Positions 1 through 64,000 of a DNA stretch of 64,000 nt are shown piece by piece. The notes below the pieces were generated by a model, which was given only the letters and a program-made list of their open reading frames with translations, was not told where the DNA came from and did not search any database. Positions within the stretch are counted from its first letter, which is position 1. Each line of letters begins with the position of its first letter. The stretch lies in assembly GCF_003991155.1 (NCBI RefSeq), contig NZ_CP031294.1. One strand, given 5' to 3'. The DNA comes from Escherichia coli. GTDB taxonomy: Bacteria > Pseudomonadota > Gammaproteobacteria > Enterobacterales > Enterobacteriaceae. Made by a program: the position numbers and the translations under genes.

Positions 1-1198
1 AAAGATTGTCGTTAATTACACATTTTATCTTAGAAATAAACTCAGATTCATTGTCCTTGAATGAGTCACTAAAAATATCCCAAACATTGTTAACCTCACA
101 TAAAGCCTTGTGTTCTTTATATTGTTTATTTTTTTCTTCTATTATACCTCGAATATTGCTTTCAGTAGAAAGATAACCATTCTTGAGATAAAAATCTATG
201 TCATCATCGAAAGCAATTTCCGCTCGTTCATAAATAATATCAAGACTATTAATAAATGAATATACAGAATCATCCTTTTTATCATCTAACATGTAATCAA
301 ATACATGTATGTTTTTAATTGATTCTTTAAACAAGGCATAATCAACACCTGGAACACCAGAATAGTAAACCACTGAAAACAGAACCAATCTATTGATAAA
401 ACTTTCTCTAACCTTATCCTCTGCCAAGCTTAGCTCATTCCTAAGATTAACCAGAGATGTTTTTATTTTATTTAATATACGGATATTTTTAATGCCTAAG
501 TCATTTGCTAAGACTTTTAACAAAAGAAAATCAGAATCAGTTTCATAAAAAACTTTACGTAAGTTCTTCTCAGGCGTAGGATCGTATTTTATTTCGACAT
601 CAATTACTTTTTCTCTGTACTCTAAAAACTGTTTTTTTGCAGTTTCATCATGTAAATTATCTTCATTTAAAATTAGAACAACTTTGCAACCTTTTCTTCT
701 TGCTAATTCATCAATTACCCCCATAATTTCTTTAACTTCTAGCGAATTACCTTTTCTTTCAACATCATCAATACAAACCAAATAATTATTAACAAATTTA
801 TACTCAAGAGATGACAGCAGGTTATCTGTTTTGAACCCAAAAAAATCGTTCTTTCCGAAATGTATTAAAAATTTTGACAAGGAGTTGTATTTCAACCATC
901 CCCAAAACCCATTTCTATAACGAATCATAGTTCGATCCGTTTCAGATAAAATTAGTTCTTTATATTTCTTTTCATTAATTGGTGTGGCACAATGATAAAG
1001 AGTTTTTTTAATATCACCAATAGAGTTAACCCCAAACAAAGAAACATACGAATATGCATTAAAATCTAATCCTTCAGAATGCTTAGTATAAAAACTATTC
1101 CAATAATGAGTTTTACCAACGCCCCAATCTCCTTTTATGACGGCAACCCGATGATCTGAAACTAGAAAATTTTTTAGAAATGATTCTATCGATTCCAT
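1..1198 (-). CDS. KAP-family-like P-loop NTPase, partial (3' end runs off the window start)
   Basis: Manual minus-strand translation from ATG at 1198: MESIESFLKNFLVSDHRVAVIKGDWGVGKTHYWNSFYTKHSEG...; GxWGxGKT Walker A as in KAP NTPases; no complete ORF in the track for 1-1200, consistent with a frame open to the edge; very AT-rich. Confidence 0.55.
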   Translation of the reverse strand, partial: MESIESFLKNFLVSDHRVAVIKGDWGVGKTHYWNSFYTKHSEGLDFNAYSYVSLFGVNSIGDIKKTLYHCATPINEKKYKELILSETDRTMIRYRNGFWGWLKYNSLSKFLIHFGKNDFFGFKTDNLLSSLEYKFVNNYLVCIDDVERKGNSLEVKEIMGVIDELARRKGCKVVLILNEDNLHDETAKKQFLEYREKVIDVEIKYDPTPEKNLRKVFYETDSDFLLLKVLANDLGIKNIRILNKIKTSLVNLRNELSLAEDKVRESFINRLVLFSVVYYSGVPGVDYALFKESIKNIHVFDYMLDDKKDDSVYSFINSLDIIYERAEIAFDDDIDFYLKNGYLSTESNIRGIIEEKNKQYKEHKALCEVNNVWDIFSDSFKDNESEFISKIKCVINDNL

Positions 1199-1220
1199 TA
1201 GTATCAATCCTTTAATTCAT

Positions 1221-1247
1221 ATATTGGGCGTAACAAACGCCCAATAT
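1221..1247. promoter_or_regulatory. 10-bp-stem inverted repeat (atattgggcg-N7-cgcccaatat) between the KAP-like gene start and the downstream end of the partition operon
   Basis: Perfect inverted repeat read directly; no U-tract on the minus strand, so terminator versus operator is unresolved. Confidence 0.35.
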
Positions 1248-1249
1248 AA

Positions 1250-1609
1250 TCAACCTTTCTTCATCAACTCTCGTTTAATTTCATCGGTACGCATCGTAAC
1301 GTCGGCAGCTGTGATCGCCTCGTTAAGCTTCACGATGTCCTCGATTTCCTGCGGTGACTTCTCTGCCAGATGGAAAATGGCTGCTCGAATCACGTCAGAA
1401 CGAGTGAACTTCTCGAAGCGAGGGATGAACTTCATCATCTCCAGCAGTTCGAAGTATTCGTCTTCCAGTGACATTGTGCGGCTTTTAATTTTCTCTTTGC
1501 CACGAGTCGGGCGTCCCTGTGGTCTGACTGGTTGGCGCAAAGGAGTTGTGTTCTTAGCCGGTGCATCAGGCTCTTTGCGCTTTGCTAGGTCACCCATTTT
1601 CATGGACAT
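1250..1609 (-). CDS. small basic protein downstream of parA; candidate centromere-binding partner (ParG/ParB-like), function not verified
   Basis: 119 aa ORF immediately after and translationally coupled to the ParA-type ATPase; basic N-terminus; position typical of type Ib partition operons. Confidence 0.4.
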   Translation of the reverse strand: MSMKMGDLAKRKEPDAPAKNTTPLRQPVRPQGRPTRGKEKIKSRTMSLEDEYFELLEMMKFIPRFEKFTRSDVIRAAIFHLAEKSPQEIEDIVKLNEAITAADVTMRTDEIKRELMKKG

Positions 1610-2277
1610 TATTCTTCTTCCTCCAGACTCAACAGATAATCTACAAATTCTTCAAACTCGGCTTCCGCCTTTTTGTCGCGCTCGTTACCGGTCATTTCAA
1701 AGATAGAACGACCAGACTCTTCCGCATCATCATAGACGTTGCGGTTATATAGATTGACTGGCGCAGACTCGATGCCAAACGTCTCAACAATCTCTTTAGC
1801 CGCCAGAATGCGAGACACTTGTGATGGCAAAGCCGGGCACTGGTTCATGACCGCGCGGACCTTCACTTTATCGTTTACATTACGAACATTGTCGATAATA
1901 GGATCAATGTCACGTAAAGATTTCAAATCACGACGCTTAGGACGCAGCGGGATAATGATAACGTCAGCCATCAGCATCGCTTGTCGCTGAATTTCGGAGT
2001 CGAAGCCACCAGCATCTACCACTACAAACTCAGCTCTACCCTGAAGCGATTTTAGGTGCTTAATGATGTCATCCTGAACGTATGCAAAAGGAATCAGCTC
2101 AAGGTCTTCGTTCTGTCGACGGTCTTCACACCAGCTCGTTGTCGTGCGCTGAATATCTATATCGGTAATATAAACCTTCTTCTTCTTTTTGACTTTCAGG
2201 CAAACGGCAATTTGCTGGGCAACGGTGGATTTGCCAGGCCCGCCCTTTGTGCCGCCAACCACAAAGATCTTGGTCAT
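1609..2277 (-). CDS. parA: ParA/Soj-family partition ATPase
   Basis: Deviant Walker A GGTKGGPGKST near N-terminus, ~220 aa, typical small ParA architecture. Confidence 0.8.
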   Translation of the reverse strand: MTKIFVVGGTKGGPGKSTVAQQIAVCLKVKKKKKVYITDIDIQRTTTSWCEDRRQNEDLELIPFAYVQDDIIKHLKSLQGRAEFVVVDAGGFDSEIQRQAMLMADVIIIPLRPKRRDLKSLRDIDPIIDNVRNVNDKVKVRAVMNQCPALPSQVSRILAAKEIVETFGIESAPVNLYNRNVYDDAEESGRSIFEMTGNERDKKAEAEFEEFVDYLLSLEEEE

Positions 2278-2453
2278 TGGAGAGTTCCCTTTGCGTATAT
2301 AATTATCGTCTGAAACAACTTGTTTTCTTATATGTGATATAGCCTAAATGCCTACGGCTGTGGTGTAAAGGTTAAATGGTAGGTGCTGCCTTAGAATTTT
2401 TAGGCGAGAATTAATGGCTGTTAACAAAAAAGGCGACCAAAGTCGCCTGATTT

Positions 2454-3206
2454 TTAATCTTTTAGGTATAAACCTACTGGAGTTCTTGTTTTGCGGGAGA
2501 TGATAAGTACGATAAATTTCTGAACGTTAACTTGCACTTTGTTTGGGAGCCAAGAGCTTAACTCTGCATCAAGCAACAATCCTCTGTTCCACGGCAAAAA
2601 TCCGGTTTCTTTCCCCATCCCGTACTCACCTAACACATCTTCGAACGTTTCTGTTTTGGCATTGTATATACGCACATCGCCGGTTCGCATGAGAGGCCCT
2701 GCCCAGATCTTAGCACCAGGAATGGTTTGTGTATCGTCGCAGACTAAATGCTCATACCAATGAAGAAGAAAGAGATAGGTACGGTGACACAATCCTCGCT
2801 GACGACGCTCTCTGACAGTTTCGACACCAGCTACCTGGTAACATTCGATCTCATTACCGTCTTCAACAAAACTATATTCACGCAGAGCTATCCTACCAGC
2901 GATCGTATTTTTGTTTTCGTCCAGAAGCCCGGACTGGAGCACCTCTTTGATAATCTCTTCTTCAGGGGCATCTTCATCCGCTCGATCTAAGATGAATTCG
3001 CTCAGGTCGCCTTGGTCGCGCGCACCTACACGTTCCATAGAGACATACAGGCAAATGTCATCTTCTGGTTCAATGATTTCAATTTCTGAGATTTTATAGA
3101 GGTAGGCTTCATTGATAAGAAAGCCAAAACGAACAACACGAGTCTCCCCTTTATGAGGAAACTCGCTTAGATCTTTTGAATATGCGCTATCTAGTGTAGG
3201 AGCCAT
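2454..3206 (-). CDS. hypothetical protein
   Basis: 250 aa ORF, no recognised motif. Confidence 0.45.
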   Translation of the reverse strand: MAPTLDSAYSKDLSEFPHKGETRVVRFGFLINEAYLYKISEIEIIEPEDDICLYVSMERVGARDQGDLSEFILDRADEDAPEEEIIKEVLQSGLLDENKNTIAGRIALREYSFVEDGNEIECYQVAGVETVRERRQRGLCHRTYLFLLHWYEHLVCDDTQTIPGAKIWAGPLMRTGDVRIYNAKTETFEDVLGEYGMGKETGFLPWNRGLLLDAELSSWLPNKVQVNVQKFIVLIISRKTRTPVGLYLKD

Positions 3207-3574
3207 TTTGTAGCAGAATCATCAGCCTTAACCGTGCTGACAATGCTACCATGATTGCGTAAGAAGCGGCGAATAGAATGTTCAATAACCTCCGAAAAAG
3301 CCTCGATAAAACGAGACAGCTCAGGGTACTGTTTAGCTGGCTTGACTACAAAACGAACACGACCATTCAGGTAAATTGCTTCAGCTAATGGCTTCACGCT
3401 TGCACCAGCGCGCTCAACATCGTCTTTGAAGGTAACGATGAAGCGTGAGTCTTCCGGTTCAATAGCGTCATTATTGAGCTTACGTACTTCAAGCTTGTGC
3501 TGATTCAGCACATGAGTCTCGATAATACTCGTGCAATCGCGAATAGTTTGTATAGAACGTTTCTCGTTCAGCAT
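3191..3574 (-). CDS. hypothetical protein
   Basis: 127 aa ORF overlapping the downstream gene by 16 nt. Confidence 0.45.
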   Translation of the reverse strand: MLNEKRSIQTIRDCTSIIETHVLNQHKLEVRKLNNDAIEPEDSRFIVTFKDDVERAGASVKPLAEAIYLNGRVRFVVKPAKQYPELSRFIEAFSEVIEHSIRRFLRNHGSIVSTVKADDSATKWLLH

Positions 3575-3798
3575 GTGTCCACCTTAGCCGTTAACACAAG
3601 TGTCATTGCGGCACCCCTCTCGGGGTTGAAGGCTACGAGGATGCGTAGCCTGTATGTGCCCACTTACGTGGATGCCTAATAAATCTACATCAAATTACTA
3701 AATGATTCAACATGAGCTTGAGTGAACAGGCGTGTATATGAGTGAAGATGCCATCTTTAGGATAAAAGGTAAACTGAGACCACTCATCAATCATCGCC

Positions 3799-4131
3799 TC
3801 AGTTCAGGTGCCCCCACTCACACAGCCTTTCACCTATCGTATTGTGGATAAGCAACTGTCGCTCCGTTTCCTCAGTCATAAAATCCTCTCTACTCACATA
3901 GATAGGATTTGCAGCATCGCAGAATAGCACGCCTGGAGCCTGCGTCTTAATCACGCACCCATTTATCAAGCAGCTCGCGATGAACACCAGAGGCATCTTT
4001 TTGCCGCACTTCATTAACCGTTTCATTTTTGACATCCACTGTGCTTTGAAGTCGTTTTCTGTCTTCCTGTTTTGCCTTCTCTTCCATTGCTCGTCGCGCC
4101 GCATTTCCGCCCATCGTGTAAGCGCCGACAA
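3799..4131 (-). CDS. candidate o-spanin-like lipoprotein (true start probably internal, near 4026)
   Basis: ORF in alternate frame overlapping the 3' end of the preceding TM protein gene; internal MKRLMKCGKKMPLVFIASC resembles a lipoprotein signal with lipobox. Confidence 0.3.
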   Translation of the reverse strand: MSALTRWAEMRRDEQWKRRQNRKTENDFKAQWMSKMKRLMKCGKKMPLVFIASCLINGCVIKTQAPGVLFCDAANPIYVSREDFMTEETERQLLIHNTIGERLCEWGHLN

Positions 4132-4198
4132 GAACGAAAAGAACGGCAGCCAGCGTAATCAAAGCAACTTTTAGCTTTGTCATCAGGCTGCCTAGCAT
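3947..4198 (-). CDS. candidate i-spanin-like protein (N-terminal TM helix, charged C-terminal part)
   Basis: 83 aa; hydrophobic N-terminus LKVALITLAAVLFVLVGAY followed by charged region; directly downstream of putative endolysin. Confidence 0.35.
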   Translation of the reverse strand: MLGSLMTKLKVALITLAAVLFVLVGAYTMGGNAARRAMEEKAKQEDRKRLQSTVDVKNETVNEVRQKDASGVHRELLDKWVRD

Positions 4199-4199
4199 A

Positions 4200-4919
4200 T
4201 TAGACCATCCCTTTCTGGTGTCTTCTTACCTGCGACCAGGCGATAAATCCAGCCACAACAATAGTGGCAATACCGAAGATGATGCGTACTGTATCCCCGC
4301 TAGAGATATGACCTTGTGCTTTATCCATAGCAGCGGAAACCTGCGGCATAACATCGGCCAGCTGCGCCAGACCAATACCTGCTGTAACAGTTGCGCCAGC
4401 GGTTTCTTTAGTTACAGGAACAGCCTTCACGGTTTTCACCGGCTTAACGACGCCAGCTCGACGCAGACCTTCCTCAATAACTTCTGCCGCATACCAGGTG
4501 TTCAGCGTTTTTAGTGGACCTCGACCATTCTCGTGGCGAATGATTGCCTCAACCAAAGGTCGAAGGATGTCGTAATCATGCAGATCGATGATCATGTCTG
4601 CGGTTACACCAACGGCTTTAGACACCTCATTAATGTAGGCGTCAGTGTTGTTTTCATTCGGCGGTGCCCAACGTTCAATAACTTCACGAATGGTATCGAT
4701 ACTTGAGCCGTCTTTTGCGCGACGTTTGTCGTGGTAGGTAATTAGAGTCACCGCCAGCGCACGAATCCCCCAAACAGGGTCTTTAAACGTGCAAAAGCGC
4801 GGTTCGTCTGGATTCGCAACCAGACCTTGCCACGGTGATCCTTTATCAAGATTACCGGGGTTATTATTACGAATGCCTCTCGGAGTCTTCATCCTTGATC
4901 TCCTGTTATTGCAGTCCAC
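4200..4919 (-). CDS. putative phage peptidoglycan hydrolase / lysis protein with C-terminal hydrophobic anchor
   Basis: 239 aa; GIRNNNPGNL N-terminal motif; C-terminal TM-like IIFGIATIVVAGFIAW; position between holin-like and spanin-like genes. Confidence 0.4.
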   Translation of the reverse strand: MDCNNRRSRMKTPRGIRNNNPGNLDKGSPWQGLVANPDEPRFCTFKDPVWGIRALAVTLITYHDKRRAKDGSSIDTIREVIERWAPPNENNTDAYINEVSKAVGVTADMIIDLHDYDILRPLVEAIIRHENGRGPLKTLNTWYAAEVIEEGLRRAGVVKPVKTVKAVPVTKETAGATVTAGIGLAQLADVMPQVSAAMDKAQGHISSGDTVRIIFGIATIVVAGFIAWSQVRRHQKGMV

Positions 4920-5241
4920 TTTTTACGCCATACGCGGCTAACCCCAAAAGCAGTGCGGTAATAATGAACGACGTTATTTTAGAAACAATGCCGCCAAAGA
5001 ACCCACTTGAGATGGAATCTAACCGGTTAAGGAGTTTGTCCAGATTGGAGTGTTGAATACTATGTTGCGCCGGGGTCATATCACCAAAGTAGGTTTTCAG
5101 CTGATCATTGACCTCCTGGCCAATTTCTTCACGTAGCTCTTTACCTAATTTGCCAACAACCTCCCGAGCAACGATCGCGGCAATACGCTCAACTTGCTCT
5201 GTTGTAACGCCCGCCATCTCGTTCGACATGTTTTCCTCCAT
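4906..5241 (-). CDS. small membrane-anchored protein, holin-like position
   Basis: 111 aa with C-terminal TM segment ITSFIITALLLGLAAYG; first gene of lysis cluster. Confidence 0.3.
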   Translation of the reverse strand: MEENMSNEMAGVTTEQVERIAAIVAREVVGKLGKELREEIGQEVNDQLKTYFGDMTPAQHSIQHSNLDKLLNRLDSISSGFFGGIVSKITSFIITALLLGLAAYGVKSGLQ

Positions 5242-5431
5242 GAAAAGTCAAATCGGGATGGCGGATTTATATCACACTTCTCCTTTCAATTATAGGTATA
5301 TACTTACCTACCTATGCATATACCGTTTAACGGCTGTTCAAATTCGTATCTAGTAACTCACTAATATATCCCTATGATTGCGGCTGTGAGATCGCATTTT
5401 AAACCTCACAGCCATATAAATAATGTCTAAA

Positions 5432-8400
5432 TCAGTTACTTGTTGCCCCAACAGTACCTGCAAATTTCAGCCATTGACCTGACGGACTTCTATTACTACG
5501 GTAATGATAAACGAGGATTGCGTTTGTAACTCCACCGTAGTCAGCTTTATGTGACGTTGTTAAACGAATTGTATAATCACCGTTAGGTAGATTAAAAACT
5601 TCGATTATAGATTCTGCTAATTCTACAGCACCAAATCCCGTTATATTGTTGATACTGCCAGCATTGAATCCCATAGCATCGCCAAAGCCAATCCAATAAC
5701 TTTTGCTAAACGCCCCATTTGATTTTAGGTGGCTAATGAATGTGGACAAACTCATGCCCATATCCCCACCTGAAACAGAGGAAGTTCGCACAGTCATACT
5801 TGGAAGAGCACTGCTCTTCACATAGGAACTTAGAAGGTTTGTTACCTCTGTTTTCGTATAGGCATTAAGGTTAGCCGCAGTCAAAGTAATATCGGCAGAG
5901 CCATCAAACGCCACACCAGCAATTTTCCTTGCTGTCTGCAATTTTGTGGCAGTGGCAGCATTACCAGTAGTGTTCTGATTACCGGTTGTATTCACACCAG
6001 GTATTGAATCCTTAGCGGTATATACCTGCGCCCACGCAGACCATGCCGCATCAGTGGTATCTCTTCGGGAGCGAATGAAAACCGGCGCATGTGCACCGCT
6101 CGTACCACTCCAGCCAATAAGCAACTCGCCCTCACCAGCAGCACTCGCACCTTTCATGTGCAATACGTTGCCATACGTGGTCGGGTAGCTATTGCTGTAC
6201 GCCTCGTACATTTGAATGCCAGCAGTACCTTGAGCAGAACCGCTTAACGCCGTAACTCGGCCACGAGATACCAATGTATTAATGTTGATATCGCCTGAGC
6301 CATCAAACTTAACACCATTGATGTTTCTCGCTGTTTGCAACTTCGTAGCTGTTGAAGCATTACCGTTCAAACTACCATTTACGCCACCAGTCACATTTAG
6401 TCCATTACCAATTGATACAGCACCGCTGGTATTATTAATTGTAATAGGTCGCAAACCGTTCCATGAACCTAATGTGTCTCCTGATGCTGTTAGCATGAAA
6501 TATGTGTTCGATCCATCATTACGGATAAAGAACCCAAAGCTACCGTAAGCAATGCGGAAACCATTTGCATATTTTGAAATGATCTCGCCAGAAGATGTCA
6601 AACCTCCAGATAATGTACCACCGGTAAGAGGTAATGCACCGACATCAGAGGCTGTTGGTTTGTTTTTCGTGTTATATACTCTTCGCCATCCTGGAGAATA
6701 ATCTGTGCCATTAAATACATAGATAAACTCCGCATTAGTGAGAGCACCAGAGACACTCGTCGTTGTGGCCGTTGTTATACGGATCGTATAATTGTTTGAG
6801 CTACTACCGTTATTAAATACCTCTATAACAGCTCCTGCCAATGGAATAACGCCACAACCAGTTTCACTATTTGGTATGGTTGCACTATTGGCATAGGCCC
6901 ACGCACATCGAGCAATCCATGACTTTGTGTTAAATGCTCCATTATTTTGCAATAACGTCACTAACTGTGCTGTTGTTATTGCTCCGCCATTACTTCCTGT
7001 AGTTAACCAACCAGTAGGAGATGCCGGGCAACCTATATTTGCTGGCGACAAGGAAATATTTGCCGAGCCGTCAAACGACACCCCATTAATAGTACGCGCA
7101 GTCTGCAACTTCGTAGCAGTAGCCGCGTTGCCCGTTGTATTCTGATTACCAGTCGTATTAACACCTGGCAAATTAATATTCGCAGTACCATCAAAGCTCA
7201 CGCCGCCGATAGTTCTTGCCGTCTGAAGTTTTGTAGCAGTTGCAGCATTACCAGTGGTGTTCTGATTACCCGTAGTATTTACACCTGGAAGGTTGATATT
7301 TGCAGAACCGTCGAAACCAACTCCACCGATAGATCTTGCCGTCTGCAATTTCGTGGCTGTACTTGCATTACCATTCAATGAACCAGTTAATCCACCTGTA
7401 ACAGACAACGGACCTGAAACTGTTCCTCCGGTTGTTGGCAGTGCTCCAATATCTGATGGTGTAGGTTTCTGATGTGAGCTATACATCGTATAAACAACAC
7501 CATCGGTAACGCTGGAAGGCTTACTCGCTGAATATGTTGGCGAGGTATAAATAGAAACTGTCGCATTTGCAGTACAATCCCAATGGATATTTACACGAGT
7601 CGCATAATTGCCAATCTCAACGTAAATATCATATGTATCGCCGGATGTGTTGATCCAGGCGAAATTCGTTAATCCGACAGCTGTACGCTTCCACAAAGCA
7701 CCTGTAATCCCTTTGGGGTTTCCATTGCCTGCTCGTAGAACCAGTTCTGAAATGCCTGCCTGATGTGGGGAGCCGACGTTGTAACCAGCGCCACCAATCA
7801 ATGCGATGTAAACGATGGAACTCGCTTGTGGCATGGTAACCGTAGCCAGTTTGAACCACCCTGCCCCGCCAGAGAAAGACATCGTTACTGAATTTAAAGT
7901 ACCAATATCTTTCGGCGTTAATGTGATATCCGCAGTCAGTGCTTTACCGTTAACTTTTCGGTTAGATGGCACCCTGCTATTCGCATTGTCATTGGCTGCT
8001 TTAACTGCTTTTGGCGTTGCGGCCAGCGATTCACTGGTGCTGTCGACAGCACTGCTAAGTTTCACAACACCTTTAGTTGTAAGGCTTGCGTCTTCCATCG
8101 CAACTGCACCGGCAATCTCTTCAGCACGATCAGCAGCAGCTTCCGCACGGGTCGCAGCGGATTCAGCAGCAGTTTTGCTCTGAGATGCTGCCGTCGCACT
8201 GCCTGCCGCCTCTGTTGCTTTCGTGGATGCCGTCGTGGCACTGCCCTTCGCTGCTGACGCCTGTCTGGTCGCCTCATCTTTTGAAGCAGACGCAGATGAT
8301 GCCGATGACGCCGCCGAACTGGCGGACGATGCGGCAGCCGTTTTTGAGGATTCTGCGCTGGTTTCCGACGCTTTCGCGTTCGTTTCGGATGTCTTCGCTG

Positions 8401-9460
8401 CGGAAGCAGACCTCGCTGCTGCGCTGGCCTGTTCAGTGGCTTCGCCAGCCTTCGTTGTGGCTGTTGAAGCAGACGATGCGGCACTTTCTGCCGATTTTCC
8501 GGCGGCGGTGGCACTGGCTGAGGCCTGCCCGGCACTTGTTGACGCGGCACTGGCAGACGACGCAGCCGCTGTTTTTGAGCCTGCCGCAGCTGAGGCACTC
8601 TGTGCTGCTGCCGTCTCAGAAGACTTAGCGTTCGTCTCGGACGTTTTTGCCGCCTTCGCGGAATTGCCTGCCGCTGTTGCCGAGGAGGCTGCACTACTGG
8701 CGCTCAAGGATGCGTTCGTTTCTGATGATTTCGCTGCCTCTTTTGAGGCCGCCGCATCCCGGACTGAGGTGGCAGCTTCTGACGCTTTCGTGGTCGCGGT
8801 GGATGCAGAAGTGGCTGCTGATTGTTGTGACGCTGCGGCATTCGTTTCAGATTTTTTCGCAGCAGTTGCACTCGCACTTGCGGCACTTTGTGAGGATGCC
8901 GCAGCGGATGCACTTTGAGACGCTTGAGAGGCTTTTTCTCCAGCGGTATTGGCGCTTTCTGCTGCTGCGGCAGCACTGGCCGCCGCCTCACGAGCTTTGT
9001 CGCCAGCAGCATCAATCGCGTCAGTGTTATTTTTATACCACTCAACGTTTTCGTTGTGCTCGTTGACGATCTGCATTAGCGGCTTAACGGTTACTTCTGT
9101 ACCGTCTTCACGCTCGATTGTCACCTCATCCAGAGCAGTCAACCAACTGCGCATAGACTTGGAATCAGCCGACATACGCGACATTAGTGCTGTAAAGCGC
9201 GCGCTAAACTGTGTTAAGTCGCCTTCATAGGTCGTAATGATTCGGCACGGAACCTCAGACTGAGTTTCGCCGGTATAAGGTTCTGAGAGAACAATATTCG
9301 TATCGCTTATTACGCGCTTGATCTCATACAGCTTATTGTCGGGGCCAATGACGATCATCCCCGGCAACACACCATTAGCTGTTACGTTCCAGGCTGTCCC
9401 TGCCCCAACCAGAGTATTGCTACCCTGTGTAAATGTGATAGTACCTTCCCTGTACCACAT
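5432..9460 (-). CDS. phage tail fibre protein (long, Ser/Ala-rich linker, repeated GNAATATKLQTAR fibre repeats)
   Basis: 1342 aa; low-complexity A/S/T region; three or more tandem ~50-aa repeats containing GNAATATKLQTAR typical of phage fibre proteins; located downstream of J-like gene. Confidence 0.85.
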   Translation of the reverse strand: MWYREGTITFTQGSNTLVGAGTAWNVTANGVLPGMIVIGPDNKLYEIKRVISDTNIVLSEPYTGETQSEVPCRIITTYEGDLTQFSARFTALMSRMSADSKSMRSWLTALDEVTIEREDGTEVTVKPLMQIVNEHNENVEWYKNNTDAIDAAGDKAREAAASAAAAAESANTAGEKASQASQSASAAASSQSAASASATAAKKSETNAAASQQSAATSASTATTKASEAATSVRDAAASKEAAKSSETNASLSASSAASSATAAGNSAKAAKTSETNAKSSETAAAQSASAAAGSKTAAASSASAASTSAGQASASATAAGKSAESAASSASTATTKAGEATEQASAAARSASAAKTSETNAKASETSAESSKTAAASSASSAASSASSASASKDEATRQASAAKGSATTASTKATEAAGSATAASQSKTAAESAATRAEAAADRAEEIAGAVAMEDASLTTKGVVKLSSAVDSTSESLAATPKAVKAANDNANSRVPSNRKVNGKALTADITLTPKDIGTLNSVTMSFSGGAGWFKLATVTMPQASSIVYIALIGGAGYNVGSPHQAGISELVLRAGNGNPKGITGALWKRTAVGLTNFAWINTSGDTYDIYVEIGNYATRVNIHWDCTANATVSIYTSPTYSASKPSSVTDGVVYTMYSSHQKPTPSDIGALPTTGGTVSGPLSVTGGLTGSLNGNASTATKLQTARSIGGVGFDGSANINLPGVNTTGNQNTTGNAATATKLQTARTIGGVSFDGTANINLPGVNTTGNQNTTGNAATATKLQTARTINGVSFDGSANISLSPANIGCPASPTGWLTTGSNGGAITTAQLVTLLQNNGAFNTKSWIARCAWAYANSATIPNSETGCGVIPLAGAVIEVFNNGSSSNNYTIRITTATTTSVSGALTNAEFIYVFNGTDYSPGWRRVYNTKNKPTASDVGALPLTGGTLSGGLTSSGEIISKYANGFRIAYGSFGFFIRNDGSNTYFMLTASGDTLGSWNGLRPITINNTSGAVSIGNGLNVTGGVNGSLNGNASTATKLQTARNINGVKFDGSGDININTLVSRGRVTALSGSAQGTAGIQMYEAYSNSYPTTYGNVLHMKGASAAGEGELLIGWSGTSGAHAPVFIRSRRDTTDAAWSAWAQVYTAKDSIPGVNTTGNQNTTGNAATATKLQTARKIAGVAFDGSADITLTAANLNAYTKTEVTNLLSSYVKSSALPSMTVRTSSVSGGDMGMSLSTFISHLKSNGAFSKSYWIGFGDAMGFNAGSINNITGFGAVELAESIIEVFNLPNGDYTIRLTTSHKADYGGVTNAILVYHYRSNRSPSGQWLKFAGTVGATSN

Positions 9461-9505
9461 GTTGAATATGCTCCTTGATTTGGCGGGTTATCCTTGCCCG
9501 CCATT

Positions 9506-9523
9506 AAGTAAATACTTACCTAT
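9506..9523. promoter_or_regulatory. family-1 motif TAAGTAAATACTTACCTA upstream of tail fibre gene, followed by a GC hairpin and SD
   Basis: Read directly. Confidence 0.5.
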
Positions 9524-9553
9524 TTTTACCGATATAAAATTTTTTTTCCACCA

Positions 9554-12500
9554 TCACAGACGGCCAATTCTTACTCGTAGGACGTTGTTATCGTCATAAA
9601 CGTCAATCCGCTGACCATTTATAACCAATCTCCCATTGCCGCCGCTATTACCGTTGATCTCAAGCGTTCCATTTTTGCCGAACCGCCATCCAGATCTACC
9701 GCTAACAAAATTGGTAGATTGCAGATCGCCTACTTTTGCATTGGTGATTGTGCCATCCTTGATATACGCTCCATTCATATAGGCGATACTGTTTTCGATA
9801 ACAAATGGCGTTGTGATCTTCCCGTTAACAGAGTTGACCAAACCAAACCTGTCCGCCTGAACCAAAAACTGAGATAGCCCAGTGGTGTCAATACCAAGCG
9901 CAATACCGGCAACATACTTCTGCCCTCCGCTCGTTGAAGTCTCCATTTTCAACGTCCACGCGGTTGATACTTTTTTGTTGGTATCAGCAATAGCTGTTGC
10001 CTGCTGTTGAATTGTCGCGGTATTTCCATCCACCTCTGCTTTCAGAGTATCGATTCGCCCACTCAGAGCATTATCTGCCTGCGTTCTCGCTGTCGTTTCA
10101 GTTGTGACCGCCGCAGAAATGTTGGCTGCTGTTTGAGACTCTAAGTTTGTGATTTGAGTCGCCAATGCAGCATCTTGCTCTGTACGCGTTTTCGTTTCGG
10201 TTGCTACAGCCGCTTTAATATCCTCTTTGTATTGAGAGGTCAGCTTGGTGATCTGAGACGACAACGCCGAGTCAGCATCAGTTCGAGCCTGCGTTTCAAC
10301 TGCAACGGCCGCACTAATATCTTTCGCTGTCTGTGCTTTTAAACTTGAAACCTCTTTTGTTAAAGCGGTATCACCATCTGCACGAGCCGTTGTTTCTCTG
10401 GCAAGAGACGCCTCGAGATCATTAGCTTTTGCTGTAAGAGACGTAATCTGGGTAGACAATGCACTATCGGCATCAGTCCTTGCTTTTGTCTCTACAGCAA
10501 CCGCTGCGGCAATATCAGTTCCGGTTTGTGCTCGCAGGCTGTTAATTTCTCGTGAGAGCGCCTGGTCAGCACTTGCTCTGGCCTCCTGCTCCTGAGTGAT
10601 GGCCGCGGATATATCACCGTCAACCTTTGACTGAAGCTGGTTTATTTGTTTGGCTAACGCAGAGTCCCCGCTTGCTCGGGCCTCCTGCTCACTACGTATT
10701 GCAGCAGAAATATCATCATCAACCTTTGCCTGAAGTTGGGTGATCTGGCTTGCCAGAGCCGAATCTTCCGTTGCTCGGGCTTCTTGCTCTTCCTTAATAG
10801 CTGCGACGATATCGTTGCTTACTTTCGACTCAAGCTGAGTGATCTGTGTCGTCAGAGCTTCATCGGCAGATGTACGAGCCTCCTGCTCTGTACTAATCGC
10901 CGCGCTGATATCTCCTTCAAACTTAGATTGCAGCTGAGTGACACGCTTTGCCAACGCTTCATCGCCATCGGCACGAGCGGTGGACTCTTCCAGAATACTG
11001 GCCTTAATGTCTTCGCCAATTTCTACGCGAATTTCCTCAACCTTCGTGGCCATTGCAGACATATCATCAGCAAAGGTTTTCTGTGTTGTTGCGATCTTCG
11101 CGTTATTGACCATCTGCTTGTGCTGGTCTTCATCTTGACGAAGAGCCAGGTCAATATTTGTTTTGGCTAACGCCTCAATGTTCGTAGTCAGTTCTGCACT
11201 GGCACGATCGACCTCTGCAACCGTCTTTTTCATTTCTTCAACGGCAGCGGAGCTTTCCTCTACCGTTGACTGCAACACTTCCAGTTGTTTAGCGTTTGCA
11301 GCATCGCCTTCAACACGAGCCTCGCTTTCCTTAGCAATAAGAGCCGCCGCTTCATCTCTTGCAGCCTTTATTGCCTCGACTGTATTAGCGAGAGCTTTAT
11401 CGTGTTCAGATACGGTGTTTTCGATTTCAACAATTGCAGCATCAGTAGCATCAATTTTTTCAAACGCTTCATTGACCTTGTCGATCGTTGCCGAAACCTC
11501 ACCTTTAAGCTCGGTTTGTGCGTTCTCCAAAGCATCGCTACGCTCGTTGAATTTTATTTCAAAATCCGCGAGGTTATCGCTGAACTGCTTATCTAATTCA
11601 GCTATATCTTCCTTAACGTCGTTTACCGCCCCCTCCAAAGATTCGACGCTCTGGTTGATATGCTCATTTAACTCGTCAACTGCTTCTTGAGAGGCTTTGC
11701 TGTTGATGTCCTCAAGCAGAGCCTGACCAAGCTCGGAAGATGTAATTTTGCCAGTCAGGAACGACAGTACATCGCGAGTTGTCGCCTCTGTACCCAAGTT
11801 TGAGTTCGGAGGACTTAACATACCTCGCTTGTTCGATGCTCGAACCCAGTAATACCACGTTTCGCTATCCCCAAGACCAGCATGTGTAAAGGTGGTGCTT
11901 GCAGACTCTGCGATCAGTTTCGCCGTATCCAGATTGTTGGTCTGGGATGCGTAAACATTAATGTGATCAAGGTCTACCGAATCTGGATTAACCCAATTCA
12001 GTATCACATTACGATAGTCTCCAACGGCCGTTAATGACGTTGGGGCATCCGGCGGTGTCATTGTGCCCAACACCTGATAAACGGTACTGATAATCTCTGT
12101 TTTTTTACCGTTGAATGAAACCGCATACAGCTGGAAGTCGTAGCGTCCATTCTCCGCGACATTAACGATTTCGTATTGCTCTTCGGTTACACGCGCCGAT
12201 TGCCAGTTCGATACATTGTTTTCATCAGAACGTCGCCAACTGATCCAATACTCTGGAGATTTCCCTTCCCATGTTGCAGTCAGTTTTACTGACAGGTTGC
12301 CCGGGCTTGAGAGATAAGTCCCTTCAGTGATTTGCAGATTAGATGGCTTGGAGTAAGTTGGGTCCAATACCGTCGTATTCTGCGGGATCAGCGTTGCACC
12401 ATTGTCGATTGCCTCATATTTAGACGGATTGTTCTCAACAGCGGTGATGTCAAAGCTACCCGGCGTTTCCCCTTGCGCGATGTTAACGATGCGAACGCGC

Positions 12501-14287
12501 ATAGGTTCGAGGTCTGGTTCTGTAATAGTCCAGACGCCGTTCAAAACAGGCGTTTCAGCCGAAGACAGGGCTTTTGAAAACGTAACTTTTGTTATATTTT
12601 CGCCAGTTTCAAGAACATCGCGTTCAACGATTTTGCCTTCCTGATTCAGTATTCGAATAAAGCAGCCGCCTTTGGCTAACGACACAGGCGCATCGAGTGT
12701 GACGCTGTTTTTGGTAAACGCCACAATTCGACCTGAGTTACGTTTGCCTGCGCGATATTTGTTCTGAATCAGAACGGTTTCACCAGGCATCAGAAATGAC
12801 GCGTCTAAGCCGGCAGTAAATGTAATTACATCCGACTCCATTCTGGCGGTATATAAAAGCCACAAACCAACTCGGTGAGCCTGCCCTCGGCTTGTACAGC
12901 CAAATGCTACGACTTCTGTTTTACGCTCACCATAACGGCGCATTGCGTCCTGATCTTCGACGTACTCGATGTTTTGCTTATAACCGTCCTCCTTGTTGTT
13001 GTAGGTTACGAGCGCAACGGATGGGCGATCTTTACGCGCAGAACCTTTATAGGTAAACAATCCATCTTTGACGTTAGAGTTGGTAAACATCATTACCGGA
13101 TCTGATGGGCTATCCTGCATGATGTTAACCATCCCACCAGCCCAAAACACCATGCCGCGGAATGCTCCGGCAATATCCTGAATTAGCCGGTATGCGTCCT
13201 GTCGACTGGTGATCTGCGTATTGATTGCAAAGCGTTTCTCTTTGCCACCAAAGCCATCATCGACCTCTTCGTCACAATATCGACCAATCTGGTACAACTG
13301 GCCAAGGTCAATCATAGATTCCGACACATACTGACCAAGGCCATATCGAGCATTGGTCAGCAAATCAAAGAGAATCCACGCGGGGTTCGAAGAAGACAAC
13401 AGCTTAAAAGTGCCATCCCATACCCCAGCGTAAGTGTTACTGGACTCGTTATAGTTTGAAGGTACTCGAATTTTTAGGCCACGCACCAGATAAGAGCGAG
13501 ATGGCATGGTGCTGCCGAATTGCTCAGAGTTTACCTTCAATCCAACCAAAACAGAGTTTGGATAGTTCATCGGTGTATCGACAATTTCCCCGATTGAATC
13601 CACCCATGTATCGTTATAGAGATACTGGCTACTGTTATCATCGGTAATACGGACCACACGAACCTTGTATGCTCGTCCAGGCTTAGGCAGCTTCAGCTCA
13701 TAGCTACGGTAATAAACGCCGGTCTTCTTTGCTGTTAGCTTAATGCCAACGCTTTTTTCACCTTCAGCGACCACATCTACAAATGTTGAGTCGCCATTTG
13801 CTATCTGGAACTTGTACTCAACAGTCGTACCGTTCGTGTCACCAGTTTTTTTATCTATGCTTCGCAAAGAAGGAAACTTCATGATGACACGAACCCGATC
13901 AGCTTCATCGTTATCGATTGAAACCGTTACATAATGTGTTTTTTTTAACTGGATATTGACGGATTTAGGCGTTTCAACGAAATCAAAGCCAGACATTGGA
14001 GTCTGGTCTTGTGAACCGTCGCGAAAATCCCATGTGATTCCGCTGAAGTTGGAGGAACCGTCTTCATTTACAATCGGCAGATCGTCGATAAAAATAGATC
14101 TTGCGCCATTTACTAAGCCGCCAATTACCCCTTCCCCAAGAAGATCGAGGATAGCGGCCATTGCACGAGAATTTACGGTATCGTCGGCTTCAACCGGTGT
14201 ACGGCTGGAGCTTTTGCTGCTTTTTTTACCACCCGCACCGGCAATAAACAGCGGTAGCTTTTTCTTCTTGAACTGTTCCATGTTCAA
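9554..14287 (-). CDS. lambda J-like central tail fibre / host specificity protein with internal coiled-coil repeat array
   Basis: 1577 aa; conserved J motifs NYPNSVLVGLKVNSEQFGS, GVWDGTFK, AFGCTSRGQAHRVGLWLLYT; C-terminal domain resembles lambda J C-terminus. Confidence 0.9.
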   Translation of the reverse strand: MNMEQFKKKKLPLFIAGAGGKKSSKSSSRTPVEADDTVNSRAMAAILDLLGEGVIGGLVNGARSIFIDDLPIVNEDGSSNFSGITWDFRDGSQDQTPMSGFDFVETPKSVNIQLKKTHYVTVSIDNDEADRVRVIMKFPSLRSIDKKTGDTNGTTVEYKFQIANGDSTFVDVVAEGEKSVGIKLTAKKTGVYYRSYELKLPKPGRAYKVRVVRITDDNSSQYLYNDTWVDSIGEIVDTPMNYPNSVLVGLKVNSEQFGSTMPSRSYLVRGLKIRVPSNYNESSNTYAGVWDGTFKLLSSSNPAWILFDLLTNARYGLGQYVSESMIDLGQLYQIGRYCDEEVDDGFGGKEKRFAINTQITSRQDAYRLIQDIAGAFRGMVFWAGGMVNIMQDSPSDPVMMFTNSNVKDGLFTYKGSARKDRPSVALVTYNNKEDGYKQNIEYVEDQDAMRRYGERKTEVVAFGCTSRGQAHRVGLWLLYTARMESDVITFTAGLDASFLMPGETVLIQNKYRAGKRNSGRIVAFTKNSVTLDAPVSLAKGGCFIRILNQEGKIVERDVLETGENITKVTFSKALSSAETPVLNGVWTITEPDLEPMRVRIVNIAQGETPGSFDITAVENNPSKYEAIDNGATLIPQNTTVLDPTYSKPSNLQITEGTYLSSPGNLSVKLTATWEGKSPEYWISWRRSDENNVSNWQSARVTEEQYEIVNVAENGRYDFQLYAVSFNGKKTEIISTVYQVLGTMTPPDAPTSLTAVGDYRNVILNWVNPDSVDLDHINVYASQTNNLDTAKLIAESASTTFTHAGLGDSETWYYWVRASNKRGMLSPPNSNLGTEATTRDVLSFLTGKITSSELGQALLEDINSKASQEAVDELNEHINQSVESLEGAVNDVKEDIAELDKQFSDNLADFEIKFNERSDALENAQTELKGEVSATIDKVNEAFEKIDATDAAIVEIENTVSEHDKALANTVEAIKAARDEAAALIAKESEARVEGDAANAKQLEVLQSTVEESSAAVEEMKKTVAEVDRASAELTTNIEALAKTNIDLALRQDEDQHKQMVNNAKIATTQKTFADDMSAMATKVEEIRVEIGEDIKASILEESTARADGDEALAKRVTQLQSKFEGDISAAISTEQEARTSADEALTTQITQLESKVSNDIVAAIKEEQEARATEDSALASQITQLQAKVDDDISAAIRSEQEARASGDSALAKQINQLQSKVDGDISAAITQEQEARASADQALSREINSLRAQTGTDIAAAVAVETKARTDADSALSTQITSLTAKANDLEASLARETTARADGDTALTKEVSSLKAQTAKDISAAVAVETQARTDADSALSSQITKLTSQYKEDIKAAVATETKTRTEQDAALATQITNLESQTAANISAAVTTETTARTQADNALSGRIDTLKAEVDGNTATIQQQATAIADTNKKVSTAWTLKMETSTSGGQKYVAGIALGIDTTGLSQFLVQADRFGLVNSVNGKITTPFVIENSIAYMNGAYIKDGTITNAKVGDLQSTNFVSGRSGWRFGKNGTLEINGNSGGNGRLVINGQRIDVYDDNNVLRVRIGRL

Positions 14288-14298
14288 AAAATCCTTGT

Positions 14299-14892
14299 TT
14301 ACATTAGCTGGTCAATCGTGATTGAAGAACTCACAACCTGTGAGCCAACCAGAATTTCCTCGCCATAGATAAGTTGTACTGGGTTGCCCTGGTTTTCTGT
14401 ATTTTGAGGGCCGTCGAAATAATAAGAGTTCGAGTTATCTGCCTGTCTCACACTTTCGTTAGTGGCTTGCGGCGATATGATTTGTGATATGCCGCCCATC
14501 ATCAGTGACAAACCGAGAGGTGCTAAAGCAGGCATCACTACCGCCGATACAACCAACAAAGCGGCCCCTACTACCGTCTGAAACCACCCAAAAGCAGATC
14601 CACCGCTTCCTCGCGGAACAGGTGTAATGCGGATTTTGGCAATGTTGTCAGACTGCCCCATCATCTGATATTCACTTTCGTCAACAGACCACTTGTGGCC
14701 CTGTTTATTGGTGATCTGGATGTGGTAACGGTCATAGGTTTTGATATTGCGCTTCATCCATGCTTTAAACCCAGGCTTGTTGGCCTCAATTAAATCCAGA
14801 GCCTGTTTTGTATTGCGCACCTTTAGATGCCAGTGGCGGCCAAAATGTTTGGCCATAGGGCCGCCAAGCTGCACATGAACTAACTCAGACAC
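14299..14892 (-). CDS. lambda I-like tail assembly protein
   Basis: 197 aa; hydrophobic central segment and C-terminal YGEEILVGSQVVS resembling lambda gpI; synteny. Confidence 0.75.
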   Translation of the reverse strand: MSELVHVQLGGPMAKHFGRHWHLKVRNTKQALDLIEANKPGFKAWMKRNIKTYDRYHIQITNKQGHKWSVDESEYQMMGQSDNIAKIRITPVPRGSGGSAFGWFQTVVGAALLVVSAVVMPALAPLGLSLMMGGISQIISPQATNESVRQADNSNSYYFDGPQNTENQGNPVQLIYGEEILVGSQVVSSSITIDQLM

Positions 14893-15704
14893 GTCTCATC
14901 TCCCTTGAGCAAGTCTCTGTGACGCAAGTGATGCGTCGTATGTTTCTGATACATTCCGCCGTAATAAGCACGACAACTAAGACGGTCGATCTGGTGATGA
15001 AGAATCATTCCATCGCCGATATAAACCGCGCAGTGATCTGGCATTTTCCCGTATTGAATAAAGAAGACGTCCCCACGTTGAGGCTCTGTTCCAGGTGCAA
15101 GCCGTACCAATCCCTCGTTTCGGTAGTTCTGGTCGAGAATGTCGTTATCGCCGGTGTACCACGATGGAATATGCAGGTGTGCGTTCGGGTTAAGCTCGAC
15201 GTTAAACTCACGCTTCAAATAGTCCCGACACAACATCCAGCAATCGAATACGCCAAATACATACGGTCTACCCAGGTATGGCATTTCGAAACCATCAGGT
15301 GTGATCACATTCATCTCGCTAAAATGGAAAGGGGCATCTCCCTCAACATTCTTGCGAATAGCCAGAATCATCCACGGAACTTCCGTCGCTTCACAGCCTG
15401 CACGATCGGCATCAGATGCTTCTGCTGATTCATCAGTATGTGAATGCCAGATTGCGATTACGTCACCTGCATCCTCTGCCGCCATAATGTCGTCAACGTG
15501 CATTACAAAAGTGTTCTGCGGGTTCTCCGAAACATTTCGCGCTTCCATAAAGCGATATTTGTCGCCATTAGTTCTCACCAGAAAGCCACACGCTTCATTA
15601 GGGTAGCGATTTATGGCGCAGAGATAGATTTGCTGCATAACATCAGAGCCAAGCTCAGGGATTGCTTTATTACCCATATCGCGTAGCTCCAATAAACCCG
15701 CCAA
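14880..15704 (-). CDS. lambda K-like tail tip assembly protein (JAB/MPN + NlpC/P60-like)
   Basis: 274 aa; EACGFL...HSH motif pattern and C-terminal CAVYIGDGMILHH as in gpK; synteny. Confidence 0.75.
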   Translation of the reverse strand: MAGLLELRDMGNKAIPELGSDVMQQIYLCAINRYPNEACGFLVRTNGDKYRFMEARNVSENPQNTFVMHVDDIMAAEDAGDVIAIWHSHTDESAEASDADRAGCEATEVPWMILAIRKNVEGDAPFHFSEMNVITPDGFEMPYLGRPYVFGVFDCWMLCRDYLKREFNVELNPNAHLHIPSWYTGDNDILDQNYRNEGLVRLAPGTEPQRGDVFFIQYGKMPDHCAVYIGDGMILHHQIDRLSCRAYYGGMYQKHTTHHLRHRDLLKGDETCLS

Positions 15705-16401
15705 AATGGATCACTCCGTTGGCAAAATAATTCCGACGCGCATTACAGGCGTCATAACGTTTTGTGCAGTAATCAGCACCAGACATAGACGTCTGCTGGT
15801 TATTTTTGTCGAAATATGGACCGGTATAGCCGCATTCTGGCCCTCGGTATTTCCACGGGCAGGTGTTTTTAATGATCTGACGATACGGCAGTTGCACCCC
15901 CATCAAATCGAACACACTGGACAATTCAAACTCGACAACCTGATGAGTTTCGAGAGTTTTCTGTTCGATAAACCACATTTCATCCGGGAAATGTTGGTTT
16001 GGATCTGCTGTTGGGTTGCCGTCTTTAAAATTAACGGCATCGAGGAAGCGAGCCAGCGTCATCTTGCGAATAATGCGGCAGCCAACAAGATCGTCGTTCG
16101 CCTGAACTTCCGCAGAGACGGTTCCGGCAAAGTTCGATACCTGAATTTTTGGACGTGGCAACGTTCCCTGGCCAGTTTTGTCAAAGCCTGATGCTTTGAT
16201 TGGCCACGGCTCGTATGTCACTCCTTGCCAGACGACCGGTTGCATCAGTTCGTTTGTTCCGGCGTGGAAGAATAACTTCCCCCCTGAAGTTGTGTTCGAC
16301 ATATCCAGTACGAACAACTCAATGAGTGCAGAGGGAGATAAGCTCTGAATATCAGCTTTAATTCCCATTGTTTCATCCTTGAAATAAGTAGGCGCTAACA
16401 T
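15670..16401 (-). CDS. lambda L-like minor tail protein (true start possibly at 16368)
   Basis: 243 aa; ARFLDAVNF, CPWKYRGPECGY, FGGF motifs shared with lambda gpL. Confidence 0.85.
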   Translation of the reverse strand: MLAPTYFKDETMGIKADIQSLSPSALIELFVLDMSNTTSGGKLFFHAGTNELMQPVVWQGVTYEPWPIKASGFDKTGQGTLPRPKIQVSNFAGTVSAEVQANDDLVGCRIIRKMTLARFLDAVNFKDGNPTADPNQHFPDEMWFIEQKTLETHQVVEFELSSVFDLMGVQLPYRQIIKNTCPWKYRGPECGYTGPYFDKNNQQTSMSGADYCTKRYDACNARRNYFANGVIHFGGFIGATRYG

Positions 16402-16450
16402 CCTGTCAGCGCCACAATGATAGTAAATTAGTACTTACTTATCCAGATAC

Positions 16451-16786
16451 TTAAGCCTCAAATACTTGTCTGAATGTAGCAGTTAAGACACAGTACCCCT
16501 GATATCGCTTGACCGTATGACTGTCACATACAACTACAATCCGTTTTCCTCTTGGATTAACCCAATAGAACGACTCAACGCCTGCTCGCTCAGTCAGGAA
16601 GTCATCGATTGCATTAATTTCGTTGTATGATCTGGTAAAGGTTAACGACCATTCTTCTTTAATACGATTAAGACCTTGAGCCTGTCGCTGCTCGTAGTCA
16701 TCACCAAAATTAAGTACCGTTACATTCGGTTTTACGCTTTTTTCAGATTCGTAATCTGGATACCAATTAAACGTTTGTCTTTCCAT
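16451..16786 (-). CDS. lambda M-like minor tail protein
   Basis: 111 aa; size, position and FGDDY...GLN pattern as in gpM. Confidence 0.75.
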   Translation of the reverse strand: MERQTFNWYPDYESEKSVKPNVTVLNFGDDYEQRQAQGLNRIKEEWSLTFTRSYNEINAIDDFLTERAGVESFYWVNPRGKRIVVVCDSHTVKRYQGYCVLTATFRQVFEA

Positions 16787-16828
16787 CTCACATCCTTGTG
16801 AGACTGCCCCGGTCGGGGCAGTCGATAG

Positions 16829-19800
16829 TTAGTTACGTTGAGTGTTTGGGTTGAGTGATCCGCCAGGGCGTTTCTCTTGAGCGATAGTCTCAAGCGCGAT
16901 TGCTTTCATCCGTTGAGCGGCATTGTTCCATATGCTTTCTGTATCGCCGGATTCAGTTGTGCTACCGTCACTATGGACGTTGATCTCAATTGATACAGGA
17001 GAAAGAACATTTCCTCCTCCACTCATACCATCGGTACTGAGCGTTACAGGGATTGTTCGACCATCAGGCAATGGAACATACGCCTCATTCATATCGCCTT
17101 CCCCAAACAACGCCAATTGAGGTGAGTTGGCGATACCGCCTTTCTGGTATGCCCGGAGCGGGATCACGCCGTCTTTTCCGAATATGCCACCATTTGCAAA
17201 CTTCGGAATTGCAGGAATACCATTCGTGCCATCGGCAGCAGAACTGGTCAGATTGTTGAACCCGGAAGTTGAGCCAGAAGAACCGGACATCAATCCATCG
17301 AATCCACCACCAGCCCATACTGAAACCAAACCAGATGCAACTGTCGCGCCGAAATTCAACCACTTATTACCAGAGCCGGAAGCATTAGCTCCAAGCATTG
17401 CAAACGCGGCAGACAGAGCGCCGGTAACAGAGCTGAGGTTCTGCATCGAGAAGATGGAGTCCTTCACTGCTTTTGTCTCAGCATCTTTGGCTTCGGTGCT
17501 ATTAAATAGCCCTGATACCCAGCTACCAATCGCATTTGTTGCTGTGCCAATTGCGCTGGTGGTCTGCTGTGTCGTTTGCCCCAATCCAGTTACCGAACTG
17601 GACGTCTCCTTCGTGGCTTCTCCTACCGACTTGTCGCCATTAACAGTGTTGCTTATGCGCACACCTTGATTGGCAACTGCGGAAGCAACCCCGGTGAGCA
17701 AATTACCACTCTGTGAACTACCAGCTGCGGTGGTTCCCATCCCCAACATGTTCATTAGAGGCAGCGTGATCTGCGACTTCACGACCATATTGGTGATATC
17801 TTTCAAAATGGACTGAGATAGGCTGGAGAAGCTCATCTTCCCGTTAATAACGAAATCAGTCAGGACATCAGTTAAGCCACTAAACAAATCAGTCCAGGTG
17901 CTTTCGATCTGCTCTGCCAGATTTTCGTATTCCAGTGCCAACTTCTGCGTCGCAGTCCCCGTCTCTTTAATAAGCGCGGTATTGCCAGCAGCAATCAGTT
18001 GATTGATTTTCTTTGTATAAAGCGCCACAACTTTAGGATCAGACGCCTTATCACGAAGTTCTATCAACGCTTTGAGATTGCGGTTGTAGGTGTCTTCGAA
18101 ATCAGCAACTTTCTCTTCGCGAGACGGCGTATAGCCAGCACTAATAATGGAATCCGCCTCCGGTGCCCAAGTGGAGATCATCTGCTCAACATTGCGGCGA
18201 TTAAACATCTCACGATATTCAGGTGTCGCATTTTTGAGGTCTTCAAGACGTTTTTTCGCCTTGTCGATCATCTCTTGAGTGATGAACTCGTTAGGAACCG
18301 CATTAGCCAAATCTGTCAGCGATTTCGTTGTATCGCGAAGAGACTGATCAAACGATACCGTAGCCTTAGAGCTTTCACCCATTTGCCCCATAAGCTGATC
18401 GGCTTTGTCCAGAGCCTTCTGGTATCCGGCTGCCAGTTTCTGTTGCGCTGCCTGTTCCTTCTTGGCCGCACGCTGCGAGGCGTTAGCTGATCGTTGGGCT
18501 GCTTTCTCGGCAGCTGCTGCATCCTGTTCACGAGCTTTAGTAAGTGCGGCAATGGCTGCGGCACGCTCTTCATCGCTCATTTTCTCCAGAGAGCTGGCAC
18601 TGGATGCTTTCTGCAAATTAAGCTGCGTCTTGAGTTGTTTAGGCCCAATAATCGGCTTACCTTCGAAGTCCATCATCGGAGTGCCGTCAGGCAAAGTACG
18701 CTGATAAGTCGCAGAATCCATCTGGTTTCGCATATATTGCGCCAACGCCTTCTGAGCAGCTTTATCAGTTGTACCTAACCCAAGAACAGTCCCCTGGTTT
18801 GACATTACGCCCTTACCAGTTTTGGCCGCGTTATCTCTCTCGAACTCTGCCTGAGTAAGTTCCTGAGCAACGGCTTCCAAATGCTCCTGATAACCACGAA
18901 TACTGCCTTGCAGTTTCTGGATTTGCTCGGTATTGCCATCCTTTTTGGCTTTTTCAAGCTGATCATTAAGAGTCGCGATTTGCTTCTCGGTCGCATTCTT
19001 ACGAGAAGAAAGTGAATCAACCAGTTTTTGCGCAGGCTCCAGATAGCTTTTGTTTACCGTTTCACGTAACGGTGCCAATAGCTTGTTCTTTTCGTCATCT
19101 GAAAGTGAACCGTCATCATTGATTTTCTGGATCTTATCCAGAGCCTCCTGCCGGGCTTTCACGAATGTTGCCGCGAAAATCTGGTTTTCCGCTCGAATTT
19201 TCTCAATCTGAGATTCGGCAGCCTCTTTAGCCAAACGCTTTGCTACAGCGCCGTCACCAAGAGCTATCGTGCCGGTTATCTTTTGATACTCTTCCTGATT
19301 TTTTTTCAGGCGTGCTTCGATGTCAGCCTTCGACTCTTTGTGAGTAATAACACCGGCAGAGTTAGATACGTAATTAACACCCTCACCAGTTTTTAATGCT
19401 CGTTGATCAGCAAGAATCTGCTTTTCGAGCTTTTCTGCGCGGTCGGCCATTTGTGCACGTTTGGCCGCCGTCATCGCCTCTGGTATTTTCCTAATCTCGT
19501 CAACGACCTTTGAAGTTTCGCTGCGGAGCATGGTCATGTACGTGATTAGGCCAGCAACAGCTACAGTGGCAACTGTAAATGCTGCCCCTATAGGGTTTGC
19601 TGCAATGAACGCCGTTAATCCAGCAAAAGCGCCTTTAAGCCCCGTAATCGCCCCACGGATGGCGAAAATAAGAGAGGGGATCGGAGCCAGCCCCATACGT
19701 GCCGCACGATTGAATCGGGTTACTGCTGTAGCGCCGAGGTTAAATGGAGTCTGTATGGCGGTCGCCATCGTGGCAAAGGTGCTAACCATCTGGCTGCCTG

Positions 19801-21421
19801 CGCCAACTACCCCCATGATCCCTGCTCGCATCAGTTTGAACGCAACCATCGCGGCCACGACCTTACCGAGATTAATTACCAGCTCTTGGTTCTTTGCTAA
19901 CCATTGAGCAAGCTGACGCAACCCATCGATTGCCGTCGTTAACCCCGAGCCTAAAGAATTGGCAAACGAAATCCCTTCGGCGCTATTCATGATTGAAGCC
20001 AGTTCTTTCATCCCCTTCGATAGAGAATCCAGATATCCGGCCTGACCAACCCGATCAGCAAATAACGTGAATGACGTCTGAAGTTGCGCCAGCGCACCTG
20101 TGTAGGTTTGCATCATGTCTTTCGCTGCGTTCTCATTCTCCGCACGCAGACCAACAAACATCAGAGACAACGCCTGTTTTGCCTCAACCGTACCGCTGGC
20201 AACGGCTTTAGTCAGTTCCCCCATAGTGATGCCTGCGGCGTCTGCCATTGCCTGCATCGCGTTAGGAACGGCTTCACCTAATTGCTGACGTAGCTCTTCC
20301 ATTGACACAACGCCCTTACCGGACATCTGCTGAACGGCCACAGCCGCACGTTTCAACAGCTCACTATCACCACCAAAACGAGCAACGGAGTCCACCAGCG
20401 CCTTCAGAGAACCATCGGTTGGATCTAAGCCAGCAGAACGAAACTTCACGAAGGAATCTGTTAACGCCTGCATCGCGAACGGCGCATTTTGCGCCATGTC
20501 TACGATGTACTTCATATCATCAGCGGCAGCCTGGCCCGGGTTGGACTTCTCCTTATTCAACCCTCGAAGCATCACCCGCATACGTTCCATTTCGGCCGCA
20601 GCTTCAACAATAGGCTTCTGCCACCCAAACATGATGTCAGTAACCGTTCTGGCTGCATCTCCGATCTCGCCAAGCAGGAAAATGTTGCCACGAAGGCCAG
20701 AGAACATACCTCCTTCGTTACTTTTACCGCTATGGCCAGAAGCGCCGCTACGCCGCCCGCTACCACCATCGCCACTTCCAGATGTACGAACGCGTACCGG
20801 CTTGCTAATCAGTTGCTGACGTCCGATAACTTCGTCCATCTGCTCACGAACCTTTTTCAGTCCCTCGGCAGCCTGACTCGTTGTGACACCCCAATTACTG
20901 AGTCGCTTCGTCGTGGTATTAAGGCGCGTATTCATGCCACTCACGGACGCAGAGGCTTCTTTGGCCTCCGTACCAAAGCGGCTTGCGCTTTTGCTTGCAT
21001 AGGTCGCCCAATCAGAGAAATCATTTAGCTCTGATTGCACTTTACGTAATGACGCGGTGAGTTTATCTACTGAAGAAGTTGTCGTATCGACGCGCTCAAT
21101 CAGGGCTTTAAGACCAGAATTGAGGCTGGTGATGTTGCCACGCATTTTACGCGTAGCATCTGAAGCAAGCTCAAAACCGGCAGCTACATCCTGTAGTTTA
21201 TCTGCCGTAGAATCGAGCTTGCTTTCCAGAACGCCAATGATACGGGCGACCGAACCCAAAGAGCGTTCAAAGGTTTGGATTTTTTGAGCAGGCTTTGTTA
21301 CCTGCTCACCAAATCGAGTAAGCAGTTTCCCCGCACGATCGATTGACGCTGTAAACTGTTTGTCTTCCAGCGACAGGATAAACTCTACGTTTTGTGACAT
21401 TCCCTTGTCATCCTCTGCCAA
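16829..21421 (-). CDS. tail tape measure protein
   Basis: 1530 aa, coiled-coil rich, hydrophobic segments, between G/T-like chaperone genes and M-like gene. Confidence 0.85.
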   Translation of the reverse strand: MAEDDKGMSQNVEFILSLEDKQFTASIDRAGKLLTRFGEQVTKPAQKIQTFERSLGSVARIIGVLESKLDSTADKLQDVAAGFELASDATRKMRGNITSLNSGLKALIERVDTTTSSVDKLTASLRKVQSELNDFSDWATYASKSASRFGTEAKEASASVSGMNTRLNTTTKRLSNWGVTTSQAAEGLKKVREQMDEVIGRQQLISKPVRVRTSGSGDGGSGRRSGASGHSGKSNEGGMFSGLRGNIFLLGEIGDAARTVTDIMFGWQKPIVEAAAEMERMRVMLRGLNKEKSNPGQAAADDMKYIVDMAQNAPFAMQALTDSFVKFRSAGLDPTDGSLKALVDSVARFGGDSELLKRAAVAVQQMSGKGVVSMEELRQQLGEAVPNAMQAMADAAGITMGELTKAVASGTVEAKQALSLMFVGLRAENENAAKDMMQTYTGALAQLQTSFTLFADRVGQAGYLDSLSKGMKELASIMNSAEGISFANSLGSGLTTAIDGLRQLAQWLAKNQELVINLGKVVAAMVAFKLMRAGIMGVVGAGSQMVSTFATMATAIQTPFNLGATAVTRFNRAARMGLAPIPSLIFAIRGAITGLKGAFAGLTAFIAANPIGAAFTVATVAVAGLITYMTMLRSETSKVVDEIRKIPEAMTAAKRAQMADRAEKLEKQILADQRALKTGEGVNYVSNSAGVITHKESKADIEARLKKNQEEYQKITGTIALGDGAVAKRLAKEAAESQIEKIRAENQIFAATFVKARQEALDKIQKINDDGSLSDDEKNKLLAPLRETVNKSYLEPAQKLVDSLSSRKNATEKQIATLNDQLEKAKKDGNTEQIQKLQGSIRGYQEHLEAVAQELTQAEFERDNAAKTGKGVMSNQGTVLGLGTTDKAAQKALAQYMRNQMDSATYQRTLPDGTPMMDFEGKPIIGPKQLKTQLNLQKASSASSLEKMSDEERAAAIAALTKAREQDAAAAEKAAQRSANASQRAAKKEQAAQQKLAAGYQKALDKADQLMGQMGESSKATVSFDQSLRDTTKSLTDLANAVPNEFITQEMIDKAKKRLEDLKNATPEYREMFNRRNVEQMISTWAPEADSIISAGYTPSREEKVADFEDTYNRNLKALIELRDKASDPKVVALYTKKINQLIAAGNTALIKETGTATQKLALEYENLAEQIESTWTDLFSGLTDVLTDFVINGKMSFSSLSQSILKDITNMVVKSQITLPLMNMLGMGTTAAGSSQSGNLLTGVASAVANQGVRISNTVNGDKSVGEATKETSSSVTGLGQTTQQTTSAIGTATNAIGSWVSGLFNSTEAKDAETKAVKDSIFSMQNLSSVTGALSAAFAMLGANASGSGNKWLNFGATVASGLVSVWAGGGFDGLMSGSSGSTSGFNNLTSSAADGTNGIPAIPKFANGGIFGKDGVIPLRAYQKGGIANSPQLALFGEGDMNEAYVPLPDGRTIPVTLSTDGMSGGGNVLSPVSIEINVHSDGSTTESGDTESIWNNAAQRMKAIALETIAQEKRPGGSLNPNTQRN

Positions 21422-21677
21422 ATATTTGCATCAGTTGCTCTTTGGCGTCAGGGTCTGCCTTATCCTGGCTTGGATCGTAGACTTTATCTGTTACGACTGG
21501 TCTTCCAATCCTGAGTTGCAAACCCTCCATGAACGCCTTCACAGCCTCGCCATCCGCCTGGGACGCACGAGCGACTTGTAAGTTGCGGACATCCTCTTCC
21601 GCACGCAGACGGTCTATATTGCGACTGAGCATCCAGAACATCGTGAGAGGAACGTTCAGTAGCTCTAATGGCGACAC
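21408..21677 (-). CDS. tail assembly chaperone T-like segment (probably expressed as G-T fusion by frameshift)
   Basis: Short ORF in shifted frame immediately downstream of G-like ORF; canonical position. Confidence 0.45.
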   Translation of the reverse strand: MSPLELLNVPLTMFWMLSRNIDRLRAEEDVRNLQVARASQADGEAVKAFMEGLQLRIGRPVVTDKVYDPSQDKADPDAKEQLMQIFGRG

Positions 21678-21757
21678 GGCGTAGTGAGCAACTACACGAC
21701 TGAAATAGAATCCGAGATCTATTGAGACGGTCCTTGTCCCGGATTCATCGCGGGAAA

Positions 21758-22075
21758 TTACTTTGCCCCTTCGCCAGCCGCTTTTTCGTTTTCTTCATCA
21801 ATCACTTCCATAGCGAAGGTGAAGATCTGCTGGAGTTGCGGAACAGTCAGTTTTTCAAGAACTTCGTCAGGTACTGAAGGGATAACCTTACGAACCAGAT
21901 CTGCATAAGCTGTCACTTGCTCAACAGGAGACATGTTCATGAGATCTTTGCCTTCCATCTGCTTGATGGAAACGAACAGACCTACCGTCATTTCAACGAT
22001 GGGATATTCCTGACCGCCAAATTTGATGCTTTTCTTCGGAGGCAGAATGGAATCGAGATCGAGTAATTTGGTCAT
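21758..22075 (-). CDS. tail assembly chaperone G-like
   Basis: 105 aa acidic protein between major tail gene and tape measure gene. Confidence 0.6.
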   Translation of the reverse strand: MTKLLDLDSILPPKKSIKFGGQEYPIVEMTVGLFVSIKQMEGKDLMNMSPVEQVTAYADLVRKVIPSVPDEVLEKLTVPQLQQIFTFAMEVIDEENEKAAGEGAK

Positions 22076-22130
22076 TGGTTAAAATCCTTTTAAAAGAGAG
22101 GCCCATCCTGAGCCTCTGCTTAATTACTGA

Positions 22131-22877
22131 TTAATCTGCGGGGTTAATCGTTACTGACTTAGTTGCCTTCTTACCACCGCTATTGCTGGTGAAGGAGATA
22201 TTTGTAGAACCCTGCGCCACACCACGTACCAGACCCGTTTGATCTACCGTGGCCTTTTCCTGGTCTTCGGATTCCCAAACACCGGTTTTGTCTGCGGCAT
22301 CAGCTGGAGTGATTTCGGCTGTCAGTTGCACAGTTTCTCCAGCTTTTACGGTTGGAGATTCCGGTGAGATCGACACAGTTTTTACCGGTTTAGGACCGCT
22401 CATTTTGCCCAGAACGCCTTCATCATCCGGGTATGCGCTGAACTGAACAGAGAACACACGAACATCATCAGACTGGTAGGTCATAGTGAAGTTGCCCGCG
22501 GTTGCCGCTTTCGGGATGGTCAACACATAGTCGGTGGTGTCCTGCGGAGTCAGAACCAGCTCCTTCGCCACATCAATCAGGTTAACGCCCTGTGCAGATG
22601 TGATCGTGACAGAGTTGTCATCTTCGCTCAGAGTAGAACCAGGCATCAGGTCAACCATGTTTTGGAGTACAGACTCAGCCAGAGGCGCGGTGATGGTAAT
22701 GTTGCGCCCCTGAACTAATTCGGAAATTACGGTCTGCCCCAACTGATCGACGGTGACTTTCAGCGTTTCAGTGGCTACTTCAACCTGAACACCACCTTTG
22801 GTGTAACCCAAATCCACACCACCAAACGACACCTTACAGGCACCAAGTTTGATGTTTTTTACATGGGTATTAGACAT
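22131..22877 (-). CDS. major tail protein with C-terminal Ig-like (Big_2-type) domain
   Basis: Start set at internal ATG 22877 (MSNTHVKN) preceded by AAGGAG; C-terminal Ig-like repeat similar to the decoration protein domains. Confidence 0.7.
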   Translation of the reverse strand: MSNTHVKNIKLGACKVSFGGVDLGYTKGGVQVEVATETLKVTVDQLGQTVISELVQGRNITITAPLAESVLQNMVDLMPGSTLSEDDNSVTITSAQGVNLIDVAKELVLTPQDTTDYVLTIPKAATAGNFTMTYQSDDVRVFSVQFSAYPDDEGVLGKMSGPKPVKTVSISPESPTVKAGETVQLTAEITPADAADKTGVWESEDQEKATVDQTGLVRGVAQGSTNISFTSNSGGKKATKSVTINPAD

Positions 22878-22925
22878 TGATGGAAAACTCCTTTTTCCGT
22901 TAATTCTACGCATTCATTGCGCTAA

Positions 22926-22945
22926 TAGTAAGTATATACTTACTA
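22926..22945. promoter_or_regulatory. family-1 perfect 20-bp palindrome TAGTAAGTATATACTTACTA upstream of major tail gene
   Basis: Read directly. Confidence 0.55.
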
Positions 22946-22951
22946 ATTGAG

Positions 22952-23335
22952 TTAATTCAATAAATAGCCAGCAAATTCAACAGGAATGCCTGCTTCTATT
23001 AATGCCCCATCATTTTTGGGATAAATGATTGGCATCGCCATCGGTCGTACAAGTCGAAAATAAACACCACCAGATTCCGTTTCCTCTACTGGAAACATCT
23101 CAATGATTTTATGGGCTTTCTCAACCGTCGTAGTAATTGACGAACCACGCACAATGATTGTGAATGATTCGTGATAAAAGCCCTGTAGCTCATGATCGAT
23201 GCTGATGCCGGTATTTGGGTTAATAAGCAGGACGCCAGATTTCACATTGGCAGGCAAGTAGTGACAGAAAATGTCAGTCCCGACCGTGCCAATCTTTGCC
23301 TTCTGCATCAAACTTGCAAACGCTTCAATAAACAC
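22952..23335 (-). CDS. tail terminator-like protein (gpU position); start uncertain (GTG at 23335 or ATG at 23308)
   Basis: ORF track 22952..23458 overlaps upstream gene by 120 nt; GTG with GAGAGG SD overlapping upstream stop proposed. Confidence 0.4.
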   Translation of the reverse strand: MFIEAFASLMQKAKIGTVGTDIFCHYLPANVKSGVLLINPNTGISIDHELQGFYHESFTIIVRGSSITTTVEKAHKIIEMFPVEETESGGVYFRLVRPMAMPIIYPKNDGALIEAGIPVEFAGYLLN

Positions 23336-23336
23336 A

Positions 23337-23810
23337 TTAACCTCTCGTAAATCCGGCTTTTCTGGCAGCCTCAAGAATCGCTTCTGAGAACTGCTTCTCG
23401 CTAATTTCCACCGCTCTTTCCAGAAAGTGTGGCCCAACACGGGGTTTAACACCGGCAATTGGTGGGTTTGTCACGTTCTTCATTCGAGAAAGATAACCGA
23501 GTCGGTATTTACCCAGCTCCATGTACTTAGCATAGTCACCTACTTCTACGCCCGGATGCCCCTGACGTGGTTTTGCTCCAGACACAGAAAGCTCAATACG
23601 CAGCCCTGAATAACCTTCTTTAATCACCCTGGCAAAGATGGCTGTCTCCAGAGATCCGGTTTCCAGCGGGGCCATTGCACGGCTGAGACGCTCAACCAAA
23701 CGCGCCAGCTTTTCCATGTCCCGGATAAGATATCGCTTAAATGCTTTCTGGCTGTTGTTGAGTCGATTCCCCGCACGTTTGAACTGATGCGCATCGTATT
23801 TCAGACCCAT
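23337..23810 (-). CDS. tail completion / HK97 gp10-like protein
   Basis: 157 aa, position between head-tail joining genes and tail terminator. Confidence 0.45.
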   Translation of the reverse strand: MGLKYDAHQFKRAGNRLNNSQKAFKRYLIRDMEKLARLVERLSRAMAPLETGSLETAIFARVIKEGYSGLRIELSVSGAKPRQGHPGVEVGDYAKYMELGKYRLGYLSRMKNVTNPPIAGVKPRVGPHFLERAVEISEKQFSEAILEAARKAGFTRG

Positions 23811-24145
23811 ATATTCGCCCCTACTTCAAGATGCCCAGGTCTTCCTCGTAGCCCCCAGCGGCGATGAACACTGGACACCTTTAATTTTTGACCTTCAAGG
23901 ATCAGCACATCATCAAGTTGTACAGCCGCTTCTAAAGGGACAACTAACACAGCATCAAACAGCTCCAGACTCGCCTTACCACGACTACCAGAGCTATCAG
24001 CACGAACTGACGATTTCTCATTACTCTGTTCGAACTTAACCACGCCGACATTCGTCTTCCTGACGAATTGTAATTGCGCCTCGCCGTAAACGTTCTTTGC
24101 GCCAAAGCGGTAGATCGCAATTTCTGTTTGCCACGAAATATTCAT
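23801..24145 (-). CDS. head-tail joining protein (hypothetical)
   Basis: Start set at internal ATG 24145 (MNISWQ) with GAGAGAGAG upstream; position. Confidence 0.4.
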   Translation of the reverse strand: MNISWQTEIAIYRFGAKNVYGEAQLQFVRKTNVGVVKFEQSNEKSSVRADSSGSRGKASLELFDAVLVVPLEAAVQLDDVLILEGQKLKVSSVHRRWGLRGRPGHLEVGANIWV

Positions 24146-24224
24146 GCTCTCTCTCTGTTGTTGTCGGTCGCTCTCATTACTGGCCAAAAACCCTTTCGAC
24201 CAAAAGTAAATAATGCGACTGGCG

Positions 24225-25058
24225 TTACGCACGGCGAACAATCATACGGTTGTTGATGTAACTGACCAGCAAGCGCCAGGTACTGCGAGCCACATGAACG
24301 TTTGCAGCTTTACCGGTACGGTACATGTTGGTTGTTTCACCGATTGACTCTGACAAAATGCCATCCTCTCGTGCTGCGGCAACATCATTGCCATTTGCGA
24401 TCTCACACGCTTCGTTGACAACGGCAAGCATCAACGCTTCTTTGAAGTAGTCAGGGAACTCTTCAAACTTCTCCTGCGTCATCTTTTCCCAATCGACTAA
24501 ATCATGCCGGTACGCTCCATCTGCTCCCCACGGAATGTCATACACATTCAGCATATTTTGAGGGCGATCGTATCGGTCAAAGTCGATACGTAGAATTTTG
24601 CGGATTGAGAACGGTAAAGTTTTAATTCGTCTGGTAGCCTCAATGAGACGCTTGCGCATTAAGCCTTCACCATCCGACAGCAAAGTGTCCCCATTCAGCA
24701 TATCGATCGCCTGCATTTGAGCATCAGCGACAGTTGCAAACGACTGTTCTGGTATCGACAGTTCAAAACTATTCAGCAGAACATACATTTGCCGCTCTTC
24801 ATGCGTCAGACCCGATGCAACAGCCTTCACAATGACGTACCGCAGATCGCGTTCTTTCTCAGAGAGCTGGTTATATTCAGCCGACACGACAACCGGAATC
24901 GACATTTGACCGCTGGTAATTTCTAGCGGCTCGCCATCAACGAGAATAGCCCCGGTGCTGTCCTTTACTGTGTAGGTAGCAGATTCGATATCCAGCACGT
25001 TGAAGGCAAATGAAAGGGAAACAGCTTCACCGCTACGATACGAGTCGATCTGCGCCAT
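24225..25058 (-). CDS. phage structural protein (head completion/connector candidate)
   Basis: 277 aa in head-tail joining region. Confidence 0.45.
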   Translation of the reverse strand: MAQIDSYRSGEAVSLSFAFNVLDIESATYTVKDSTGAILVDGEPLEITSGQMSIPVVVSAEYNQLSEKERDLRYVIVKAVASGLTHEERQMYVLLNSFELSIPEQSFATVADAQMQAIDMLNGDTLLSDGEGLMRKRLIEATRRIKTLPFSIRKILRIDFDRYDRPQNMLNVYDIPWGADGAYRHDLVDWEKMTQEKFEEFPDYFKEALMLAVVNEACEIANGNDVAAAREDGILSESIGETTNMYRTGKAANVHVARSTWRLLVSYINNRMIVRRA

Positions 25059-25492
25059 TACTCACCGCCTTGTGCTTTCAGGATGCCTTCAATCATCTCG
25101 ACAATTCCTTTCGCTTTGACACCAACCTGATTACCAATCACACGTAGACCGGCAATGCCTTCATTGTCTGCAATTGACTCCAACTCTTCTCGTGTGAAAG
25201 TCTGGATCTGTTTGGCCGGTTCATCTGGTGTCCCACGTTTCATTGGCACAATGTCAGGTGCTGCTGGCTCGGTAATCAGGTCTGCGGTCAACTCGCCACG
25301 ATCACTGTATGCGGCAGACGGAGAAACATTTTTGCCCTCGACTGTTGATGCTCGCATTGAGGCACAAATCCTTTGCTGATCGATAAAAGGCAACTCCGCT
25401 ACGGACACCCCGTTCTCGAACTGAACGCCGCACAACATTCCCGAATAACCGGAAAATTGCGGTTCTAATAAAACAATTTTTGCTGGTTTCAT
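25058..25492 (-). CDS. phage hypothetical protein
   Basis: 144 aa, translationally coupled to downstream gene. Confidence 0.45.
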   Translation of the reverse strand: MKPAKIVLLEPQFSGYSGMLCGVQFENGVSVAELPFIDQQRICASMRASTVEGKNVSPSAAYSDRGELTADLITEPAAPDIVPMKRGTPDEPAKQIQTFTREELESIADNEGIAGLRVIGNQVGVKAKGIVEMIEGILKAQGGE

Positions 25493-25536
25493 AACGCATT
25501 CTCTCTACATGGGCGGCTTTCGCCGCCCAATATTGA

Positions 25537-26457
25537 TTATTCCTGTGCAGCAGTGACTTCTACGGTCGCTGTCGCTTTGTGGCTACCATCTTGGGTAGTA
25601 ACCTCGATTGTGGCAGTACCAGCCGCAACGCCAGTTACAACACCGGTTTCGCTATCCACCGTTGCAAACTCGGTATTTTTGGATTCCCAAGTAACGGTTT
25701 TATTTGTTGCTCCTGCCGGCTCGACATTTGCGGTCAGCTGAACAGTTTTGTTTGCCTCAACGGTTGTGCTATTTGGGTCGATTTCGACGCCGGTAACAGC
25801 CACAACAGGCGCAGTTACTTCCACCGTTGCAGTTCCCTTTTTGCTGCCATCTTGGGAAACGATCTCAATCGTCGCAGTGCCAACTTCTACACCAGTAACG
25901 TTCCCGCTCTGGTCTACCGTTGCCTTGTCTTCATTTTTGGAAGACCAAGTAACTGCCTTATTCGTCGCATTTGACGGCTGAACATTCGCTTTCAGACTGA
26001 CTGATTTCCCTTTCTCAACAGAGGTTGAGTCTGGCGTTACCGTTACGGATTGAACGGCTACCGGATTTACGGTGACTTCCACTGACGCGGAAAGCTGGGT
26101 TTCCTGATCAGTTGCGGTAATTTTCACTTTGCCTGGTGCTACGCCAGTTACTAATCCAGTGCCGTTGACGGTTGCAATTTGATCATTGGCTGACTTCCAG
26201 GTGAATGAACTGGCACTCTTACCCATAGTAATACCTGCACTAAGTTGAACAGTTTTCCCAACCAAAACTGACGGTGAAGCCGGGGTTATGTTTACGGATT
26301 GGGAGAAGGGAACCGCCTGCAAACAAGCAGATAGCTGACTTTGTTGTCGCTCGGTTAAAGGTTCATCGGAGATAGAATTGGTAAATCCGGCACGGCACAT
26401 ATGCCCCGTAAAATCCGAAAATGCCTCTTCCGTAATCTTCATCTTTTGTTCTGGCAT
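25537..26457 (-). CDS. capsid decoration-like protein with three Ig-like (Big_2-type) domains
   Basis: 306 aa; three ~80-aa repeats with VTGV...AGTATIEVT pattern; directly downstream of major capsid gene. Confidence 0.65.
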   Translation of the reverse strand: MPEQKMKITEEAFSDFTGHMCRAGFTNSISDEPLTERQQSQLSACLQAVPFSQSVNITPASPSVLVGKTVQLSAGITMGKSASSFTWKSANDQIATVNGTGLVTGVAPGKVKITATDQETQLSASVEVTVNPVAVQSVTVTPDSTSVEKGKSVSLKANVQPSNATNKAVTWSSKNEDKATVDQSGNVTGVEVGTATIEIVSQDGSKKGTATVEVTAPVVAVTGVEIDPNSTTVEANKTVQLTANVEPAGATNKTVTWESKNTEFATVDSETGVVTGVAAGTATIEVTTQDGSHKATATVEVTAAQE

Positions 26458-26467
26458 TTCTCGCTCC

Positions 26468-26499
26468 TACAAAAAGGGTGGGCGTATAGCCCACCCTTT
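26468..26499 (-). terminator. stem-loop with T-run between major capsid and decoration genes (attenuator/terminator)
   Basis: aaagggtgggc-gtata-gcccaccctttt read directly; followed by SD and ATG of next gene. Confidence 0.5.
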
Positions 26500-26530
26500 A
26501 ACATAGATAATTACTTATCTACTTCACTGA

Positions 26531-27406
26531 TTAAATTTTTACATTGGTCAGTGCAGCGATAGCCTTATCGTGCTTATTCGCCAGAGAGCAGTACCACTTC
26601 ACACGGGTACGTACTGCGTCTTTGTTCTGTACAGTACCAATGTTTTCAACAACGATACCTGCGTTGTCGCCGCCATACAGACCAGTAACGCCGTTCTCTT
26701 CTGACAGATGCAGGCAGTAGATGCTTGCTTTGCCAGAATCGGTCGGGATGAAGTCGTTGATGATGAACGGAACGCCGTTATGACACAGCATCGGACGACC
26801 GAAGTTCTCCATCATGATTTCAGACGGACCTACGTTTACTGTACGCAGCAGCGCACGGTAAGCACGCAGGTGCTCTGAACGCATCATGATGCAGTCAGCA
26901 CCAAGATCTTTCACCGCATCGACCAGTTCGTCGAACATAGAGAAAGTCATAGATGCACCGGCGATATCGATCTTCTGATCTGCGTGCATCAGGCGTGGAA
27001 TGCCGTCAAACGCCTTGTTGTTGGAGCTGGAGTCACCCAAAATCAGGTTGCGACGGAACGCACGAGCCAGACCTTTAACTTTCTGACGAACCTGAATAGC
27101 CAACTGGTTGTTGGTGTCGGCCATAGTGGTCGCCAGGAATTTATCAACGTCTACGTCACCAGCCAGAATACGCAGTTTCGCAACGCATTCTTCGAAGGTT
27201 GCTGCACCTTCAGGGATGGTGTCGTTAACGTCGATGAAGGTAGCTTCACTCAGCGTTTTTTCACGGTTGTACAGATATGCCTTTGAATTAATTTTCATAA
27301 AAGGCAGGATGGCAAACAGGTCATCGCGATCGATGATAGTTTCGATCACACCCTGTTCAAGTTCGTTGTTAGACAGCTTTTCAGCTTCTTCACGCAGTAA
27401 TGGCAT
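26531..27406 (-). CDS. major capsid protein (HK97-fold candidate)
   Basis: 291 aa, position between scaffold and decoration genes. Confidence 0.7.
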   Translation of the reverse strand: MPLLREEAEKLSNNELEQGVIETIIDRDDLFAILPFMKINSKAYLYNREKTLSEATFIDVNDTIPEGAATFEECVAKLRILAGDVDVDKFLATTMADTNNQLAIQVRQKVKGLARAFRRNLILGDSSSNNKAFDGIPRLMHADQKIDIAGASMTFSMFDELVDAVKDLGADCIMMRSEHLRAYRALLRTVNVGPSEIMMENFGRPMLCHNGVPFIINDFIPTDSGKASIYCLHLSEENGVTGLYGGDNAGIVVENIGTVQNKDAVRTRVKWYCSLANKHDKAIAALTNVKI

Positions 27407-27431
27407 CTATCAATTCCCTTTGATTTAGATG

Positions 27432-28319
27432 TTACTTAAGTCCAATTTTCCCCAGACCGGAGGCCAACTTATCCATAGTCGACTTGTTCTTCGGTTGGGA
27501 TATTGTGTAGGTCGATTTGGAATGTGAGCCTACACCCTGCTTGGCTTCGCTACGCATCAATGCGTCAGCTTCCGGATCTGCCCGCACAATGCGTTCAATC
27601 GCGGATTCAAACGGCAACGGCTTACCTTCACCGTCAACCAGAACAGCTCGTTCTTTGTGACCTGCCGGTTTGTCATAACCCACTACGCTACCGTCTTCAC
27701 CCACTTCAAAATGAGAACCGTAGATCACGCGGGCTTTTGCCGGGGTCATCAGAACTTTGTCACGTAGGAAGAGAGAGTTACTGAAGGAAGCGCCCACGGT
27801 CATCTCGACTAATTGAGATTTCAGTGATGCGTTTTCACTTTCCAGTGCTGCATAACGTTCGTCACGCTGTGCCAGCTCTGCCTGGTGTGCTTCGATCATC
27901 TGTTTTTTAACAGCATCGAACTCACCACGACGCTCCAGTTCAGCTTGCTCCGCCTCACGACGTGCGTTTTCTGCGGCCTGTTCAGCTTCTAAAAGCTGGC
28001 GAGCACGAGCCGGATCGATATCACCGTACTGAGCAAGCTGATCGGCCAATGTGCGCTCTTTCTCTTTGCGCTTCATGTTCTCCTTCAGCAGTTCAGCACC
28101 AGCTTTCTTGGTTTTACGAAGTTCGGCCAGTAACTCTTCCTGAGTCATGCCAGCGTATTCGTCATCGCCCTTCGGCTGCTCTTTTTGTTCACCCTGTTTG
28201 TCAGGATCTTGTGTACTCTGCTCATTATCAGCAGCTACACCGCCAGCGCCTCCACGCTCATGCGCTTCAGCGACATCCATCAGACCACGACGGGCCAAAA
28301 GCATTTGCCACAGATTCAT
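27432..28319 (-). CDS. scaffolding protein
   Basis: 295 aa, highly charged coiled-coil (EAEQAAENARREAEQAELERR), between portal and capsid. Confidence 0.6.
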   Translation of the reverse strand: MNLWQMLLARRGLMDVAEAHERGGAGGVAADNEQSTQDPDKQGEQKEQPKGDDEYAGMTQEELLAELRKTKKAGAELLKENMKRKEKERTLADQLAQYGDIDPARARQLLEAEQAAENARREAEQAELERRGEFDAVKKQMIEAHQAELAQRDERYAALESENASLKSQLVEMTVGASFSNSLFLRDKVLMTPAKARVIYGSHFEVGEDGSVVGYDKPAGHKERAVLVDGEGKPLPFESAIERIVRADPEADALMRSEAKQGVGSHSKSTYTISQPKNKSTMDKLASGLGKIGLK

Positions 28320-28340
28320 AAAAATTCCTTTTGTTACTTA

Positions 28341-29915
28341 TCACTCGTTCTCTTGAGTAGATGAGTCCCCATTCCCTCGGGGTTGATCTTGCCCGCTTTC
28401 TTGGGCTGCACCACGATCATAAGTAAGTACTGACTTATTTTCAAGGGTATTTAGATCATTTTTTGGAGGAAAATTCAAGAGATCTTTATCAAATTCCTTT
28501 TTCATCGCCTCAGTAATGTTCGGGAAAATCTTCTCAATAAGCATTTCCATCTGGTGACGACGTACAGAGTCCGGTGCCTGAAGTAATGACAGTTTCTCGG
28601 CAACAGAAAATTCATCAGTAAGGCCACGAATATCGAAACTTTCTGGATATGCAATTAAAGAGTGGTCTTCGTCCAGATCTACCCCCATCCATTTCGCAAC
28701 CAGTAGCATGATTTGGCGTTCAGCCCTTTCCAGACGCTCTGCTTTTGTGACAAGCAAGCTATTTACACGCTGGAAGTCATACATTTTTGCGGCACCAGAT
28801 GAATTATCGATTCCCTGTGCGTTGTCCTGCTTCGTTCGCTCACCAGCTACACCAACTGAATGGTAGATTTCGTTAATCACCGTCTTAATCGTAGTGATGA
28901 TCATCTGAGCTTGTTTCGGGTCTGGTGACAGATAAAACGGCTGGTTTCCACCTTCAGAATCGTAGGTGAAGACTCGCTTTGTGCCCATTTCAAGCACTTT
29001 AGTGTGGTTTTCATCACCAGGTAAAAGCGACTGTACCGGTATAGCCAACTGGCTAAATGTCTGATCCTGAATAATGGCATCAAGGTTTGACAGATAGTTT
29101 GCAACCGCACGATCAAGATAAGCGATATCATCGATCAACGATGGGCTGAAATACGGTGATTCACTTTCTCCAATACAATCAACAGGAAACACAGGAACTA
29201 CGCCGAGATTATGCTCACCGCTATCCTCTAAAATAACTTTTGCCTGACGGCGACCTGCTCCACCAGCGCCCTTCTTCACTTCCTCACGGAACAGATACCA
29301 CTCGTTTTGTGTCCACAGACGATAACGTTGGTATTCCTGACCTGTAGAAGTAAAAGGATCTGCGTCATCACGAGCGACTTCCACAATTAACGCCCACAAC
29401 ATATTCCCGTCGTCGTCCCATGCCACATCCAGCATTTGCTGAGGTGAAATCCAGTAGGCGTAGGCGCGAGCATCTTTCTTTTTCTCGTCAGCTACTGACT
29501 CAACATCACCACTCATCGTGCTATCGACAACAACCCATATGCGACCGTAAATAGACGACTGCAAATCAATAGCGGCCATAAATGAGTCAATAGAGGCATT
29601 CTGGCGAGTCGCACGTTTCCAGAAATTGCGGATCTGCTCTGGTGCCTCTTCGATATTTCTATGAATGTCTTCTTTAAAGAGATATTTGTTGATGAGGTTT
29701 ACCACCTCACGAGTGTGGTTGAAGCGATAAGCACGTTCAACTCGCTCCTTAAACTCCTGATCTCCCTCTTTAAAGTAACGAAAGATATTGTCTGTAAACC
29801 AACCACGCCCGCCAGCGTAAGTGCTGGCGAGGAAGTCCCAATGTTCTTTTTTCTTTTCGTATTCCGGGTGGCGTCGCGCCACCAGATCCTTAATTTGTTT
29901 GTCGTTCAATTCCAT
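28341..29915 (-). CDS. portal protein
   Basis: 524 aa, immediately downstream of large terminase. Confidence 0.7.
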   Translation of the reverse strand: MELNDKQIKDLVARRHPEYEKKKEHWDFLASTYAGGRGWFTDNIFRYFKEGDQEFKERVERAYRFNHTREVVNLINKYLFKEDIHRNIEEAPEQIRNFWKRATRQNASIDSFMAAIDLQSSIYGRIWVVVDSTMSGDVESVADEKKKDARAYAYWISPQQMLDVAWDDDGNMLWALIVEVARDDADPFTSTGQEYQRYRLWTQNEWYLFREEVKKGAGGAGRRQAKVILEDSGEHNLGVVPVFPVDCIGESESPYFSPSLIDDIAYLDRAVANYLSNLDAIIQDQTFSQLAIPVQSLLPGDENHTKVLEMGTKRVFTYDSEGGNQPFYLSPDPKQAQMIITTIKTVINEIYHSVGVAGERTKQDNAQGIDNSSGAAKMYDFQRVNSLLVTKAERLERAERQIMLLVAKWMGVDLDEDHSLIAYPESFDIRGLTDEFSVAEKLSLLQAPDSVRRHQMEMLIEKIFPNITEAMKKEFDKDLLNFPPKNDLNTLENKSVLTYDRGAAQESGQDQPRGNGDSSTQENE

Positions 29916-29928
29916 TTGAATAACCTTA

Positions 29929-29946
29929 GATAATTACTTACCTATC
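29929..29946. promoter_or_regulatory. family-1 motif GATAATTACTTACCTATC between terminase stop and portal start
   Basis: Read directly. Confidence 0.5.
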
Positions 29947-31198
29947 GAGAACCACCAAGAATAACACGGTTTTTGACTGGATACCTACGATGTACTGGAT
30001 AGCCCAATGCGTCTGCACTATGCTCAATGCCACCTGTCTTATCCATATCTCGTGTTCCAGGCTTGTAGATGACTTTTTCCAGTGAATCAATCAAATGCTT
30101 GCACTTCGGATCGATATACAGCCGGATATCTCCAGATGCGGTCATCAGCATTCGGTTAACAGCATTAACACGATCCGCAATTGGCGGGTGCTTTTTCGAA
30201 TAATCGACACGTAAGAATCCCTTCTCTTTGAATATGTCGACGTCAGACTCCCCGCGAGCATGTTGGCGATAAGCACCTGCCGGATCTGGAAATACCGTTA
30301 TCTGTGATTTCCAGCGCCAGAAGCGTCTCTCAAGCTCATCACAAACCTCTGCCGTGTTAGAGGAAAAGAGCACCAATTCATCAATTGCCCATAGCTCACC
30401 ATTTGGCTGAGGTTGCAAAATTACTGAAGACATCGGGTCAATGTTGAAGTCCTGCCCTACCCATATAGGCAACCGAGGGTTGAACTGAAGCGGTTTTACA
30501 TGCACGTTACGATCGAACGGGTAGTAAACGCGCCCGGACATGTTCTCAAAGCTCGCCAGGTACTCCTGAGCGAACGATTTCGGGTCCATATCGTTCTTAG
30601 CAGCTTCAATTTCCGCCGTAGGTACAAACGGAGAATCGGCAGTTACAAACTGCCAGCTCTTCCACTGTCCCTTTCTTTGCAGCTCTACGTTCTGGCCTAT
30701 AGTCCACAGTTTGTGAAATTCCGAGAAGCCTTTTGGCGTACCAATGATCAGTGCACCGCCGCGTGTCGATGAAAGAGTAGGTCGTAACACCTTGTACCAG
30801 GTGTCAGCCTTCATATCCTGAAATTCATCAAGCACTACAAAATGCAACGCTACGCCGCGCAGAGTGTCAGGCTTATCAGCACCTTTGAGGGCGATCTCCG
30901 AACCGTTCTTCAACACGATTGTCATCGTGGTGTCGTTCTTTTTCCTAACCCACTTACGAGGCAGAACTTCCTGTAGATCGTCCCACAAAATCTGGCGAGC
31001 CATCTGGTAAGTAGGAGCGACATACCAGACTCTTTGCTTTTTTTCCTTTGCCGCCGCACGAATAATAGTGGAGATCGACAACCGGGATTTTCCCCAGCGT
31101 CGACCAGCACAAACAACTTTAAATCGATGCGGAGACTGGAAGACTTTCATCTGTCCAGAATGCAGTTGCACAAGACTGAGCGAGGACGGGATTGCCAT
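29942..31198 (-). CDS. terminase large subunit
   Basis: Walker A CAGRRWGKS, Walker B-like VVLDEFQ, C-terminal nuclease-like region; upstream of portal. Confidence 0.8.
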   Translation of the reverse strand: MAIPSSLSLVQLHSGQMKVFQSPHRFKVVCAGRRWGKSRLSISTIIRAAAKEKKQRVWYVAPTYQMARQILWDDLQEVLPRKWVRKKNDTTMTIVLKNGSEIALKGADKPDTLRGVALHFVVLDEFQDMKADTWYKVLRPTLSSTRGGALIIGTPKGFSEFHKLWTIGQNVELQRKGQWKSWQFVTADSPFVPTAEIEAAKNDMDPKSFAQEYLASFENMSGRVYYPFDRNVHVKPLQFNPRLPIWVGQDFNIDPMSSVILQPQPNGELWAIDELVLFSSNTAEVCDELERRFWRWKSQITVFPDPAGAYRQHARGESDVDIFKEKGFLRVDYSKKHPPIADRVNAVNRMLMTASGDIRLYIDPKCKHLIDSLEKVIYKPGTRDMDKTGGIEHSADALGYPVHRRYPVKNRVILGGSR

Positions 31199-31830
31199 TA
31201 TTCGTCCTCCCCTTCACTTCCATCATCTGTCGCATCAAATTCGCTTAGAGCTTCTTCTTCCAACGTCTCAAGCAATTCGTCATCGATGATTTCAGGCTCG
31301 TCGTCTTCCTGACGTAATTTCGCCACCTGGGAAGGCGTAAGCTCACCAAATACCAGGTTCGGAATTTCTTCCTCGTCATTTTCCGCATGATCCATGCCCA
31401 ATGCTTTGGACGAAACTTCAAAGCATTTTGCAAGGGTATTACTGGCTCTCTGTAAGCTCTTGAGAGAATCCTCAATCGCCCCTAAAGGCTTACCCTCACG
31501 TTTGGCCGTAGTGACTTCGACCATCACCATCTGCCCCAACGCATACGCCCAGCCGTCATAACGTGTACGACGTTCTTCTATCTTTTCCGCACGGGCTTTA
31601 GCGCGAAGCTCTGCGTCAGATTTAAGAGACTCACGAACCATCTTCCCAACAGAGTCCGCGCCTTTCTCTAATCCTCGCTTTTTGAAATGTCTGGAGAGTG
31701 TTTCACGACGAATGCCGTACTCTTCCTCCAGCTTTGAGAGTGTATATTCGCCTGACGTCCATTTGGCTTCAGCTTCGGCCCACTCCGCTGGTGTCAGGCG
31801 AGTTTTTACCTCGTCTTTTTCGACCGTCAT
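31198..31830 (-). CDS. terminase small subunit candidate (HTH, acidic C-terminus)
   Basis: 210 aa, start of terminase large subunit overlaps its stop; N-terminal HTH-like segment. Confidence 0.5.
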   Translation of the reverse strand: MTVEKDEVKTRLTPAEWAEAEAKWTSGEYTLSKLEEEYGIRRETLSRHFKKRGLEKGADSVGKMVRESLKSDAELRAKARAEKIEERRTRYDGWAYALGQMVMVEVTTAKREGKPLGAIEDSLKSLQRASNTLAKCFEVSSKALGMDHAENDEEEIPNLVFGELTPSQVAKLRQEDDEPEIIDDELLETLEEEALSEFDATDDGSEGEDE

Positions 31831-31925
31831 AGATCCCTCTAAAACACACAGAGCGCGTCCATGCGCTCTAAAACAACTTGTTTACTGCATCTGCTAACCA
31901 ACTTGTTTTCTGGGGTGTTTAATTA

Positions 31926-31993
31926 GGTCTGGCATGTCTTACGAAGCCTGCTTCCGTATATATTTAATAAGTTACTTATTATTTATATATACA
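31926..31993. repeat. long imperfect palindrome (gcctgcttccgtatat-AT-rich core-atatacagatgcagg), copy 1 of 2
   Basis: Read directly; second copy with same arms at 62229-62289. Confidence 0.7.
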
Positions 31994-32025
31994 GATGCAG
32001 GTCTTTAAATAAGCTCCCAGACCGA

Positions 32026-32292
32026 TTACATCACCAGTAACTTCGCTTTGGCTCGACCTAAAGTGGTTAACCCAAGAGTCCGGCGGTGATAGCGATTGTC
32101 ACTGCGTTGGCGCGTATGCCCTTTCTCCACCAGCCCCTTTTTTATCAGAGCGCGAATTGAGAACTGGATACTTTGCTTGGTTGTCTTGTACGGCAAAACT
32201 TCAAGCAATTCGTCCAGGTCAAGTAGATGACCTCGCTCATAACCGAGATTGAGCGTTTTGATGATGTCCTTTTGTTTGTCGGTTAACGTCAT
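32026..32292 (-). CDS. small winged-helix/HTH-like DNA-binding protein
   Basis: 88 aa basic protein, last gene of the ParB/ABC/GNAT operon. Confidence 0.4.
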   Translation of the reverse strand: MTLTDKQKDIIKTLNLGYERGHLLDLDELLEVLPYKTTKQSIQFSIRALIKKGLVEKGHTRQRSDNRYHRRTLGLTTLGRAKAKLLVM

Positions 32293-32301
32293 GGCAAATC
32301 C

Positions 32302-33192
32302 TTATGCCGGTAAAGCAATTTCTAACGGTTTATCCAAAGGTTGTTTGTCGAATGCCAGCAGTGGCAGCGTGTCAGGCAGTCGACGGCCAAAGTCAGGGTT
32401 TCGGTACACACCATACAACGGAGACGTAAAGCTCAGGTTGTGAATGTCCTTGAGCAGCTTCACAATGCTGGCCTCGTCCACCAGACTGTCGGCAATGTCC
32501 TGAATCGTCGTGCCACGATTCCGCCCAGCTTTTGCCAGGGAACTGTTCTTATGGTAGTCCGCCACCAAATCGCGCAGCGCACGGCGACGACGAGACTCGC
32601 TCATAGCGAACAACTCTTTGACGATCGCCTCGTTATCACCCGGGTCGGAGCGGAAATGGCGCTGGAACACACGCAGTGCACTTTCATAGCTCTTCGGTCG
32701 CTCAGGGCGGATGAACTTAAACCCTGCTTTCATGGCGAAGGGATTGTATTTGCTCATCGAGGACTGGATCTCAATGATTGGCCGGTCATGCATCCTGCTA
32801 ACCAGGTTAATCATTCTATAAGAGACGCCTACGCCACGATACTGAGTATCCACAACTGAGCGACTGATCACCGCAAAGTTGTTATTCACGTACCGACCCC
32901 AGTACTGGTTAGCCACGGTGGTATTAGTGGTTGGTTTCAACTTAGGAAACATGCGGTGGCGAGGTGCCAACAGTAGTTTCGGGTAAGCCATAACCACGAC
33001 GCCCACCAGACGGTCATCAAGTTCGCAGCGATAGTAAGTTGGCGCGAAAGGTTTGCCGTCTGTTTTGTAGTGAAGCGACTTAAGAGCGTGCCAGTCCTCT
33101 ACAGTTCCCTTTGTAACAGTCATTCGCTCCAGAAAGTCCAGATGACGCGGAAACTCTTCAGGGCGGTAGCGTTTAATGATGATGTCCGTCAT
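32302..33192 (-). CDS. GNAT-like acyltransferase-domain protein (tentative)
   Basis: 296 aa; central QYRGVGVSYRMINLV resembles GNAT acetyl-CoA motif A, followed by KAGFKFI. Confidence 0.35.
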   Translation of the reverse strand: MTDIIIKRYRPEEFPRHLDFLERMTVTKGTVEDWHALKSLHYKTDGKPFAPTYYRCELDDRLVGVVVMAYPKLLLAPRHRMFPKLKPTTNTTVANQYWGRYVNNNFAVISRSVVDTQYRGVGVSYRMINLVSRMHDRPIIEIQSSMSKYNPFAMKAGFKFIRPERPKSYESALRVFQRHFRSDPGDNEAIVKELFAMSESRRRRALRDLVADYHKNSSLAKAGRNRGTTIQDIADSLVDEASIVKLLKDIHNLSFTSPLYGVYRNPDFGRRLPDTLPLLAFDKQPLDKPLEIALPA

Positions 33193-33854
33193 GAATGGAC
33201 CTCATCATGACTACCATTGTGATATTCCACCTTCACGCGTTCTTTGTAGTGCTTGGTGATCTGCATATCAGGGCGCAGCGCGTTCTTCAGGTCTTCGTGA
33301 GTCGTCGCCACCATTACCGTCGCACCAACCTTTCGAGCGGCACGCTGGAGGTTAGACGCCACAACCTGAGCGGTTACACGGTCGAGAACAGCGCCGAACT
33401 CGTCAGCAGCCCATACTTTAGCGCCTGACTCAATCAGTTTGGCAATCTTGAGACGATATTTCTGGCCGTCTGACATTTCAGAAGGCTTGCGAACAAACAG
33501 ATATGCATCGTTCAGACCAGCCATAGATAACAACCCAAGCGCATCACTGGTCGTTTTGCCCAACTGATCGATGACGTTAACCTCATTATCGAAGGTAAAA
33601 TCATCGATGGAGGCTACAGACAGCCCTTCATCCTTCATCTGTCGTTGCAACTCGCGCAGCACAACGGATTTGCCGGAACCGGATTGGCCGGTGATGTACA
33701 CCACATCGCCCTGCTTCACTTCCAGCTCCAGATTGTCGTAAAGCGTCCACTCTTTTTCGTCCAGGCCAAGCCCGAACGACTCAGCGATTTCCAACGTGCG
33801 CGTGGTTTTATTTACGCGTGTCTGAAACGATACGTTGATGATGTATTTGCTCAT
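33189..33854 (-). CDS. small ABC-type ATPase (nucleotide-binding domain only)
   Basis: Walker A GQSGSGKS, ABC signature LSDGQKYR, Walker B VWAADEFGAVLD, H-loop TTHE. Confidence 0.7.
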   Translation of the reverse strand: MSKYIINVSFQTRVNKTTRTLEIAESFGLGLDEKEWTLYDNLELEVKQGDVVYITGQSGSGKSVVLRELQRQMKDEGLSVASIDDFTFDNEVNVIDQLGKTTSDALGLLSMAGLNDAYLFVRKPSEMSDGQKYRLKIAKLIESGAKVWAADEFGAVLDRVTAQVVASNLQRAARKVGATVMVATTHEDLKNALRPDMQITKHYKERVKVEYHNGSHDEVHS

Positions 33855-34519
33855 GCAGCCATCTCCCCGGAAGAGATCTTCTCCGCATATGCCACAAATG
33901 CGTCTACCCCGCTTTCTCCCGTCATTTCTTCCATATGGGCAAGCAAATCACCAACAACAATGGCAGAGCCAGCAGGGAGCGTTTTAAAGCCCAATACGTC
34001 GACAACACGTACTTCTTCCGCTGCAACTTCACGACTGATCTCGGTGTGTTCATCCTTCTGTCGTTTAGTTTCTTCGCCAAGATCGATAACTAGCGAGTCG
34101 GTGTCCATTTCTTCTGTCATACTGCCAACGAGAACATTCAACTCACGCTCTTCAAAGCCGAAAACCTCGATATCGTCCAGAACAAGCGACTCAAGCTCTT
34201 TCTGTAGCTTAATTGCATCGTAATCAATGCTGGCAAGTCGGTTATCTTCAAGGCGCTTCGCACGAACCTCGTCATCACTGAGATCATCGCGAACAATAAC
34301 CGGTACGCGCTCAAGTCCAGCAAAAATTGCAGCCTCACGGCGGCCGTGGCCAGTAATAATTACGTCGTTCTTATCGACCGTAATTGGCTGGTCAAATCCG
34401 CGCTTTTTAATGGCTGCGGCTAGATCTCGGATCTGCTGTTCATCATGCTTTTTGGCATTCATCTCATAGGGAATAAGATCTGCCGGGTCGCGATATACGA
34501 TTTCAAACTTTTTGGTCAT
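33851..34519 (-). CDS. ParB/Srx-fold domain protein 2
   Basis: Start at ATG overlapping upstream stop (TAATG); ParB N-domain-like QPITVDKNDVIITGHGRREAAIFAGLERVPVIV. Confidence 0.65.
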   Translation of the reverse strand: MTKKFEIVYRDPADLIPYEMNAKKHDEQQIRDLAAAIKKRGFDQPITVDKNDVIITGHGRREAAIFAGLERVPVIVRDDLSDDEVRAKRLEDNRLASIDYDAIKLQKELESLVLDDIEVFGFEERELNVLVGSMTEEMDTDSLVIDLGEETKRQKDEHTEISREVAAEEVRVVDVLGFKTLPAGSAIVVGDLLAHMEEMTGESGVDAFVAYAEKISSGEMAA

Positions 34520-35217
34520 TACATACGCTCCTTGTAGTAGTCGACCAGCCACACCAGAGCCTCACCAGCGTTCTCCATTTCATTACCGGTGTTAATAGCC
34601 TGCTCTTTGATGATGTTTTTTATGGTTTCTGCAACACGATCTGACGCATCGAAAGTTACTTTGAAGCGCATGGTCTGATGTTCCGCACCCACACGTTCGG
34701 TTTTCTCTCGTTTGTCGGTATCGACAGGCTCATCACTACCACGAGACAACGCCTCCAGTGCTTCAAGGTCGATTGCCGCCTCTTTTGCTAAAACCATCGA
34801 GATTTCGTCGTCATACGGAGCGATTTCAGACAGTTGATAGTCAAGTTCTGACTGAATTTCTTCAATGAAGCGTTGCAATGCGATTTGGTCGTCTTCACCG
34901 TATCGCTCGTTGTCCACCAGTGACATCTGTTTAGCTACGACATCGCTAATTTTGCCCACAGAAAGCACCGGAACCGTTGAAATTCCTTGCTCAATAGCAG
35001 CACGCCAGCGATGTTCGCCGCCGAGGATTTCAAAAAATCCATCTTCAAGTTCACGAGCCAAAATTGGCTTAAAAAAGCCCAATTTTTCGATAGAACCTTT
35101 CAGTTTTTCAAAATTCTGCGCACCAACCGAATTGGTGTTCCAGGTATTCGGGCGAAGGTTGGCAACATCAACCTGCAAAATCGTGATTTTTACATCCATT
35201 TTATTGCTACAATCCAC
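34519..35217 (-). CDS. ParB/Srx-fold domain protein 1
   Basis: ParB N-domain-like segment FEILGGEHRWRAAIEQGISTVPV. Confidence 0.65.
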   Translation of the reverse strand: MDCSNKMDVKITILQVDVANLRPNTWNTNSVGAQNFEKLKGSIEKLGFFKPILARELEDGFFEILGGEHRWRAAIEQGISTVPVLSVGKISDVVAKQMSLVDNERYGEDDQIALQRFIEEIQSELDYQLSEIAPYDDEISMVLAKEAAIDLEALEALSRGSDEPVDTDKREKTERVGAEHQTMRFKVTFDASDRVAETIKNIIKEQAINTGNEMENAGEALVWLVDYYKERM

Positions 35218-35281
35218 TAAGTAATCACTTACTTATTATAATAGCCAAATAACATACAAAAGGCACTAAGGAAAGAGGTTT

Positions 35282-36841
35282 ATGACTGTTCGGATTGTAT
35301 CTAACGCAGTAAATGCGCTTATTTCTGGCGCAGATGACAAGGTAAAGCAACTGGTGCAGCAAATGTTGAGCTACGAAGTCGAGACTGGCGACTGGAAGGG
35401 CACAAGCACGATGTTCAACTGGAGTAAAAACTCGTTCCCTGCTGGCTTTGCCAAGCCTGTAGCGGCGAACTTGAACAAGGCGGGCATCAAATGTGTTCAT
35501 ATCCGCAAAGACAAAGCCCCGGCGCTTGGTAAACCAAATCCTGCGGTTAACCCATTCCCATACAATCCTGATTATGCGTATCAGGATCAGACTGTGGAAA
35601 CACTGGTTCGAGAGGGAATGATGATTGCGCAGATCGCTACTGGTGGCGGGAAATCTAACGTTGCCTGCAAAGCAGCTGCACGTATCGGTCGAATGACATT
35701 ATTTTTAACAACCCGCTCTGTTCTGATGTTTCAAATGGCCGAAAACTTCCAGAGATCCATCGACTACCGCGCCGAAAATGGCGAACCGTGGTTAAAAGAC
35801 CAAAAGGTTGGAGTCATTGGCTCGGGTGAGTTCCAGGTATCACGACATATCAACGTCGCTACAGTTCAAACTCTTGCAAGTTTCCTCGAAGAACCACCAC
35901 GCGATGCAACACCAGATAAGAAAAGCTACCACCTCAAACGTCGGGAGTTGGTGAAACGCTTCCTTTCAAGTGTCTCTCTTCTTATTCTGGAAGAGGCGCA
36001 TGAGTCTTCAGGCTCAAATTTCTATGACATCGCCAGATTATGTGTGAACGCAGACTATCGTCTGGCGCTTACAGCCACGCCGTTCATGAAGGATTCGACG
36101 GAAGCCAACATGCGCCTGATGGCGGTGGCCGGGCGAATTGAAATTAAAGTCACAGAAAAGTACCTGATTGATCGAGGCATTCTGGCAAAGCCGTACTTCC
36201 TTTATCATAAAGTTGCCTACAAGCCAGACGAGGCCAGAATCAAGGCCGAACTTGCCAACAAACACCTCAATTTTAGAGTTGGTATGAGCACCGCCTACCA
36301 AAAGGCTTATCAGTTGGGGATCGTGTATAATTTGGGACGTAACGAGGCCATAGTGCGCGAGGCATTGCTTTATAAGCAACATTCACTCAACTGCATGACT
36401 CTGGTTCGTCTTAAACGCCACGGGCAAATCCTGATGGAGATGATGAAGGAGTCAGGTCTTAAAGTTGATTTCATCTATGGGGAATCTAACCAGACGACAA
36501 GGCAAGCAAAGCTGAATAGTTTAGCGTCTGGTGAAATAGATGTTTTAATAGGCTCGACTATTCTGGATGTTGGTGTTGATGTGCCAAGCGTTGGTGCGGT
36601 CATTCTTGCTGGTGGTGGGAAAGCAGAAGTTGAAATGAGACAGCGTGTCGGTCGTGGCTTACGAGCCAAAAAAAATCAGGCAAACGTGTGTTTTATCACC
36701 GATTTCATTGACATTAGCAACAAATACCTGTTGTCTCACTCTTATGAGCGAAAACACATCATCGACACCACACCTGGCTTTGCAGAAGGTGTATTGCCTA
36801 TTGATGGAGCATTCGATTTTGGAGTTCTGAAACGAGATTAG
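35282..36841 (+). CDS. superfamily 2 helicase (DEAD/DEAH-like, ResIII-type)
   Basis: Walker A ATGGGKS, motif II LILEEAH, motif III LTATP, motif VI QRVGRGLR. Confidence 0.85.
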   Translation: MTVRIVSNAVNALISGADDKVKQLVQQMLSYEVETGDWKGTSTMFNWSKNSFPAGFAKPVAANLNKAGIKCVHIRKDKAPALGKPNPAVNPFPYNPDYAYQDQTVETLVREGMMIAQIATGGGKSNVACKAAARIGRMTLFLTTRSVLMFQMAENFQRSIDYRAENGEPWLKDQKVGVIGSGEFQVSRHINVATVQTLASFLEEPPRDATPDKKSYHLKRRELVKRFLSSVSLLILEEAHESSGSNFYDIARLCVNADYRLALTATPFMKDSTEANMRLMAVAGRIEIKVTEKYLIDRGILAKPYFLYHKVAYKPDEARIKAELANKHLNFRVGMSTAYQKAYQLGIVYNLGRNEAIVREALLYKQHSLNCMTLVRLKRHGQILMEMMKESGLKVDFIYGESNQTTRQAKLNSLASGEIDVLIGSTILDVGVDVPSVGAVILAGGGKAEVEMRQRVGRGLRAKKNQANVCFITDFIDISNKYLLSHSYERKHIIDTTPGFAEGVLPIDGAFDFGVLKRD

Positions 36842-36843
36842 TT

Positions 36844-37122
36844 ATGAGTGAAAAGAAAACAACTTACTGTCAGGTAGCATTGTCTGATAAGGCCAATGAC
36901 AAACTTGGAAAGTTTCAAGTGAAACTAAAAGAAAAAAATATCAAAATGTCTAAGGCTGAAGTCATAAATACCATTCTGGAACAATTGACAATGGCCGACT
37001 TTGACAAGGTTATATCTTCTGTCGGGGCTTCCGCTAAGACTCGTGAGAAAATCATGCGTATCTATGAGAACTCTAATATGACAAAGGAAGATCTCAAAAC
37101 GCTATTAAGCAGATTAAAATAA
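36844..37122 (+). CDS. small protein, possible ribbon-helix-helix DNA-binding protein
   Basis: 92 aa, start 3 nt after helicase stop (coupled); RHH assignment tentative. Confidence 0.4.
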   Translation: MSEKKTTYCQVALSDKANDKLGKFQVKLKEKNIKMSKAEVINTILEQLTMADFDKVISSVGASAKTREKIMRIYENSNMTKEDLKTLLSRLK

Positions 37123-37148
37123 TCACGCTATCAATTAGGGAGACAAAG

Positions 37149-37613
37149 ATGAAGTCTCCCATACTGTTCACTTTCTGTTCTAAAACTATCATGAAATACT
37201 CGCTTCTCCCTCTACTAACGTTACCAGTGTTGATGCTTGCCGCGTGCCAATCACACCCAATATCAATCCATGACGCCAAACCAGCACCGCAGGCCAAAGT
37301 GTTCAAGTATCAAAGCGCAGCGCCAGCTACGTTGGTGGTAATGAGAGACACAGGTTTTGTAGGAGCTGGATGTGATGCTTCCATTTTCATCAACGGCGAA
37401 ACTGTCGCAAAACTGGCTACAGGCGAAAAAGCGACTTTCCATTTAAATGCCGGAGAATTAATTGTGGGTGCATCTCTTGAAGGTGCAGGTTTATGTGCTC
37501 TAAACCCCGCTCGTCAAGAGCGAGAAACGACTCTGAAGAATGGAGACACAAAAGCGTTCAGGGTGTTTACCAGCAATTCTGGTGACATCGACATTCTGCC
37601 AACAACTCTGTGA
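37149..37613 (+). CDS. putative lipoprotein
   Basis: Signal peptide with lipobox-like LAAC (MKYSLLPLLTLPVLMLAAC). Confidence 0.55.
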   Translation: MKSPILFTFCSKTIMKYSLLPLLTLPVLMLAACQSHPISIHDAKPAPQAKVFKYQSAAPATLVVMRDTGFVGAGCDASIFINGETVAKLATGEKATFHLNAGELIVGASLEGAGLCALNPARQERETTLKNGDTKAFRVFTSNSGDIDILPTTL

Positions 37614-37617
37614 TGAC

Positions 37618-38142
37618 ATGACAACCAAAGATATTACCTACGGTATCCAAGCTGAACTCTGGCCGCGAGATTACACTAACGTTGAAAAACTACTGATGTT
37701 CTGGCGCAGAGAACAAATTCCTGTAAGGGTCACTCTCGAAGATGGCCAGGCGTTTTGCATGTACGTTTATGGCCTCATGCCATCTCGTAACAAAGTTGAC
37801 CTTTGCCCAGCCCCTTTTGACAAAGAAAATCGTATAAGGCTCCCACTTGAACGCATTAGTACAATTGAATCAGGTGTGGTTGACAGTATCGCTCACGATT
37901 TCAAAGGTCGACTAACAGTTCACCCTGATTATGTCGATAATCGGCCATCACGCCGCGATTTTTTTGCAATTTGCAACCAAGCCTACAAAGCAAACAAATC
38001 TATAAGGGTGTACATGGCGGATGGCCGTGAAATTGAGGGGGTGTCAGCAGGCGCAGATGCTTGTCAGGTTACACTACGTGTCGAGAACGGTAGAAAAATA
38101 GTTGTTTTGTTCGATTGGGTTGAACGAATTTTGCCTTTTTGA
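37618..38142 (+). CDS. hypothetical protein
   Basis: Start set at in-frame ATG just after upstream stop; ORF track 37540..38142. Confidence 0.4.
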   Translation: MTTKDITYGIQAELWPRDYTNVEKLLMFWRREQIPVRVTLEDGQAFCMYVYGLMPSRNKVDLCPAPFDKENRIRLPLERISTIESGVVDSIAHDFKGRLTVHPDYVDNRPSRRDFFAICNQAYKANKSIRVYMADGREIEGVSAGADACQVTLRVENGRKIVVLFDWVERILPF

Positions 38143-38145
38143 GTT

Positions 38146-38454
38146 ATGAAATCGATATTGTTACCACCATTATTTTTACTTTGCTCAGTTGCGGCAAATG
38201 CAATGGACTATAAGCCTGTCATTCAGTCGCTGATGAATGACGTGTGCTCAACGTCTCAGAATGTATCAGTTTGCATGTATCAATTTTCGGCAGCCGTAAA
38301 AGCAGGAAAAGCGATAGGCGAGAATGTGGAACTGTGTAAGAAAGTGGCAAATGAAGAACGGGCAATGTTGGATTGCGAATCTAGCGAGTCATCGGCACAG
38401 TTCGTTGATGCGCTATTTGACACCAATCGTAAGGCTGTAGAGTCTGTTCAATAA
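38146..38454 (+). CDS. small secreted protein (signal peptide)
   Basis: MKSILLPPLFLLCSVAANA signal-peptide-like N-terminus; 102 aa. Confidence 0.5.
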   Translation: MKSILLPPLFLLCSVAANAMDYKPVIQSLMNDVCSTSQNVSVCMYQFSAAVKAGKAIGENVELCKKVANEERAMLDCESSESSAQFVDALFDTNRKAVESVQ

Positions 38455-38645
38455 ATCTATAAGGTTAATAACCGGCTAAGTCCGGTTATTATTTTTCACA
38501 TCACTTCTTTATATCTACAAATCAAATAACCTAAATATATATAAGGTCTAAAGCCGCAATCAATTATTTATTTAGGGAACACCTTCGACGATCTCGCTTT
38601 TATTTCTAGGACTTTCATCCCTGCAAAAAATTTAAAAAAAAACAC

Positions 38646-38673
38646 TTGCAATCTTTTTTCGCATATCGATAAT
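38646..38673 (+). promoter_or_regulatory. sigma70-like promoter candidate (TTGCAA-N16-GATAAT) preceded by A-tracts
   Basis: Hexamers read directly upstream of the 38739 operon; not validated. Confidence 0.4.
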
Positions 38674-38738
38674 TGAACTCGTCGAAAGCGAAGACGCTAA
38701 CGACAATAAATTTTAAATTTACATAAGGAAAAATTATC

Positions 38739-39389
38739 ATGGCTAACATTATCATTTCTAAAAAATCCATCATTGAAGCTGCTTCCATTGTATCCGATGA
38801 ACTGCGCGAAAAAGCAGATCTGGCAACTCAAACATATAACGAACATTATAAAAATGGTACGCACACTAAAGCAGACAAAGCAAATATGCAAGCTGCGACC
38901 ACTAAACTTGCTTACTTCATCAACAACGTCGTAAACGCAGTAGAAGACGAAAAATTATGCTCTGTTTTCTACTATGCGATTAAAGCAAGCAAACAAGCGC
39001 CAGAAGTATTTTTCCGTGATGCAATGACTAATAGTTATTCTCTGGAAAAACTGGTTTATCTGGTTAAATCAATTAAATCTGGTAAATGCGTTTATTCCAT
39101 CGCTGATATGTCTGGATCTCGTGTATTCGCTTTAATCGATATGATTAACGACGAGATCGACACGTTCACTAATGGCGCTGTTTTCGATTTAATGAATGAA
39201 GCTAAAAAAGCGTGTGAAATTAAATTGGACGCTGGTTATACTCAAGCCAACCAGTTGATCAATCTTTGCGAACGTCTTGGACTTGTTGAAAAAGTCAAAG
39301 GAGCTGGGAGCGCGAAAGCTGGTACTCAGCAATATCGCTTCATTAAAAATGATTTCTACAATTATTTAGCTGATGCTTTCAAAGCGTAA
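38739..39389 (+). CDS. hypothetical protein (AT-rich)
   Basis: 216 aa ORF with upstream promoter candidate and downstream hairpin. Confidence 0.55.
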   Translation: MANIIISKKSIIEAASIVSDELREKADLATQTYNEHYKNGTHTKADKANMQAATTKLAYFINNVVNAVEDEKLCSVFYYAIKASKQAPEVFFRDAMTNSYSLEKLVYLVKSIKSGKCVYSIADMSGSRVFALIDMINDEIDTFTNGAVFDLMNEAKKACEIKLDAGYTQANQLINLCERLGLVEKVKGAGSAKAGTQQYRFIKNDFYNYLADAFKA

Positions 39390-39437
39390 TTAATGGAATC
39401 AAGCGCCCACTATGGGCGCTTTAAAGGAGCTTTGAAA

Positions 39438-39641
39438 ATGGTCAGCTATGACAAGATCCGCGCGGAATATCGCGCAAAGTATCGCGCTTATAAACTAGAA
39501 TTAATCGATGATTTAATCGCGCAACGCGACCAATTAAATTTTACGTTTTCTGATTTGCTTAACAGCAAGCGAGATTGCAAGCGCAAACGTGAATACTTAC
39601 GTTTAAGCGCATTAATCGGAAAACTTCAAAATTCTATTTAA
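39438..39641 (+). CDS. small hypothetical protein
   Basis: Start at ATG preceded by AAAGGAG; ORF track version starts inside the upstream hairpin. Confidence 0.35.
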   Translation: MVSYDKIRAEYRAKYRAYKLELIDDLIAQRDQLNFTFSDLLNSKRDCKRKREYLRLSALIGKLQNSI

Positions 39642-39661
39642 TTTTTTTAAGGAGCTTAATC

Positions 39662-39892
39662 ATGTTTGTTCTTATCGCTGGCGTTAACGTCCATAACGAA
39701 TATTATGTTAATCGCATCGCTGGGATCGCTGGTTACGCTGGGCGCGCAGTCGAGTTTATCGATGAAACAACGCGTAAAATTGATTTATTGAGCGACCAGG
39801 AGCGAAAAAAAGCAGACGTGAACGACGCTGATATATTTTTAATGTTAAAAGCGTTTGTAGAAATGGGATTTAAAATCAGTTTACACAAATAA
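39662..39892 (+). CDS. small hypothetical protein
   Basis: 76 aa, SD AAGGAG upstream; followed by two tandem terminators. Confidence 0.4.
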   Translation: MFVLIAGVNVHNEYYVNRIAGIAGYAGRAVEFIDETTRKIDLLSDQERKKADVNDADIFLMLKAFVEMGFKISLHK

Positions 39893-39897
39893 AATCG

Positions 39898-39925
39898 AGC
39901 GCCCACTATGGGCGCTTTTTTCGTT
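39898..39925 (+). terminator. intrinsic terminator (gagcgcccac-tat-gggcgct + T-run); same hairpin also at 39401-39422
   Basis: Stem-loop and T6 run read directly. Confidence 0.7.
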
Positions 39926-39942
39926 TCCAATACTTCCACAAT

Positions 39943-39970
39943 AACGCGCCATTGATGGCGCGTTTTTTAT
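39943..39970 (+). terminator. second tandem intrinsic terminator (aacgcgccat-tga-tggcgcgtt + T-run)
   Basis: Stem-loop and T6 run read directly. Confidence 0.65.
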
Positions 39971-40383
39971 TGTCTTTAACTCACTCCAACAACATAAAAA
40001 TAAGCGCCAAAATAACGCCATAAACGCGCTTTTATATCCTTACCAGTACATACCCATTACTTAACACATTAACGCGCTTAAAACGCGTTATATTGCGCTA
40101 TAGCGTATGGTTAATCATTGGCTTTTAGTCTTGCTATGTGATCCGCGTTTATTTGTCGGCGCGGATCGGCATTTTGTTTTGTTCCGTATCCGCTCGCGTA
40201 TTATGTGCGCGTGATTTTTCACATAATCACACCACTTAATCACGTATGTGATTATGCTACGAAAGAAATCTGGATGTCTCAGGCGACGAAAGTCATCATA
40301 ATTTTCCCCGCTCGCCTGTCCGACAACCGCTGGTTGGATTCCACCAGCTTCCCGATGTTTTTTTCTACATAAAGGCGAATGCA

Positions 40384-40460
40384 GCCGTTTCCCGAAAAAA
40401 TCCTGGCCGTTTCCCGTCGGCTCATGAATACGTTCCTCGCCGTTTCTGAAAATTTCCCTG
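40384..40460. repeat. three iteron-like repeats GCCGTTTC(C/T)(C/G)
   Basis: gccgtttcccgaaaaaa / gccgtttcccgtcgg / gccgtttctgaaaatttccctg read directly. Confidence 0.5.
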
Positions 40461-40509
40461 CGGCAGCTGGTGGCTATAGAGAAAGGGCCGTTTCTGGCCC
40501 TCTTCTCAG

Positions 40510-40992
40510 TTACACGCCATCAAGGATGTGGATGCGGTTGCTTGCGTATACATTCAGCATAAAGTTAGCGCAAAACAGTTTCCATGTATCAACGCCAGCG
40601 GTATACGTAATGTTTTTGCATTTAATCGCATTGTTGGCGATCCGCATCCCCTGCGATACTGCTTCATCGTCGGAAAATTTGAACGACGATTGAGTTTTAA
40701 TCCAGACAGAAATCTGCGTAGCGAACTCAATCAGCTTGGACTGGCAGAATCGCCCGGAGCGCACCGGAAAGACGAACGTTCCGAATCCAGAATTTACCAC
40801 ATATGCTTTCTCAAATACCCGCGAGTAACGACGATTGCCAATGATGTCGCGTGCAATAATGCATTTTTCTTGTGCTGACAGTTCTACCGTCTCATTGTCG
40901 CGCCATGCACCAAGTACTCGTTTTTCAATGTCAGAGAACGTTACAGCGATATTGCCATGTGCGGGTGCGTTTACAGTAGCGATAAAATTCAT
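40510..40992 (-). CDS. hypothetical protein
   Basis: 160 aa; conserved family-2 box immediately upstream of start. Confidence 0.55.
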   Translation of the reverse strand: MNFIATVNAPAHGNIAVTFSDIEKRVLGAWRDNETVELSAQEKCIIARDIIGNRRYSRVFEKAYVVNSGFGTFVFPVRSGRFCQSKLIEFATQISVWIKTQSSFKFSDDEAVSQGMRIANNAIKCKNITYTAGVDTWKLFCANFMLNVYASNRIHILDGV

Positions 40993-41009
40993 GATTAATT
41001 CCTTATCGT

Positions 41010-41045
41010 AAATAACAAATTGTTTTCTTGTTGGTGTTAATTATC
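41010..41045 (-). promoter_or_regulatory. family-2 promoter/operator-like box (AACA-N3-TGTT core + TCTTGTTGG extension)
   Basis: aaataacaaattgttttcttgttggtgttaattatc read directly; about 20 bp upstream of ATG 40992. Confidence 0.6.
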
Positions 41046-41167
41046 GTTGTACGAATAAGGCGTCAAAGTGGAAAGTTGCGGTAGCCGGACGGGAACAGGT
41101 GGGTTTGTCGGTTGCCTGGAGGTAAGAGGTTGGTGTTTTTAGCCTGCGGGAAACAGGATGGTCATTT

Positions 41168-41191
41168 AAGGCCACCAGCATTGGTGGCCTT
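41168..41191. terminator. GC-rich hairpin (aaggccaccagcattggtggcctt); near-identical hairpin at 41651-41674
   Basis: Inverted repeat read directly; the two copies share flanks gtcatttaag / ccttaat. Confidence 0.45.
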
Positions 41192-41196
41192 AATCT

Positions 41197-41478
41197 TTAG
41201 TGGAGCAGACCGATGTCGATGGTATCCCCTGAATCATCCACACGGATCATCAGCATGGCAAAGGCGTTTAGTGGATAGCTTGCGTGCCATTCAGGGAAGC
41301 GGTCATCTCGCATGAAGTCGGCAATGTCGTAAACGCATCCCTCAAAGTGGAAGAATCGCGTGCTTACCTGCTCGTCATAATCCACATGATCCATTTCTTG
41401 CTGTTCTGTTTCCGGCAAGTCCAGCCATGATTCAAGAAATACATTTTGTGCTTTAGGGGTAATGGTGAAATCAGTCAT
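41197..41478 (-). CDS. small acidic hypothetical protein
   Basis: Start set at ATG 41478 with GAGGA SD; family-2 box upstream. Confidence 0.5.
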   Translation of the reverse strand: MTDFTITPKAQNVFLESWLDLPETEQQEMDHVDYDEQVSTRFFHFEGCVYDIADFMRDDRFPEWHASYPLNAFAMLMIRVDDSGDTIDIGLLH

Positions 41479-41495
41479 GAGCATATCCTCACTGC

Positions 41496-41529
41496 GTAAA
41501 CATGTTGTTTTCTTGTTGGTGTAATTATC
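41496..41529 (-). promoter_or_regulatory. family-2 promoter/operator-like box
   Basis: gtaaacatgttgttttcttgttggtgtaattatc. Confidence 0.6.
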
Positions 41530-41813
41530 GCAGTGTAGATAAGGCATAAAAGAAGTTAATACAGGCTGAATACACAAGAAAGGTTCTGGAAGTTGATAGC
41601 CAGGTTTCAAACTAACCTTCGGTTATTAAAAGTCATTTAAGACCACCAATGCTGGTGGCCTTAATAATTATCGCCCGATTACGCTAAGGATCTTTTCCTC
41701 AACTGATTTGTTGTTGCGACTAAACTGCCTTGCGTATCTGATGACAGAAGAGGCGTTTTGCTTTCTGACCATCTCGGCTCTTTCCTTCAGGCGTTTCTTG
41801 AAATCGCCCATAT

Positions 41814-42188
41814 TTACCACCAGGCGCAGAAGGTCAGTCTGTTATTGTGAAAGTCGTGGTTCTTAATCAGATCTTCCACAAGCTCTTTCAACTCCCCCAC
41901 ATCATGCCAGTAACCTTCATCGTACTCCTGACTGCCGAAGAAAAAACCTTCCCGGGTAGGCAAGTACTCTTCGCAATTACTTTCGTTTATGTGCATCAAA
42001 TGAGCCTTCAGAAAACAAATGTCATTCATCGTTAATTCTAAAAGCTCACAATTTTCGACTTCACCTACGTTGCGCTCCATCCACCCAACGAGCGCATTGA
42101 ACTTACGGAAGTAAGCAACCTGCTTTCTGGATGCCTCGTTATTCAGATCGTTTTTAGGCTGTGTCTCGATATAGATATCAAGTCCCAT
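41814..42188 (-). CDS. hypothetical protein
   Basis: Start set at ATG 42188 (MGLDIYIE) with AAGGAAA SD. Confidence 0.45.
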   Translation of the reverse strand: MGLDIYIETQPKNDLNNEASRKQVAYFRKFNALVGWMERNVGEVENCELLELTMNDICFLKAHLMHINESNCEEYLPTREGFFFGSQEYDEGYWHDVGELKELVEDLIKNHDFHNNRLTFCAWW

Positions 42189-42242
42189 GATGGTTTCCTT
42201 ATTAAGTTGCTTCAGTGAAATCATTTTCACAAATCAGATAAG

Positions 42243-42266
42243 GCAGAAAACAAATTGTTATCGGGC
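42243..42266. promoter_or_regulatory. family-2 palindrome core (agaaaacaaattgtt), inverted orientation relative to the other copies
   Basis: Read directly. Confidence 0.5.
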
Positions 42267-42305
42267 ATAAGAAAATGGCGCGGTTTACGCGCCATTCAAA
42301 GAGGA

Positions 42306-42701
42306 TTAAGCGAATACGCTTTCAGGGATTAAGGTGTCAGCAGGAATGCCGGAGGTAATGCGCAGGCCGTACTGACCAATCCAGGTAGTGTTGGTATTCA
42401 GGCTGGAGGCGAATACGGTGTTAACCATATTCATCATGGTTTCAAACACCTCTTCATCAACCTGGCGGAAGTAGTTCTCGATTTTCAGCAGCAGCGGGTC
42501 AGTTGCATCGAAAATAGACTGGTATTGAGTCGCGTACTCGCCGCCGGAGGCATCACCTTTACGCACGATCGTACTGGCCTGGACTTCGGCACCAGTTTCG
42601 GTGTTGTACGTAACAACGGTGATTTTTGCCACATTCTTACCTTCGGCGGTTTCAGAGGCATAGTAAACATCAACTGTCAGTTTTTCGCGTTTAACGGTCA
42701 T
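42306..42701 (-). CDS. hypothetical protein
   Basis: Start set at ATG 42701 (MTVKREK) with GGAGAG SD; family-1 palindrome and terminator upstream. Confidence 0.5.
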   Translation of the reverse strand: MTVKREKLTVDVYYASETAEGKNVAKITVVTYNTETGAEVQASTIVRKGDASGGEYATQYQSIFDATDPLLLKIENYFRQVDEEVFETMMNMVNTVFASSLNTNTTWIGQYGLRITSGIPADTLIPESVFA

Positions 42702-42764
42702 TTCACTCTCCGTAGTGTTTTGGTTATTTTTATATTCTATGATCGTAAGTATGTACTTACAATA

Positions 42765-42792
42765 CAAAAAAGCCCCGTAAGGATGGCGGGGC
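42765..42792 (-). terminator. intrinsic terminator (agccccg-taaggatggc-ggggct with T-run on minus strand)
   Basis: Read directly; downstream of gene 42828..43139. Confidence 0.65.
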
Positions 42793-42827
42793 TGTCGTAC
42801 TGTCGACTAATTACCACTTGCACATTA

Positions 42828-43139
42828 TCAGGCTATTGCCATCACTGATGCTCTCTGAATCTCTTGCTGGGCCACGCGGTTAACTTCCATCAAAGCCAGT
42901 TCGAGCTGATGTTCCGGCCACATTCTTTGAAATGCCACCCAGCCTTTTCCACGCTGGCGACGAACATTCATTACATAACGAGTAAAGGTGTATTTATCGA
43001 AAGACACCGCTGTTTCACGGAACAGACGAATAGAGGTTCCATTGGCAACGATGTCCAGCAAAGTTAATTGAGCAACCAGCGCAGGCTTCTCTTTTCTCTT
43101 CTGGTCTTTGTCCAGACCAAGAACCAATGATTTTTTCAT
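42828..43139 (-). CDS. hypothetical protein
   Basis: Start set at ATG 43139 (MKKSLVLG); family-2 box upstream. Confidence 0.5.
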   Translation of the reverse strand: MKKSLVLGLDKDQKRKEKPALVAQLTLLDIVANGTSIRLFRETAVSFDKYTFTRYVMNVRRQRGKGWVAFQRMWPEHQLELALMEVNRVAQQEIQRASVMAIA

Positions 43140-43147
43140 CACAACTC

Positions 43148-43186
43148 CGTAAACAACTTGTTTTCTCAATGGCGTAAATAATACCA
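43148..43186 (-). promoter_or_regulatory. family-2 promoter/operator-like box
   Basis: ccgtaaacaacttgttttctcaatggcgtaaataatacc. Confidence 0.6.
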
Positions 43187-43292
43187 GTAAGAAAACGGCT
43201 ACAAAGCATATTGATCAGGTGCATGAGCGATATGCAGGTTCTTCCCTGCGGCTATAGAGAAATTAAGCCAGCATTGCTGGCTTTGGTTAGGT

Positions 43293-43622
43293 TTACTCGA
43301 ATACTTCAAGAAACTCCTGAACGTCCCAATGCTGGACAAGGTGAAGATAGACCTTAGAAATAACATCATTCTCGCTATCGCATGTGAAGTAGTACTTCTG
43401 GCTGCGGTTGTATGTGTCCACACAAAATTCGCTCATATCCATAAAGTCAGCATCTTCACCCATGTCGCAAATCATCAAAGCAGGTGCGTCATCACGAGTC
43501 ATCAGCTCAAGCACCCACCGCGAATTGATCAGAGTGGAAGACCAACCTTCTAACTCATAAAACTGATCAAACTCTTTTTGAGTTAATTTCTTGATTTGGT
43601 TGATGTCGATATTTGCAAACAT
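43293..43622 (-). CDS. small acidic hypothetical protein
   Basis: Start set at ATG 43622 (MFANIDIN) with AAGGA SD; family-2 box upstream. Confidence 0.5.
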   Translation of the reverse strand: MFANIDINQIKKLTQKEFDQFYELEGWSSTLINSRWVLELMTRDDAPALMICDMGEDADFMDMSEFCVDTYNRSQKYYFTCDSENDVISKVYLHLVQHWDVQEFLEVFE

Positions 43623-43630
43623 AAAGCAAT

Positions 43631-43666
43631 CCTTAAACAACATGTTTTCTTGATGGTGTTATTATC
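43631..43666 (-). promoter_or_regulatory. family-2 promoter/operator-like box
   Basis: ccttaaacaacatgttttcttgatggtgttattatc. Confidence 0.6.
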
Positions 43667-43792
43667 GCAATAACGCACAGGTGAAAAAGGATTTTATTCC
43701 GGTGAATGTGGTTTTGGCAGTGAGTTTTCAGGTTCAGTACCGAGTACACTTTTTACATTATTCTGATTTAGTGGCCGAAGGTGGCTGGTGGG

Positions 43793-44125
43793 CAGAATAA
43801 TCCTCTCCCCGAAAACCTACTGAAATCGATTGTGACCCGTTGGCTGTCTGGCACAATTACGCTGTAACTGGGCATTCAGAGGGAATCCAGCGGTAAGTAA
43901 GTTCGCCTGCACGTGAGCGCCTCTCTTCTTCCCGCACATTACAGGTGGGTAGCCGCAACTCTCCCTCTCGCTATACCGGTACGCCGCCGTTCCTGAACCG
44001 GCATCGAGCCTTCTCCCGAAATCCACACAGGCAACTCGACCGTTTCCCTGAAAACCTCCAGCCGTTCCCCGAAGGCAACCCAGCCGTTTCTGTAGCGGGA
44101 TGCAACCTTTTCCCTGTATGGACCG
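43793..44125. repeat. array of about 7 iteron-like repeats (C(C/T)GTTTCCC(T)GAA-type)
   Basis: ctccccgaaaacc, cttctcccgaaatcc, ccgtttccctgaaaacc, gccgttccccgaagg, gccgtttctgtagc, ccttttccctgtatgg, gccgttcctgaacc read directly. Confidence 0.5.
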
Positions 44126-44229
44126 AAGGCTGACCGTAGGGGTGTTACGGGGGATAAAATCAGGAGTTGAATAAATACGAAAAAGGAGGCGACACCCCTC
44201 CTTCTCTCCCCACTTATACATACCTGGCT

Positions 44230-44830
44230 TCTTCGCTATACATGTTGTGTTTTATTCGTGTTTTATCTGTCTCAACCTCTCTATGGACGTTAATACTCAC
44301 TCCTTCCAGAACGTTCTATACGGCGACTAATTCTGTTGGTGAATTGGGTGTGTTGTTCTCTCTGTCGGTGTATGTGGTTTCGTTCGTTTTGCGGTGGTTC
44401 TTCTATGGGGTGTTCTCGTCGTTTTGGTGATTGTTCTTCTCCGTGTATGGAGTAATGGCAGGTGGGCGATTCCTTTCGTTATTGTGTTTGAGTTGTTTGT
44501 CTGGAGTGCGTGAAGGGCTTTTGTAGTTATTCGTGTGTTGGGTAATGGCGTTTCCCGTGATTGTTCTGTTTCGTGTCTTTTGGGATTGAGAGAAACCTTG
44601 CGGTTACAGGCTTCGTTGGGGTTTCAGTGATTCTGGTGTTTCTTCGCTGTTTGGGTAATGGCGTGTCGTGGGTATCGCGCGTATGGAAGTTTCGAATTGC
44701 CTGTGAAAGTTAGGTTGGTTGTCCGGTAGCCTGAGAAGAAGAGGTGGGTCTTTTCGGTAGCCTGCCATAAAGAGGTTGGTTGTTTTTGGTAATGGCATAT
44801 GTGTTATTTAGTTGTTTTGTTATGCCTGAA
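44230..44830. repeat. strongly strand-skewed (G+T-rich on plus strand) non-coding tract with degenerate ~60-bp repeats (ggtaatggc..., cggtagcctg...)
   Basis: Base composition and repeated words read directly; ORFs in the tract are low-complexity and rejected. Confidence 0.5.
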
Positions 44831-45036
44831 AATAAGTTGTTTATATGGTTATGTAACGCAACGGGAACGATTTTGAGCGTGTGTTTTTGTTGGTAGTGTG
44901 TTGGGTCGTCTGTGGTGAAAATTGGACGCTGTGGCGCTGTCTGCTGCGTAGAATTACGGGTATAAGCAGTGATGTGTGAAAACGTCAATTTTTTAGACCA
45001 AATCGGGTGAAAGCGTTGATGTTTCGTTGATCTGTT

Positions 45037-45074
45037 ATTCAGTTGTTTTCTTATTGGTATAAACAACTGTAACC
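45037..45074. promoter_or_regulatory. family-2-related box with split arms (cagttgttt-N12-aaacaactg)
   Basis: Read directly. Confidence 0.45.
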
Positions 45075-45176
45075 TATTGATATTTAAGGATGTGATTCCA
45101 GGCATGGAAGGGGAGTAGTGGCGATCAACGGATTCTTATAGAAAAGAATCAAATTGTGACCGCCATTATCAATGTT

Positions 45177-45911
45177 TTACTTAGTTTTGTTTAGCAGAGA
45201 GAGAATTTCATCACTAATTTCACTCGCCTGTTTGATAGCCAATGCAGTTACCTCTTCTATGGTTGGTGACTGTTGATGCTCATATTTGGTTTCGGTTATG
45301 ACAATGTGTTCTTCACCAGAATTTGCGCATAGTGCCGCATTGACGATAAGGTTTGAGTAAGAATTTAGCAGAGCACTGTTGATGAACGCTTTCACGGTAT
45401 TACTGTCTGCACCAAATACATCTTTTCTGACCGCTTCAGCCTCACAGCGAACCCCTGCAGCAACATCGTGAAGAACATGTATGGCCTTGGAGCTTGTTTG
45501 TTCACAGTACTCAATCATTATTGTCGAATTGTTCTGTTCAACAAACGATCTGATGCCTGACGATTTACCCATAGCATCGAAGGCAGCGTGACCCGCACTA
45601 GTAGAGATATCTTCATAGAGTTCTTCATCGCTATCTTTTTCTTCAGGTGTCGAGGTGTCTTCATCGTCGTAATAGATATTGCCTTTAATCAGTGTCTTGG
45701 ACACTTGATATAAACAATAAGAAACGAGATTTAAGCATTGGATTTTAGCTGTATTGTCCTTTGTCGCCTCGCTATTCAGTTCTTTCGCTTCTTCAGTAAG
45801 GCTGTTGATAAGACTTTGTATTTTTTCCAACGCGTTAGGTGCACACTCCGCGTTGTCCATAAAGAATTTATAACCAGTCCCAGGGATTTCTAAACTTTTC
45901 AACTTTTTCAT
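45177..45911 (-). CDS. hypothetical protein
   Basis: 244 aa ORF. Confidence 0.5.
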   Translation of the reverse strand: MKKLKSLEIPGTGYKFFMDNAECAPNALEKIQSLINSLTEEAKELNSEATKDNTAKIQCLNLVSYCLYQVSKTLIKGNIYYDDEDTSTPEEKDSDEELYEDISTSAGHAAFDAMGKSSGIRSFVEQNNSTIMIEYCEQTSSKAIHVLHDVAAGVRCEAEAVRKDVFGADSNTVKAFINSALLNSYSNLIVNAALCANSGEEHIVITETKYEHQQSPTIEEVTALAIKQASEISDEILSLLNKTK

Positions 45912-45956
45912 TTCTTTGATAATCCTAAAAACAAACTACCAATGCTTTAATATCTG

Positions 45957-46256
45957 TTACCAGTTCCAGCACTCAAGCCCTTCAACGACCGGCGCACCAC
46001 AATCAAAATGTACAGAGTCAAAGCCTACATCAAGTACTTTCTGAATGTTAGCAATCGCGCCTTCGGATATACCATATCGACGCAAGTCCTCTTTCCAGAC
46101 ATCATCCTGTAACCCAGCGTGGACAATACAACCGCCGTCAATTTGTGAAACCCAATCCAGCTCATTGCTTGCGATCATGAATCGGCGAGCATCTTCCTCT
46201 GATGTATGAGATGAGCTGATCAATGCCACCTGGTAGGCTTGGGTAATGTTCAACAT
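45957..46256 (-). CDS. hypothetical protein
   Basis: 99 aa; two family-2 boxes upstream. Confidence 0.5.
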   Translation of the reverse strand: MLNITQAYQVALISSSHTSEEDARRFMIASNELDWVSQIDGGCIVHAGLQDDVWKEDLRRYGISEGAIANIQKVLDVGFDSVHFDCGAPVVEGLECWNW

Positions 46257-46266
46257 TTCAACAACT

Positions 46267-46340
46267 CCGAAACAATTTGTTTTCTTATGTGGCTTATTAT
46301 CTCAATCAACAAAAGGTAGAAAACAAATTGTTTTAGGGTT
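46267..46340. promoter_or_regulatory. two facing family-2 boxes (46267-46301 and 46315-46340)
   Basis: ccgaaacaatttgttttcttatgtggcttattatc and ggtagaaaacaaattgttttagggtt. Confidence 0.55.
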
Positions 46341-46417
46341 TGTTAAAGTCAGAAGGGGTTGTGTCTATATGAAAATGCCCAGCGTGTTGCCGGGCATTGC
46401 GAACAGAGGTTGTTTAA

Positions 46418-48451
46418 TTACTTAACCTGGTGGCCTGGTTTAGCACCAGCATCCGGGCTTAACAGGAAGATATCTTTCCCGCCGGGGCCAGCAGCCATCA
46501 CCATGCCTTCGGAGATACCGAAGCGCATTTTACGCGGAGCCAGGTTAGCCACCATAATGGTGTGACGACCAATCAGTGCCTGTGGGTCTGGATAAGCAGA
46601 ACGGATGCCTGAGAAGACATTACGCTTTTCACCACCGAGATCCAGTGTCAGACGCAGCAGTTTGTCAGAACCTTCGACAAACTCCGCGTTTTCAATCAGC
46701 GCCACACGCAGGTCAACTTTGGCGAAGTCGTCAAAGGTGATGGTTTCCTGAATCGGGTCGTCAGCCAGTGGGCCAGTTACCGGTGCAGCTGTGGCTTTCA
46801 CTTCTTCTTTGGATGCTTCCACCAGTGCTTCCACCTGTTTCATATCGATACGGTTATACAATGCCTTGAACGGATTCACTTTATGGCCCAGCAGCGGTTG
46901 CTGGATACCATCCCAGGTCAGTTCTGTATTCAGGAATGCTTCTGCACGTTCAGTCAGTTTCGGCAGTACCGGTTTCAAGTACGTCATCAGCACGCGGAAC
47001 AGGTTAATGCCCATAGAGCAAATCGCCTGCAGATCGGCATCGCGTCCTTCCTGCTTCGCCACCACCCACGGAGCCTGTTCATCGACATATCGGTTAGCCA
47101 GGTCAGCCAATGCCATGATTTCACGGATAGCTTTACCAAATTCGCGGCTTTCCCATGCTTCGCCAATCACTTCAGCGGCATCAGTAAAGGTTTTGTACAG
47201 TTGCGGGTCAGCCAGTTCGCTTGCCAGCACGCCGTCAAAACGCTTGTTGATAAAGCCTGCATTACGGGAGGCCAGGTTAACCACTTTGTTCACGATATCG
47301 GCATTCACGCGCTGAACGAAATCCTCCAGGTTGAGATCGATATCATCAATGCGCGAAGAGAGTTTCGCAGTGTAGTAGTAACGCAGGCTGTCGGCGTCAA
47401 AATGATTCAGCCAGGTGCTGGCTTTAATAAAGGTGCCGCGAGACTTGGACATCTTCGCGCCGTTCACCGTCACATAGCCGTGAACAAACAGGTTGGTCGG
47501 CTTGCGGAAGTTGCTGCCTTCCAGCATGGCAGGCCAGAACAGGCTGTGGAAGTAAACAATATCTTTACCGATGAAGTGGTACAGCTCGGCTGTGGAGTCT
47601 TTCTTCCAGTATTCATCGAAGCTGGTGGTATCGCCGCGCTTGTCGCACAGATTCTTGAAGGAACCCATGTAGCCAATCGGCGCGTCCAGCCAGACGTAGA
47701 AATATTTGCCCGGCGCGTTCGGAATTTCAAAACCGAAGTAAGGCGCATCGCGGGAGATATCCCACTGTTGCAGGCCGGATTCAAACCACTCCTGCATTTT
47801 GTTCGCCACCTGCTCCTGCAACGCACCGCTGCGGGTCCATGCCTGCAACATTTCGCTGAAAGAGGGCAGATCAAAGAAGAAGTGTTCGGAATCACGCATT
47901 ACCGGGGTAGCGCCAGAAACCACCGATTTCGGCTCGATCAATTCAGTCGGGCTATATGTTGCGCCGCAGACTTCACAGTTATCGCCGTATTGATCTGGCG
48001 CTTTACATTTCGGGCAGGTGCCTTTCACAAAACGATCCGGCAGGAACATGCCTTTTTCCGGGTCGTACAACTGAGAGATAGTGCGGTTTTTAATAAAACC
48101 GTTCTCTTTCAGGCGAGTATAGATAAGCTCAGACAGCTGGCGGTTCTCTTCGCTGTGCGTCGAGTGATAGTTGTCATAGCTGATGTTAAAGCCTGCGAAA
48201 TCAGTCTGGTGTTCCTGACTCATTTCGCCAATCATCTGCTCCGGTGTGATACCAAGCTGCTGTGCTTTCAGCATGATCGGCGTACCGTGGGCATCGTCGG
48301 CACAGATGAAATTAACCTCGTGGCCGCGCATTCGCTGGTAACGAACCCAGACATCAGCCTGGATGTGCTCCAGCATATGGCCGAGGTGGATTGAGCCGTT
48401 AGCGTACGGCAGCGCGCACGTCACCAGAATTTTCTTCGCGACTTGGGTCAT
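46418..48451 (-). CDS. metG: methionine--tRNA ligase
   Basis: Near-full-length match by recall to enterobacterial MetG: HIGH-type motif [16 protein letters not shown], zinc knuckle CPKC...C..C, C-terminal tRNA-binding domain; start set at MTQVAKK (ATG 48451), the ORF-track start is an upstream artefact. Confidence 0.95.
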
Positions 48452-48608
48452 AGTAGGCATTACTTCTTTGTAGTGAAAAGGGGCTTGATAGTAACAAAAT
48501 GGCCTTATGTCTGCCATGTGATAACAGCATTTCTCATAAATGATTAAATGTCGTAGCTGGAGTACACTACAAGGCGACAATTGCGCAAATTAAAATAAAG
48601 GAGACGGG

Positions 48609-49709
48609 ATGAGCGAGTCCAAATCGCCGGATGCCCTGAGAGCAATGGTAGCCGGTACGCTGGCTAATTTTCAGCACCCAACCCTGAAACACAACCTGAC
48701 TACGCTTAAAGCGTTACACCATGTTGCGTTGATGGATGACACACTGCATGTCGAACTAATCATGCCTTTCGTGTGGAATAAGCCTTTTGAAGACCTGAAA
48801 GAGCAATGTAGTGGTGATCTGCTCCGTATCACTGGCGCAAAGGCTATTGACTGGAAGCTGTCGTACAACATTGCCACGCTTAAGCGCGTCAAAAACCAAC
48901 CAGGCATTAATGGCGTTAAGAACATTATCGCCGTCAGCTCAGGCAAGGGCGGCGTGGGTAAATCCTCCACGGCGGTAAACCTGGCACTGGCGTTGGCTGC
49001 TGAAGGTGCGAAAGTTGGTATTTTGGATGCCGATATCTATGGTCCATCAATTCCAACCATGCTGGGCGCGGAAAACCAACGTCCAACCTCACCTGACGGT
49101 ACTCACATGGCACCTATCATGTCTCATGGCCTGGCAACCAACTCTATTGGTTATCTGGTCACCGACGACAATGCAATGGTGTGGCGTGGACCGATGGCCA
49201 GCAAGGCGCTGATGCAGATGTTGCAGGAAACTCTATGGCCTGATCTGGACTATCTCGTTCTCGATATGCCGCCGGGCACTGGTGATATTCAGTTGACGCT
49301 GGCGCAGAACATTCCTGTAACTGGTGCGGTTGTGGTAACTACGCCGCAAGACATCGCGCTGATCGATGCGAAGAAAGGCATTGTGATGTTCGAAAAAGTC
49401 GAAGTGCCGGTACTGGGTATCGTCGAAAACATGAGTGTGCATATTTGCAGTAACTGCGGTCATCACGAGCCAATTTTTGGCACCGGTGGCGCACAGAAAC
49501 TGGCCGAGAAATACAACACGCAGTTGTTAGGCCAAATGCCACTTCATATCTCTCTTCGTGAAGATCTGGATAACGGAACACCAACCGTTATTAGTCGTCC
49601 AGATAGCGAATTTACGGCTATTTATCGTGACCTCGCAGATCGCGTTGCCGCCCAAATGTATTGGCAAGGTGAAGTAATACCTGGCGAAATCGCATTCCGC
49701 GCAGTGTGA
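48609..49709 (+). CDS. mrp: Fe-S cluster carrier ATPase Mrp/ApbC
   Basis: Walker A SGKGGVGKS, CxxC motif (CSNCGHH), conserved divergent arrangement with metG as in enterobacterial chromosomes. Confidence 0.93.
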   Translation: MSESKSPDALRAMVAGTLANFQHPTLKHNLTTLKALHHVALMDDTLHVELIMPFVWNKPFEDLKEQCSGDLLRITGAKAIDWKLSYNIATLKRVKNQPGINGVKNIIAVSSGKGGVGKSSTAVNLALALAAEGAKVGILDADIYGPSIPTMLGAENQRPTSPDGTHMAPIMSHGLATNSIGYLVTDDNAMVWRGPMASKALMQMLQETLWPDLDYLVLDMPPGTGDIQLTLAQNIPVTGAVVVTTPQDIALIDAKKGIVMFEKVEVPVLGIVENMSVHICSNCGHHEPIFGTGGAQKLAEKYNTQLLGQMPLHISLREDLDNGTPTVISRPDSEFTAIYRDLADRVAAQMYWQGEVIPGEIAFRAV

Positions 49710-49714
49710 TAAAA

Positions 49715-49734
49715 GGCGGTGCATTGCACCGCCT
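49715..49734. terminator. hairpin between convergent mrp and umuD'-like genes (ggcggtgca-ttgcaccgcc)
   Basis: Inverted repeat read directly. Confidence 0.55.
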
Positions 49735-49745
49735 AATCAGTTCTC

Positions 49746-50135
49746 CTACATCACGGGACAATCATCAAACTCGCCACTTCTTGCGTCGTTGATAATGTGA
49801 GTGATCACACCAAACACGGCATTGCTGCCCGTGCATCCATCGTCATCCTTTGGCAATGCTTCCTTCTTACCGGTTCTTAAATCCTCCAGATGCTGACGTG
49901 GGTACTTCCGGTATCTTTTTACGCGATATTCCCCATCCAGAGCGCATACAAGCAGAGAACCATCAACCGGGGTAAGTGAGGAATCGACCACCAGCAATGC
50001 ACCCTGTAATATTCCCTCACGATGATGACTATCAGCTGCCCTCATGAAGTAGGTCGCTGAAGGATGTCTAATTATCTGCTGATCAAGAGAAATACGGCTC
50101 TCAGCATAATCCGCCGCAGGAGAAGGGAAGCCCAT
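49746..50135 (-). CDS. UmuD'-like (pre-cleaved UmuD / HumD-type) S24 peptidase-fold protein
   Basis: Begins M-GFPSPAADY, i.e. at the position of the UmuD self-cleavage product; lacks the N-terminal arm; divergent C-terminal tail. Confidence 0.7.
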   Translation of the reverse strand: MGFPSPAADYAESRISLDQQIIRHPSATYFMRAADSHHREGILQGALLVVDSSLTPVDGSLLVCALDGEYRVKRYRKYPRQHLEDLRTGKKEALPKDDDGCTGSNAVFGVITHIINDARSGEFDDCPVM

Positions 50136-50233
50136 AGCGTTTTCACCTCAGAGTACTGTTTATCCATACAGTATACATTAAAGATGCTTGAAGTGTGCAA
50201 TAGCGCGATGCTTTGCGCTCGTCTGGTGGCGCG

Positions 50234-50485
50234 TTATTTTTTGGCTATATCTTCTTTCTGATATACCGGATCGTTTCCTTTTGGCAGCAGGAGGCTTAAC
50301 TGCCGGTAGTGCCGTAGCCGTTCCATGAAATAGGTGCGCAGGTTCTCAGGTTGCTCACGGGCTACCTGTTCCGCTATGACGGGTATGTTCAATCGCTCTT
50401 TGTAGGCAACCCCCCTGGCAGCCAGGTCAACGTTAACTTTATTCCTTTCTTCCTGGCTTTTGGCTGCTATGTTCCAGTTGCTCAT
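50234..50485 (-). CDS. hypothetical protein
   Basis: 83 aa ORF. Confidence 0.4.
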
Positions 50486-50747
50486 GTTTAAGGCTCACAT
50501 TTCCAGATGGTATTCTGAACACCCGTACCAGGCGCAAGATGAGGGTTAGCGTTCGCGCTATGCAGATATACAGCTTTAGACTTTCCGTATTGCTGACAGG
50601 CTTTATCTGCGTTTTTTGGCAGGCTATCCAAGCCAATACCAGCCATCGAACTGGATGCTAACCTTTTCACCGTCATTGTATTGCACCATCGCACACCCAG
50701 ACATAGCTAAAATCGCACCGACAATACCGCTTTTCCAAAAAGCTCTA

Positions 50748-50769
50748 ATTAGGTCATTCGTTACCTAAT
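50748..50769. promoter_or_regulatory. inverted repeat attaggt-N8-acctaat upstream of hsdM (candidate operator)
   Basis: Read directly. Confidence 0.3.
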
Positions 50770-50837
50770 GTCCGAACTGCTAAAGCATCCAAGTTGCTGT
50801 AGAATCACATCCAATTACTTAAACCTGAAATAAGTGG

Positions 50838-52396
50838 ATGAAAATGACAAGTATTCAACAACGTGCAGAGCTTCATCGCCAGATCTGGCAAATTGCTAAC
50901 GATGTCAGGGGTTCAGTCGATGGATGGGATTTTAAGCAGTACGTTTTGGGCGCGCTTTTTTACCGTTTTATCAGCGAAAATTTTTCCAGTTATATTGAAG
51001 CCGGTGATGACAGTATCTGTTATGCGAAACTGGATGACAGCGTAATTACTGATGACATTAAAGACGATGCCATCAAAACTAAAGGCTACTTCATCTACCC
51101 CAGTCAGCTTTTCTGCAACGTAGCTGCGAAAGCAAATACTAATGACAGACTGAATGCAGATTTAAACAGCATCTTCGTTGCTATCGAAAGTTCTGCTTAC
51201 GGTTATCCTTCAGAAGCTGACATCAAAGGTTTGTTTGCTGATTTCGATACCACCAGTAACCGCCTGGGTAACACCGTTAAAGATAAAAATGCCCGCTTGG
51301 CTGCGGTTCTGAAAGGGGTTGAAGGGCTAAAACTTGGTGACTTCCATGAACATCAGATTGACCTGTTCGGTGACGCCTATGAGTTCCTGATTTCTAACTA
51401 TGCGGCGAATGCCGGTAAGTCCGGCGGCGAGTTCTTTACACCGCAGCACGTCTCTAAGCTGATTGCACAACTGGCTATGCACGGGCAGACCCACGTTAAC
51501 AAAATCTACGACCCGGCAGCAGGCTCCGGTTCGCTGTTGTTGCAGGCGAAAAAACAGTTTGATGACCATATCATCGAAGAAGGTTTTTTTGGTCAGGAAA
51601 TCAACCATACGACCTATAACCTGGCGCGTATGAACATGTTTTTGCACAACATCAACTACGACAAGTTTGATATCAAGCTGGGTAATACACTGACTGAGCC
51701 GCACTTCAGAGATGAAAAACCGTTTGATGCCATCGTTTCTAACCCGCCGTATTCGGTGAAATGGATTGGCAGCGATGACCCGACGCTGATTAACGATGAA
51801 CGTTTTGCCCCGGCTGGCGTTCTGGCCCCCAAATCCAAAGCTGACTTTGCGTTTGTATTACATGCGCTGAACTATCTTTCGGCCAAAGGTCGCGCTGCGA
51901 TTGTCTGCTTCCCAGGCATTTTTTACCGTGGCGGCGCGGAGCAGAAAATCCGTCAGTATCTGGTCGACAATAACTATGTCGAAACCGTGATTTCACTGGC
52001 ACCGAATCTGTTCTTTGGCACCACTATTGCCGTCAATATTCTGGTGCTGTCTAAACATAAAACGGATACCAAAGTTCAGTTTATTGATGCCAGCGAACTG
52101 TTCAAAAAAGAGACTAACAACAACATTCTGACCGATGCTCATATCGAACAGATTATGCAGGTATTTGCCAGCAAGGAAGATGTTGCTCATCTGGCGAAAT
52201 CTGTTGCGTTTGAGACTGTTGTCGCGAATGACTATAACCTGTCGGTGAGCAGCTATGTGGAAGCGAAAGATACTCGCGAAATTATCGATATCGCTGAGCT
52301 GAATGCTGAGCTGAAAACCACGGTCAGCAAAATCGACCAGTTGCGTAAAGATATTGATGCGATTGTTGCTGAGATTGAAGGTAGCGAGGTACAGGC

Positions 52397-52400
<4 letters not shown>
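50838..52400 (+). CDS. hsdM: Type I restriction-modification N6-adenine DNA methyltransferase subunit
   Basis: NPPY motif ([10 protein letters not shown]), AdoMet-binding motif, 520 aa; operon with hsdS and hsdR. Confidence 0.93.
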
Positions 52401-53656
<1,256 letters not shown>

Positions 53657-53777
53657 TTGACCATTGCTACCGACCGGATCACCTTAACATCCGGTCTATA
53701 TAGAGACTATTTTTTACACGCCGGAAGTCGCCCTTAAAGCCCTTCCGGCCCTTGCCAGACGGCACAAAGGATGCGCT

Positions 53778-56700
53778 ATGACTCATCAGACACACACCAT
53801 TGCTGAATCCAATAACTTTATCGTTCTTGATAAGTACATCAAAGCCGAGCAAACAGGCGACAGCTACCAGAGCGAATCGGACCTGGAACGTGAACTGATT
53901 CAGGATCTGCGGAATCAGGGCTATGAATTTATTTCCGTAAAATCTCAGTCGGCGATGCTGGCCAACGTTCGGGAACAGCTTCAGAGCCTCAATGGTGTGA
54001 TGTTTAATGACAGCGAGTGGCGGCGCTTCACGGAGCAGTATCTGGACAACCCCAGCGATGGTATTCTGGATAAAACCCGTAAAATCCATATCGACTATAT
54101 CTGCGACTTTATTTTTGACGACGGGCGACTTGAGAACATCTATTTGATAGATAAAAAGAATCTCATGCGCAATAAGGTGCAGATTATCCAGCAGTTTGAA
54201 CAGACGGGTTCTCATGCTAACCGTTATGACGTCACGATCCTGGTTAATGGTTTACCGCTGGTGCAAATCGAACTAAAAAAACGCGGGGTGGCGATTCGTG
54301 AGGCTTTCAACCAGATACATCGTTACAGTAAAGAGAGTTTTAACAGCGAAAATTCCCTGTTTAAGTATCTGCAACTGTTTGTCATTTCTAACGGCACCGA
54401 TACCCGTTATTTTGCCAACACGACAAAGCGCGATAAAAACAGTTTTGACTTCACCATGAATTGGGCGAAATCAGACAACACGCTGATTAAAGACCTCAAA
54501 GACTTTACCGCTACCTTTTTCCAGAAACATACTCTGCTGAATGTTCTGGTGAACTACAGCGTTTTTGACAGTAGTCAGACGCTACTGGTGATGCGACCGT
54601 ACCAGATTGCCGCCACCGAGCGCATTCTGTGGAAAATTAAGAGTTCCTTTACAGCGAAGAACTGGTCAAAACCGGAAAGCGGTGGGTATATCTGGCATAC
54701 TACCGGTTCTGGTAAAACCCTCACCAGCTTTAAAGCCGCGCGTCTGGCAACAGAGCTGGACTTTATTGATAAAGTCTTCTTTGTGGTCGACAGGAAAGAC
54801 CTCGATTACCAGACCATGAAGGAATATCAGCGTTTTTCGCCAGACAGCGTCAACGGCTCGGAAAATACCGCAGGCCTTAAACGAAATCTGGATAAGGACG
54901 ATAACAAAATTATCGTCACTACTATTCAGAAACTCAATAACCTGATGAAAGCAGAAAGCGACCTGCCTGTATATAATCAGCAAGTGGTGTTTATATTTGA
55001 TGAATGCCACCGCAGCCAGTTTGGAGAAGCGCAGAAAAACCTGAAGAAGAAATTCAAACGCTATTATCAGTTTGGTTTTACCGGCACCCCTATTTTCCCG
55101 GAAAACGCTTTAGGCTCAGAAACGACCGCCAGCGTATTTGGTCGTGAATTGCATTCGTATGTAATTACCGATGCGATTCGTGATGAAAAAGTGCTCAAAT
55201 TCAAGGTGGACTACAACGATGTGCGGCCACAGTTTAAATCTTTAGAGACAGAAACCGACGAGAAAAAACTGAGTGCGGCTGAAAATCAGCAGGCATTTCT
55301 TCATCCCATGCGTATACAGGAAATTACGCAATATATTCTGAATAACTTCCGCCAGAAGACCCACCGTACTTTCCCAGGTTCCAAAGGCTTTAATGCCATG
55401 CTGGCAGTGAGTAGCGTGGATGCCGCGAAAGCCTATTACGCGACGTTTAAACGGTTACAAGAGGAAGCAGCTAATAAATCGGCTACCTATAAACCGCTGC
55501 GTGTTGCAACAATCTTCTCCTTTGCCGCCAATGAAGAACAAAATGCCATTGGTGAAATTTCCGATGAAACTTTTGATACCAGCGCAATGGACAGCAGTGC
55601 TAAAGAGTTTCTTGACGCTGCAATTCGTGAGTATAACAGCTATTTTAAAACTAACTTCAGCACCGACAGTAACGGTTTTCAGAACTACTATCGTGATTTA
55701 GCCCAACGGGTTAAAAATCAGGATATCGATCTGTTAATTGTCGTTGGGATGTTTTTAACCGGCTTCGACGCTCCAACATTGAACACGCTATTCGTCGATA
55801 AAAACTTGCGTTTTCACGGCCTGATGCAGGCATTCTCCCGTACCAACCGCATTTATGACGCTACTAAAACCTTCGGTAACATCGTCACTTTTCGGGATCT
55901 GGAACGCTCAACCATTGATGCCATAACGCTGTTTGGTGATAAAAATACTAAAAATGTGGTGTTAGAAAAGAGTTATGCTGAGTATATGGAAGGCTTTACA
56001 GATGCTGCCACTGGTGAAGCTAAACGCGGCTTTATGGCAGTAGTTTCAGAACTGGAACAACGGTTCCCTGACCCTGCCAGTATTGAAAGTGAAAAACAGA
56101 AGAAAGACTTCGTAAAACTGTTTGGTGAATACCTGCGTGCCGAGAACATCCTGCAAAACTATGATGAATTTGCCACGCTGAAAGCCCTGCAACAAATCGA
56201 TCTTAGCGATCCTGTTGCGGTAGAAAAATTCAAAGCAGAACATTATGTGGATGATGAAAAGTTCGCTGAATTGCAAACAATTCGTCTCCCTGCTGAACGC
56301 AAGATTCAGGATTATCGTTCTGCCTATAACGATATTCGCGACTGGCAGCGCCGTGAGAAAGAAGCTGAGAAAAAAGAGAAATCAACCACTGACTGGGATG
56401 ACGTAGTTTTTGAGGTCGATTTGCTGAAGTCTCAGGAAATAAACCTGGATTATATCCTTGGACTGATTTTCGAACACAACAGACAAAATAAAGGCAAGGG
56501 CGAAATGATCGAAGAGGTCAAACGCTTAATTCGTTCAAGCCTGGGGAACCGGGCGAAAGAGGGCCTGGTGGTCGATTTTATTCAGCAAACGAACCTGGAT
56601 GATTTACCAGACAAAGCCAGTATCATTGAGGCATTCTTTACGTTTGCTCAACGCGAACAGCAACGTGAAGCAGAAGCATTGATAAAAGAAGAAAATCTCA

Positions 56701-56894
56701 ATGAAGAGGCGGCGAAACGCTATATTCGCACGTCTTTAAAACGCGAATACGCCACCGAAAATGGCACAGAATTAAACGAGACATTACCAAAACTTAGTCC
56801 GTTAAACCCGCAATATAAAACGAAAAAACAGACCGTTTTCCAGAAAATCGTCACGTTTATTGAAAAGTTCAAAGGAGTAGGTGGGCAGATATAG
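53778..56894 (+). CDS. hsdR: Type I restriction enzyme endonuclease/translocase subunit (EcoR124I HsdR-like)
   Basis: 1038 aa; SF2 helicase motifs (TGSGKT, DECHR), N-terminal nuclease domain; sequence recalled as very close to EcoR124I HsdR. Confidence 0.93.
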
Positions 56895-56952
56895 TGTATT
56901 AATCTGAACCAGATCTGGCAGACATCTGTGCAAATTGCAGATAGCTGTCAGA

Positions 56953-57363
56953 TCAAACCATCGTAGGGATGTTTGTATCCACTTTGAACTCAGGTACACC
57001 AACGAACTCTTTAACCTTCATCTGGTAGCCGGTTCTGTCAGTTTTGATGACTTCCTGTTTGCCCTCTATAAACTGCTCACGCCACTCGTCGCGACGGGAA
57101 GCTGGCATGATCAGCAAAACGTTAGTCATATCCGTGACCTTCCTCCAGTACTCGGCCCAAATATTCTGTTTCACCCATTCCAGATCGACTTTATCCAGCC
57201 AAGCTCGATTCAAACGTGAGCGTTCTTCATCTGGTCGATGGTTTAGTCTCAGCAGGCGATTAATCATGTTGTGGCGTTCGTCGCCATAAACGAAGTCGTG
57301 TACCTGATACATGAAGGCGATCTCTTTCTCGCACTCGGCCACGATTTCGTGGATGACATTCAT
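56953..57363 (-). CDS. hypothetical protein
   Basis: 136 aa ORF; heptamer repeat directly upstream of start. Confidence 0.45.
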   Translation of the reverse strand: MNVIHEIVAECEKEIAFMYQVHDFVYGDERHNMINRLLRLNHRPDEERSRLNRAWLDKVDLEWVKQNIWAEYWRKVTDMTNVLLIMPASRRDEWREQFIEGKQEVIKTDRTGYQMKVKEFVGVPEFKVDTNIPTMV

Positions 57364-57370
57364 TTCCTGC

Positions 57371-57398
57371 CGATAGTCGATAGTCGATAGTCGATAGC
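57371..57398. repeat. heptanucleotide tandem repeat (CGATAGT)x4, 8 bp upstream of the 57363 start codon
   Basis: Read directly. Confidence 0.85.
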
Positions 57399-57443
57399 AG
57401 CGTTTGAGTTGGGATCGTCGATGATGGAAAGGGCTGTATTCAT

Positions 57444-57484
57444 AATAGCACCATTAAGAAGTGATTTGTTTAATGGTGCTATTA
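57444..57484. terminator. 14-bp-stem hairpin (aatagcaccattaa...ttaatggtgctatt)
   Basis: Read directly; downstream of gene 57547..58218. Confidence 0.5.
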
Positions 57485-57546
57485 TTTCAAAAATGAAAAG
57501 GTACTAAATAGAAATAAACAGGCAATCCTTCAAATAAAGGCATTGG

Positions 57547-58218
57547 CTAATCATACTTGGAGGTATTTATCACCAGAATTTTGTTTGTATAAATCTTCTT
57601 AATATCCCATGTGACATTACCGGAATACCATTGACCGTTATATACTTGGTTTCCAGTTGCACCTGTCATTGTTACATAGACAGGTCTGTCGTAATCGGTT
57701 CGTCTATAGTTATATACTCCAACCATAGCAGGCATTACCGCACATGGATACCCCATATCTATTGTAAATTGAGGGTCAGAAATAGTGATAAGTTTCGCAT
57801 CAAGGGGCATCATCTCACCGTGATACACCATTGCGCCTGCGCTGTTATACATGGCAATGCCATAGCCAGAATGTGGTAACACCATATCAGAAAAAGCATA
57901 AACTGTTATTGTTCCGGGGCTACCATTTACCTGATGCAATCTGAGAGCATTGTATCCGTTACTATGTTCATGAATAAACATCATGTTCGCCTTATTACTG
58001 CTTTTTATGAAAAAAAAACATGATTTGTTTGATGGGATTGATGTTTGAAAAACAGAACCTTTAGATGTAGACATTGTCCCTTTATTAATCAGATTTTGCG
58101 GAGTAAATTCAGGACTCATCCACAAACTTCCATCTGATTGAGTAATTGACATCCCGAACATAATTATCCCCAGTATGTGTATATGTAAGAACCAAGCCCC
58201 GTATATAAATTTGACCAA
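57547..58218 (-). CDS. hypothetical protein (AT-rich; contains T9 homopolymer on coding strand)
   Basis: 223 aa ORF; overlaps upstream ORF by 55 nt in another frame. Confidence 0.4.
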   Translation of the reverse strand: MVKFIYGAWFLHIHILGIIMFGMSITQSDGSLWMSPEFTPQNLINKGTMSTSKGSVFQTSIPSNKSCFFFIKSSNKANMMFIHEHSNGYNALRLHQVNGSPGTITVYAFSDMVLPHSGYGIAMYNSAGAMVYHGEMMPLDAKLITISDPQFTIDMGYPCAVMPAMVGVYNYRRTDYDRPVYVTMTGATGNQVYNGQWYSGNVTWDIKKIYTNKILVINTSKYD

Positions 58219-58445
58219 CTAACCGTATTTCCATTAATAGTAACATTTGGAACAGGTAAATTGATGTAGTTGTCGTTGTTAAGAGGCATTAATGACCACA
58301 CGGCATGTAGTGATTTACCCGGTGGCGGATTAGAGTACGTCTTAGAGCCTGATGACGCCGTAAATCGATCAAGAAAAAAAATAGGTGTAAGGAAGCCAGT
58401 AACGTTAATTCCTTTATTGTTGTAAATCCCTGTACCGTATGCCAT
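58164..58445 (-). CDS. hypothetical protein (possibly N-terminal part of a frameshifted gene with 57547..58218)
   Basis: 93 aa ORF, AT-rich. Confidence 0.3.
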   Translation of the reverse strand: MAYGTGIYNNKGINVTGFLTPIFFLDRFTASSGSKTYSNPPPGKSLHAVWSLMPLNNDNYINLPVPNVTINGNTVSWSNLYTGLGSYIYTYWG

Positions 58446-58499
58446 TTTTCACCCTTGTTTTTATCAACACAATATGGCCGATCATGCGGCCATATCAGA

Positions 58500-59069
58500 T
58501 CAATTAGAGCTTTGAAAGACTTTGTGTGGTTGTGTTGCGAGGTTATGTCGATGGCTTAACTCACGCATCATGTCTTCAAGGCGACTCTTTGTGTCGTCGA
58601 GTTGGTCGGCCATTGCTCCCAAAAGCTGACGAACGGCCATAGGATCATCGCTGTTTAGTGATGGCATTTTATAACCCGCCTGAGAAGACATAAGATTGAA
58701 CGCAGACATCAACATCGTTAGAGAGGATTTAAGCCCAGCAATTTCACGATCTTTGCTGGCAATAATCGTCTCACTCTTGTTAGTGTCATCAGTTCGTTGA
58801 GTCTCGCTCACCATATCCAAAGTCGCCTGCAACTTATCAGCGCGCTCTTTTTCAGCAAGATAATGAACACCGAAATGATGTGCTAAAGCTACAACCTGAG
58901 TTGGCTCTTCAAAGGTGGACTCAAAATTAAGTGCTGTAACCACTCTCTCAAATATGGAAACGTCTTCTATTCCTCGAAGAATGGCTAACATTTTGACCAG
59001 TTCATTAGCATCCATTTCTTCGAATAAGGCGTTTTGTTCATCAGCTATCGCTTTGCATTTCTTGCACAT
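58500..59069 (-). CDS. hypothetical protein
   Basis: 189 aa; family-2 box upstream. Confidence 0.5.
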   Translation of the reverse strand: MCKKCKAIADEQNALFEEMDANELVKMLAILRGIEDVSIFERVVTALNFESTFEEPTQVVALAHHFGVHYLAEKERADKLQATLDMVSETQRTDDTNKSETIIASKDREIAGLKSSLTMLMSAFNLMSSQAGYKMPSLNSDDPMAVRQLLGAMADQLDDTKSRLEDMMRELSHRHNLATQPHKVFQSSN

Positions 59070-59084
59070 GTGTTTTTCCTAATT

Positions 59085-59119
59085 CTTAAACAAGTTGTTT
59101 TCTTATTGGCTTTATTGTG
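59085..59119 (-). promoter_or_regulatory. family-2 promoter/operator-like box
   Basis: cttaaacaagttgttttcttattggctttattgtg. Confidence 0.6.
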
Positions 59120-59366
59120 ATGTGGCATAAAAGGGGAGCAAGCTAAACGTAAAGGTGCAAACTCTCTATTTCGGTCAACGAAACACAAGGGCCATTTGGC
59201 CCTTGTTATTAACACGTTGCTTTACGGACTAGCGGATAAGCGAAGTAGATCGCCAGACCAATGAGGACGCCATCAGAAATGACAGACATCATCTTTCCCG
59301 TAAAATCCACCAACACCGCCATCACCAGAAGAGCAATGACGATCACAAGCCGGAATCTCTCAAGCA

Positions 59367-59792
59367 TTAGAGATAAGCATCCAGTGACAACTGAAGCGCC
59401 TGGGCGATCTTTTTCAGTGCCTGCTCTTCTTGTTCACCAATGCCATCCTGATCGGCAATATCAAGGCACAGACACAGAACATCGACCGCCTCTGGAGTAC
59501 CCGCAATATCAGACAGCTCACGAATAGCCTGTGCATTAGCAGAACGAGGGGACGCTTCGTAACGAGCACGGATATTGGCGCTCATTTGGGCAATTTCACC
59601 AGCAAACGGAGAAAACGCAGGCAGAGCTGCAATTGTCTTCTCAAGAATGGCAATTTCTTTTGCGTCACATGTGCCGTCGGCATAGGAGATCATGTACGCG
59701 CCCCACACGGTGGCCTCAACCGCATCACGGTTCTCCATTTTTTTGACTTCGATAACTGCTTTACGAGTTTTCTTTTTGAAGAAACCTAACAT
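59367..59792 (-). CDS. TerB-like (tellurite-resistance TerB domain) protein, tentative
   Basis: 141 aa; two D-x-DG-x-x-x-x-E segments (SYADGTCDAKE, IADQDGIGEQEEQA) as in TerB. Confidence 0.45.
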   Translation of the reverse strand: MLGFFKKKTRKAVIEVKKMENRDAVEATVWGAYMISYADGTCDAKEIAILEKTIAALPAFSPFAGEIAQMSANIRARYEASPRSANAQAIRELSDIAGTPEAVDVLCLCLDIADQDGIGEQEEQALKKIAQALQLSLDAYL

Positions 59793-59812
59793 GTGTTTTC
59801 CTTTTGTTATTT

Positions 59813-59838
59813 GTCAAAACAAGTTGTTTTATAGTTTC
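59813..59838 (-). promoter_or_regulatory. family-2 palindrome (aaaacaagttgtttt)
   Basis: Read directly, about 20 bp upstream of ATG 59792. Confidence 0.55.
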
Positions 59839-59885
59839 ATAAATTGCTTACGCAAAGATGGTCAATGCATATGCACTAACAGCCG

Positions 59886-60074
59886 TCAGAAATAACCAAG
59901 TACCGAACCGACTGGAAAAACAAAAATCCCAACTACACGAGCCAAGGTCATGCCAGCCTGAAACTGGAGATCGCCAGAGCAAACAAGTTTTATAATGTTC
60001 GATACCCAACCGGCGGCCATGAGGGCAAGAATTGCCAGCCAAATTTTTCCAAAGTGATTTGAAAACCAGTTCAT
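59886..60074 (-). CDS. small membrane protein
   Basis: 62 aa, two hydrophobic segments. Confidence 0.35.
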   Translation of the reverse strand: MNWFSNHFGKIWLAILALMAAGWVSNIIKLVCSGDLQFQAGMTLARVVGIFVFPVGSVLGYF

Positions 60075-60083
60075 ACAACCGCC

Positions 60084-60578
60084 TTAGTCACAGCATGATC
60101 CTGAGTAACCGGATGAACTTGAGGTATCGCATCCACCGTCATCCCATCCAGAGTGACAGGACGCTCTACTGGAGTGGTGGTAATTGTCGTCGACGGAGGT
60201 GTGGTGATGGATGAACCCGGCATCAAAAGGCTCTGGCCGGCTGGAACGGCTACCGTCGCCAGTGAAACTATAATGAGAACGTAGGCCATTGGTTTCAGCC
60301 TCTTTCTTTGAAAATTTTCCATTCGAACTGTCCTTGTTGTTTTTCTCCTTCACTAAAGGCCGTGTACTTTTCGCTTCGCGTGAAGAACCAGAGGCAACAA
60401 TCGCCCCCACGTTCGCAACAACTGACGCTTGATTATCTAAACGTTCATTCAGCAACCGAACGGTAGTCTCTAGTTCATCAAGACGTGACATAACACGACC
60501 GCTAAACAATTCGGCCAAAATTTGACGTAAAGAACGAGGACGTTTAGTTGCAGAAGTGAAATAGGTTTGACGTGCCAT
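60084..60578 (-). CDS. hypothetical protein (C-terminal half may be artefactual; a signal-peptide ORF is embedded in another frame)
   Basis: 164 aa ORF; embedded ORF 60071..60322 begins MAYVLIIVSLATVAVPAG. Confidence 0.3.
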   Translation of the reverse strand: MARQTYFTSATKRPRSLRQILAELFSGRVMSRLDELETTVRLLNERLDNQASVVANVGAIVASGSSREAKSTRPLVKEKNNKDSSNGKFSKKEAETNGLRSHYSFTGDGSRSSRPEPFDAGFIHHHTSVDDNYHHSSRASCHSGWDDGGCDTSSSSGYSGSCCD

Positions 60579-60723
60579 GTGGACTCCATCCAGTGTCAGA
60601 AAGAGTTGCGGCTGGCGATTGCCAGCCGCCTTTCTCGTTCCATCCTGGAACTGTGTCTTACCGACACATTGTCATCCTGACGCTGATAAGATACATGATT
60701 TAAAATGATAGGTAAACACTTAC

Positions 60724-61317
60724 TTACCACTTGTTATAAACAAAACCAATATCTTTCTTGTGAGGCATATCTGCTGCTGAAAAAGCTGCGATCTTCGCGA
60801 GTCGATCACATATTTCATTTTCACGATGCCCGGCGTGACCTTTAACCCACTTCCAGCGAACATTATGTCGACTTGCGGCCTCATCCAGACGTTTCCACAG
60901 ATCAACATTCTTTACCGGTTTTTTATCAGAAGTCATCCATCCATTACGTTTCCACCATTTCATCCACTGTGTCATGCCGTTTTTCAGATACTGGCTATCA
61001 GAGTACAAAATAACGTTGCATGGATATTTCAAACGCTCCAGCCCGATAAGTGCGCCCATCATCTCCATGCGGTTATTGGTGGTGCTATGAAAACCATCTG
61101 AGAACTCGCGTTCCTCACCACGATACTGGAGAACGATACCGTAACCGCCCGGGCCACCCGGATTTTTAAGGCAAGAGCCATCACTAAAGATTTTCACGGT
61201 TTTGAGCTGGGGATTGAACTCTACGACAGGCGTTGTGGGATTGGTGCGGGGAGAATTTTTGTTTTTGGCTTTTTTGCGAGTTTTTGCTTGCGATCGGGCT
61301 GGTGTCTTCGTCGTCAT
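60724..61317 (-). CDS. RNase HI-like ribonuclease with basic N-terminal extension
   Basis: Start set at ATG 61317 (MTTKTPAR) with AGGAG SD; four acidic residues align with the RNase HI catalytic D/E/D/D positions by recalled alignment to E. coli RnhA. Confidence 0.75.
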
Positions 61318-61900
61318 ATAAACTCCTGAATCAAGCGCCGCGCCGATTTTTTCCTCGCGCGTGCGCACACGCGTGCGTGTTAATAATTATTAAAATAAAC
61401 AAATTACTTCCCAGAACAGGTTTTTTATAAACCTGAACTGAACGAACGAAGTGAGTGAAGTTCACCTCGAACGAAGTGAGAGGTTGTCTTTTCAGGTAAT
61501 ACTCTCCCAGGGAGGTGAGTATAAAATTCCTCACCAACCTGGTCGTTTCATAACCTGAAAAGCTATGGTCTAAGTCTACTGCCAGCTTAGACTTGGGAAG
61601 TTATGGATGACAGCACCCCAGAACCGAGATCTTCCCACACTTTATGAAGGGGAGTACTGGATTCAACCTCTCGAAACACCCCAGACTCGACAATCATAAA
61701 GTGACCCTTGTCTCTGCTCACTTTGGTTCCCCCTTCCCCGACACCTAAACGGCACCGGTTCTACGCTGGTAGTGAGCTTTTTTAAACCTGACGCCAGTGA
61801 CGCTTACCCCCACCCATCAGGTCGAGTCTCCAGTCTACGACTGGAAACTATCAGATCTTAGCACTTACAATTCACTTTATGAATAGTTTGTACTTATCTA

Positions 61901-62155
61901 TCATTTCGATTGATTATTTTTTCGACCATGTAGTTGAACATTCAAGGCAAACACCTCGTTGATCAACTCACCTAAAAGCTGTTCAACAAGTTCGCGATGC
62001 TCCCCAAGATGCAAGCACTTAATTGCCCATTCGTACAAGTTGAAAGCCTGCTCACGATCTTTCATCATTTCACGAGCCTGGGCCAGAAAATCGCTCTCTA
62101 CGAGCGCAACGACATTAGTCGGATATGACATGTTGGTTTCCTTAAAGTGGTTCAT
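61901..62155 (-). CDS. small hypothetical protein
   Basis: 84 aa ORF. Confidence 0.35.
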   Translation of the reverse strand: MNHFKETNMSYPTNVVALVESDFLAQAREMMKDREQAFNLYEWAIKCLHLGEHRELVEQLLGELINEVFALNVQLHGRKNNQSK

Positions 62156-62228
62156 AAAATCGATTTTAAAGCGTCTGGGAAGGGGTTCTAGTGGATTCTG
62201 TAGTGGTGTTCAGGTCTGGGAGTCTCTG

Positions 62229-62289
62229 ATATAAAACAGCCTGCTTCCGTATATTAATAATTAATATGTAGTTATTTATATATACAGAA
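62229..62289. repeat. long imperfect palindrome (agcctgcttccgtatat-AT-rich core-atatacagaagcaggct), copy 2 of 2
   Basis: Read directly; same arms and orientation as 31926-31993. Confidence 0.7.
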
Positions 62290-62317
62290 GCAGGCTAATT
62301 ACAGACGCCAGAACAAA

Positions 62318-62911
62318 CTAAGCAGCCTTCTTTGATGGTCTTTTTTTCCTGATCACATTCGCAGGATCATACCCTCCCAGACTTTTCATGACGTCCAAAG
62401 GGATCTTGCTTATAGAGTGCCCAGCGTCCTGACAGAATCCTCGAAAAACAACGAGCATACTGCCACCGGGGTTGATGTTTACTTCTACCTGACCCAAATT
62501 GACGTCAGGCTCGACAAACGCTACGCGGCCACCAGACAGAATAATCGTCTCATTCGCACACTCTGTTGCACGCTCATACCACTTTGTATCGAGGGATTGA
62601 GGAATTAGCATCACTGTTGTAACTCCGCGAGCCTGCTCACGTATAGCCGCATCAATCCAGGGGGAGATTTTGGAGTAGGGTGGATTGAGGAAGGCAATTG
62701 TACCTGGCTGTCCCCATTCAGATTTCAAAGCATCACGCTCAACGCCTATGAAATTAGGCAGCTTCGCATTGTCCTTGTTGCAGGCAACGTCAACATCAAA
62801 TGTCACTCCAAGATAACGTTGAATGGCAGAAAACAGCCAGTCAGGTGTTCTCCAGAGGTCACGAAGAGAGTTGTCGCGCTTTCGCTGTTTGATTTTTTCG
62901 GCTGCAATCAT
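62318..62911 (-). CDS. phage-type DNA N6-adenine methyltransferase (Dam-like)
   Basis: FLNPPYSK catalytic motif, 197 aa. Confidence 0.75.
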   Translation of the reverse strand: MIAAEKIKQRKRDNSLRDLWRTPDWLFSAIQRYLGVTFDVDVACNKDNAKLPNFIGVERDALKSEWGQPGTIAFLNPPYSKISPWIDAAIREQARGVTTVMLIPQSLDTKWYERATECANETIILSGGRVAFVEPDVNLGQVEVNINPGGSMLVVFRGFCQDAGHSISKIPLDVMKSLGGYDPANVIRKKRPSKKAA

Positions 62912-62922
62912 CTTCTTTCTCG

Positions 62923-62942
62923 ATAGGTAAGTGATTACCTAT
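62923..62942. promoter_or_regulatory. family-1 palindrome ATAGGTAA-gtga-TTACCTAT, 12 bp upstream of the methylase start
   Basis: Read directly. Confidence 0.55.
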
Positions 62943-62976
62943 TTTTGCATTTGATTTTATGTCTGACAATCAAATA

Positions 62977-63020
62977 AAACGCGCCAGAAATGCAAACGAG
63001 AAGCTCTCTGGCGCGTTTTT
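62977..63020. terminator. hairpin with flanking A/T runs (aaaacgcgccaga...tctggcgcgtttt), candidate bidirectional terminator
   Basis: Read directly. Confidence 0.55.
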
Positions 63021-63094
63021 GTGGTGCTGGATATGTGATTGGCTTACCCAGCACTATAAAGCTCTCTATGGGCTTTATTTTCAGTAGGGGGACG

Positions 63095-63904
63095 TCATCC
63101 AATAGTGTACTCCGCTACAAACTTCTTAACGATCGGTGATTCTTCGTTCAATGTTAGATTTCCACCGTCTCTAACGGCAATTCCTGTCGCTGGAAATACA
63201 GCCATCATTTGCCCAGCCTGAGTTGACGCAGTGTTAAGCGGATACGGTTTTTCTGGATTGCTCATTAAAGCAATCTTAATACTATTACTTGTAGCCTTCT
63301 TTTCTGTGAGAAGGTGTCTCATGGAAATTACCGTGTAAACACTAATATCTGGACCTCCGCTAAACCAATTAAGAAGGTTTAATATCTTATCCTTTGCTTT
63401 GACAGGCGCGTTTTCGTAAGCGTCTAAGAAAATATCTGTTTCTAAGCCTGCTTTATTGAAAAACGAATCATCTTTATCACTTAAAGTAAAACGAGGACCT
63501 CTTGCAGTACGCGCTTTTTTATTTGTGTTGCTATCATTTGACTGTTGAACTTTTAATTCATCATTAACATCAACACACTCTTCAACCTCAATCAATCCCA
63601 ATTGTTCTGGCTCGTTTTCGGCAGATTCAACACTTTCAGCGTTAATTACGTTTATAGGCTCATGCGCTAACTCCAACTCATTTAAAGCAGAGCTGAAATC
63701 ACCTGCTTTTTCTTCATTGAACAGTTCTTCGGCAACATCATCAGAACTCATGGCTACGCCAGCATCGAGGCCGAGCAGCAGATCGTCAATATCATCAGTA
63801 TTTTCAACCTGTGCGGCTTTTTTTACTGGCTCATCAAGTGATTGCAACATGGCTGTCAGCTCGTCCAGATCATCATTTGCCATTACATTTTCAACCGAAC
63901 TCAT
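63095..63904 (-). CDS. acidic hypothetical protein
   Basis: 269 aa, very acidic N-terminal half. Confidence 0.45.
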   Translation of the reverse strand: MSSVENVMANDDLDELTAMLQSLDEPVKKAAQVENTDDIDDLLLGLDAGVAMSSDDVAEELFNEEKAGDFSSALNELELAHEPINVINAESVESAENEPEQLGLIEVEECVDVNDELKVQQSNDSNTNKKARTARGPRFTLSDKDDSFFNKAGLETDIFLDAYENAPVKAKDKILNLLNWFSGGPDISVYTVISMRHLLTEKKATSNSIKIALMSNPEKPYPLNTASTQAGQMMAVFPATGIAVRDGGNLTLNEESPIVKKFVAEYTIG

Positions 63905-64000
63905 GTAAGTCTCCTTCTGCTTGGTTACATTTGCGTTTCGATAGCTACATTTTGACTAAACCTATCAGGCGGAAAAGTATTAAATACAGGCAGGAAATGA

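Follow-up and report, generated by a model that had tools for sequence, protein, structure and literature searches.

We propose that a locus in a phage-plasmid of the SSU5/pHCM2 family is dual-coding, such that about 240 nt (60084-60322, minus strand) are probably translated in two frames; judged from comparative sequence evidence, we put the probability of this reading at roughly three in four. The DNA analyzed, here called the window, is a stretch of 64,000 nucleotides from Escherichia coli (contig NZ_CP031294.1). Three overlapping ORFs lie within it on the minus strand (Table 1): a long ORF of 164 aa, an ORF of 83 aa read in the +1 frame relative to it, and an ORF of 62 aa. A sequence-only reading of this DNA had described such a layout, which is indeed present, and had taken it for a signal-peptide ORF embedded out of frame and followed by a tiny membrane protein, a structural reading that the comparative evidence backs. 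Its analogy to a lysis cassette, by contrast, fails, and during the lytic cycle the locus most likely has an accessory envelope role, for example exclusion or envelope modulation.

Element and locus layout

The window represents an SSU5/pHCM2-like phage-plasmid of E. coli; with a 1.1-kb query, identity is 100% to the E. coli plasmid pPK8276-110kb and 99% to phage Cyrano. Of 5,426 complete E. coli genomes, 210 match the locus, as do 679 plasmid records; carriers are, among others, pHCM2 (Salmonella Typhi) and pLF82/Cyrano (strain LF82, associated with Crohn's disease). The locus is set among DNA-metabolism and accessory genes, with rnhA on one side and TerB-like genes on the other.

Table 1. 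Features of the overlapping-ORF locus and its surroundings (window coordinates)
Feature	Position	Strand	Basis or remark
Conserved GC-rich hairpin, 9 bp (8 GC)	60608-60629	-	about 30 nt upstream of long ORF
Shine-Dalgarno GGAG of long ORF	60584-60587	-	sequence; 5 nt before ATG (60576-60578)
Long ORF, 164 aa, frame 0	60084-60578	-	ORF list; phrog_10411, E 9e-78
Internal Shine-Dalgarno AAGGA	60331-60335	-	8 nt before embedded ATG
Embedded ORF, 83 aa, +1 frame of long ORF	60071-60322	-	phrog_15659, E 1e-48
Overlap part encoding signal-peptide-like N-terminus (aa 1-28)	60239-60322	-	+1 constraint dominates most strongly
T4 run (CCTTTTG)	60225-60228	-	T3 variants join long-ORF N-terminus to embedded frame
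ATGA overlap of embedded TGA stop and 62-aa ATG	60071-60074	-	shared bases
Gene for 62-aa two-TM membrane protein	59886-60074	-	CYRAN_84, SSU5_092; phrog_6006
TerB/TciA-like gene	59367-59792	-	downstream, co-oriented
DUF3927/TciB-like membrane protein gene	59209-59367	-	downstream, co-oriented
Terminator-like hairpin	59185-59206	-	immediately past TciB-like gene

The hairpin ahead of the long ORF is also found 5' of the Cronobacter homolog of that ORF, and it may be the upstream limit of a transcription unit or an attenuator; the terminator-like hairpin is a possible end of the unit. In this lineage, TciA-like and TciB-like genes, which recall the P1 tciA-tciB type of accessory operon (TerB-like plus DUF3927 membrane protein), stand directly 3' of the 62-aa gene on the same strand, and the whole group is flanked by the two hairpins. 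The TerB/TciB-like genes are not linked to the ORF pair in all lineages: they are missing from SSU5, pHCM2 and several other lineages, all of which still carry the pair, and in SSU5 and pHCM2 a Rha-type gene occupies their position.

The long ORF is annotated as a "hypothetical protein" (CYRAN_83, SSU5_091, WP_021520147). Its product consists of a basic N-terminus, a coiled-coil-like helix (approximately aa 17-70), and a Ser/His/Cys/Asp-rich disordered tail that includes FDAGFIHHHTSVDDNYHH and ends in CCD. In the structure model the helix at 17-70 reaches a block-mean pLDDT of up to 91, and pLDDT is below 50 over most of residues 70-164. The highest hydropathy value (KD15, Kyte-Doolittle scale in a 15-residue window) is 1.45 at residues 51-65, with no window above 1.6; lacking a hydrophobic segment, the protein is probably cytoplasmic. 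Across eight lineages the long ORF varies between 158 and 179 aa, yet its stop codon always precedes that of the embedded ORF by 13 nt. Neither a profile search based on the N-terminal domain nor a complete HMMER scan with the embedded protein revealed relatives beyond the SSU5-like family; all that came up were family members in truncated or frameshifted form, and an ancestral non-overlapping arrangement was not identified.

The embedded protein opens with a charged n-region (MENFQRKRLKP, +4) and a hydrophobic core of 14-15 residues (KD15 2.53 at residues 12-26), both conserved across lineages, followed by a Pro-x-x-Gln motif; the structure model predicts a helix at residues 3-25. Past the candidate cleavage site come GQSLLMPGSS and, later, VTLDGMTVDAIPQVHPVTQDH; the sequence also includes a linker rich in Thr and Pro and then the conserved LDGMxxDxI motif. 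The candidate signal peptidase site, V-P-A ahead of G, is replaced elsewhere by I-P-S, I-P-T or T-P-V, with positions -1 and -3 not uniformly canonical; given this variation between lineages, the N-terminus may be either a cleaved signal peptide or a signal anchor. Met1 is invariant in nine aligned lineages, and the embedded ORF has the Shine-Dalgarno sequence of its own that had been claimed for it, with GGAG or AGGGA at the same place in other lineages. RNA folding around the internal start in eight lineages gave no shared structure masking the Shine-Dalgarno sequence or the AUG. Of the 72 to 83 aa originally allowed for this ORF, the 83-aa start stands and the 72-aa "MAY" start (60289) is rejected, as its Met is Ile in two lineages. 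The embedded ORF is absent from the RefSeq and phage annotations inspected, in which only the long ORF is called; the sequence is present as a "hypothetical protein" in some GenBank and UniRef entries, and homologs are called as stand-alone genes in three cases (P0031, P0034, P0035).

The 62-aa protein has two hydrophobic segments by hydropathy, in agreement with the two TM segments first described. Its gene encodes 62 aa in all seven lineages that carry it and shows a normal wobble pattern (diversity 0.36/0.19/0.58). Stop and start overlap in seven of eight lineages (ATGA in six, GTGA in Klebsiella L005), the exception being the L017 lineage, which is without the 62-aa gene; from this overlap, translational coupling is predicted. 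In the Klebsiella phage-plasmid records inspected, the 62-aa gene is unannotated as well. The protein is a member of phrog_6006 and has distant relatives in Vibrio and Aeromonas phages. A Vibrio phage relative ("TMhelix containing protein") stands by itself among head genes, encoded on the opposite strand in a moron-like manner; unlike at the present locus, an upstream embedded partner was not seen beside those relatives.

Family searches assign no function to the locus: none of the three proteins has a significant match in Pfam, NCBIfam or PADLOC families, the three proteins and their TerB/TciB neighbours have zero matches to PADLOC anti-phage defence models at E <= 1, PHROGs matches of the three proteins are confined to families of unknown function, and PDB sequence searches with them gave only weak coiled-coil-type matches. 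AlphaFold models are of low confidence except for one helix in each protein modelled.

Constraint in the two frames of the overlap

In the overlap, eight divergent lineages have zero stop codons in frames 0 and +1; the +2 frame contains 3-7 stops per lineage, and the antisense frames contain stops in all but one case. The proteins encoded by the overlap are approximately 40-60% identical between these lineages, and both frames are intact in 67 of 69 IMG/VR loci. In tree simulations in which only one frame is under selection, rates are uniform and mutation follows a simple model, the probability of the other frame being open throughout was 0.002-0.004 for frame 0 and 0.0007 for +1. Within-clade polymorphism counts are flat in all regions, the single-coded part included.

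When the embedded protein is held fixed, the chance of frame 0 staying open is 0.01-0.18 per lineage. T makes up approximately 21-33% of +1 third positions, and it never precedes the 9-13 "danger" codons of each lineage. Together with the tree simulation, this avoidance of stops argues against an unlikely alternative, namely that the embedded gene and the N-terminal helical domain are all that counts, the C-terminal 80 residues of the long protein being an unselected read-through tail. Such a tail would fit the weak amino-acid conservation of frame 0 in the overlap (fitted omega 0.5-1.0, with conservation above that of a +1-only model in no more than about 10 of the 16 lineage pairs), the atypical codon usage and predicted disorder of the tail, the assignment of the wobble and codon-usage signals of the overlap to the +1 frame, and the existence of truncated or frameshifted long ORFs beside an intact embedded ORF (for example P0079, with 15 member sequences). 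It would not explain why the stop position relative to the embedded ORF is identical in all lineages despite indels, nor the invariance of Cys141, Trp145 and several Gly residues in the frame-0 overlap. It is also at odds with the four-fold degenerate +1 sites, whose diversity in the overlap is 0.146 (five of eight invariant) vs 0.539 in single-coded sequence (Mann-Whitney P = 0.001): these frozen sites, silent in +1, coincide with invariant frame-0 N, L and G residues. More generally, +1 wobble diversity in the overlap (0.39-0.40) is below that of the flanking single-coded segments (0.51 and 0.58). Coding potential is thus not confined to one frame, as stop avoidance and the frozen +1-silent sites show constraint on the long frame too.

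Selection on the +1 frame is apparent from the distribution of variability. In the single-coded N-terminal part of the long ORF, diversity at frame-0 positions 1/2/3 is 0.29/0.21/0.51, which, with the predicted helix at 17-70, bears out the protein-like N-terminal half noticed at the outset. In the overlap the values become 0.39/0.28/0.24, the switch occurring exactly at the embedded ATG (bootstrap P < 0.0002), and in the first 36 overlap codons, which contain embedded aa 1-28, they are 0.37/0.20/0.13. Amino-acid divergence in the signal-peptide-like region is 0.26-0.32 in +1 vs 0.46-0.51 in frame 0. The frame-by-frame check of codon usage and periodicity that the sequence-only reading had suggested favours +1 in the overlap, the codon-usage score moving from the long frame to +1 at the embedded ATG. 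We therefore consider it very improbable that the annotated 164-aa gene alone is real and that the embedded ORF is a chance frame allowed by a Ser/Gly/Asp/His-rich composition. In itself, an open +1 frame is no surprise for a long protein of this composition (with that protein held fixed, 25-90% of synonymous shuffles leave +1 open, P 0.25-0.9), and the PGAP and phage annotations inspected do leave the ORF uncalled; but in 15 of 16 lineage pairs the observed +1 amino-acid identity is higher than in simulations of frame 0 alone (P <= 0.007, and about 0 in nearly all pairs), and a chance frame would account neither for the tree simulation at P = 0.0007 nor for the invariant start Met, the conserved Shine-Dalgarno sequence, the stop overlapping the start of the next gene, and the signal-peptide-like architecture kept in nine lineages.

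Database variants and known systems

Databases contain fusion proteins in which the T3 form of the T4 run joins the N-terminus of the long ORF to the embedded frame (P0012-P0014, P0017), as well as fusions at other sites (P0032, P0033) and the further cases L064 and L089. These are exactly what would be produced if programmed +1 ribosomal frameshifting, in the manner of dnaX or of tail-chaperone G/GT-type recoding, fused the helical N-terminus to an embedded-frame C-terminus; but the fusions result from 1-nt DNA deletions at several different short homopolymers, as sequencing errors or mutations would produce, and the sequence has no X XXY YYZ slippery heptamer in the right register. In a fusion, moreover, the invariant ATG, the Shine-Dalgarno sequence and the signal-peptide-like N-terminus of the embedded ORF would be pointless, and the frame-0 stop position is conserved, so that we regard recoding as highly improbable. 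Unless they are sequencing errors, the frameshifted variants suggest that carriers can do without the locus, at any rate in the plasmid state.

The geometry of the locus resembles that of lambda Rz/Rz1, in which a small exported-protein gene likewise lies wholly, or almost wholly, in the +1 frame of the distal half of a longer gene and the embedded product is Pro/Thr-rich and unstructured. Here, however, the long product is without a membrane anchor, the embedded product is without a lipobox cysteine, the locus is outside the lysis cassette, and the embedded ORF extends 13 nt beyond the long stop and is predicted to be coupled to a third gene. With the o-spanin lipobox defined as [LVI][ASTVI][GAS]C (PMC6139136), Cys is missing from the hydrophobic core of the embedded protein and from what follows it in eight of the nine lineages aligned; the Klebsiella form alone has "ITIC", which is not conserved. 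On these grounds a two-component spanin (Rz/Rz1) was rejected, as was the 62-aa protein as a class II holin: it has two TM segments, yet lies 55 kb from the endolysin, and Cyrano has a separate holin. It is hence barely credible that the locus is a lysis-type cassette (an embedded i-spanin/o-spanin pair with a small protein resembling a class II holin behind it), in spite of a +1 embedding from ~0.5 L to near 1.0 L of the kind described for Rz/Rz1 (PMC6139136) and of the two TM segments downstream, as the long ORF is devoid of TM segments, a conserved lipobox Cys is missing from the embedded signal region, the locus lies among DNA-metabolism and accessory genes, and the element has holin, endolysin, Rz-like and Rz1-like genes of its own at approximately 3799-5241 of the window (Cyrano 26739-28157, where they are annotated), 55 kb away. 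The role is not lysis. Two general points from the spanin literature bear on loci of this kind: gene callers usually overlook embedded spanin-type genes (PMC6139136), and disorder-promoting residues are enriched in genes born out of frame within another (Rancurel et al., cited in PMC6139136).

The locus can also be set beside phiX174-type overprinting, with which it shares two selected same-strand frames, one of typical and one of atypical codon usage, the atypical frame encoding a disordered segment. Overprinted pairs of this type in small phages include phiX174 E within D and K across A/C. Unlike these, the present pair belongs to a ~110-kb phage-plasmid under no obvious pressure to compress its genome, and the overlap takes in the tail of the longer gene alone.

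Proposed mechanism and significance

In the dual-coding reading, ribosomes starting at 60578 would make the 164-aa protein, a helix followed by a disordered Ser/His/Cys-rich tail, and the internal Shine-Dalgarno sequence and ATG at 60322 would direct synthesis of the 83-aa product in the +1 frame. A Sec-type signal peptide or signal anchor would then place the Thr/Pro-rich peptide with its LDGMxxDxI motif in the periplasm. Ribosomes stopping at the embedded TGA may begin again on the 62-aa gene, whose ATG overlaps it; exported peptide and 62-aa membrane protein would in this way be produced jointly and may act as an inner-membrane pair.

The embedded gene is probably older than the tail of the long ORF, because it has normal codon usage and the dominant constraint; the tail probably arose by read-through over the embedded gene and has since been retained. 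A bolder version, which we hold only tentatively and consider doubtful as a whole, is that the tail was born de novo by loss of a stop codon over an older secreted-peptide gene, that both readings have been kept family-wide under selection, that the His/Cys-rich tail is functional (for example in metal binding), and that translation of the long frame, as it passes over the internal start, sets the output of the embedded and 62-aa proteins. If true, this would amount to a built-in control of translational ratios in a three-protein envelope module.

The dual-coding pair, as far as comparative sequence analysis can establish it, is a real but modest case of gene overlap, and no major concept is changed by it. 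It provides a clean, naturally occurring instance of two-frame coding in which the strengths of constraint are opposite, and would be of use for benchmarking detectors of overlapping genes and for work on how genes arise by overprinting. As the embedded ORF is unannotated in the RefSeq and phage records inspected, those gene lists lack a conserved small protein that is predicted to be exported. Phage-plasmids of the SSU5/pHCM2 type are frequent in clinical Enterobacteriaceae, and the small envelope-directed module is a candidate accessory function.

The locus and its carriers

The sequence-only reading had placed three ORFs on the minus strand, and all three were confirmed from the window sequence: a long ORF (frame 0), an ORF embedded in its +1 frame, and a 62-aa ORF. 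In the annotations inspected, the long ORF and usually also the 62-aa ORF are listed as "hypothetical protein", and the embedded ORF is uncalled (Cyrano, PhiR41_1, SSU5, and RefSeq/PGAP for many plasmids). The embedded sequence does occur in some entries of GenBank and UniRef, as "hypothetical protein", and PHROGs has separate families for the two frames (phrog_10411, long; phrog_15659, embedded). The locus proteins have no Pfam, NCBIfam or PADLOC matches.

Features of the window discussed in the text
Feature	Position	Strand	Remarks
Long ORF	60084..60578	minus	164 aa; ORF reading of window
Embedded ORF	60071..60322	minus	83 aa (72 aa from second Met); +1 frame of long ORF
62-aa ORF	59886..60074	minus	ORF reading of window
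GC-rich hairpin	60608-60629		9 bp (8 GC), conserved; between rnhA and long ORF, ~30 nt upstream of the latter
Terminator-like hairpin	59185-59206		after TciB-like gene
rnhA	60724-61368	minus	intact 214-aa ORF, GTG start
Lysis cassette of element	3799-5241	minus	annotated as such in Cyrano
Holin	4906..5241	minus
Endolysin	4200..4919	minus	hydrophobic C-terminus
Rz-like i-spanin	3947..4198	minus	N-terminal TMD
Rz1-like o-spanin	inside ORF 3799..4131	minus	lipobox LINGC; the ORF around it overlaps i-spanin gene

A 1.1-kb query around the locus matches E. coli plasmid pPK8276-110kb at 100% identity and Escherichia phage Cyrano, which is phage-plasmid pLF82 from strain LF82, at 99%. The locus was matched in 210 of 5,426 complete E. 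coli genomes, nearly always on plasmids, and distant blastn recovered it from 679 plasmid records (Klebsiella, Escherichia, Enterobacter, Salmonella (pHCM2), Citrobacter and Cronobacter) and from phage SSU5. On the basis of the matches to pPK8276-110kb, Cyrano, pHCM2, SSU5 and related plasmids, we assign the element to the SSU5/pHCM2-type phage-plasmids. The neighboring rnhA, intact in the window, is flagged by PGAP as a "frameshifted" pseudogene in pPK8276-110kb and is shorter (197 aa) in the Cyrano annotation. The GC-rich hairpin, also found upstream of the Cronobacter homolog (locus L013), could be a leaky terminator, an attenuator or an RNA-processing site; together with the terminator-like hairpin it possibly brackets a five-gene transcription unit.

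Openness and selection in the two frames

Eight lineages, whose overlap-encoded proteins are ~40-60% identical between lineages, were compared: the window's E. coli type; the SSU5/pHCM2/Citrobacter/Enterobacter type; E. coli p1919D62-2; Klebsiella ST13-OXA48phi12.3; Salmonella pSA20094620.2; Cronobacter; and two metagenomic or Logan lineages. To these, 69 IMG/VR loci were added, all but two of which are intact, the exceptions (L064, L089) carrying frameshifts. The long and embedded frames are open in all eight lineages (158-179 aa and 83-92 aa), with the long-frame stop 13 nt upstream of the embedded-frame stop in every one. Within the overlap (the last ~240 nt of the long ORF), frames 0 and +1 contain no stops, frame +2 contains 3-7, and the antisense frames contain stops in all but one case; the non-overlapping N-terminal part has the usual stops in +1 and +2.

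Mean pairwise diversity at long-frame positions 1/2/3 is 0.29/0.21/0.51, as is normal for coding sequence, in the N-terminal part (79 ungapped codons), and 0.39/0.28/0.24 in the overlap, so that the most variable position there is the embedded-frame third position. In a sliding window the pattern switches exactly at the embedded ATG, with bootstrap intervals excluding zero on either side; a single-sequence codon-usage score, a kind of check proposed in the sequence-only reading, likewise moves to +1 and then back for the 62-aa gene. When selection was simulated on the long frame only, +1 amino-acid identity fell short of the observed value in 15 of 16 lineage pairs (P <= 0.007), and on the lineage tree all eight +1 frames rarely stayed open (P = 0.0007). 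Because of the wobble and codon-usage switch and the failure of these simulations, the embedded ORF is judged a genuine gene under selection, and its constraint dominates over the first ~35 overlap codons.

The long-frame tail also bears signs of selection. With the embedded protein fixed and synonymous codons shuffled, the long frame was open in 1-18% of trials per lineage, and +1-only selection along the tree left all eight long frames open with P = 0.002-0.004. T occupies ~21-33% of embedded third positions, and is absent from every one of them (9-13 per lineage) at which, with the codon that follows, it would form a long-frame stop. At embedded codons with a four-fold-degenerate prefix in all lineages, third-position diversity is 0.146 (5/8 invariant), compared with 0.539 (1/13 invariant) at equivalent single-coded N-terminal sites (Mann-Whitney P = 0.001); each frozen site is the first base of a long-frame codon for an invariant Asn, Leu or Gly. 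Wobble positions of the embedded frame (diversity 0.39-0.40) vary less than those of either single-coded flank (0.51, 0.58). On the other side, the long frame is weakly conserved at the amino-acid level in the overlap, exceeding the +1-only model in only ~10 of 16 pairs, and the tail has atypical codon usage and is predicted to be disordered; among its invariant residues are Cys141, Gly144, Trp145 and other glycines, and it has a patch rich in His and usually a Cys-rich C-terminus. Our reading of these patterns is dual coding under asymmetric constraint, strong on the embedded gene and less strong, yet genuine, on the tail of the long gene.

Among homologous proteins (P) and loci (L), P0004, P0008, P0015 and L079 are mosaic alleles that join an N-terminal half and an overlap from different lineages, and therefore indicate recombination within the long ORF, near the overlap start. 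Public 1-nt frameshift alleles (L064, L089, P0012-14, P0017, P0032, P0033, and P0079, which has 15 member sequences and an intact embedded ORF) fuse or truncate both frames; they may be sequencing errors or real pseudogenes. Programmed frameshifting is unlikely: the database fusions come from 1-nt deletions at several different short homopolymers (T4 to T3 at 60225-60228 is one), and the embedded frame has start signals of its own.

Predicted products and translational coupling

The long ORF has a Shine-Dalgarno GGAG 5 nt upstream of its ATG, and encodes a protein with a basic N-terminus, no hydrophobic segment, and a long helix, predicted with confidence (residues 28-70; block-mean pLDDT up to 91), whose only matches in the PDB are weak and of coiled-coil type. 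The first Met of the embedded ORF is invariant in nine lineages (the second, of "MAY", is Ile in two), and AAGGA, GGAG or AGGGA lies 7-9 nt upstream of its ATG in all lineages; the predicted product is therefore the 83-aa form. Its N-terminus has a +4 n-region and a 14-15-residue hydrophobic core, followed by invariant Pro27 and Gln30, a variable Thr/Pro-rich linker and an invariant LDGM..D.I motif. This architecture is that of a putative Sec signal peptide or signal anchor, cleavage being uncertain because the -3/-1 residues vary.

The TGA of the embedded ORF shares bases with the ATG that starts the 62-aa gene (ATGA), and the overlap is retained in 7/8 lineages, including Klebsiella (GTGA); the exception has no 62-aa gene at all. 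Given this overlap, the two genes are predicted to be translationally coupled. The 62-aa gene keeps a length of exactly 62 codons in each of the seven lineages that carry it, with normal wobble, and its product is a member of a small two-TM family, of which Vibrio and Aeromonas phages have distant relatives. In Klebsiella ST13-OXA48phi12.3 (L005 1240-1440) and pJN2-26 the homolog starts with GTG, and the Klebsiella phage-plasmid records inspected have no annotated gene at its position. The relatives in Vibrio phage 1.177.O (L093 2450-2656) and Aeromonas phage AsC4_1 (L092 1399-1584) are isolated small membrane-protein genes, the former on the opposite strand amid head-completion genes, a moron-like placement.

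Function and origin

The sequence-only reading had likened the locus to lysis or exclusion cassettes. It might have an exclusion-type role. The geometry of the overlapping pair is similar to that of lambda Rz/Rz1, but under the definitions of a spanin survey (PMC6139136) the locus differs from such spanins in that the long ORF has no TMD and the embedded ORF has no lipobox Cys conserved across the aligned lineages; because of these absences and the separate lysis cassette 55 kb away, the spanin or lysis reading was rejected.

In the simplest history, loss of the stop from a short gene for a helical protein would have let reading continue into a secreted-protein gene downstream, nearly as far as that gene's end, since the embedded frame is genome-typical in codon usage and dominant in constraint, and the tail is atypical and disordered. 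No relatives outside the SSU5-like family, which could test this origin, were found. The embedded-gene arrangement proposed from the sequence held up, with both frames open throughout, selection in +1 and conserved start signals. Expression during lytic development fits the locus better than a lysogenic "moron" role. The locus is best read as a genuine, conserved dual-coding pair, unannotated in the records inspected and probably coupled to a small membrane-protein gene.

Follow-up and report, generated by a model that had tools for sequence, protein, structure and literature searches.

The window, that is the whole 64-kb stretch of DNA that was analysed, is an SSU5/pHCM2-type phage-plasmid. 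One of its minus-strand genes encodes RNase HI, and between it and a small conserved gene upstream lies ORF-poor DNA (Table 1). The best-conserved stretch of this region is an unannotated RNA, not a protein gene: from 61848 to about 61392 the minus strand carries, with a probability that we put at roughly 0.9, a gene in its own right, whose product is a highly structured non-coding RNA shared by SSU5/pHCM2-type phage-plasmids. A structured RNA in the ORF-poor DNA upstream of an RNase HI-like gene had been proposed in the first-pass annotation of the locus; this is strongly supported, since the published RNA-seq and the conserved promoter agree with what sequence conservation, covariation and the asymmetry of the strands indicate. 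The label "phage sRNA" given there is on the other hand an understatement for ~457 nt and 17 helices, which make a large structured RNA.

Table 1. The RNA gene, its parts and its neighbours (positions in the window)
Feature	Position	Strand	Remarks
Structured non-coding RNA gene, ~457 nt	61392..61848	minus	conservation, covariation, strand test, folding, Cyrano RNA-seq
Putative sigma-70 promoter	61855..61883	minus	-35 TTCATA (61883-61878), 17-nt spacer, extended -10 TGcTAAGAT (61863-61855)
Imperfect palindrome copy	61886..61898	minus	reads GATAAGTACAAAC here and GGTAAGTACTTACC in the lineages of Klebsiella and Salmonella; adjoins the -35 on its upstream side
P0, 5'-terminal hairpin	61826..61848	minus	sequence hypervariable, hairpin kept; 6/9 pairs changed on both sides
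P1, long hairpin	61785..61823	minus	G-rich 5' strand GGGUGGGGG; 15 pairs, 3 compensatory
P2 domain	61716..61777	minus	closing helix, inner hairpin P2a (61758-61738), invariant single-stranded GGGGAAGGGGGAACC
Central multi-helix domain	61478..61714	minus	closed by long-range helix 61714-61704 with 61484-61478
Central-domain helices	P3 61703-61638, P4 61637-61594, P5 61592-61568, P6 61562-61488	minus	consensus structure
P7 block	61443..61484	minus	longest invariant stretch, 46 nt, in 51/51 sequences
P8 hairpin and 3' tract	61392..61442	minus	P8 (61442-61410), invariant CUGGGAAGUAA, U-rich tract (61403-61392)
RNA-rnhA spacer	61347..61393		AT-rich variable stretch, palindrome TTAATAATTATTAA, alternating tract, GAGG + A6 (minus, 61347-61356)
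RNase HI gene, 197 aa	60724..61317	minus	PHROG 531, E = 1e-80; basic N-terminal extension of ~38 aa
Small conserved gene, 76 aa	61901..62131	minus	phrog_5343; constant upstream neighbour

Distribution, coding potential and expression

As judged from the alignments, the RNA is conserved better than the proteins in SSU5/pHCM2-type phage-plasmids, whether from E. coli, Klebsiella or Salmonella: its core keeps 88-95% identity in lineages where the flanking small gene and rnhA are 70-77% identical. By blastn (word 11) it is found in ~686 of the 72,556 plasmids of PLSDB, about 1%; all of these are large Enterobacteriaceae plasmids, from ~60 kb upwards, and 676/686 are predicted non-mobilizable. Among the matches listed, every plasmid is a syntenic phage-plasmid and nothing is annotated under the RNA match. 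The RNA is also present in 12 phage records and in 231 of 5,426 complete E. coli genomes (4%), where blastn locates the copies on phage-plasmids alone; mimicry of a host RNA was set aside on this ground. No paper in the literature collection searched describes an RNA at this locus.

On the sense strand there is no ATG-initiated ORF of at least 12 aa and no hydrophobic peptide. The region had been described as devoid of ORFs of 60 aa or more, which is right apart from two mechanical TTG-initiated ORFs (61331-61537 minus, 68 aa; 61233-61430 plus, 65 aa); both enter from the rnhA-proximal end and cross the indel-rich AT spacer, so that conservation of either one would not be expected. The annotators of Cyrano nevertheless called a 44-aa ORF (CYRAN_81, a hypothetical protein) and those of SSU5 extended the RNase H across the region, absorbing the RNA into it; if such a short gene, or a type I toxin, were behind the conservation, the observations above would be hard to understand. 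CYRAN_81 is broken by 1- and 2-nt indels that differ between lineages, and the substitutions are compensatory in stems, not three-periodic. A short protein-coding gene explaining the region, considered at first pass as the finding that could overturn the RNA, is hardly credible given the frame-breaking indels and the lack of an ATG ORF. Toxins of the hok/sok kind were set aside in the same way, the candidates being hydrophilic or indel-broken.

No described RNA family accounts for the locus either. Rfam 15 at gathering thresholds gave 0 matches over the 64 kb (including RNase P, tmRNA, 6S, group I/II introns, riboswitches, OLE, GOLLD, ROOL, HEARO and raiA), and cmscan with permissive filters over 55000-64000 matched no family to the RNA; the covariance-model search suggested at first pass thus returned no family, the best sub-threshold match of the region being an HCV element (E = 0.64) over the GC tract outside the RNA. 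The C4 family (RF01695) showed no match at E <= 1, RNA I (RF00106) was absent both from the permissive scan of 55000-64000 and from the whole window at gathering thresholds, and ARAGORN called no tRNA and no tmRNA. An antisense regulator with its target in the window was set aside: the only complementary stretch is one 12-mer, close to the estimated chance number, and none reaches 13 nt.

The RNA accumulates in the plasmid-prophage (lysogenic) state, with both flanking genes at background. In the published RNA-seq of Cyrano lysogens, data set GSE154648, the RNA homologue has counts of 113 and 121, the small gene 9.5 and RNase H 8.4, which places the homologue ~12-fold above either neighbour; CYRAN_81 stands 12x above the Cyrano median in LB lysogens. 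It rises a further ~10-fold in cell-culture medium and macrophages, with a log2 of 10.3 in the latter. The authors listed the locus (CYRAN_81) as a hypothetical-protein "moron"; the other lysogen-expressed genes of Cyrano are mostly toxin-antitoxin, and its reported copy number is 5.5 per cell.

Fold, strand and ends of the RNA

The consensus fold, drawn from 51 distinct sequences, has 134 base pairs in 17 helices and 99.4% of the pairing is maintained, versus 35-48% in slid controls. Compensatory changes occur at 14 pairs; they amount to 160 compensatory cells versus 44.7 +/- 6.6 in shuffles, and 0/500 shuffles reach the observed value. Structure prediction, one of the checks proposed at first pass, yields for the minus strand an MFE of -169.2 kcal/mol (z = -4.9; 0/100 shuffles fold as well) versus -137.6 for the plus strand. 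The strands also differ in canonical pairs (99.4% on minus, 88.3% on plus), and the pair cells contain 771 G.U versus 15 A.C, an asymmetry which assigns the minus strand as the RNA strand. The conserved G.U pairs of P1 are compatible with this strand only. The RNA is G-rich, with a GC skew of +0.14 and 10 G-runs versus 3 C-runs.

All the hairpins, repeats and palindromes listed by the first-pass annotation were located where it put them, and each one is part of the conserved element. The stem-loop ggtgag-N10-ctcacc is the apical stem of P6 (61542-61530 / 61519-61507); aagtct-N11-agactt is P5, with compensatory changes; ccagtc-NNN-gactgg, with the loop tac (plus) or gta (minus), is the heavily covarying P0. 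The direct repeat is an exact 13-mer, CTCACTTCGTTCG on the minus strand (61443-61455 and 61468-61480), and makes the hairpin P7, formed by the spacer and the second copy; the 64-kb window holds just these two copies. The GC palindrome corresponds to a 25-nt alternating purine-pyrimidine tract (61356-61380), adjoining the AT palindrome (61380-61393).

Among the other helices, P3 carries compensatory changes like P5, the apical pair of P8 covaries UA/GC, and pair 111:169 of the P2 domain varies UA/CG/UG; the variation of P2a is one-sided only. In the model of the fold the RNA begins with P0 as a protective 5' hairpin. The segment ACUUCCCA (61600-61593) has two possible partners, either the upstream UGGGAAG within P4 or the invariant UGGGAAGU located 2 nt before the U-rich tract; these segments are without covariation because all are invariant. 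From our reading of the aligned sequences, the register of helix P3a is apparently shifted but kept in two lineages.

The 13-mer box is also encountered in intergenic cassettes of T4-like phages, there without the hairpin; these copies lie in inverted-repeat cassettes flanking AT-rich DNA. Tandem matches to CACTTCGTTCG, repeated every 15-30 nt in viral contigs unrelated to this one, were set aside, their number being close to the estimated chance number and one of them being coding.

We infer the 5' end of the RNA from the promoter and its 3' end from the U-rich tract and the conservation boundary. The predicted start is the G at 61848 and the -10 box sits 7 nt upstream of the covarying P0. 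In the 51 sequences the -10 T-A-n-n-A-T and the upstream G-T are invariant, amid an otherwise poorly conserved stretch, and a TTnAnn -35 at 17-bp spacing occurs in 5/5 lineages. With 8/12 matches the promoter is under the threshold of a generic scan; a promoter of its own fits the autonomous expression in lysogens. Just upstream, the palindrome copy could be an operator; the motif TAAGTA-N0-8-TACTTA has 4 further occurrences in the window versus 0.02 expected. At the other end, P8 and the U-rich tract would form an atypical terminator, which a generic terminator scan did not call; a U-rich tract follows P8 in 4/5 lineages and conservation ends there. Beyond it, every lineage shows partial conservation of the GC tract and the A-run, but the DNA linking the RNA core to the GC block is variable in sequence and length.

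Neighbouring genes and other clades

The RNase HI gene is the usual but dispensable downstream neighbour of the RNA: 64 loci carry the RNA and RNase H, 7 the RNA only and 0 an SSU5-type RNase H only. Where rnhA is replaced by unrelated genes the RNA is kept at 95% identity, and in the RNase-H-less variants of the clade studied here (clade A) the unit is intact up to GAGG and the A-run and divergent directly after. In the K. oxytoca type, the RNase H-like protein has lost catalytic Asp residues (D10N/D70S) and is apparently inactivated beside an intact RNA. The phage-plasmid RNase HI is ~60% identical to the chromosomal enzyme over residues 39-193, and a protein search of the genome contigs gave, among the matches listed, only chromosomal rnhA (<=62% identity). 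Further downstream, SSU5 has the antirepressor Ant in the operon that follows the RNA, and the E. coli lineage has no Ant there. These plasmids are typed to MOB-suite replicon classes, clade A being IncFIB.

The small upstream protein has no informative PDB or Pfam match; as a partner of the RNA it was set aside, being present in a clade without the RNA and lowly expressed. A defence system was set aside as well: of three RNase H variants, the small protein, phrog_10411, phrog_6006, the TerB-like protein and DUF3927, none matched a PADLOC 2.0 family.

In a second Klebsiella clade (clade B, pCAV1099-111 type) a different structured RNA occupies the same slot before its RNase H. A clade A nhmmer profile finds nothing in two clade B loci, blastn matches at word size 7 are all <=11 nt, and a covariance model of the 5' domain only (P1-P2) has no match inside the clade B RNA, its best hit anywhere (E = 0.57) falling off-target on the opposite strand. 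From clade A to clade B the small gene is about 50% identical, the RNA unalignable and RNase H 38-53% identical, versus 72% for Dam and 82% for TerB among the outer genes; such a divergence of the small gene, RNA and RNase H, far greater than that of Dam and TerB, amounts to a cassette-like behaviour. The sole clade B variant without RNase H aligns only up to a matching CGAG and A-run. In a third clade (Moellerella, Providencia, Pectobacterium) the small gene is present and both the RNA and RNase H are absent, on a phage-plasmid of ~105 kb.

Possible functions and comparison with known systems

Our leading guess, a tentative one in line with the RNA-primed origin raised at first pass, is that an RNA-based auxiliary origin or copy-control module has this RNA as its initiator or primer. 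Part of the transcripts would read past the weak P8/U-tract and, through the AT-rich spacer, reach the GC-rich block, where a stable RNA:DNA hybrid would form; RNase HI, that of the phage-plasmid or the host enzyme where the gene is lost, would cleave the hybrid at the GAGG-A6 run, and the cleaved 3' end would prime DNA synthesis. The conserved fold would decide whether the hybrid forms, as in ColE1 RNA II. In favour of a primer are the recurrence in clade B of the order RNA then RNase H with a non-alignable RNA, the cassette-like divergence of the three elements between clades, the G-rich RNA with ~500 nt from predicted start to A-run, and the end of the conserved unit at a GC-rich block then an A-run in RNase-H-less variants of clade A, matched by the CGAG and A-run boundary in that of clade B; the copy number of Cyrano is in line with it. 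There is also a precedent, as extrachromosomal mycobacteriophage prophages need a lysogenically expressed ncRNA at their replication region (PMC7157519).

Several observations weigh against a primer. Neither sequence comparison nor covariance models relate the locus to ColE1-type replicons or RNA I, and the 5' end of the RNA is overlapped by no plausible antisense promoter or terminator, the only plus-strand promoter-like site (61842-61871) being directed away from it. A variable-length stretch and a U-rich tract separate the RNA core from the GC block; RNase H is lost at 7 loci and its catalytic Asp in the K. oxytoca type; the third clade does without both RNA and RNase H and is still a ~105-kb phage-plasmid. 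As the plasmids are already replicon-typed (IncFIB), an RNA-based origin would be a second one. No switch in GC skew or gene orientation occurs at the locus, which in a phage genome is uninformative. Taken as a single claim, the RNA gene together with the primer mechanism stands in our estimate at even chances.

It is conceivable, though doubtful, that the RNA and the RNase H(-like) gene, perhaps with the small upstream gene, make up a previously unrecognised exchangeable module of phage-plasmids. If so, the large RNA would act in an RNA:DNA hybrid or in complex with RNase H, and the module would be either an RNA-based second origin or copy control, or an RNase-H-based addiction or exclusion system, and the clade A and B RNAs would be specificity alleles, like incompatibility or immunity types.

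Other roles have to be weighed against the primer. Rather unlikely in our opinion, an immunity or attenuation RNA of the P4 CI, P1 c4 or N15 type would be a constitutive leader terminating downstream transcription through RNA-RNA pairing, in cis or processed in trans; the silenced genes would then be, with the same reservation, rnhA, accessory genes and in SSU5 also the antirepressor. The RNA is indeed expressed autonomously in lysogens with rnhA at background, it precedes, in the same orientation, an operon to which Ant belongs in SSU5, and the occupation of one slot by different RNAs in each clade is reminiscent of heteroimmune alleles. The choice of ACUUCCCA between P4 and UGGGAAGU before the U-tract resembles the alternative-pairing logic of seqA, seqB and seqC in P4 immunity; however these candidate segments, all invariant, show no covariation. 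Besides, the RNA matches neither Rfam C4 nor another family, its size and 17 helices are far above the ~80 nt of immunity RNAs, the E. coli lineage has no Ant downstream, and no complementary target of at least 13 nt exists elsewhere in the window. The persistence of the RNA without RNase H would fit a trans-acting RNA (scaffold, decoy, sponge or GOLLD/ROOL-like self-assembling RNA) directed at the host or other mobile elements and functionally unlinked to RNase H, to which we give a low probability. A discrete RNA, abundant in lysogens and ~10-fold induced in cell-culture medium and macrophages, would suit such a role, and the extreme conservation of loops and junctions, including the 46-nt invariant block, suggests recognition by conserved partners. 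This leaves unexplained, however, why an unrelated RNA precedes RNase H in the second clade, and no partner, target or mimicry of E. coli sequence was detected. That the RNA sequesters or regulates the adjacent RNase H(-like) protein as an antitoxin-like inhibitor, in a type III toxin-antitoxin-like layout, seems to us less probable still. In ToxIN an abundant RNA and a weak terminator precede the nuclease gene, and the order found here, with 117 counts on the RNA and 8.4 on RNase H, mirrors it; the asymmetric loss (7 loci with RNA only, 0 with SSU5-type RNase H only, one sub-clade whose RNase H is apparently inactivated) is what one would predict were the "toxin" alone safe to lose, and most other lysogen-expressed genes of Cyrano are toxin-antitoxin. 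Against this, the RNA is not repetitive, so heavy a structure is odd for a labile antitoxin, nothing matches in PADLOC and RNase HI is no known toxin.

Two more explanations deny the RNA an independent role. A long cis-acting 5' leader of the rnhA operon (riboswitch, thermosensor or processive-antitermination element), also raised at first pass, would be co-directional and directly upstream of rnhA with no canonical terminator between, as is the case. We consider it improbable, since reads fall ~12-fold from the RNA to background on rnhA in lysogens, the spacer before the ribosome-binding site of rnhA varies in sequence and length, and the RNA keeps 95% identity where rnhA is replaced and shows far stronger conservation than its supposed target gene. 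More remote still is a DNA-level element with no role as RNA: origin iterons, a site for packaging or recombination, or a signal for single-strand initiation that folds as DNA. Covariation by itself does not separate RNA from folded single-stranded DNA, and the invariant 13-mer direct repeats are iteron-like and recur in the T4-like phage inverted-repeat cassettes beside AT-rich DNA. But the stretch has a conserved promoter 7 nt upstream of it, abundant transcription stays within its limits, the G.U pairing is strand-specific over ~450 nt and no GC-skew or gene-orientation switch is seen.

Whatever its function, the RNA is a new class, with a clean covariation and expression record and matching no described RNA family. 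Large and intricately folded RNAs known from bacteria are few; those characterised are ribozymes, ribonucleoprotein cores or self-assembling particles. This one is on in the dormant state and further up inside macrophages, on phage-plasmids that are common in clinical Enterobacteriaceae and for which published work reports the spread of resistance genes. If it controls replication, immunity or maintenance, it would provide a handle for curing or typing these elements, and E. coli K-12 lysogens of PhiR41_1 and LF82/Cyrano are tractable hosts for testing it directly. The finding also bears on annotation, as present records call the RNA a hypothetical protein (Cyrano), absorb it into RNase H (SSU5) or, among the RefSeq matches listed, leave it unannotated.

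Among known systems, RNA II of ColE1/pMB1 is likewise an untranslated, highly folded and G-rich transcript of ~500 nt, constitutive in the plasmid state, with a GC-rich stretch and an A-run ~500 nt downstream of its start; its processing enzyme is RNase HI, whose gene adjoins the RNA here. Our locus differs from ColE1 in that it lacks an RNA I-type antisense gene and resembles it neither in sequence nor by covariance model, an IncFIB replicon type is present, and an AT-rich variable spacer and a U-tract separate the RNA core from the putative hybrid site. The cluster A (parABS) mycobacteriophages (Wetzel et al. 2020, PMC7157519) are also extrachromosomal as prophages, and their notable transcript is a lysogenic ncRNA region, not a lytic gene. 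They lack RepA whereas SSU5-type elements are IncFIB-typed, the host phylum differs, and PMC7157519, in whose text the term RNase H occurs 0 times, reports no RNase H gene beside the mycobacteriophage RNAs, while RNase H adjoins the RNA here.

P4 CI, P1 c4 and N15 CA are RNAs of phage-plasmids or satellites that a constitutive promoter drives in lysogens, ahead of genes to be kept silent (the operon of Ant in SSU5), and internal complementary repeats could drive termination there and perhaps in our RNA; they are however ~80 nt long and form one Rfam family (C4), which the ~457-nt, 17-helix RNA does not match. ToxIN-like type III systems share the order of promoter, abundant RNA, attenuating terminator and nuclease gene, with a nuclease lost or inactivated and the RNA kept; they differ by a tandem array, the only repeat here being the 13-mer x2, and by a nuclease which is an endoribonuclease of the ToxN/AbiEii type, not RNase HI. 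As to GOLLD and ROOL, the present RNA is set apart from them by the absence of an Rfam match, its Enterobacteriaceae phage-plasmid hosts and its documented lysogenic expression; like them it is a non-coding RNA of more than 400 nt, with many helices and strong covariation, carried by a mobile element, and its role is not evident from the context.

A conserved minus-strand RNA upstream of rnhA

The conserved block between the small phrog_5343 gene and rnhA is a minus-strand RNA and represents an unannotated, expressed and strongly covarying class of ~457 nt, widespread in clinically relevant phage-plasmids. Its conservation was followed in 79 IMG/VR loci fetched via the RNase H protein, from which 59 distinct sequences were aligned. 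In lineages sharing 70-77% DNA identity with the window over the small gene and rnhA, identity reaches 88-95% across 61826-61400 and falls to 42-60% in the 75 nt upstream and to 61-72% in the 80 nt downstream; variation in the neighbouring proteins' genes is largely synonymous. This drop on both sides delimits a sharply bounded block of ~430 nt, under a constraint much stronger than that on the neighbouring proteins.

The consensus fold (RNAalifold, alignment A1 of 51 distinct sequences) comprises 17 predicted helices and 134 pairs; of its 6,828 cells 99.4% are paired, versus 35-48% when the partners are slid by 1-3 columns. Two-sided changes occur in 14 pairs, and compensatory cells amount to 160 against 44.7 +/- 6.6 in column shuffles, which never reached the observed value (0/500). 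Compensatory changes cluster in P0, P1, P2, P3, P5 and P8 (helices numbered from the 5' end); most remaining pairs are uninformative because they are invariant. Read as minus strand, 99.4% of the cells are canonical, versus 88.3% as plus, and G.U cells number 771 versus 15 for A.C; the folding energy is -169.2 kcal/mol (z = -4.9) versus -137.6 (z = -3.8) for the plus strand, i.e. better by 32 kcal/mol.

The hairpins, direct repeat, GC palindrome and AT block described in the first-pass annotation were all found in place, and its reading of the region as a structured RNA proved right. Its claim that no ORF of 60 aa or more exists here holds except at the rnhA-proximal edge, which two mechanical TTG ORFs of 65-68 aa enter; since both cross the indel-rich spacer, their conservation is not expected. 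A short protein-coding gene, envisaged as another explanation of the region, is ruled out: 1- and 2-nt indels break the frame inside the sole annotated ORF, CYRAN_81 of phage Cyrano, and the sense strand has no ATG ORF of at least 12 aa.

Of 5,426 complete E. coli genomes, 231 carry the RNA, nearly always on a plasmid. Rfam 15 gave no match to a known family, no description was found in the literature searched, and nothing was annotated under the match in 30 RefSeq records, among the matches listed; IMG/VR motif scans recovered only members of the same family. Two RNase H annotations overrun the RNA and begin inside or beside it (SSU5_090, 765 nt, and one of 648 nt in NZ_AP027904), and the 44-aa "hypothetical protein" CYRAN_81 lies inside it.

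The longest invariant block of the RNA (46 nt, in P7) carries twice the 13-mer CTCACTTCGTTCG. An extended box, ACTTCA-CTCACTTCGTTCG-TT, is also present between genes of unrelated T4-like phages, in cassettes where it often forms inverted arms enclosing ~100-130 bp of AT-rich DNA; a sigma-70-like early promoter follows, or in JC221 the T4-type late-promoter motif TATAAATA. The T4-like cassettes compared do not conserve the P7 hairpin, so that the box itself appears to be the unit of recognition.

Coordinates of the features (window positions unless a database locus, L, is named)
Feature	Coordinates	Remark
Small gene, 76 aa, phrog_5343	61901-62131	one flank of the RNA; function unknown
RNase HI gene	60724-61317	other flank of the RNA
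Extended -10, TGcTAAGAT	61863-61855	TTnAnn -35 at 17 bp in every lineage
CYRAN_81	61587-61721; L002 (Cyrano) 4288-4422
P7 block	61443-61484 (-)
Alternating tract, GAGG and A6 run	61347-61380
TAAGTA-N0-8-TACTTA	9505-9518, 22929-22942, 35218-35235, 42746-42759
Near-copies of this palindrome	61886-61898, 60709-60726
CsrB-like match	60637-60682 (-)	E = 0.24
Over-long RNase H annotations	L003 (SSU5) 3410-4174; L083 (NZ_AP027904) 19425-20072
Box, Enterobacter phage EC-W2	L268 1375-1540	upstream of uvsY
Box, Yersinia phage JC221	L269 1350-1530	upstream of gene 3
Box, three metagenomic T4-like groups		beside uvsW/uvsY or gene 55
Further box loci	L239 9026-9254; L243 1103-1136; L250 104-137
Clade-B RNA	L259 (K. 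oxytoca pCAV1099-111) 3266-3750	also L260-L265
RNase H-like protein, K. oxytoca/K. michiganensis	L259 3796-4359
RNase H catalytic domain, different phage	L064, L065 (IMG/VR 3300029577_000167, 2534681663_000013) 3000-3550
Cargo hot spot	L083 (NZ_AP027904.1) 4355-7646; L236 174-2171

Ends and expression of the RNA

Within the otherwise variable upstream flank, G-T-n-n-T-A-n-n-A-T is invariant, and P0 opens with an invariant G (61848), the seventh base downstream of the -10. On the 3' side P8 is followed by the invariant CUGGGAAGUAA, then by a U-rich tract reaching ~61392, where conservation stops. As a generic promoter/terminator scan called neither the -10/-35 nor the 3' signal, we infer both ends.

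E. coli LF82 carries Cyrano (97% identical), and its RNA-seq was re-analysed by Misson et al. 2023 (PMC9928086). There, the normalised counts for CYRAN_81 in lysogens grown in LB are 113 and 121, compared with 9.5 (small gene), 8.4 (RNase H) and 6.0 (dam); its log2 fpkm, 6.9 in LB, reaches 9.0-9.3 and 10.3 under cell-culture and macrophage conditions, with its neighbours remaining at 2.6-5.8. In that study it is classed as a "moron" encoding a hypothetical protein, 12-fold over background. These counts, which place transcription of the region well above its neighbours in lysogens, imply that the RNA is made autonomously in the plasmid-prophage state and that most transcripts end before rnhA. 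Another Cyrano "hypothetical protein", CYRAN_43, is transcribed 723-fold over background in lysogens (PMC9928086 Table 1) and may be a further unrecognised RNA or a toxin-antitoxin component.

The window holds four copies of the palindrome TAAGTA-N0-8-TACTTA (0.02 expected), each in a short gap immediately before a gene start. The palindrome also lies on the -35 side of the promoter of the RNA, as GGTAAGTACTTACC in the Klebsiella and Salmonella lineages and as TAAGTAACAATTTACTTA in clade B (plasmids of pCAV1099-111 type), and resembles a phage-plasmid operator or promoter element.

Genomic setting and the sister clades

Judging by sequence, the region and its flanks belong to a phage-plasmid of the SSU5/pHCM2 family. 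It matches 12 phage records, including SSU5, Cyrano, PhiR41_1 and Klebsiella phages, and 684-686 PLSDB plasmids (Klebsiella, Escherichia, Enterobacter, Salmonella, Citrobacter, Cronobacter, Shigella), almost all of ~105-115 kb and typed as IncFIB in the annotated ones fetched. The RNA is surrounded by a long minus-strand array of DNA-metabolism genes (nrdAB, thyA, dhfr, 3'-5' exonuclease, dam). Downstream of the RNA/RNase H module lies a cargo hot spot, occupied in related plasmids by metG and apbC, type I restriction-modification, betT or an Ant antirepressor. Also downstream of rnhA, a weak CsrB-like match spans two GGA-loop hairpins, UCAGGAUGA and CCAGGAUGG, in the phrog_10411 5' untranslated region, which could be a CsrA-binding leader.

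Among loci with enough downstream sequence, 64 have both the RNA and RNase H, and 7 have the RNA without RNase H or with a C-terminal remnant only, e.g. Enterobacter p3804_3 (where betT comes next) and E. coli S56 plasmid B; SSU5-type RNase H without the RNA was not seen. The RNase-H-less variants retain AT spacer, GAGG-A-run and alternating GC tract, and diverge directly after the A-run. This tract, semi-conserved in all lineages and extended to (CACG)n in one, contains 25 nt of perfectly alternating purine-pyrimidine, CGCGCGTGCGCACACGCGTGCGTGT, which is Z-DNA-prone and includes a 5-bp hairpin; GAGG and an A6 run follow on the minus strand. Two contigs of a different phage carry the RNase H catalytic domain only, 82% identical to that of the window (DNA), with neither the N-terminal extension, the RNA nor the synteny, which is indicative of a recent exchange of this domain alone.

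Synteny anchored on the small protein in 727 plasmids revealed the 30 Klebsiella plasmids of clade B, with the same order as in clade A (the SSU5/pHCM2 type): dam, small gene, ~570-650 nt unannotated, RNase H, TerB, DUF3927. Their intergenic sequence could not be aligned with the SSU5 RNA by nhmmer, blastn or a covariance model, the last of P1-P2 only. This slot nevertheless holds a structured RNA comparable in size and organisation: a palindrome overlaps the stop codon and is followed by a -10-like TGnTATSAT, then by a first hairpin that covaries and by a core of ~435-485 nt (-178 kcal/mol, z = -6.2), with 13 compensatory pairs among only 7 sequences, 111 G.U versus 6 A.C cells, and no match in Rfam. 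It is the non-homologous counterpart of the SSU5 RNA in a sister clade. Between the clades, protein identity is 72% for Dam and 82% for TerB, ~50% for the small protein and 38-53% for RNase H. In K. oxytoca and K. michiganensis Asn and Ser replace the catalytic Asp10 and Asp70 and the GH motif is missing, so that this protein is probably an inactive RNase H fold beside an intact RNA; one clade-B plasmid keeps the RNA with RNase H absent. Clade C (Moellerella, Providencia, Pectobacterium) has the small gene and neither RNA nor RNase H.

Possible roles

The firm ground is that a structured RNA is made; every role is a proposal. A coding sequence comes last and is hardly credible, a DNA-only element is very unlikely, and a plain cis leader, which would act on the genes downstream, is improbable. 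That the RNA inhibits the RNase H-like protein, or serves as antitoxin against it, is doubtful; a scaffold or decoy directed at the host or a competitor seems unlikely though conceivable, and an immunity or attenuation RNA, like those of P4, P1 or N15, is possible and comes second.

We rank first, at a probability of roughly 0.3, that the RNA would be the initiator or primer of an auxiliary origin or copy-control module; the RNase-H-processed origin evoked by the first-pass annotation is the leading specific mechanism, unproven. Against an initiator or primer, neither ColE1 homology nor an antisense partner was found, an IncFIB-typed replicon is already present, RNase H is dispensable and clade C does without the module. 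On the other hand, the pairing of RNA and RNase H recurs, the clades diverge in a cassette-like manner, the RNA is G-rich, the module edge consists in both clades of a GC block and an A-run, and expression in the plasmid state fits such a role, for which the RNA-based prophage origins of mycobacteriophages offer a precedent.
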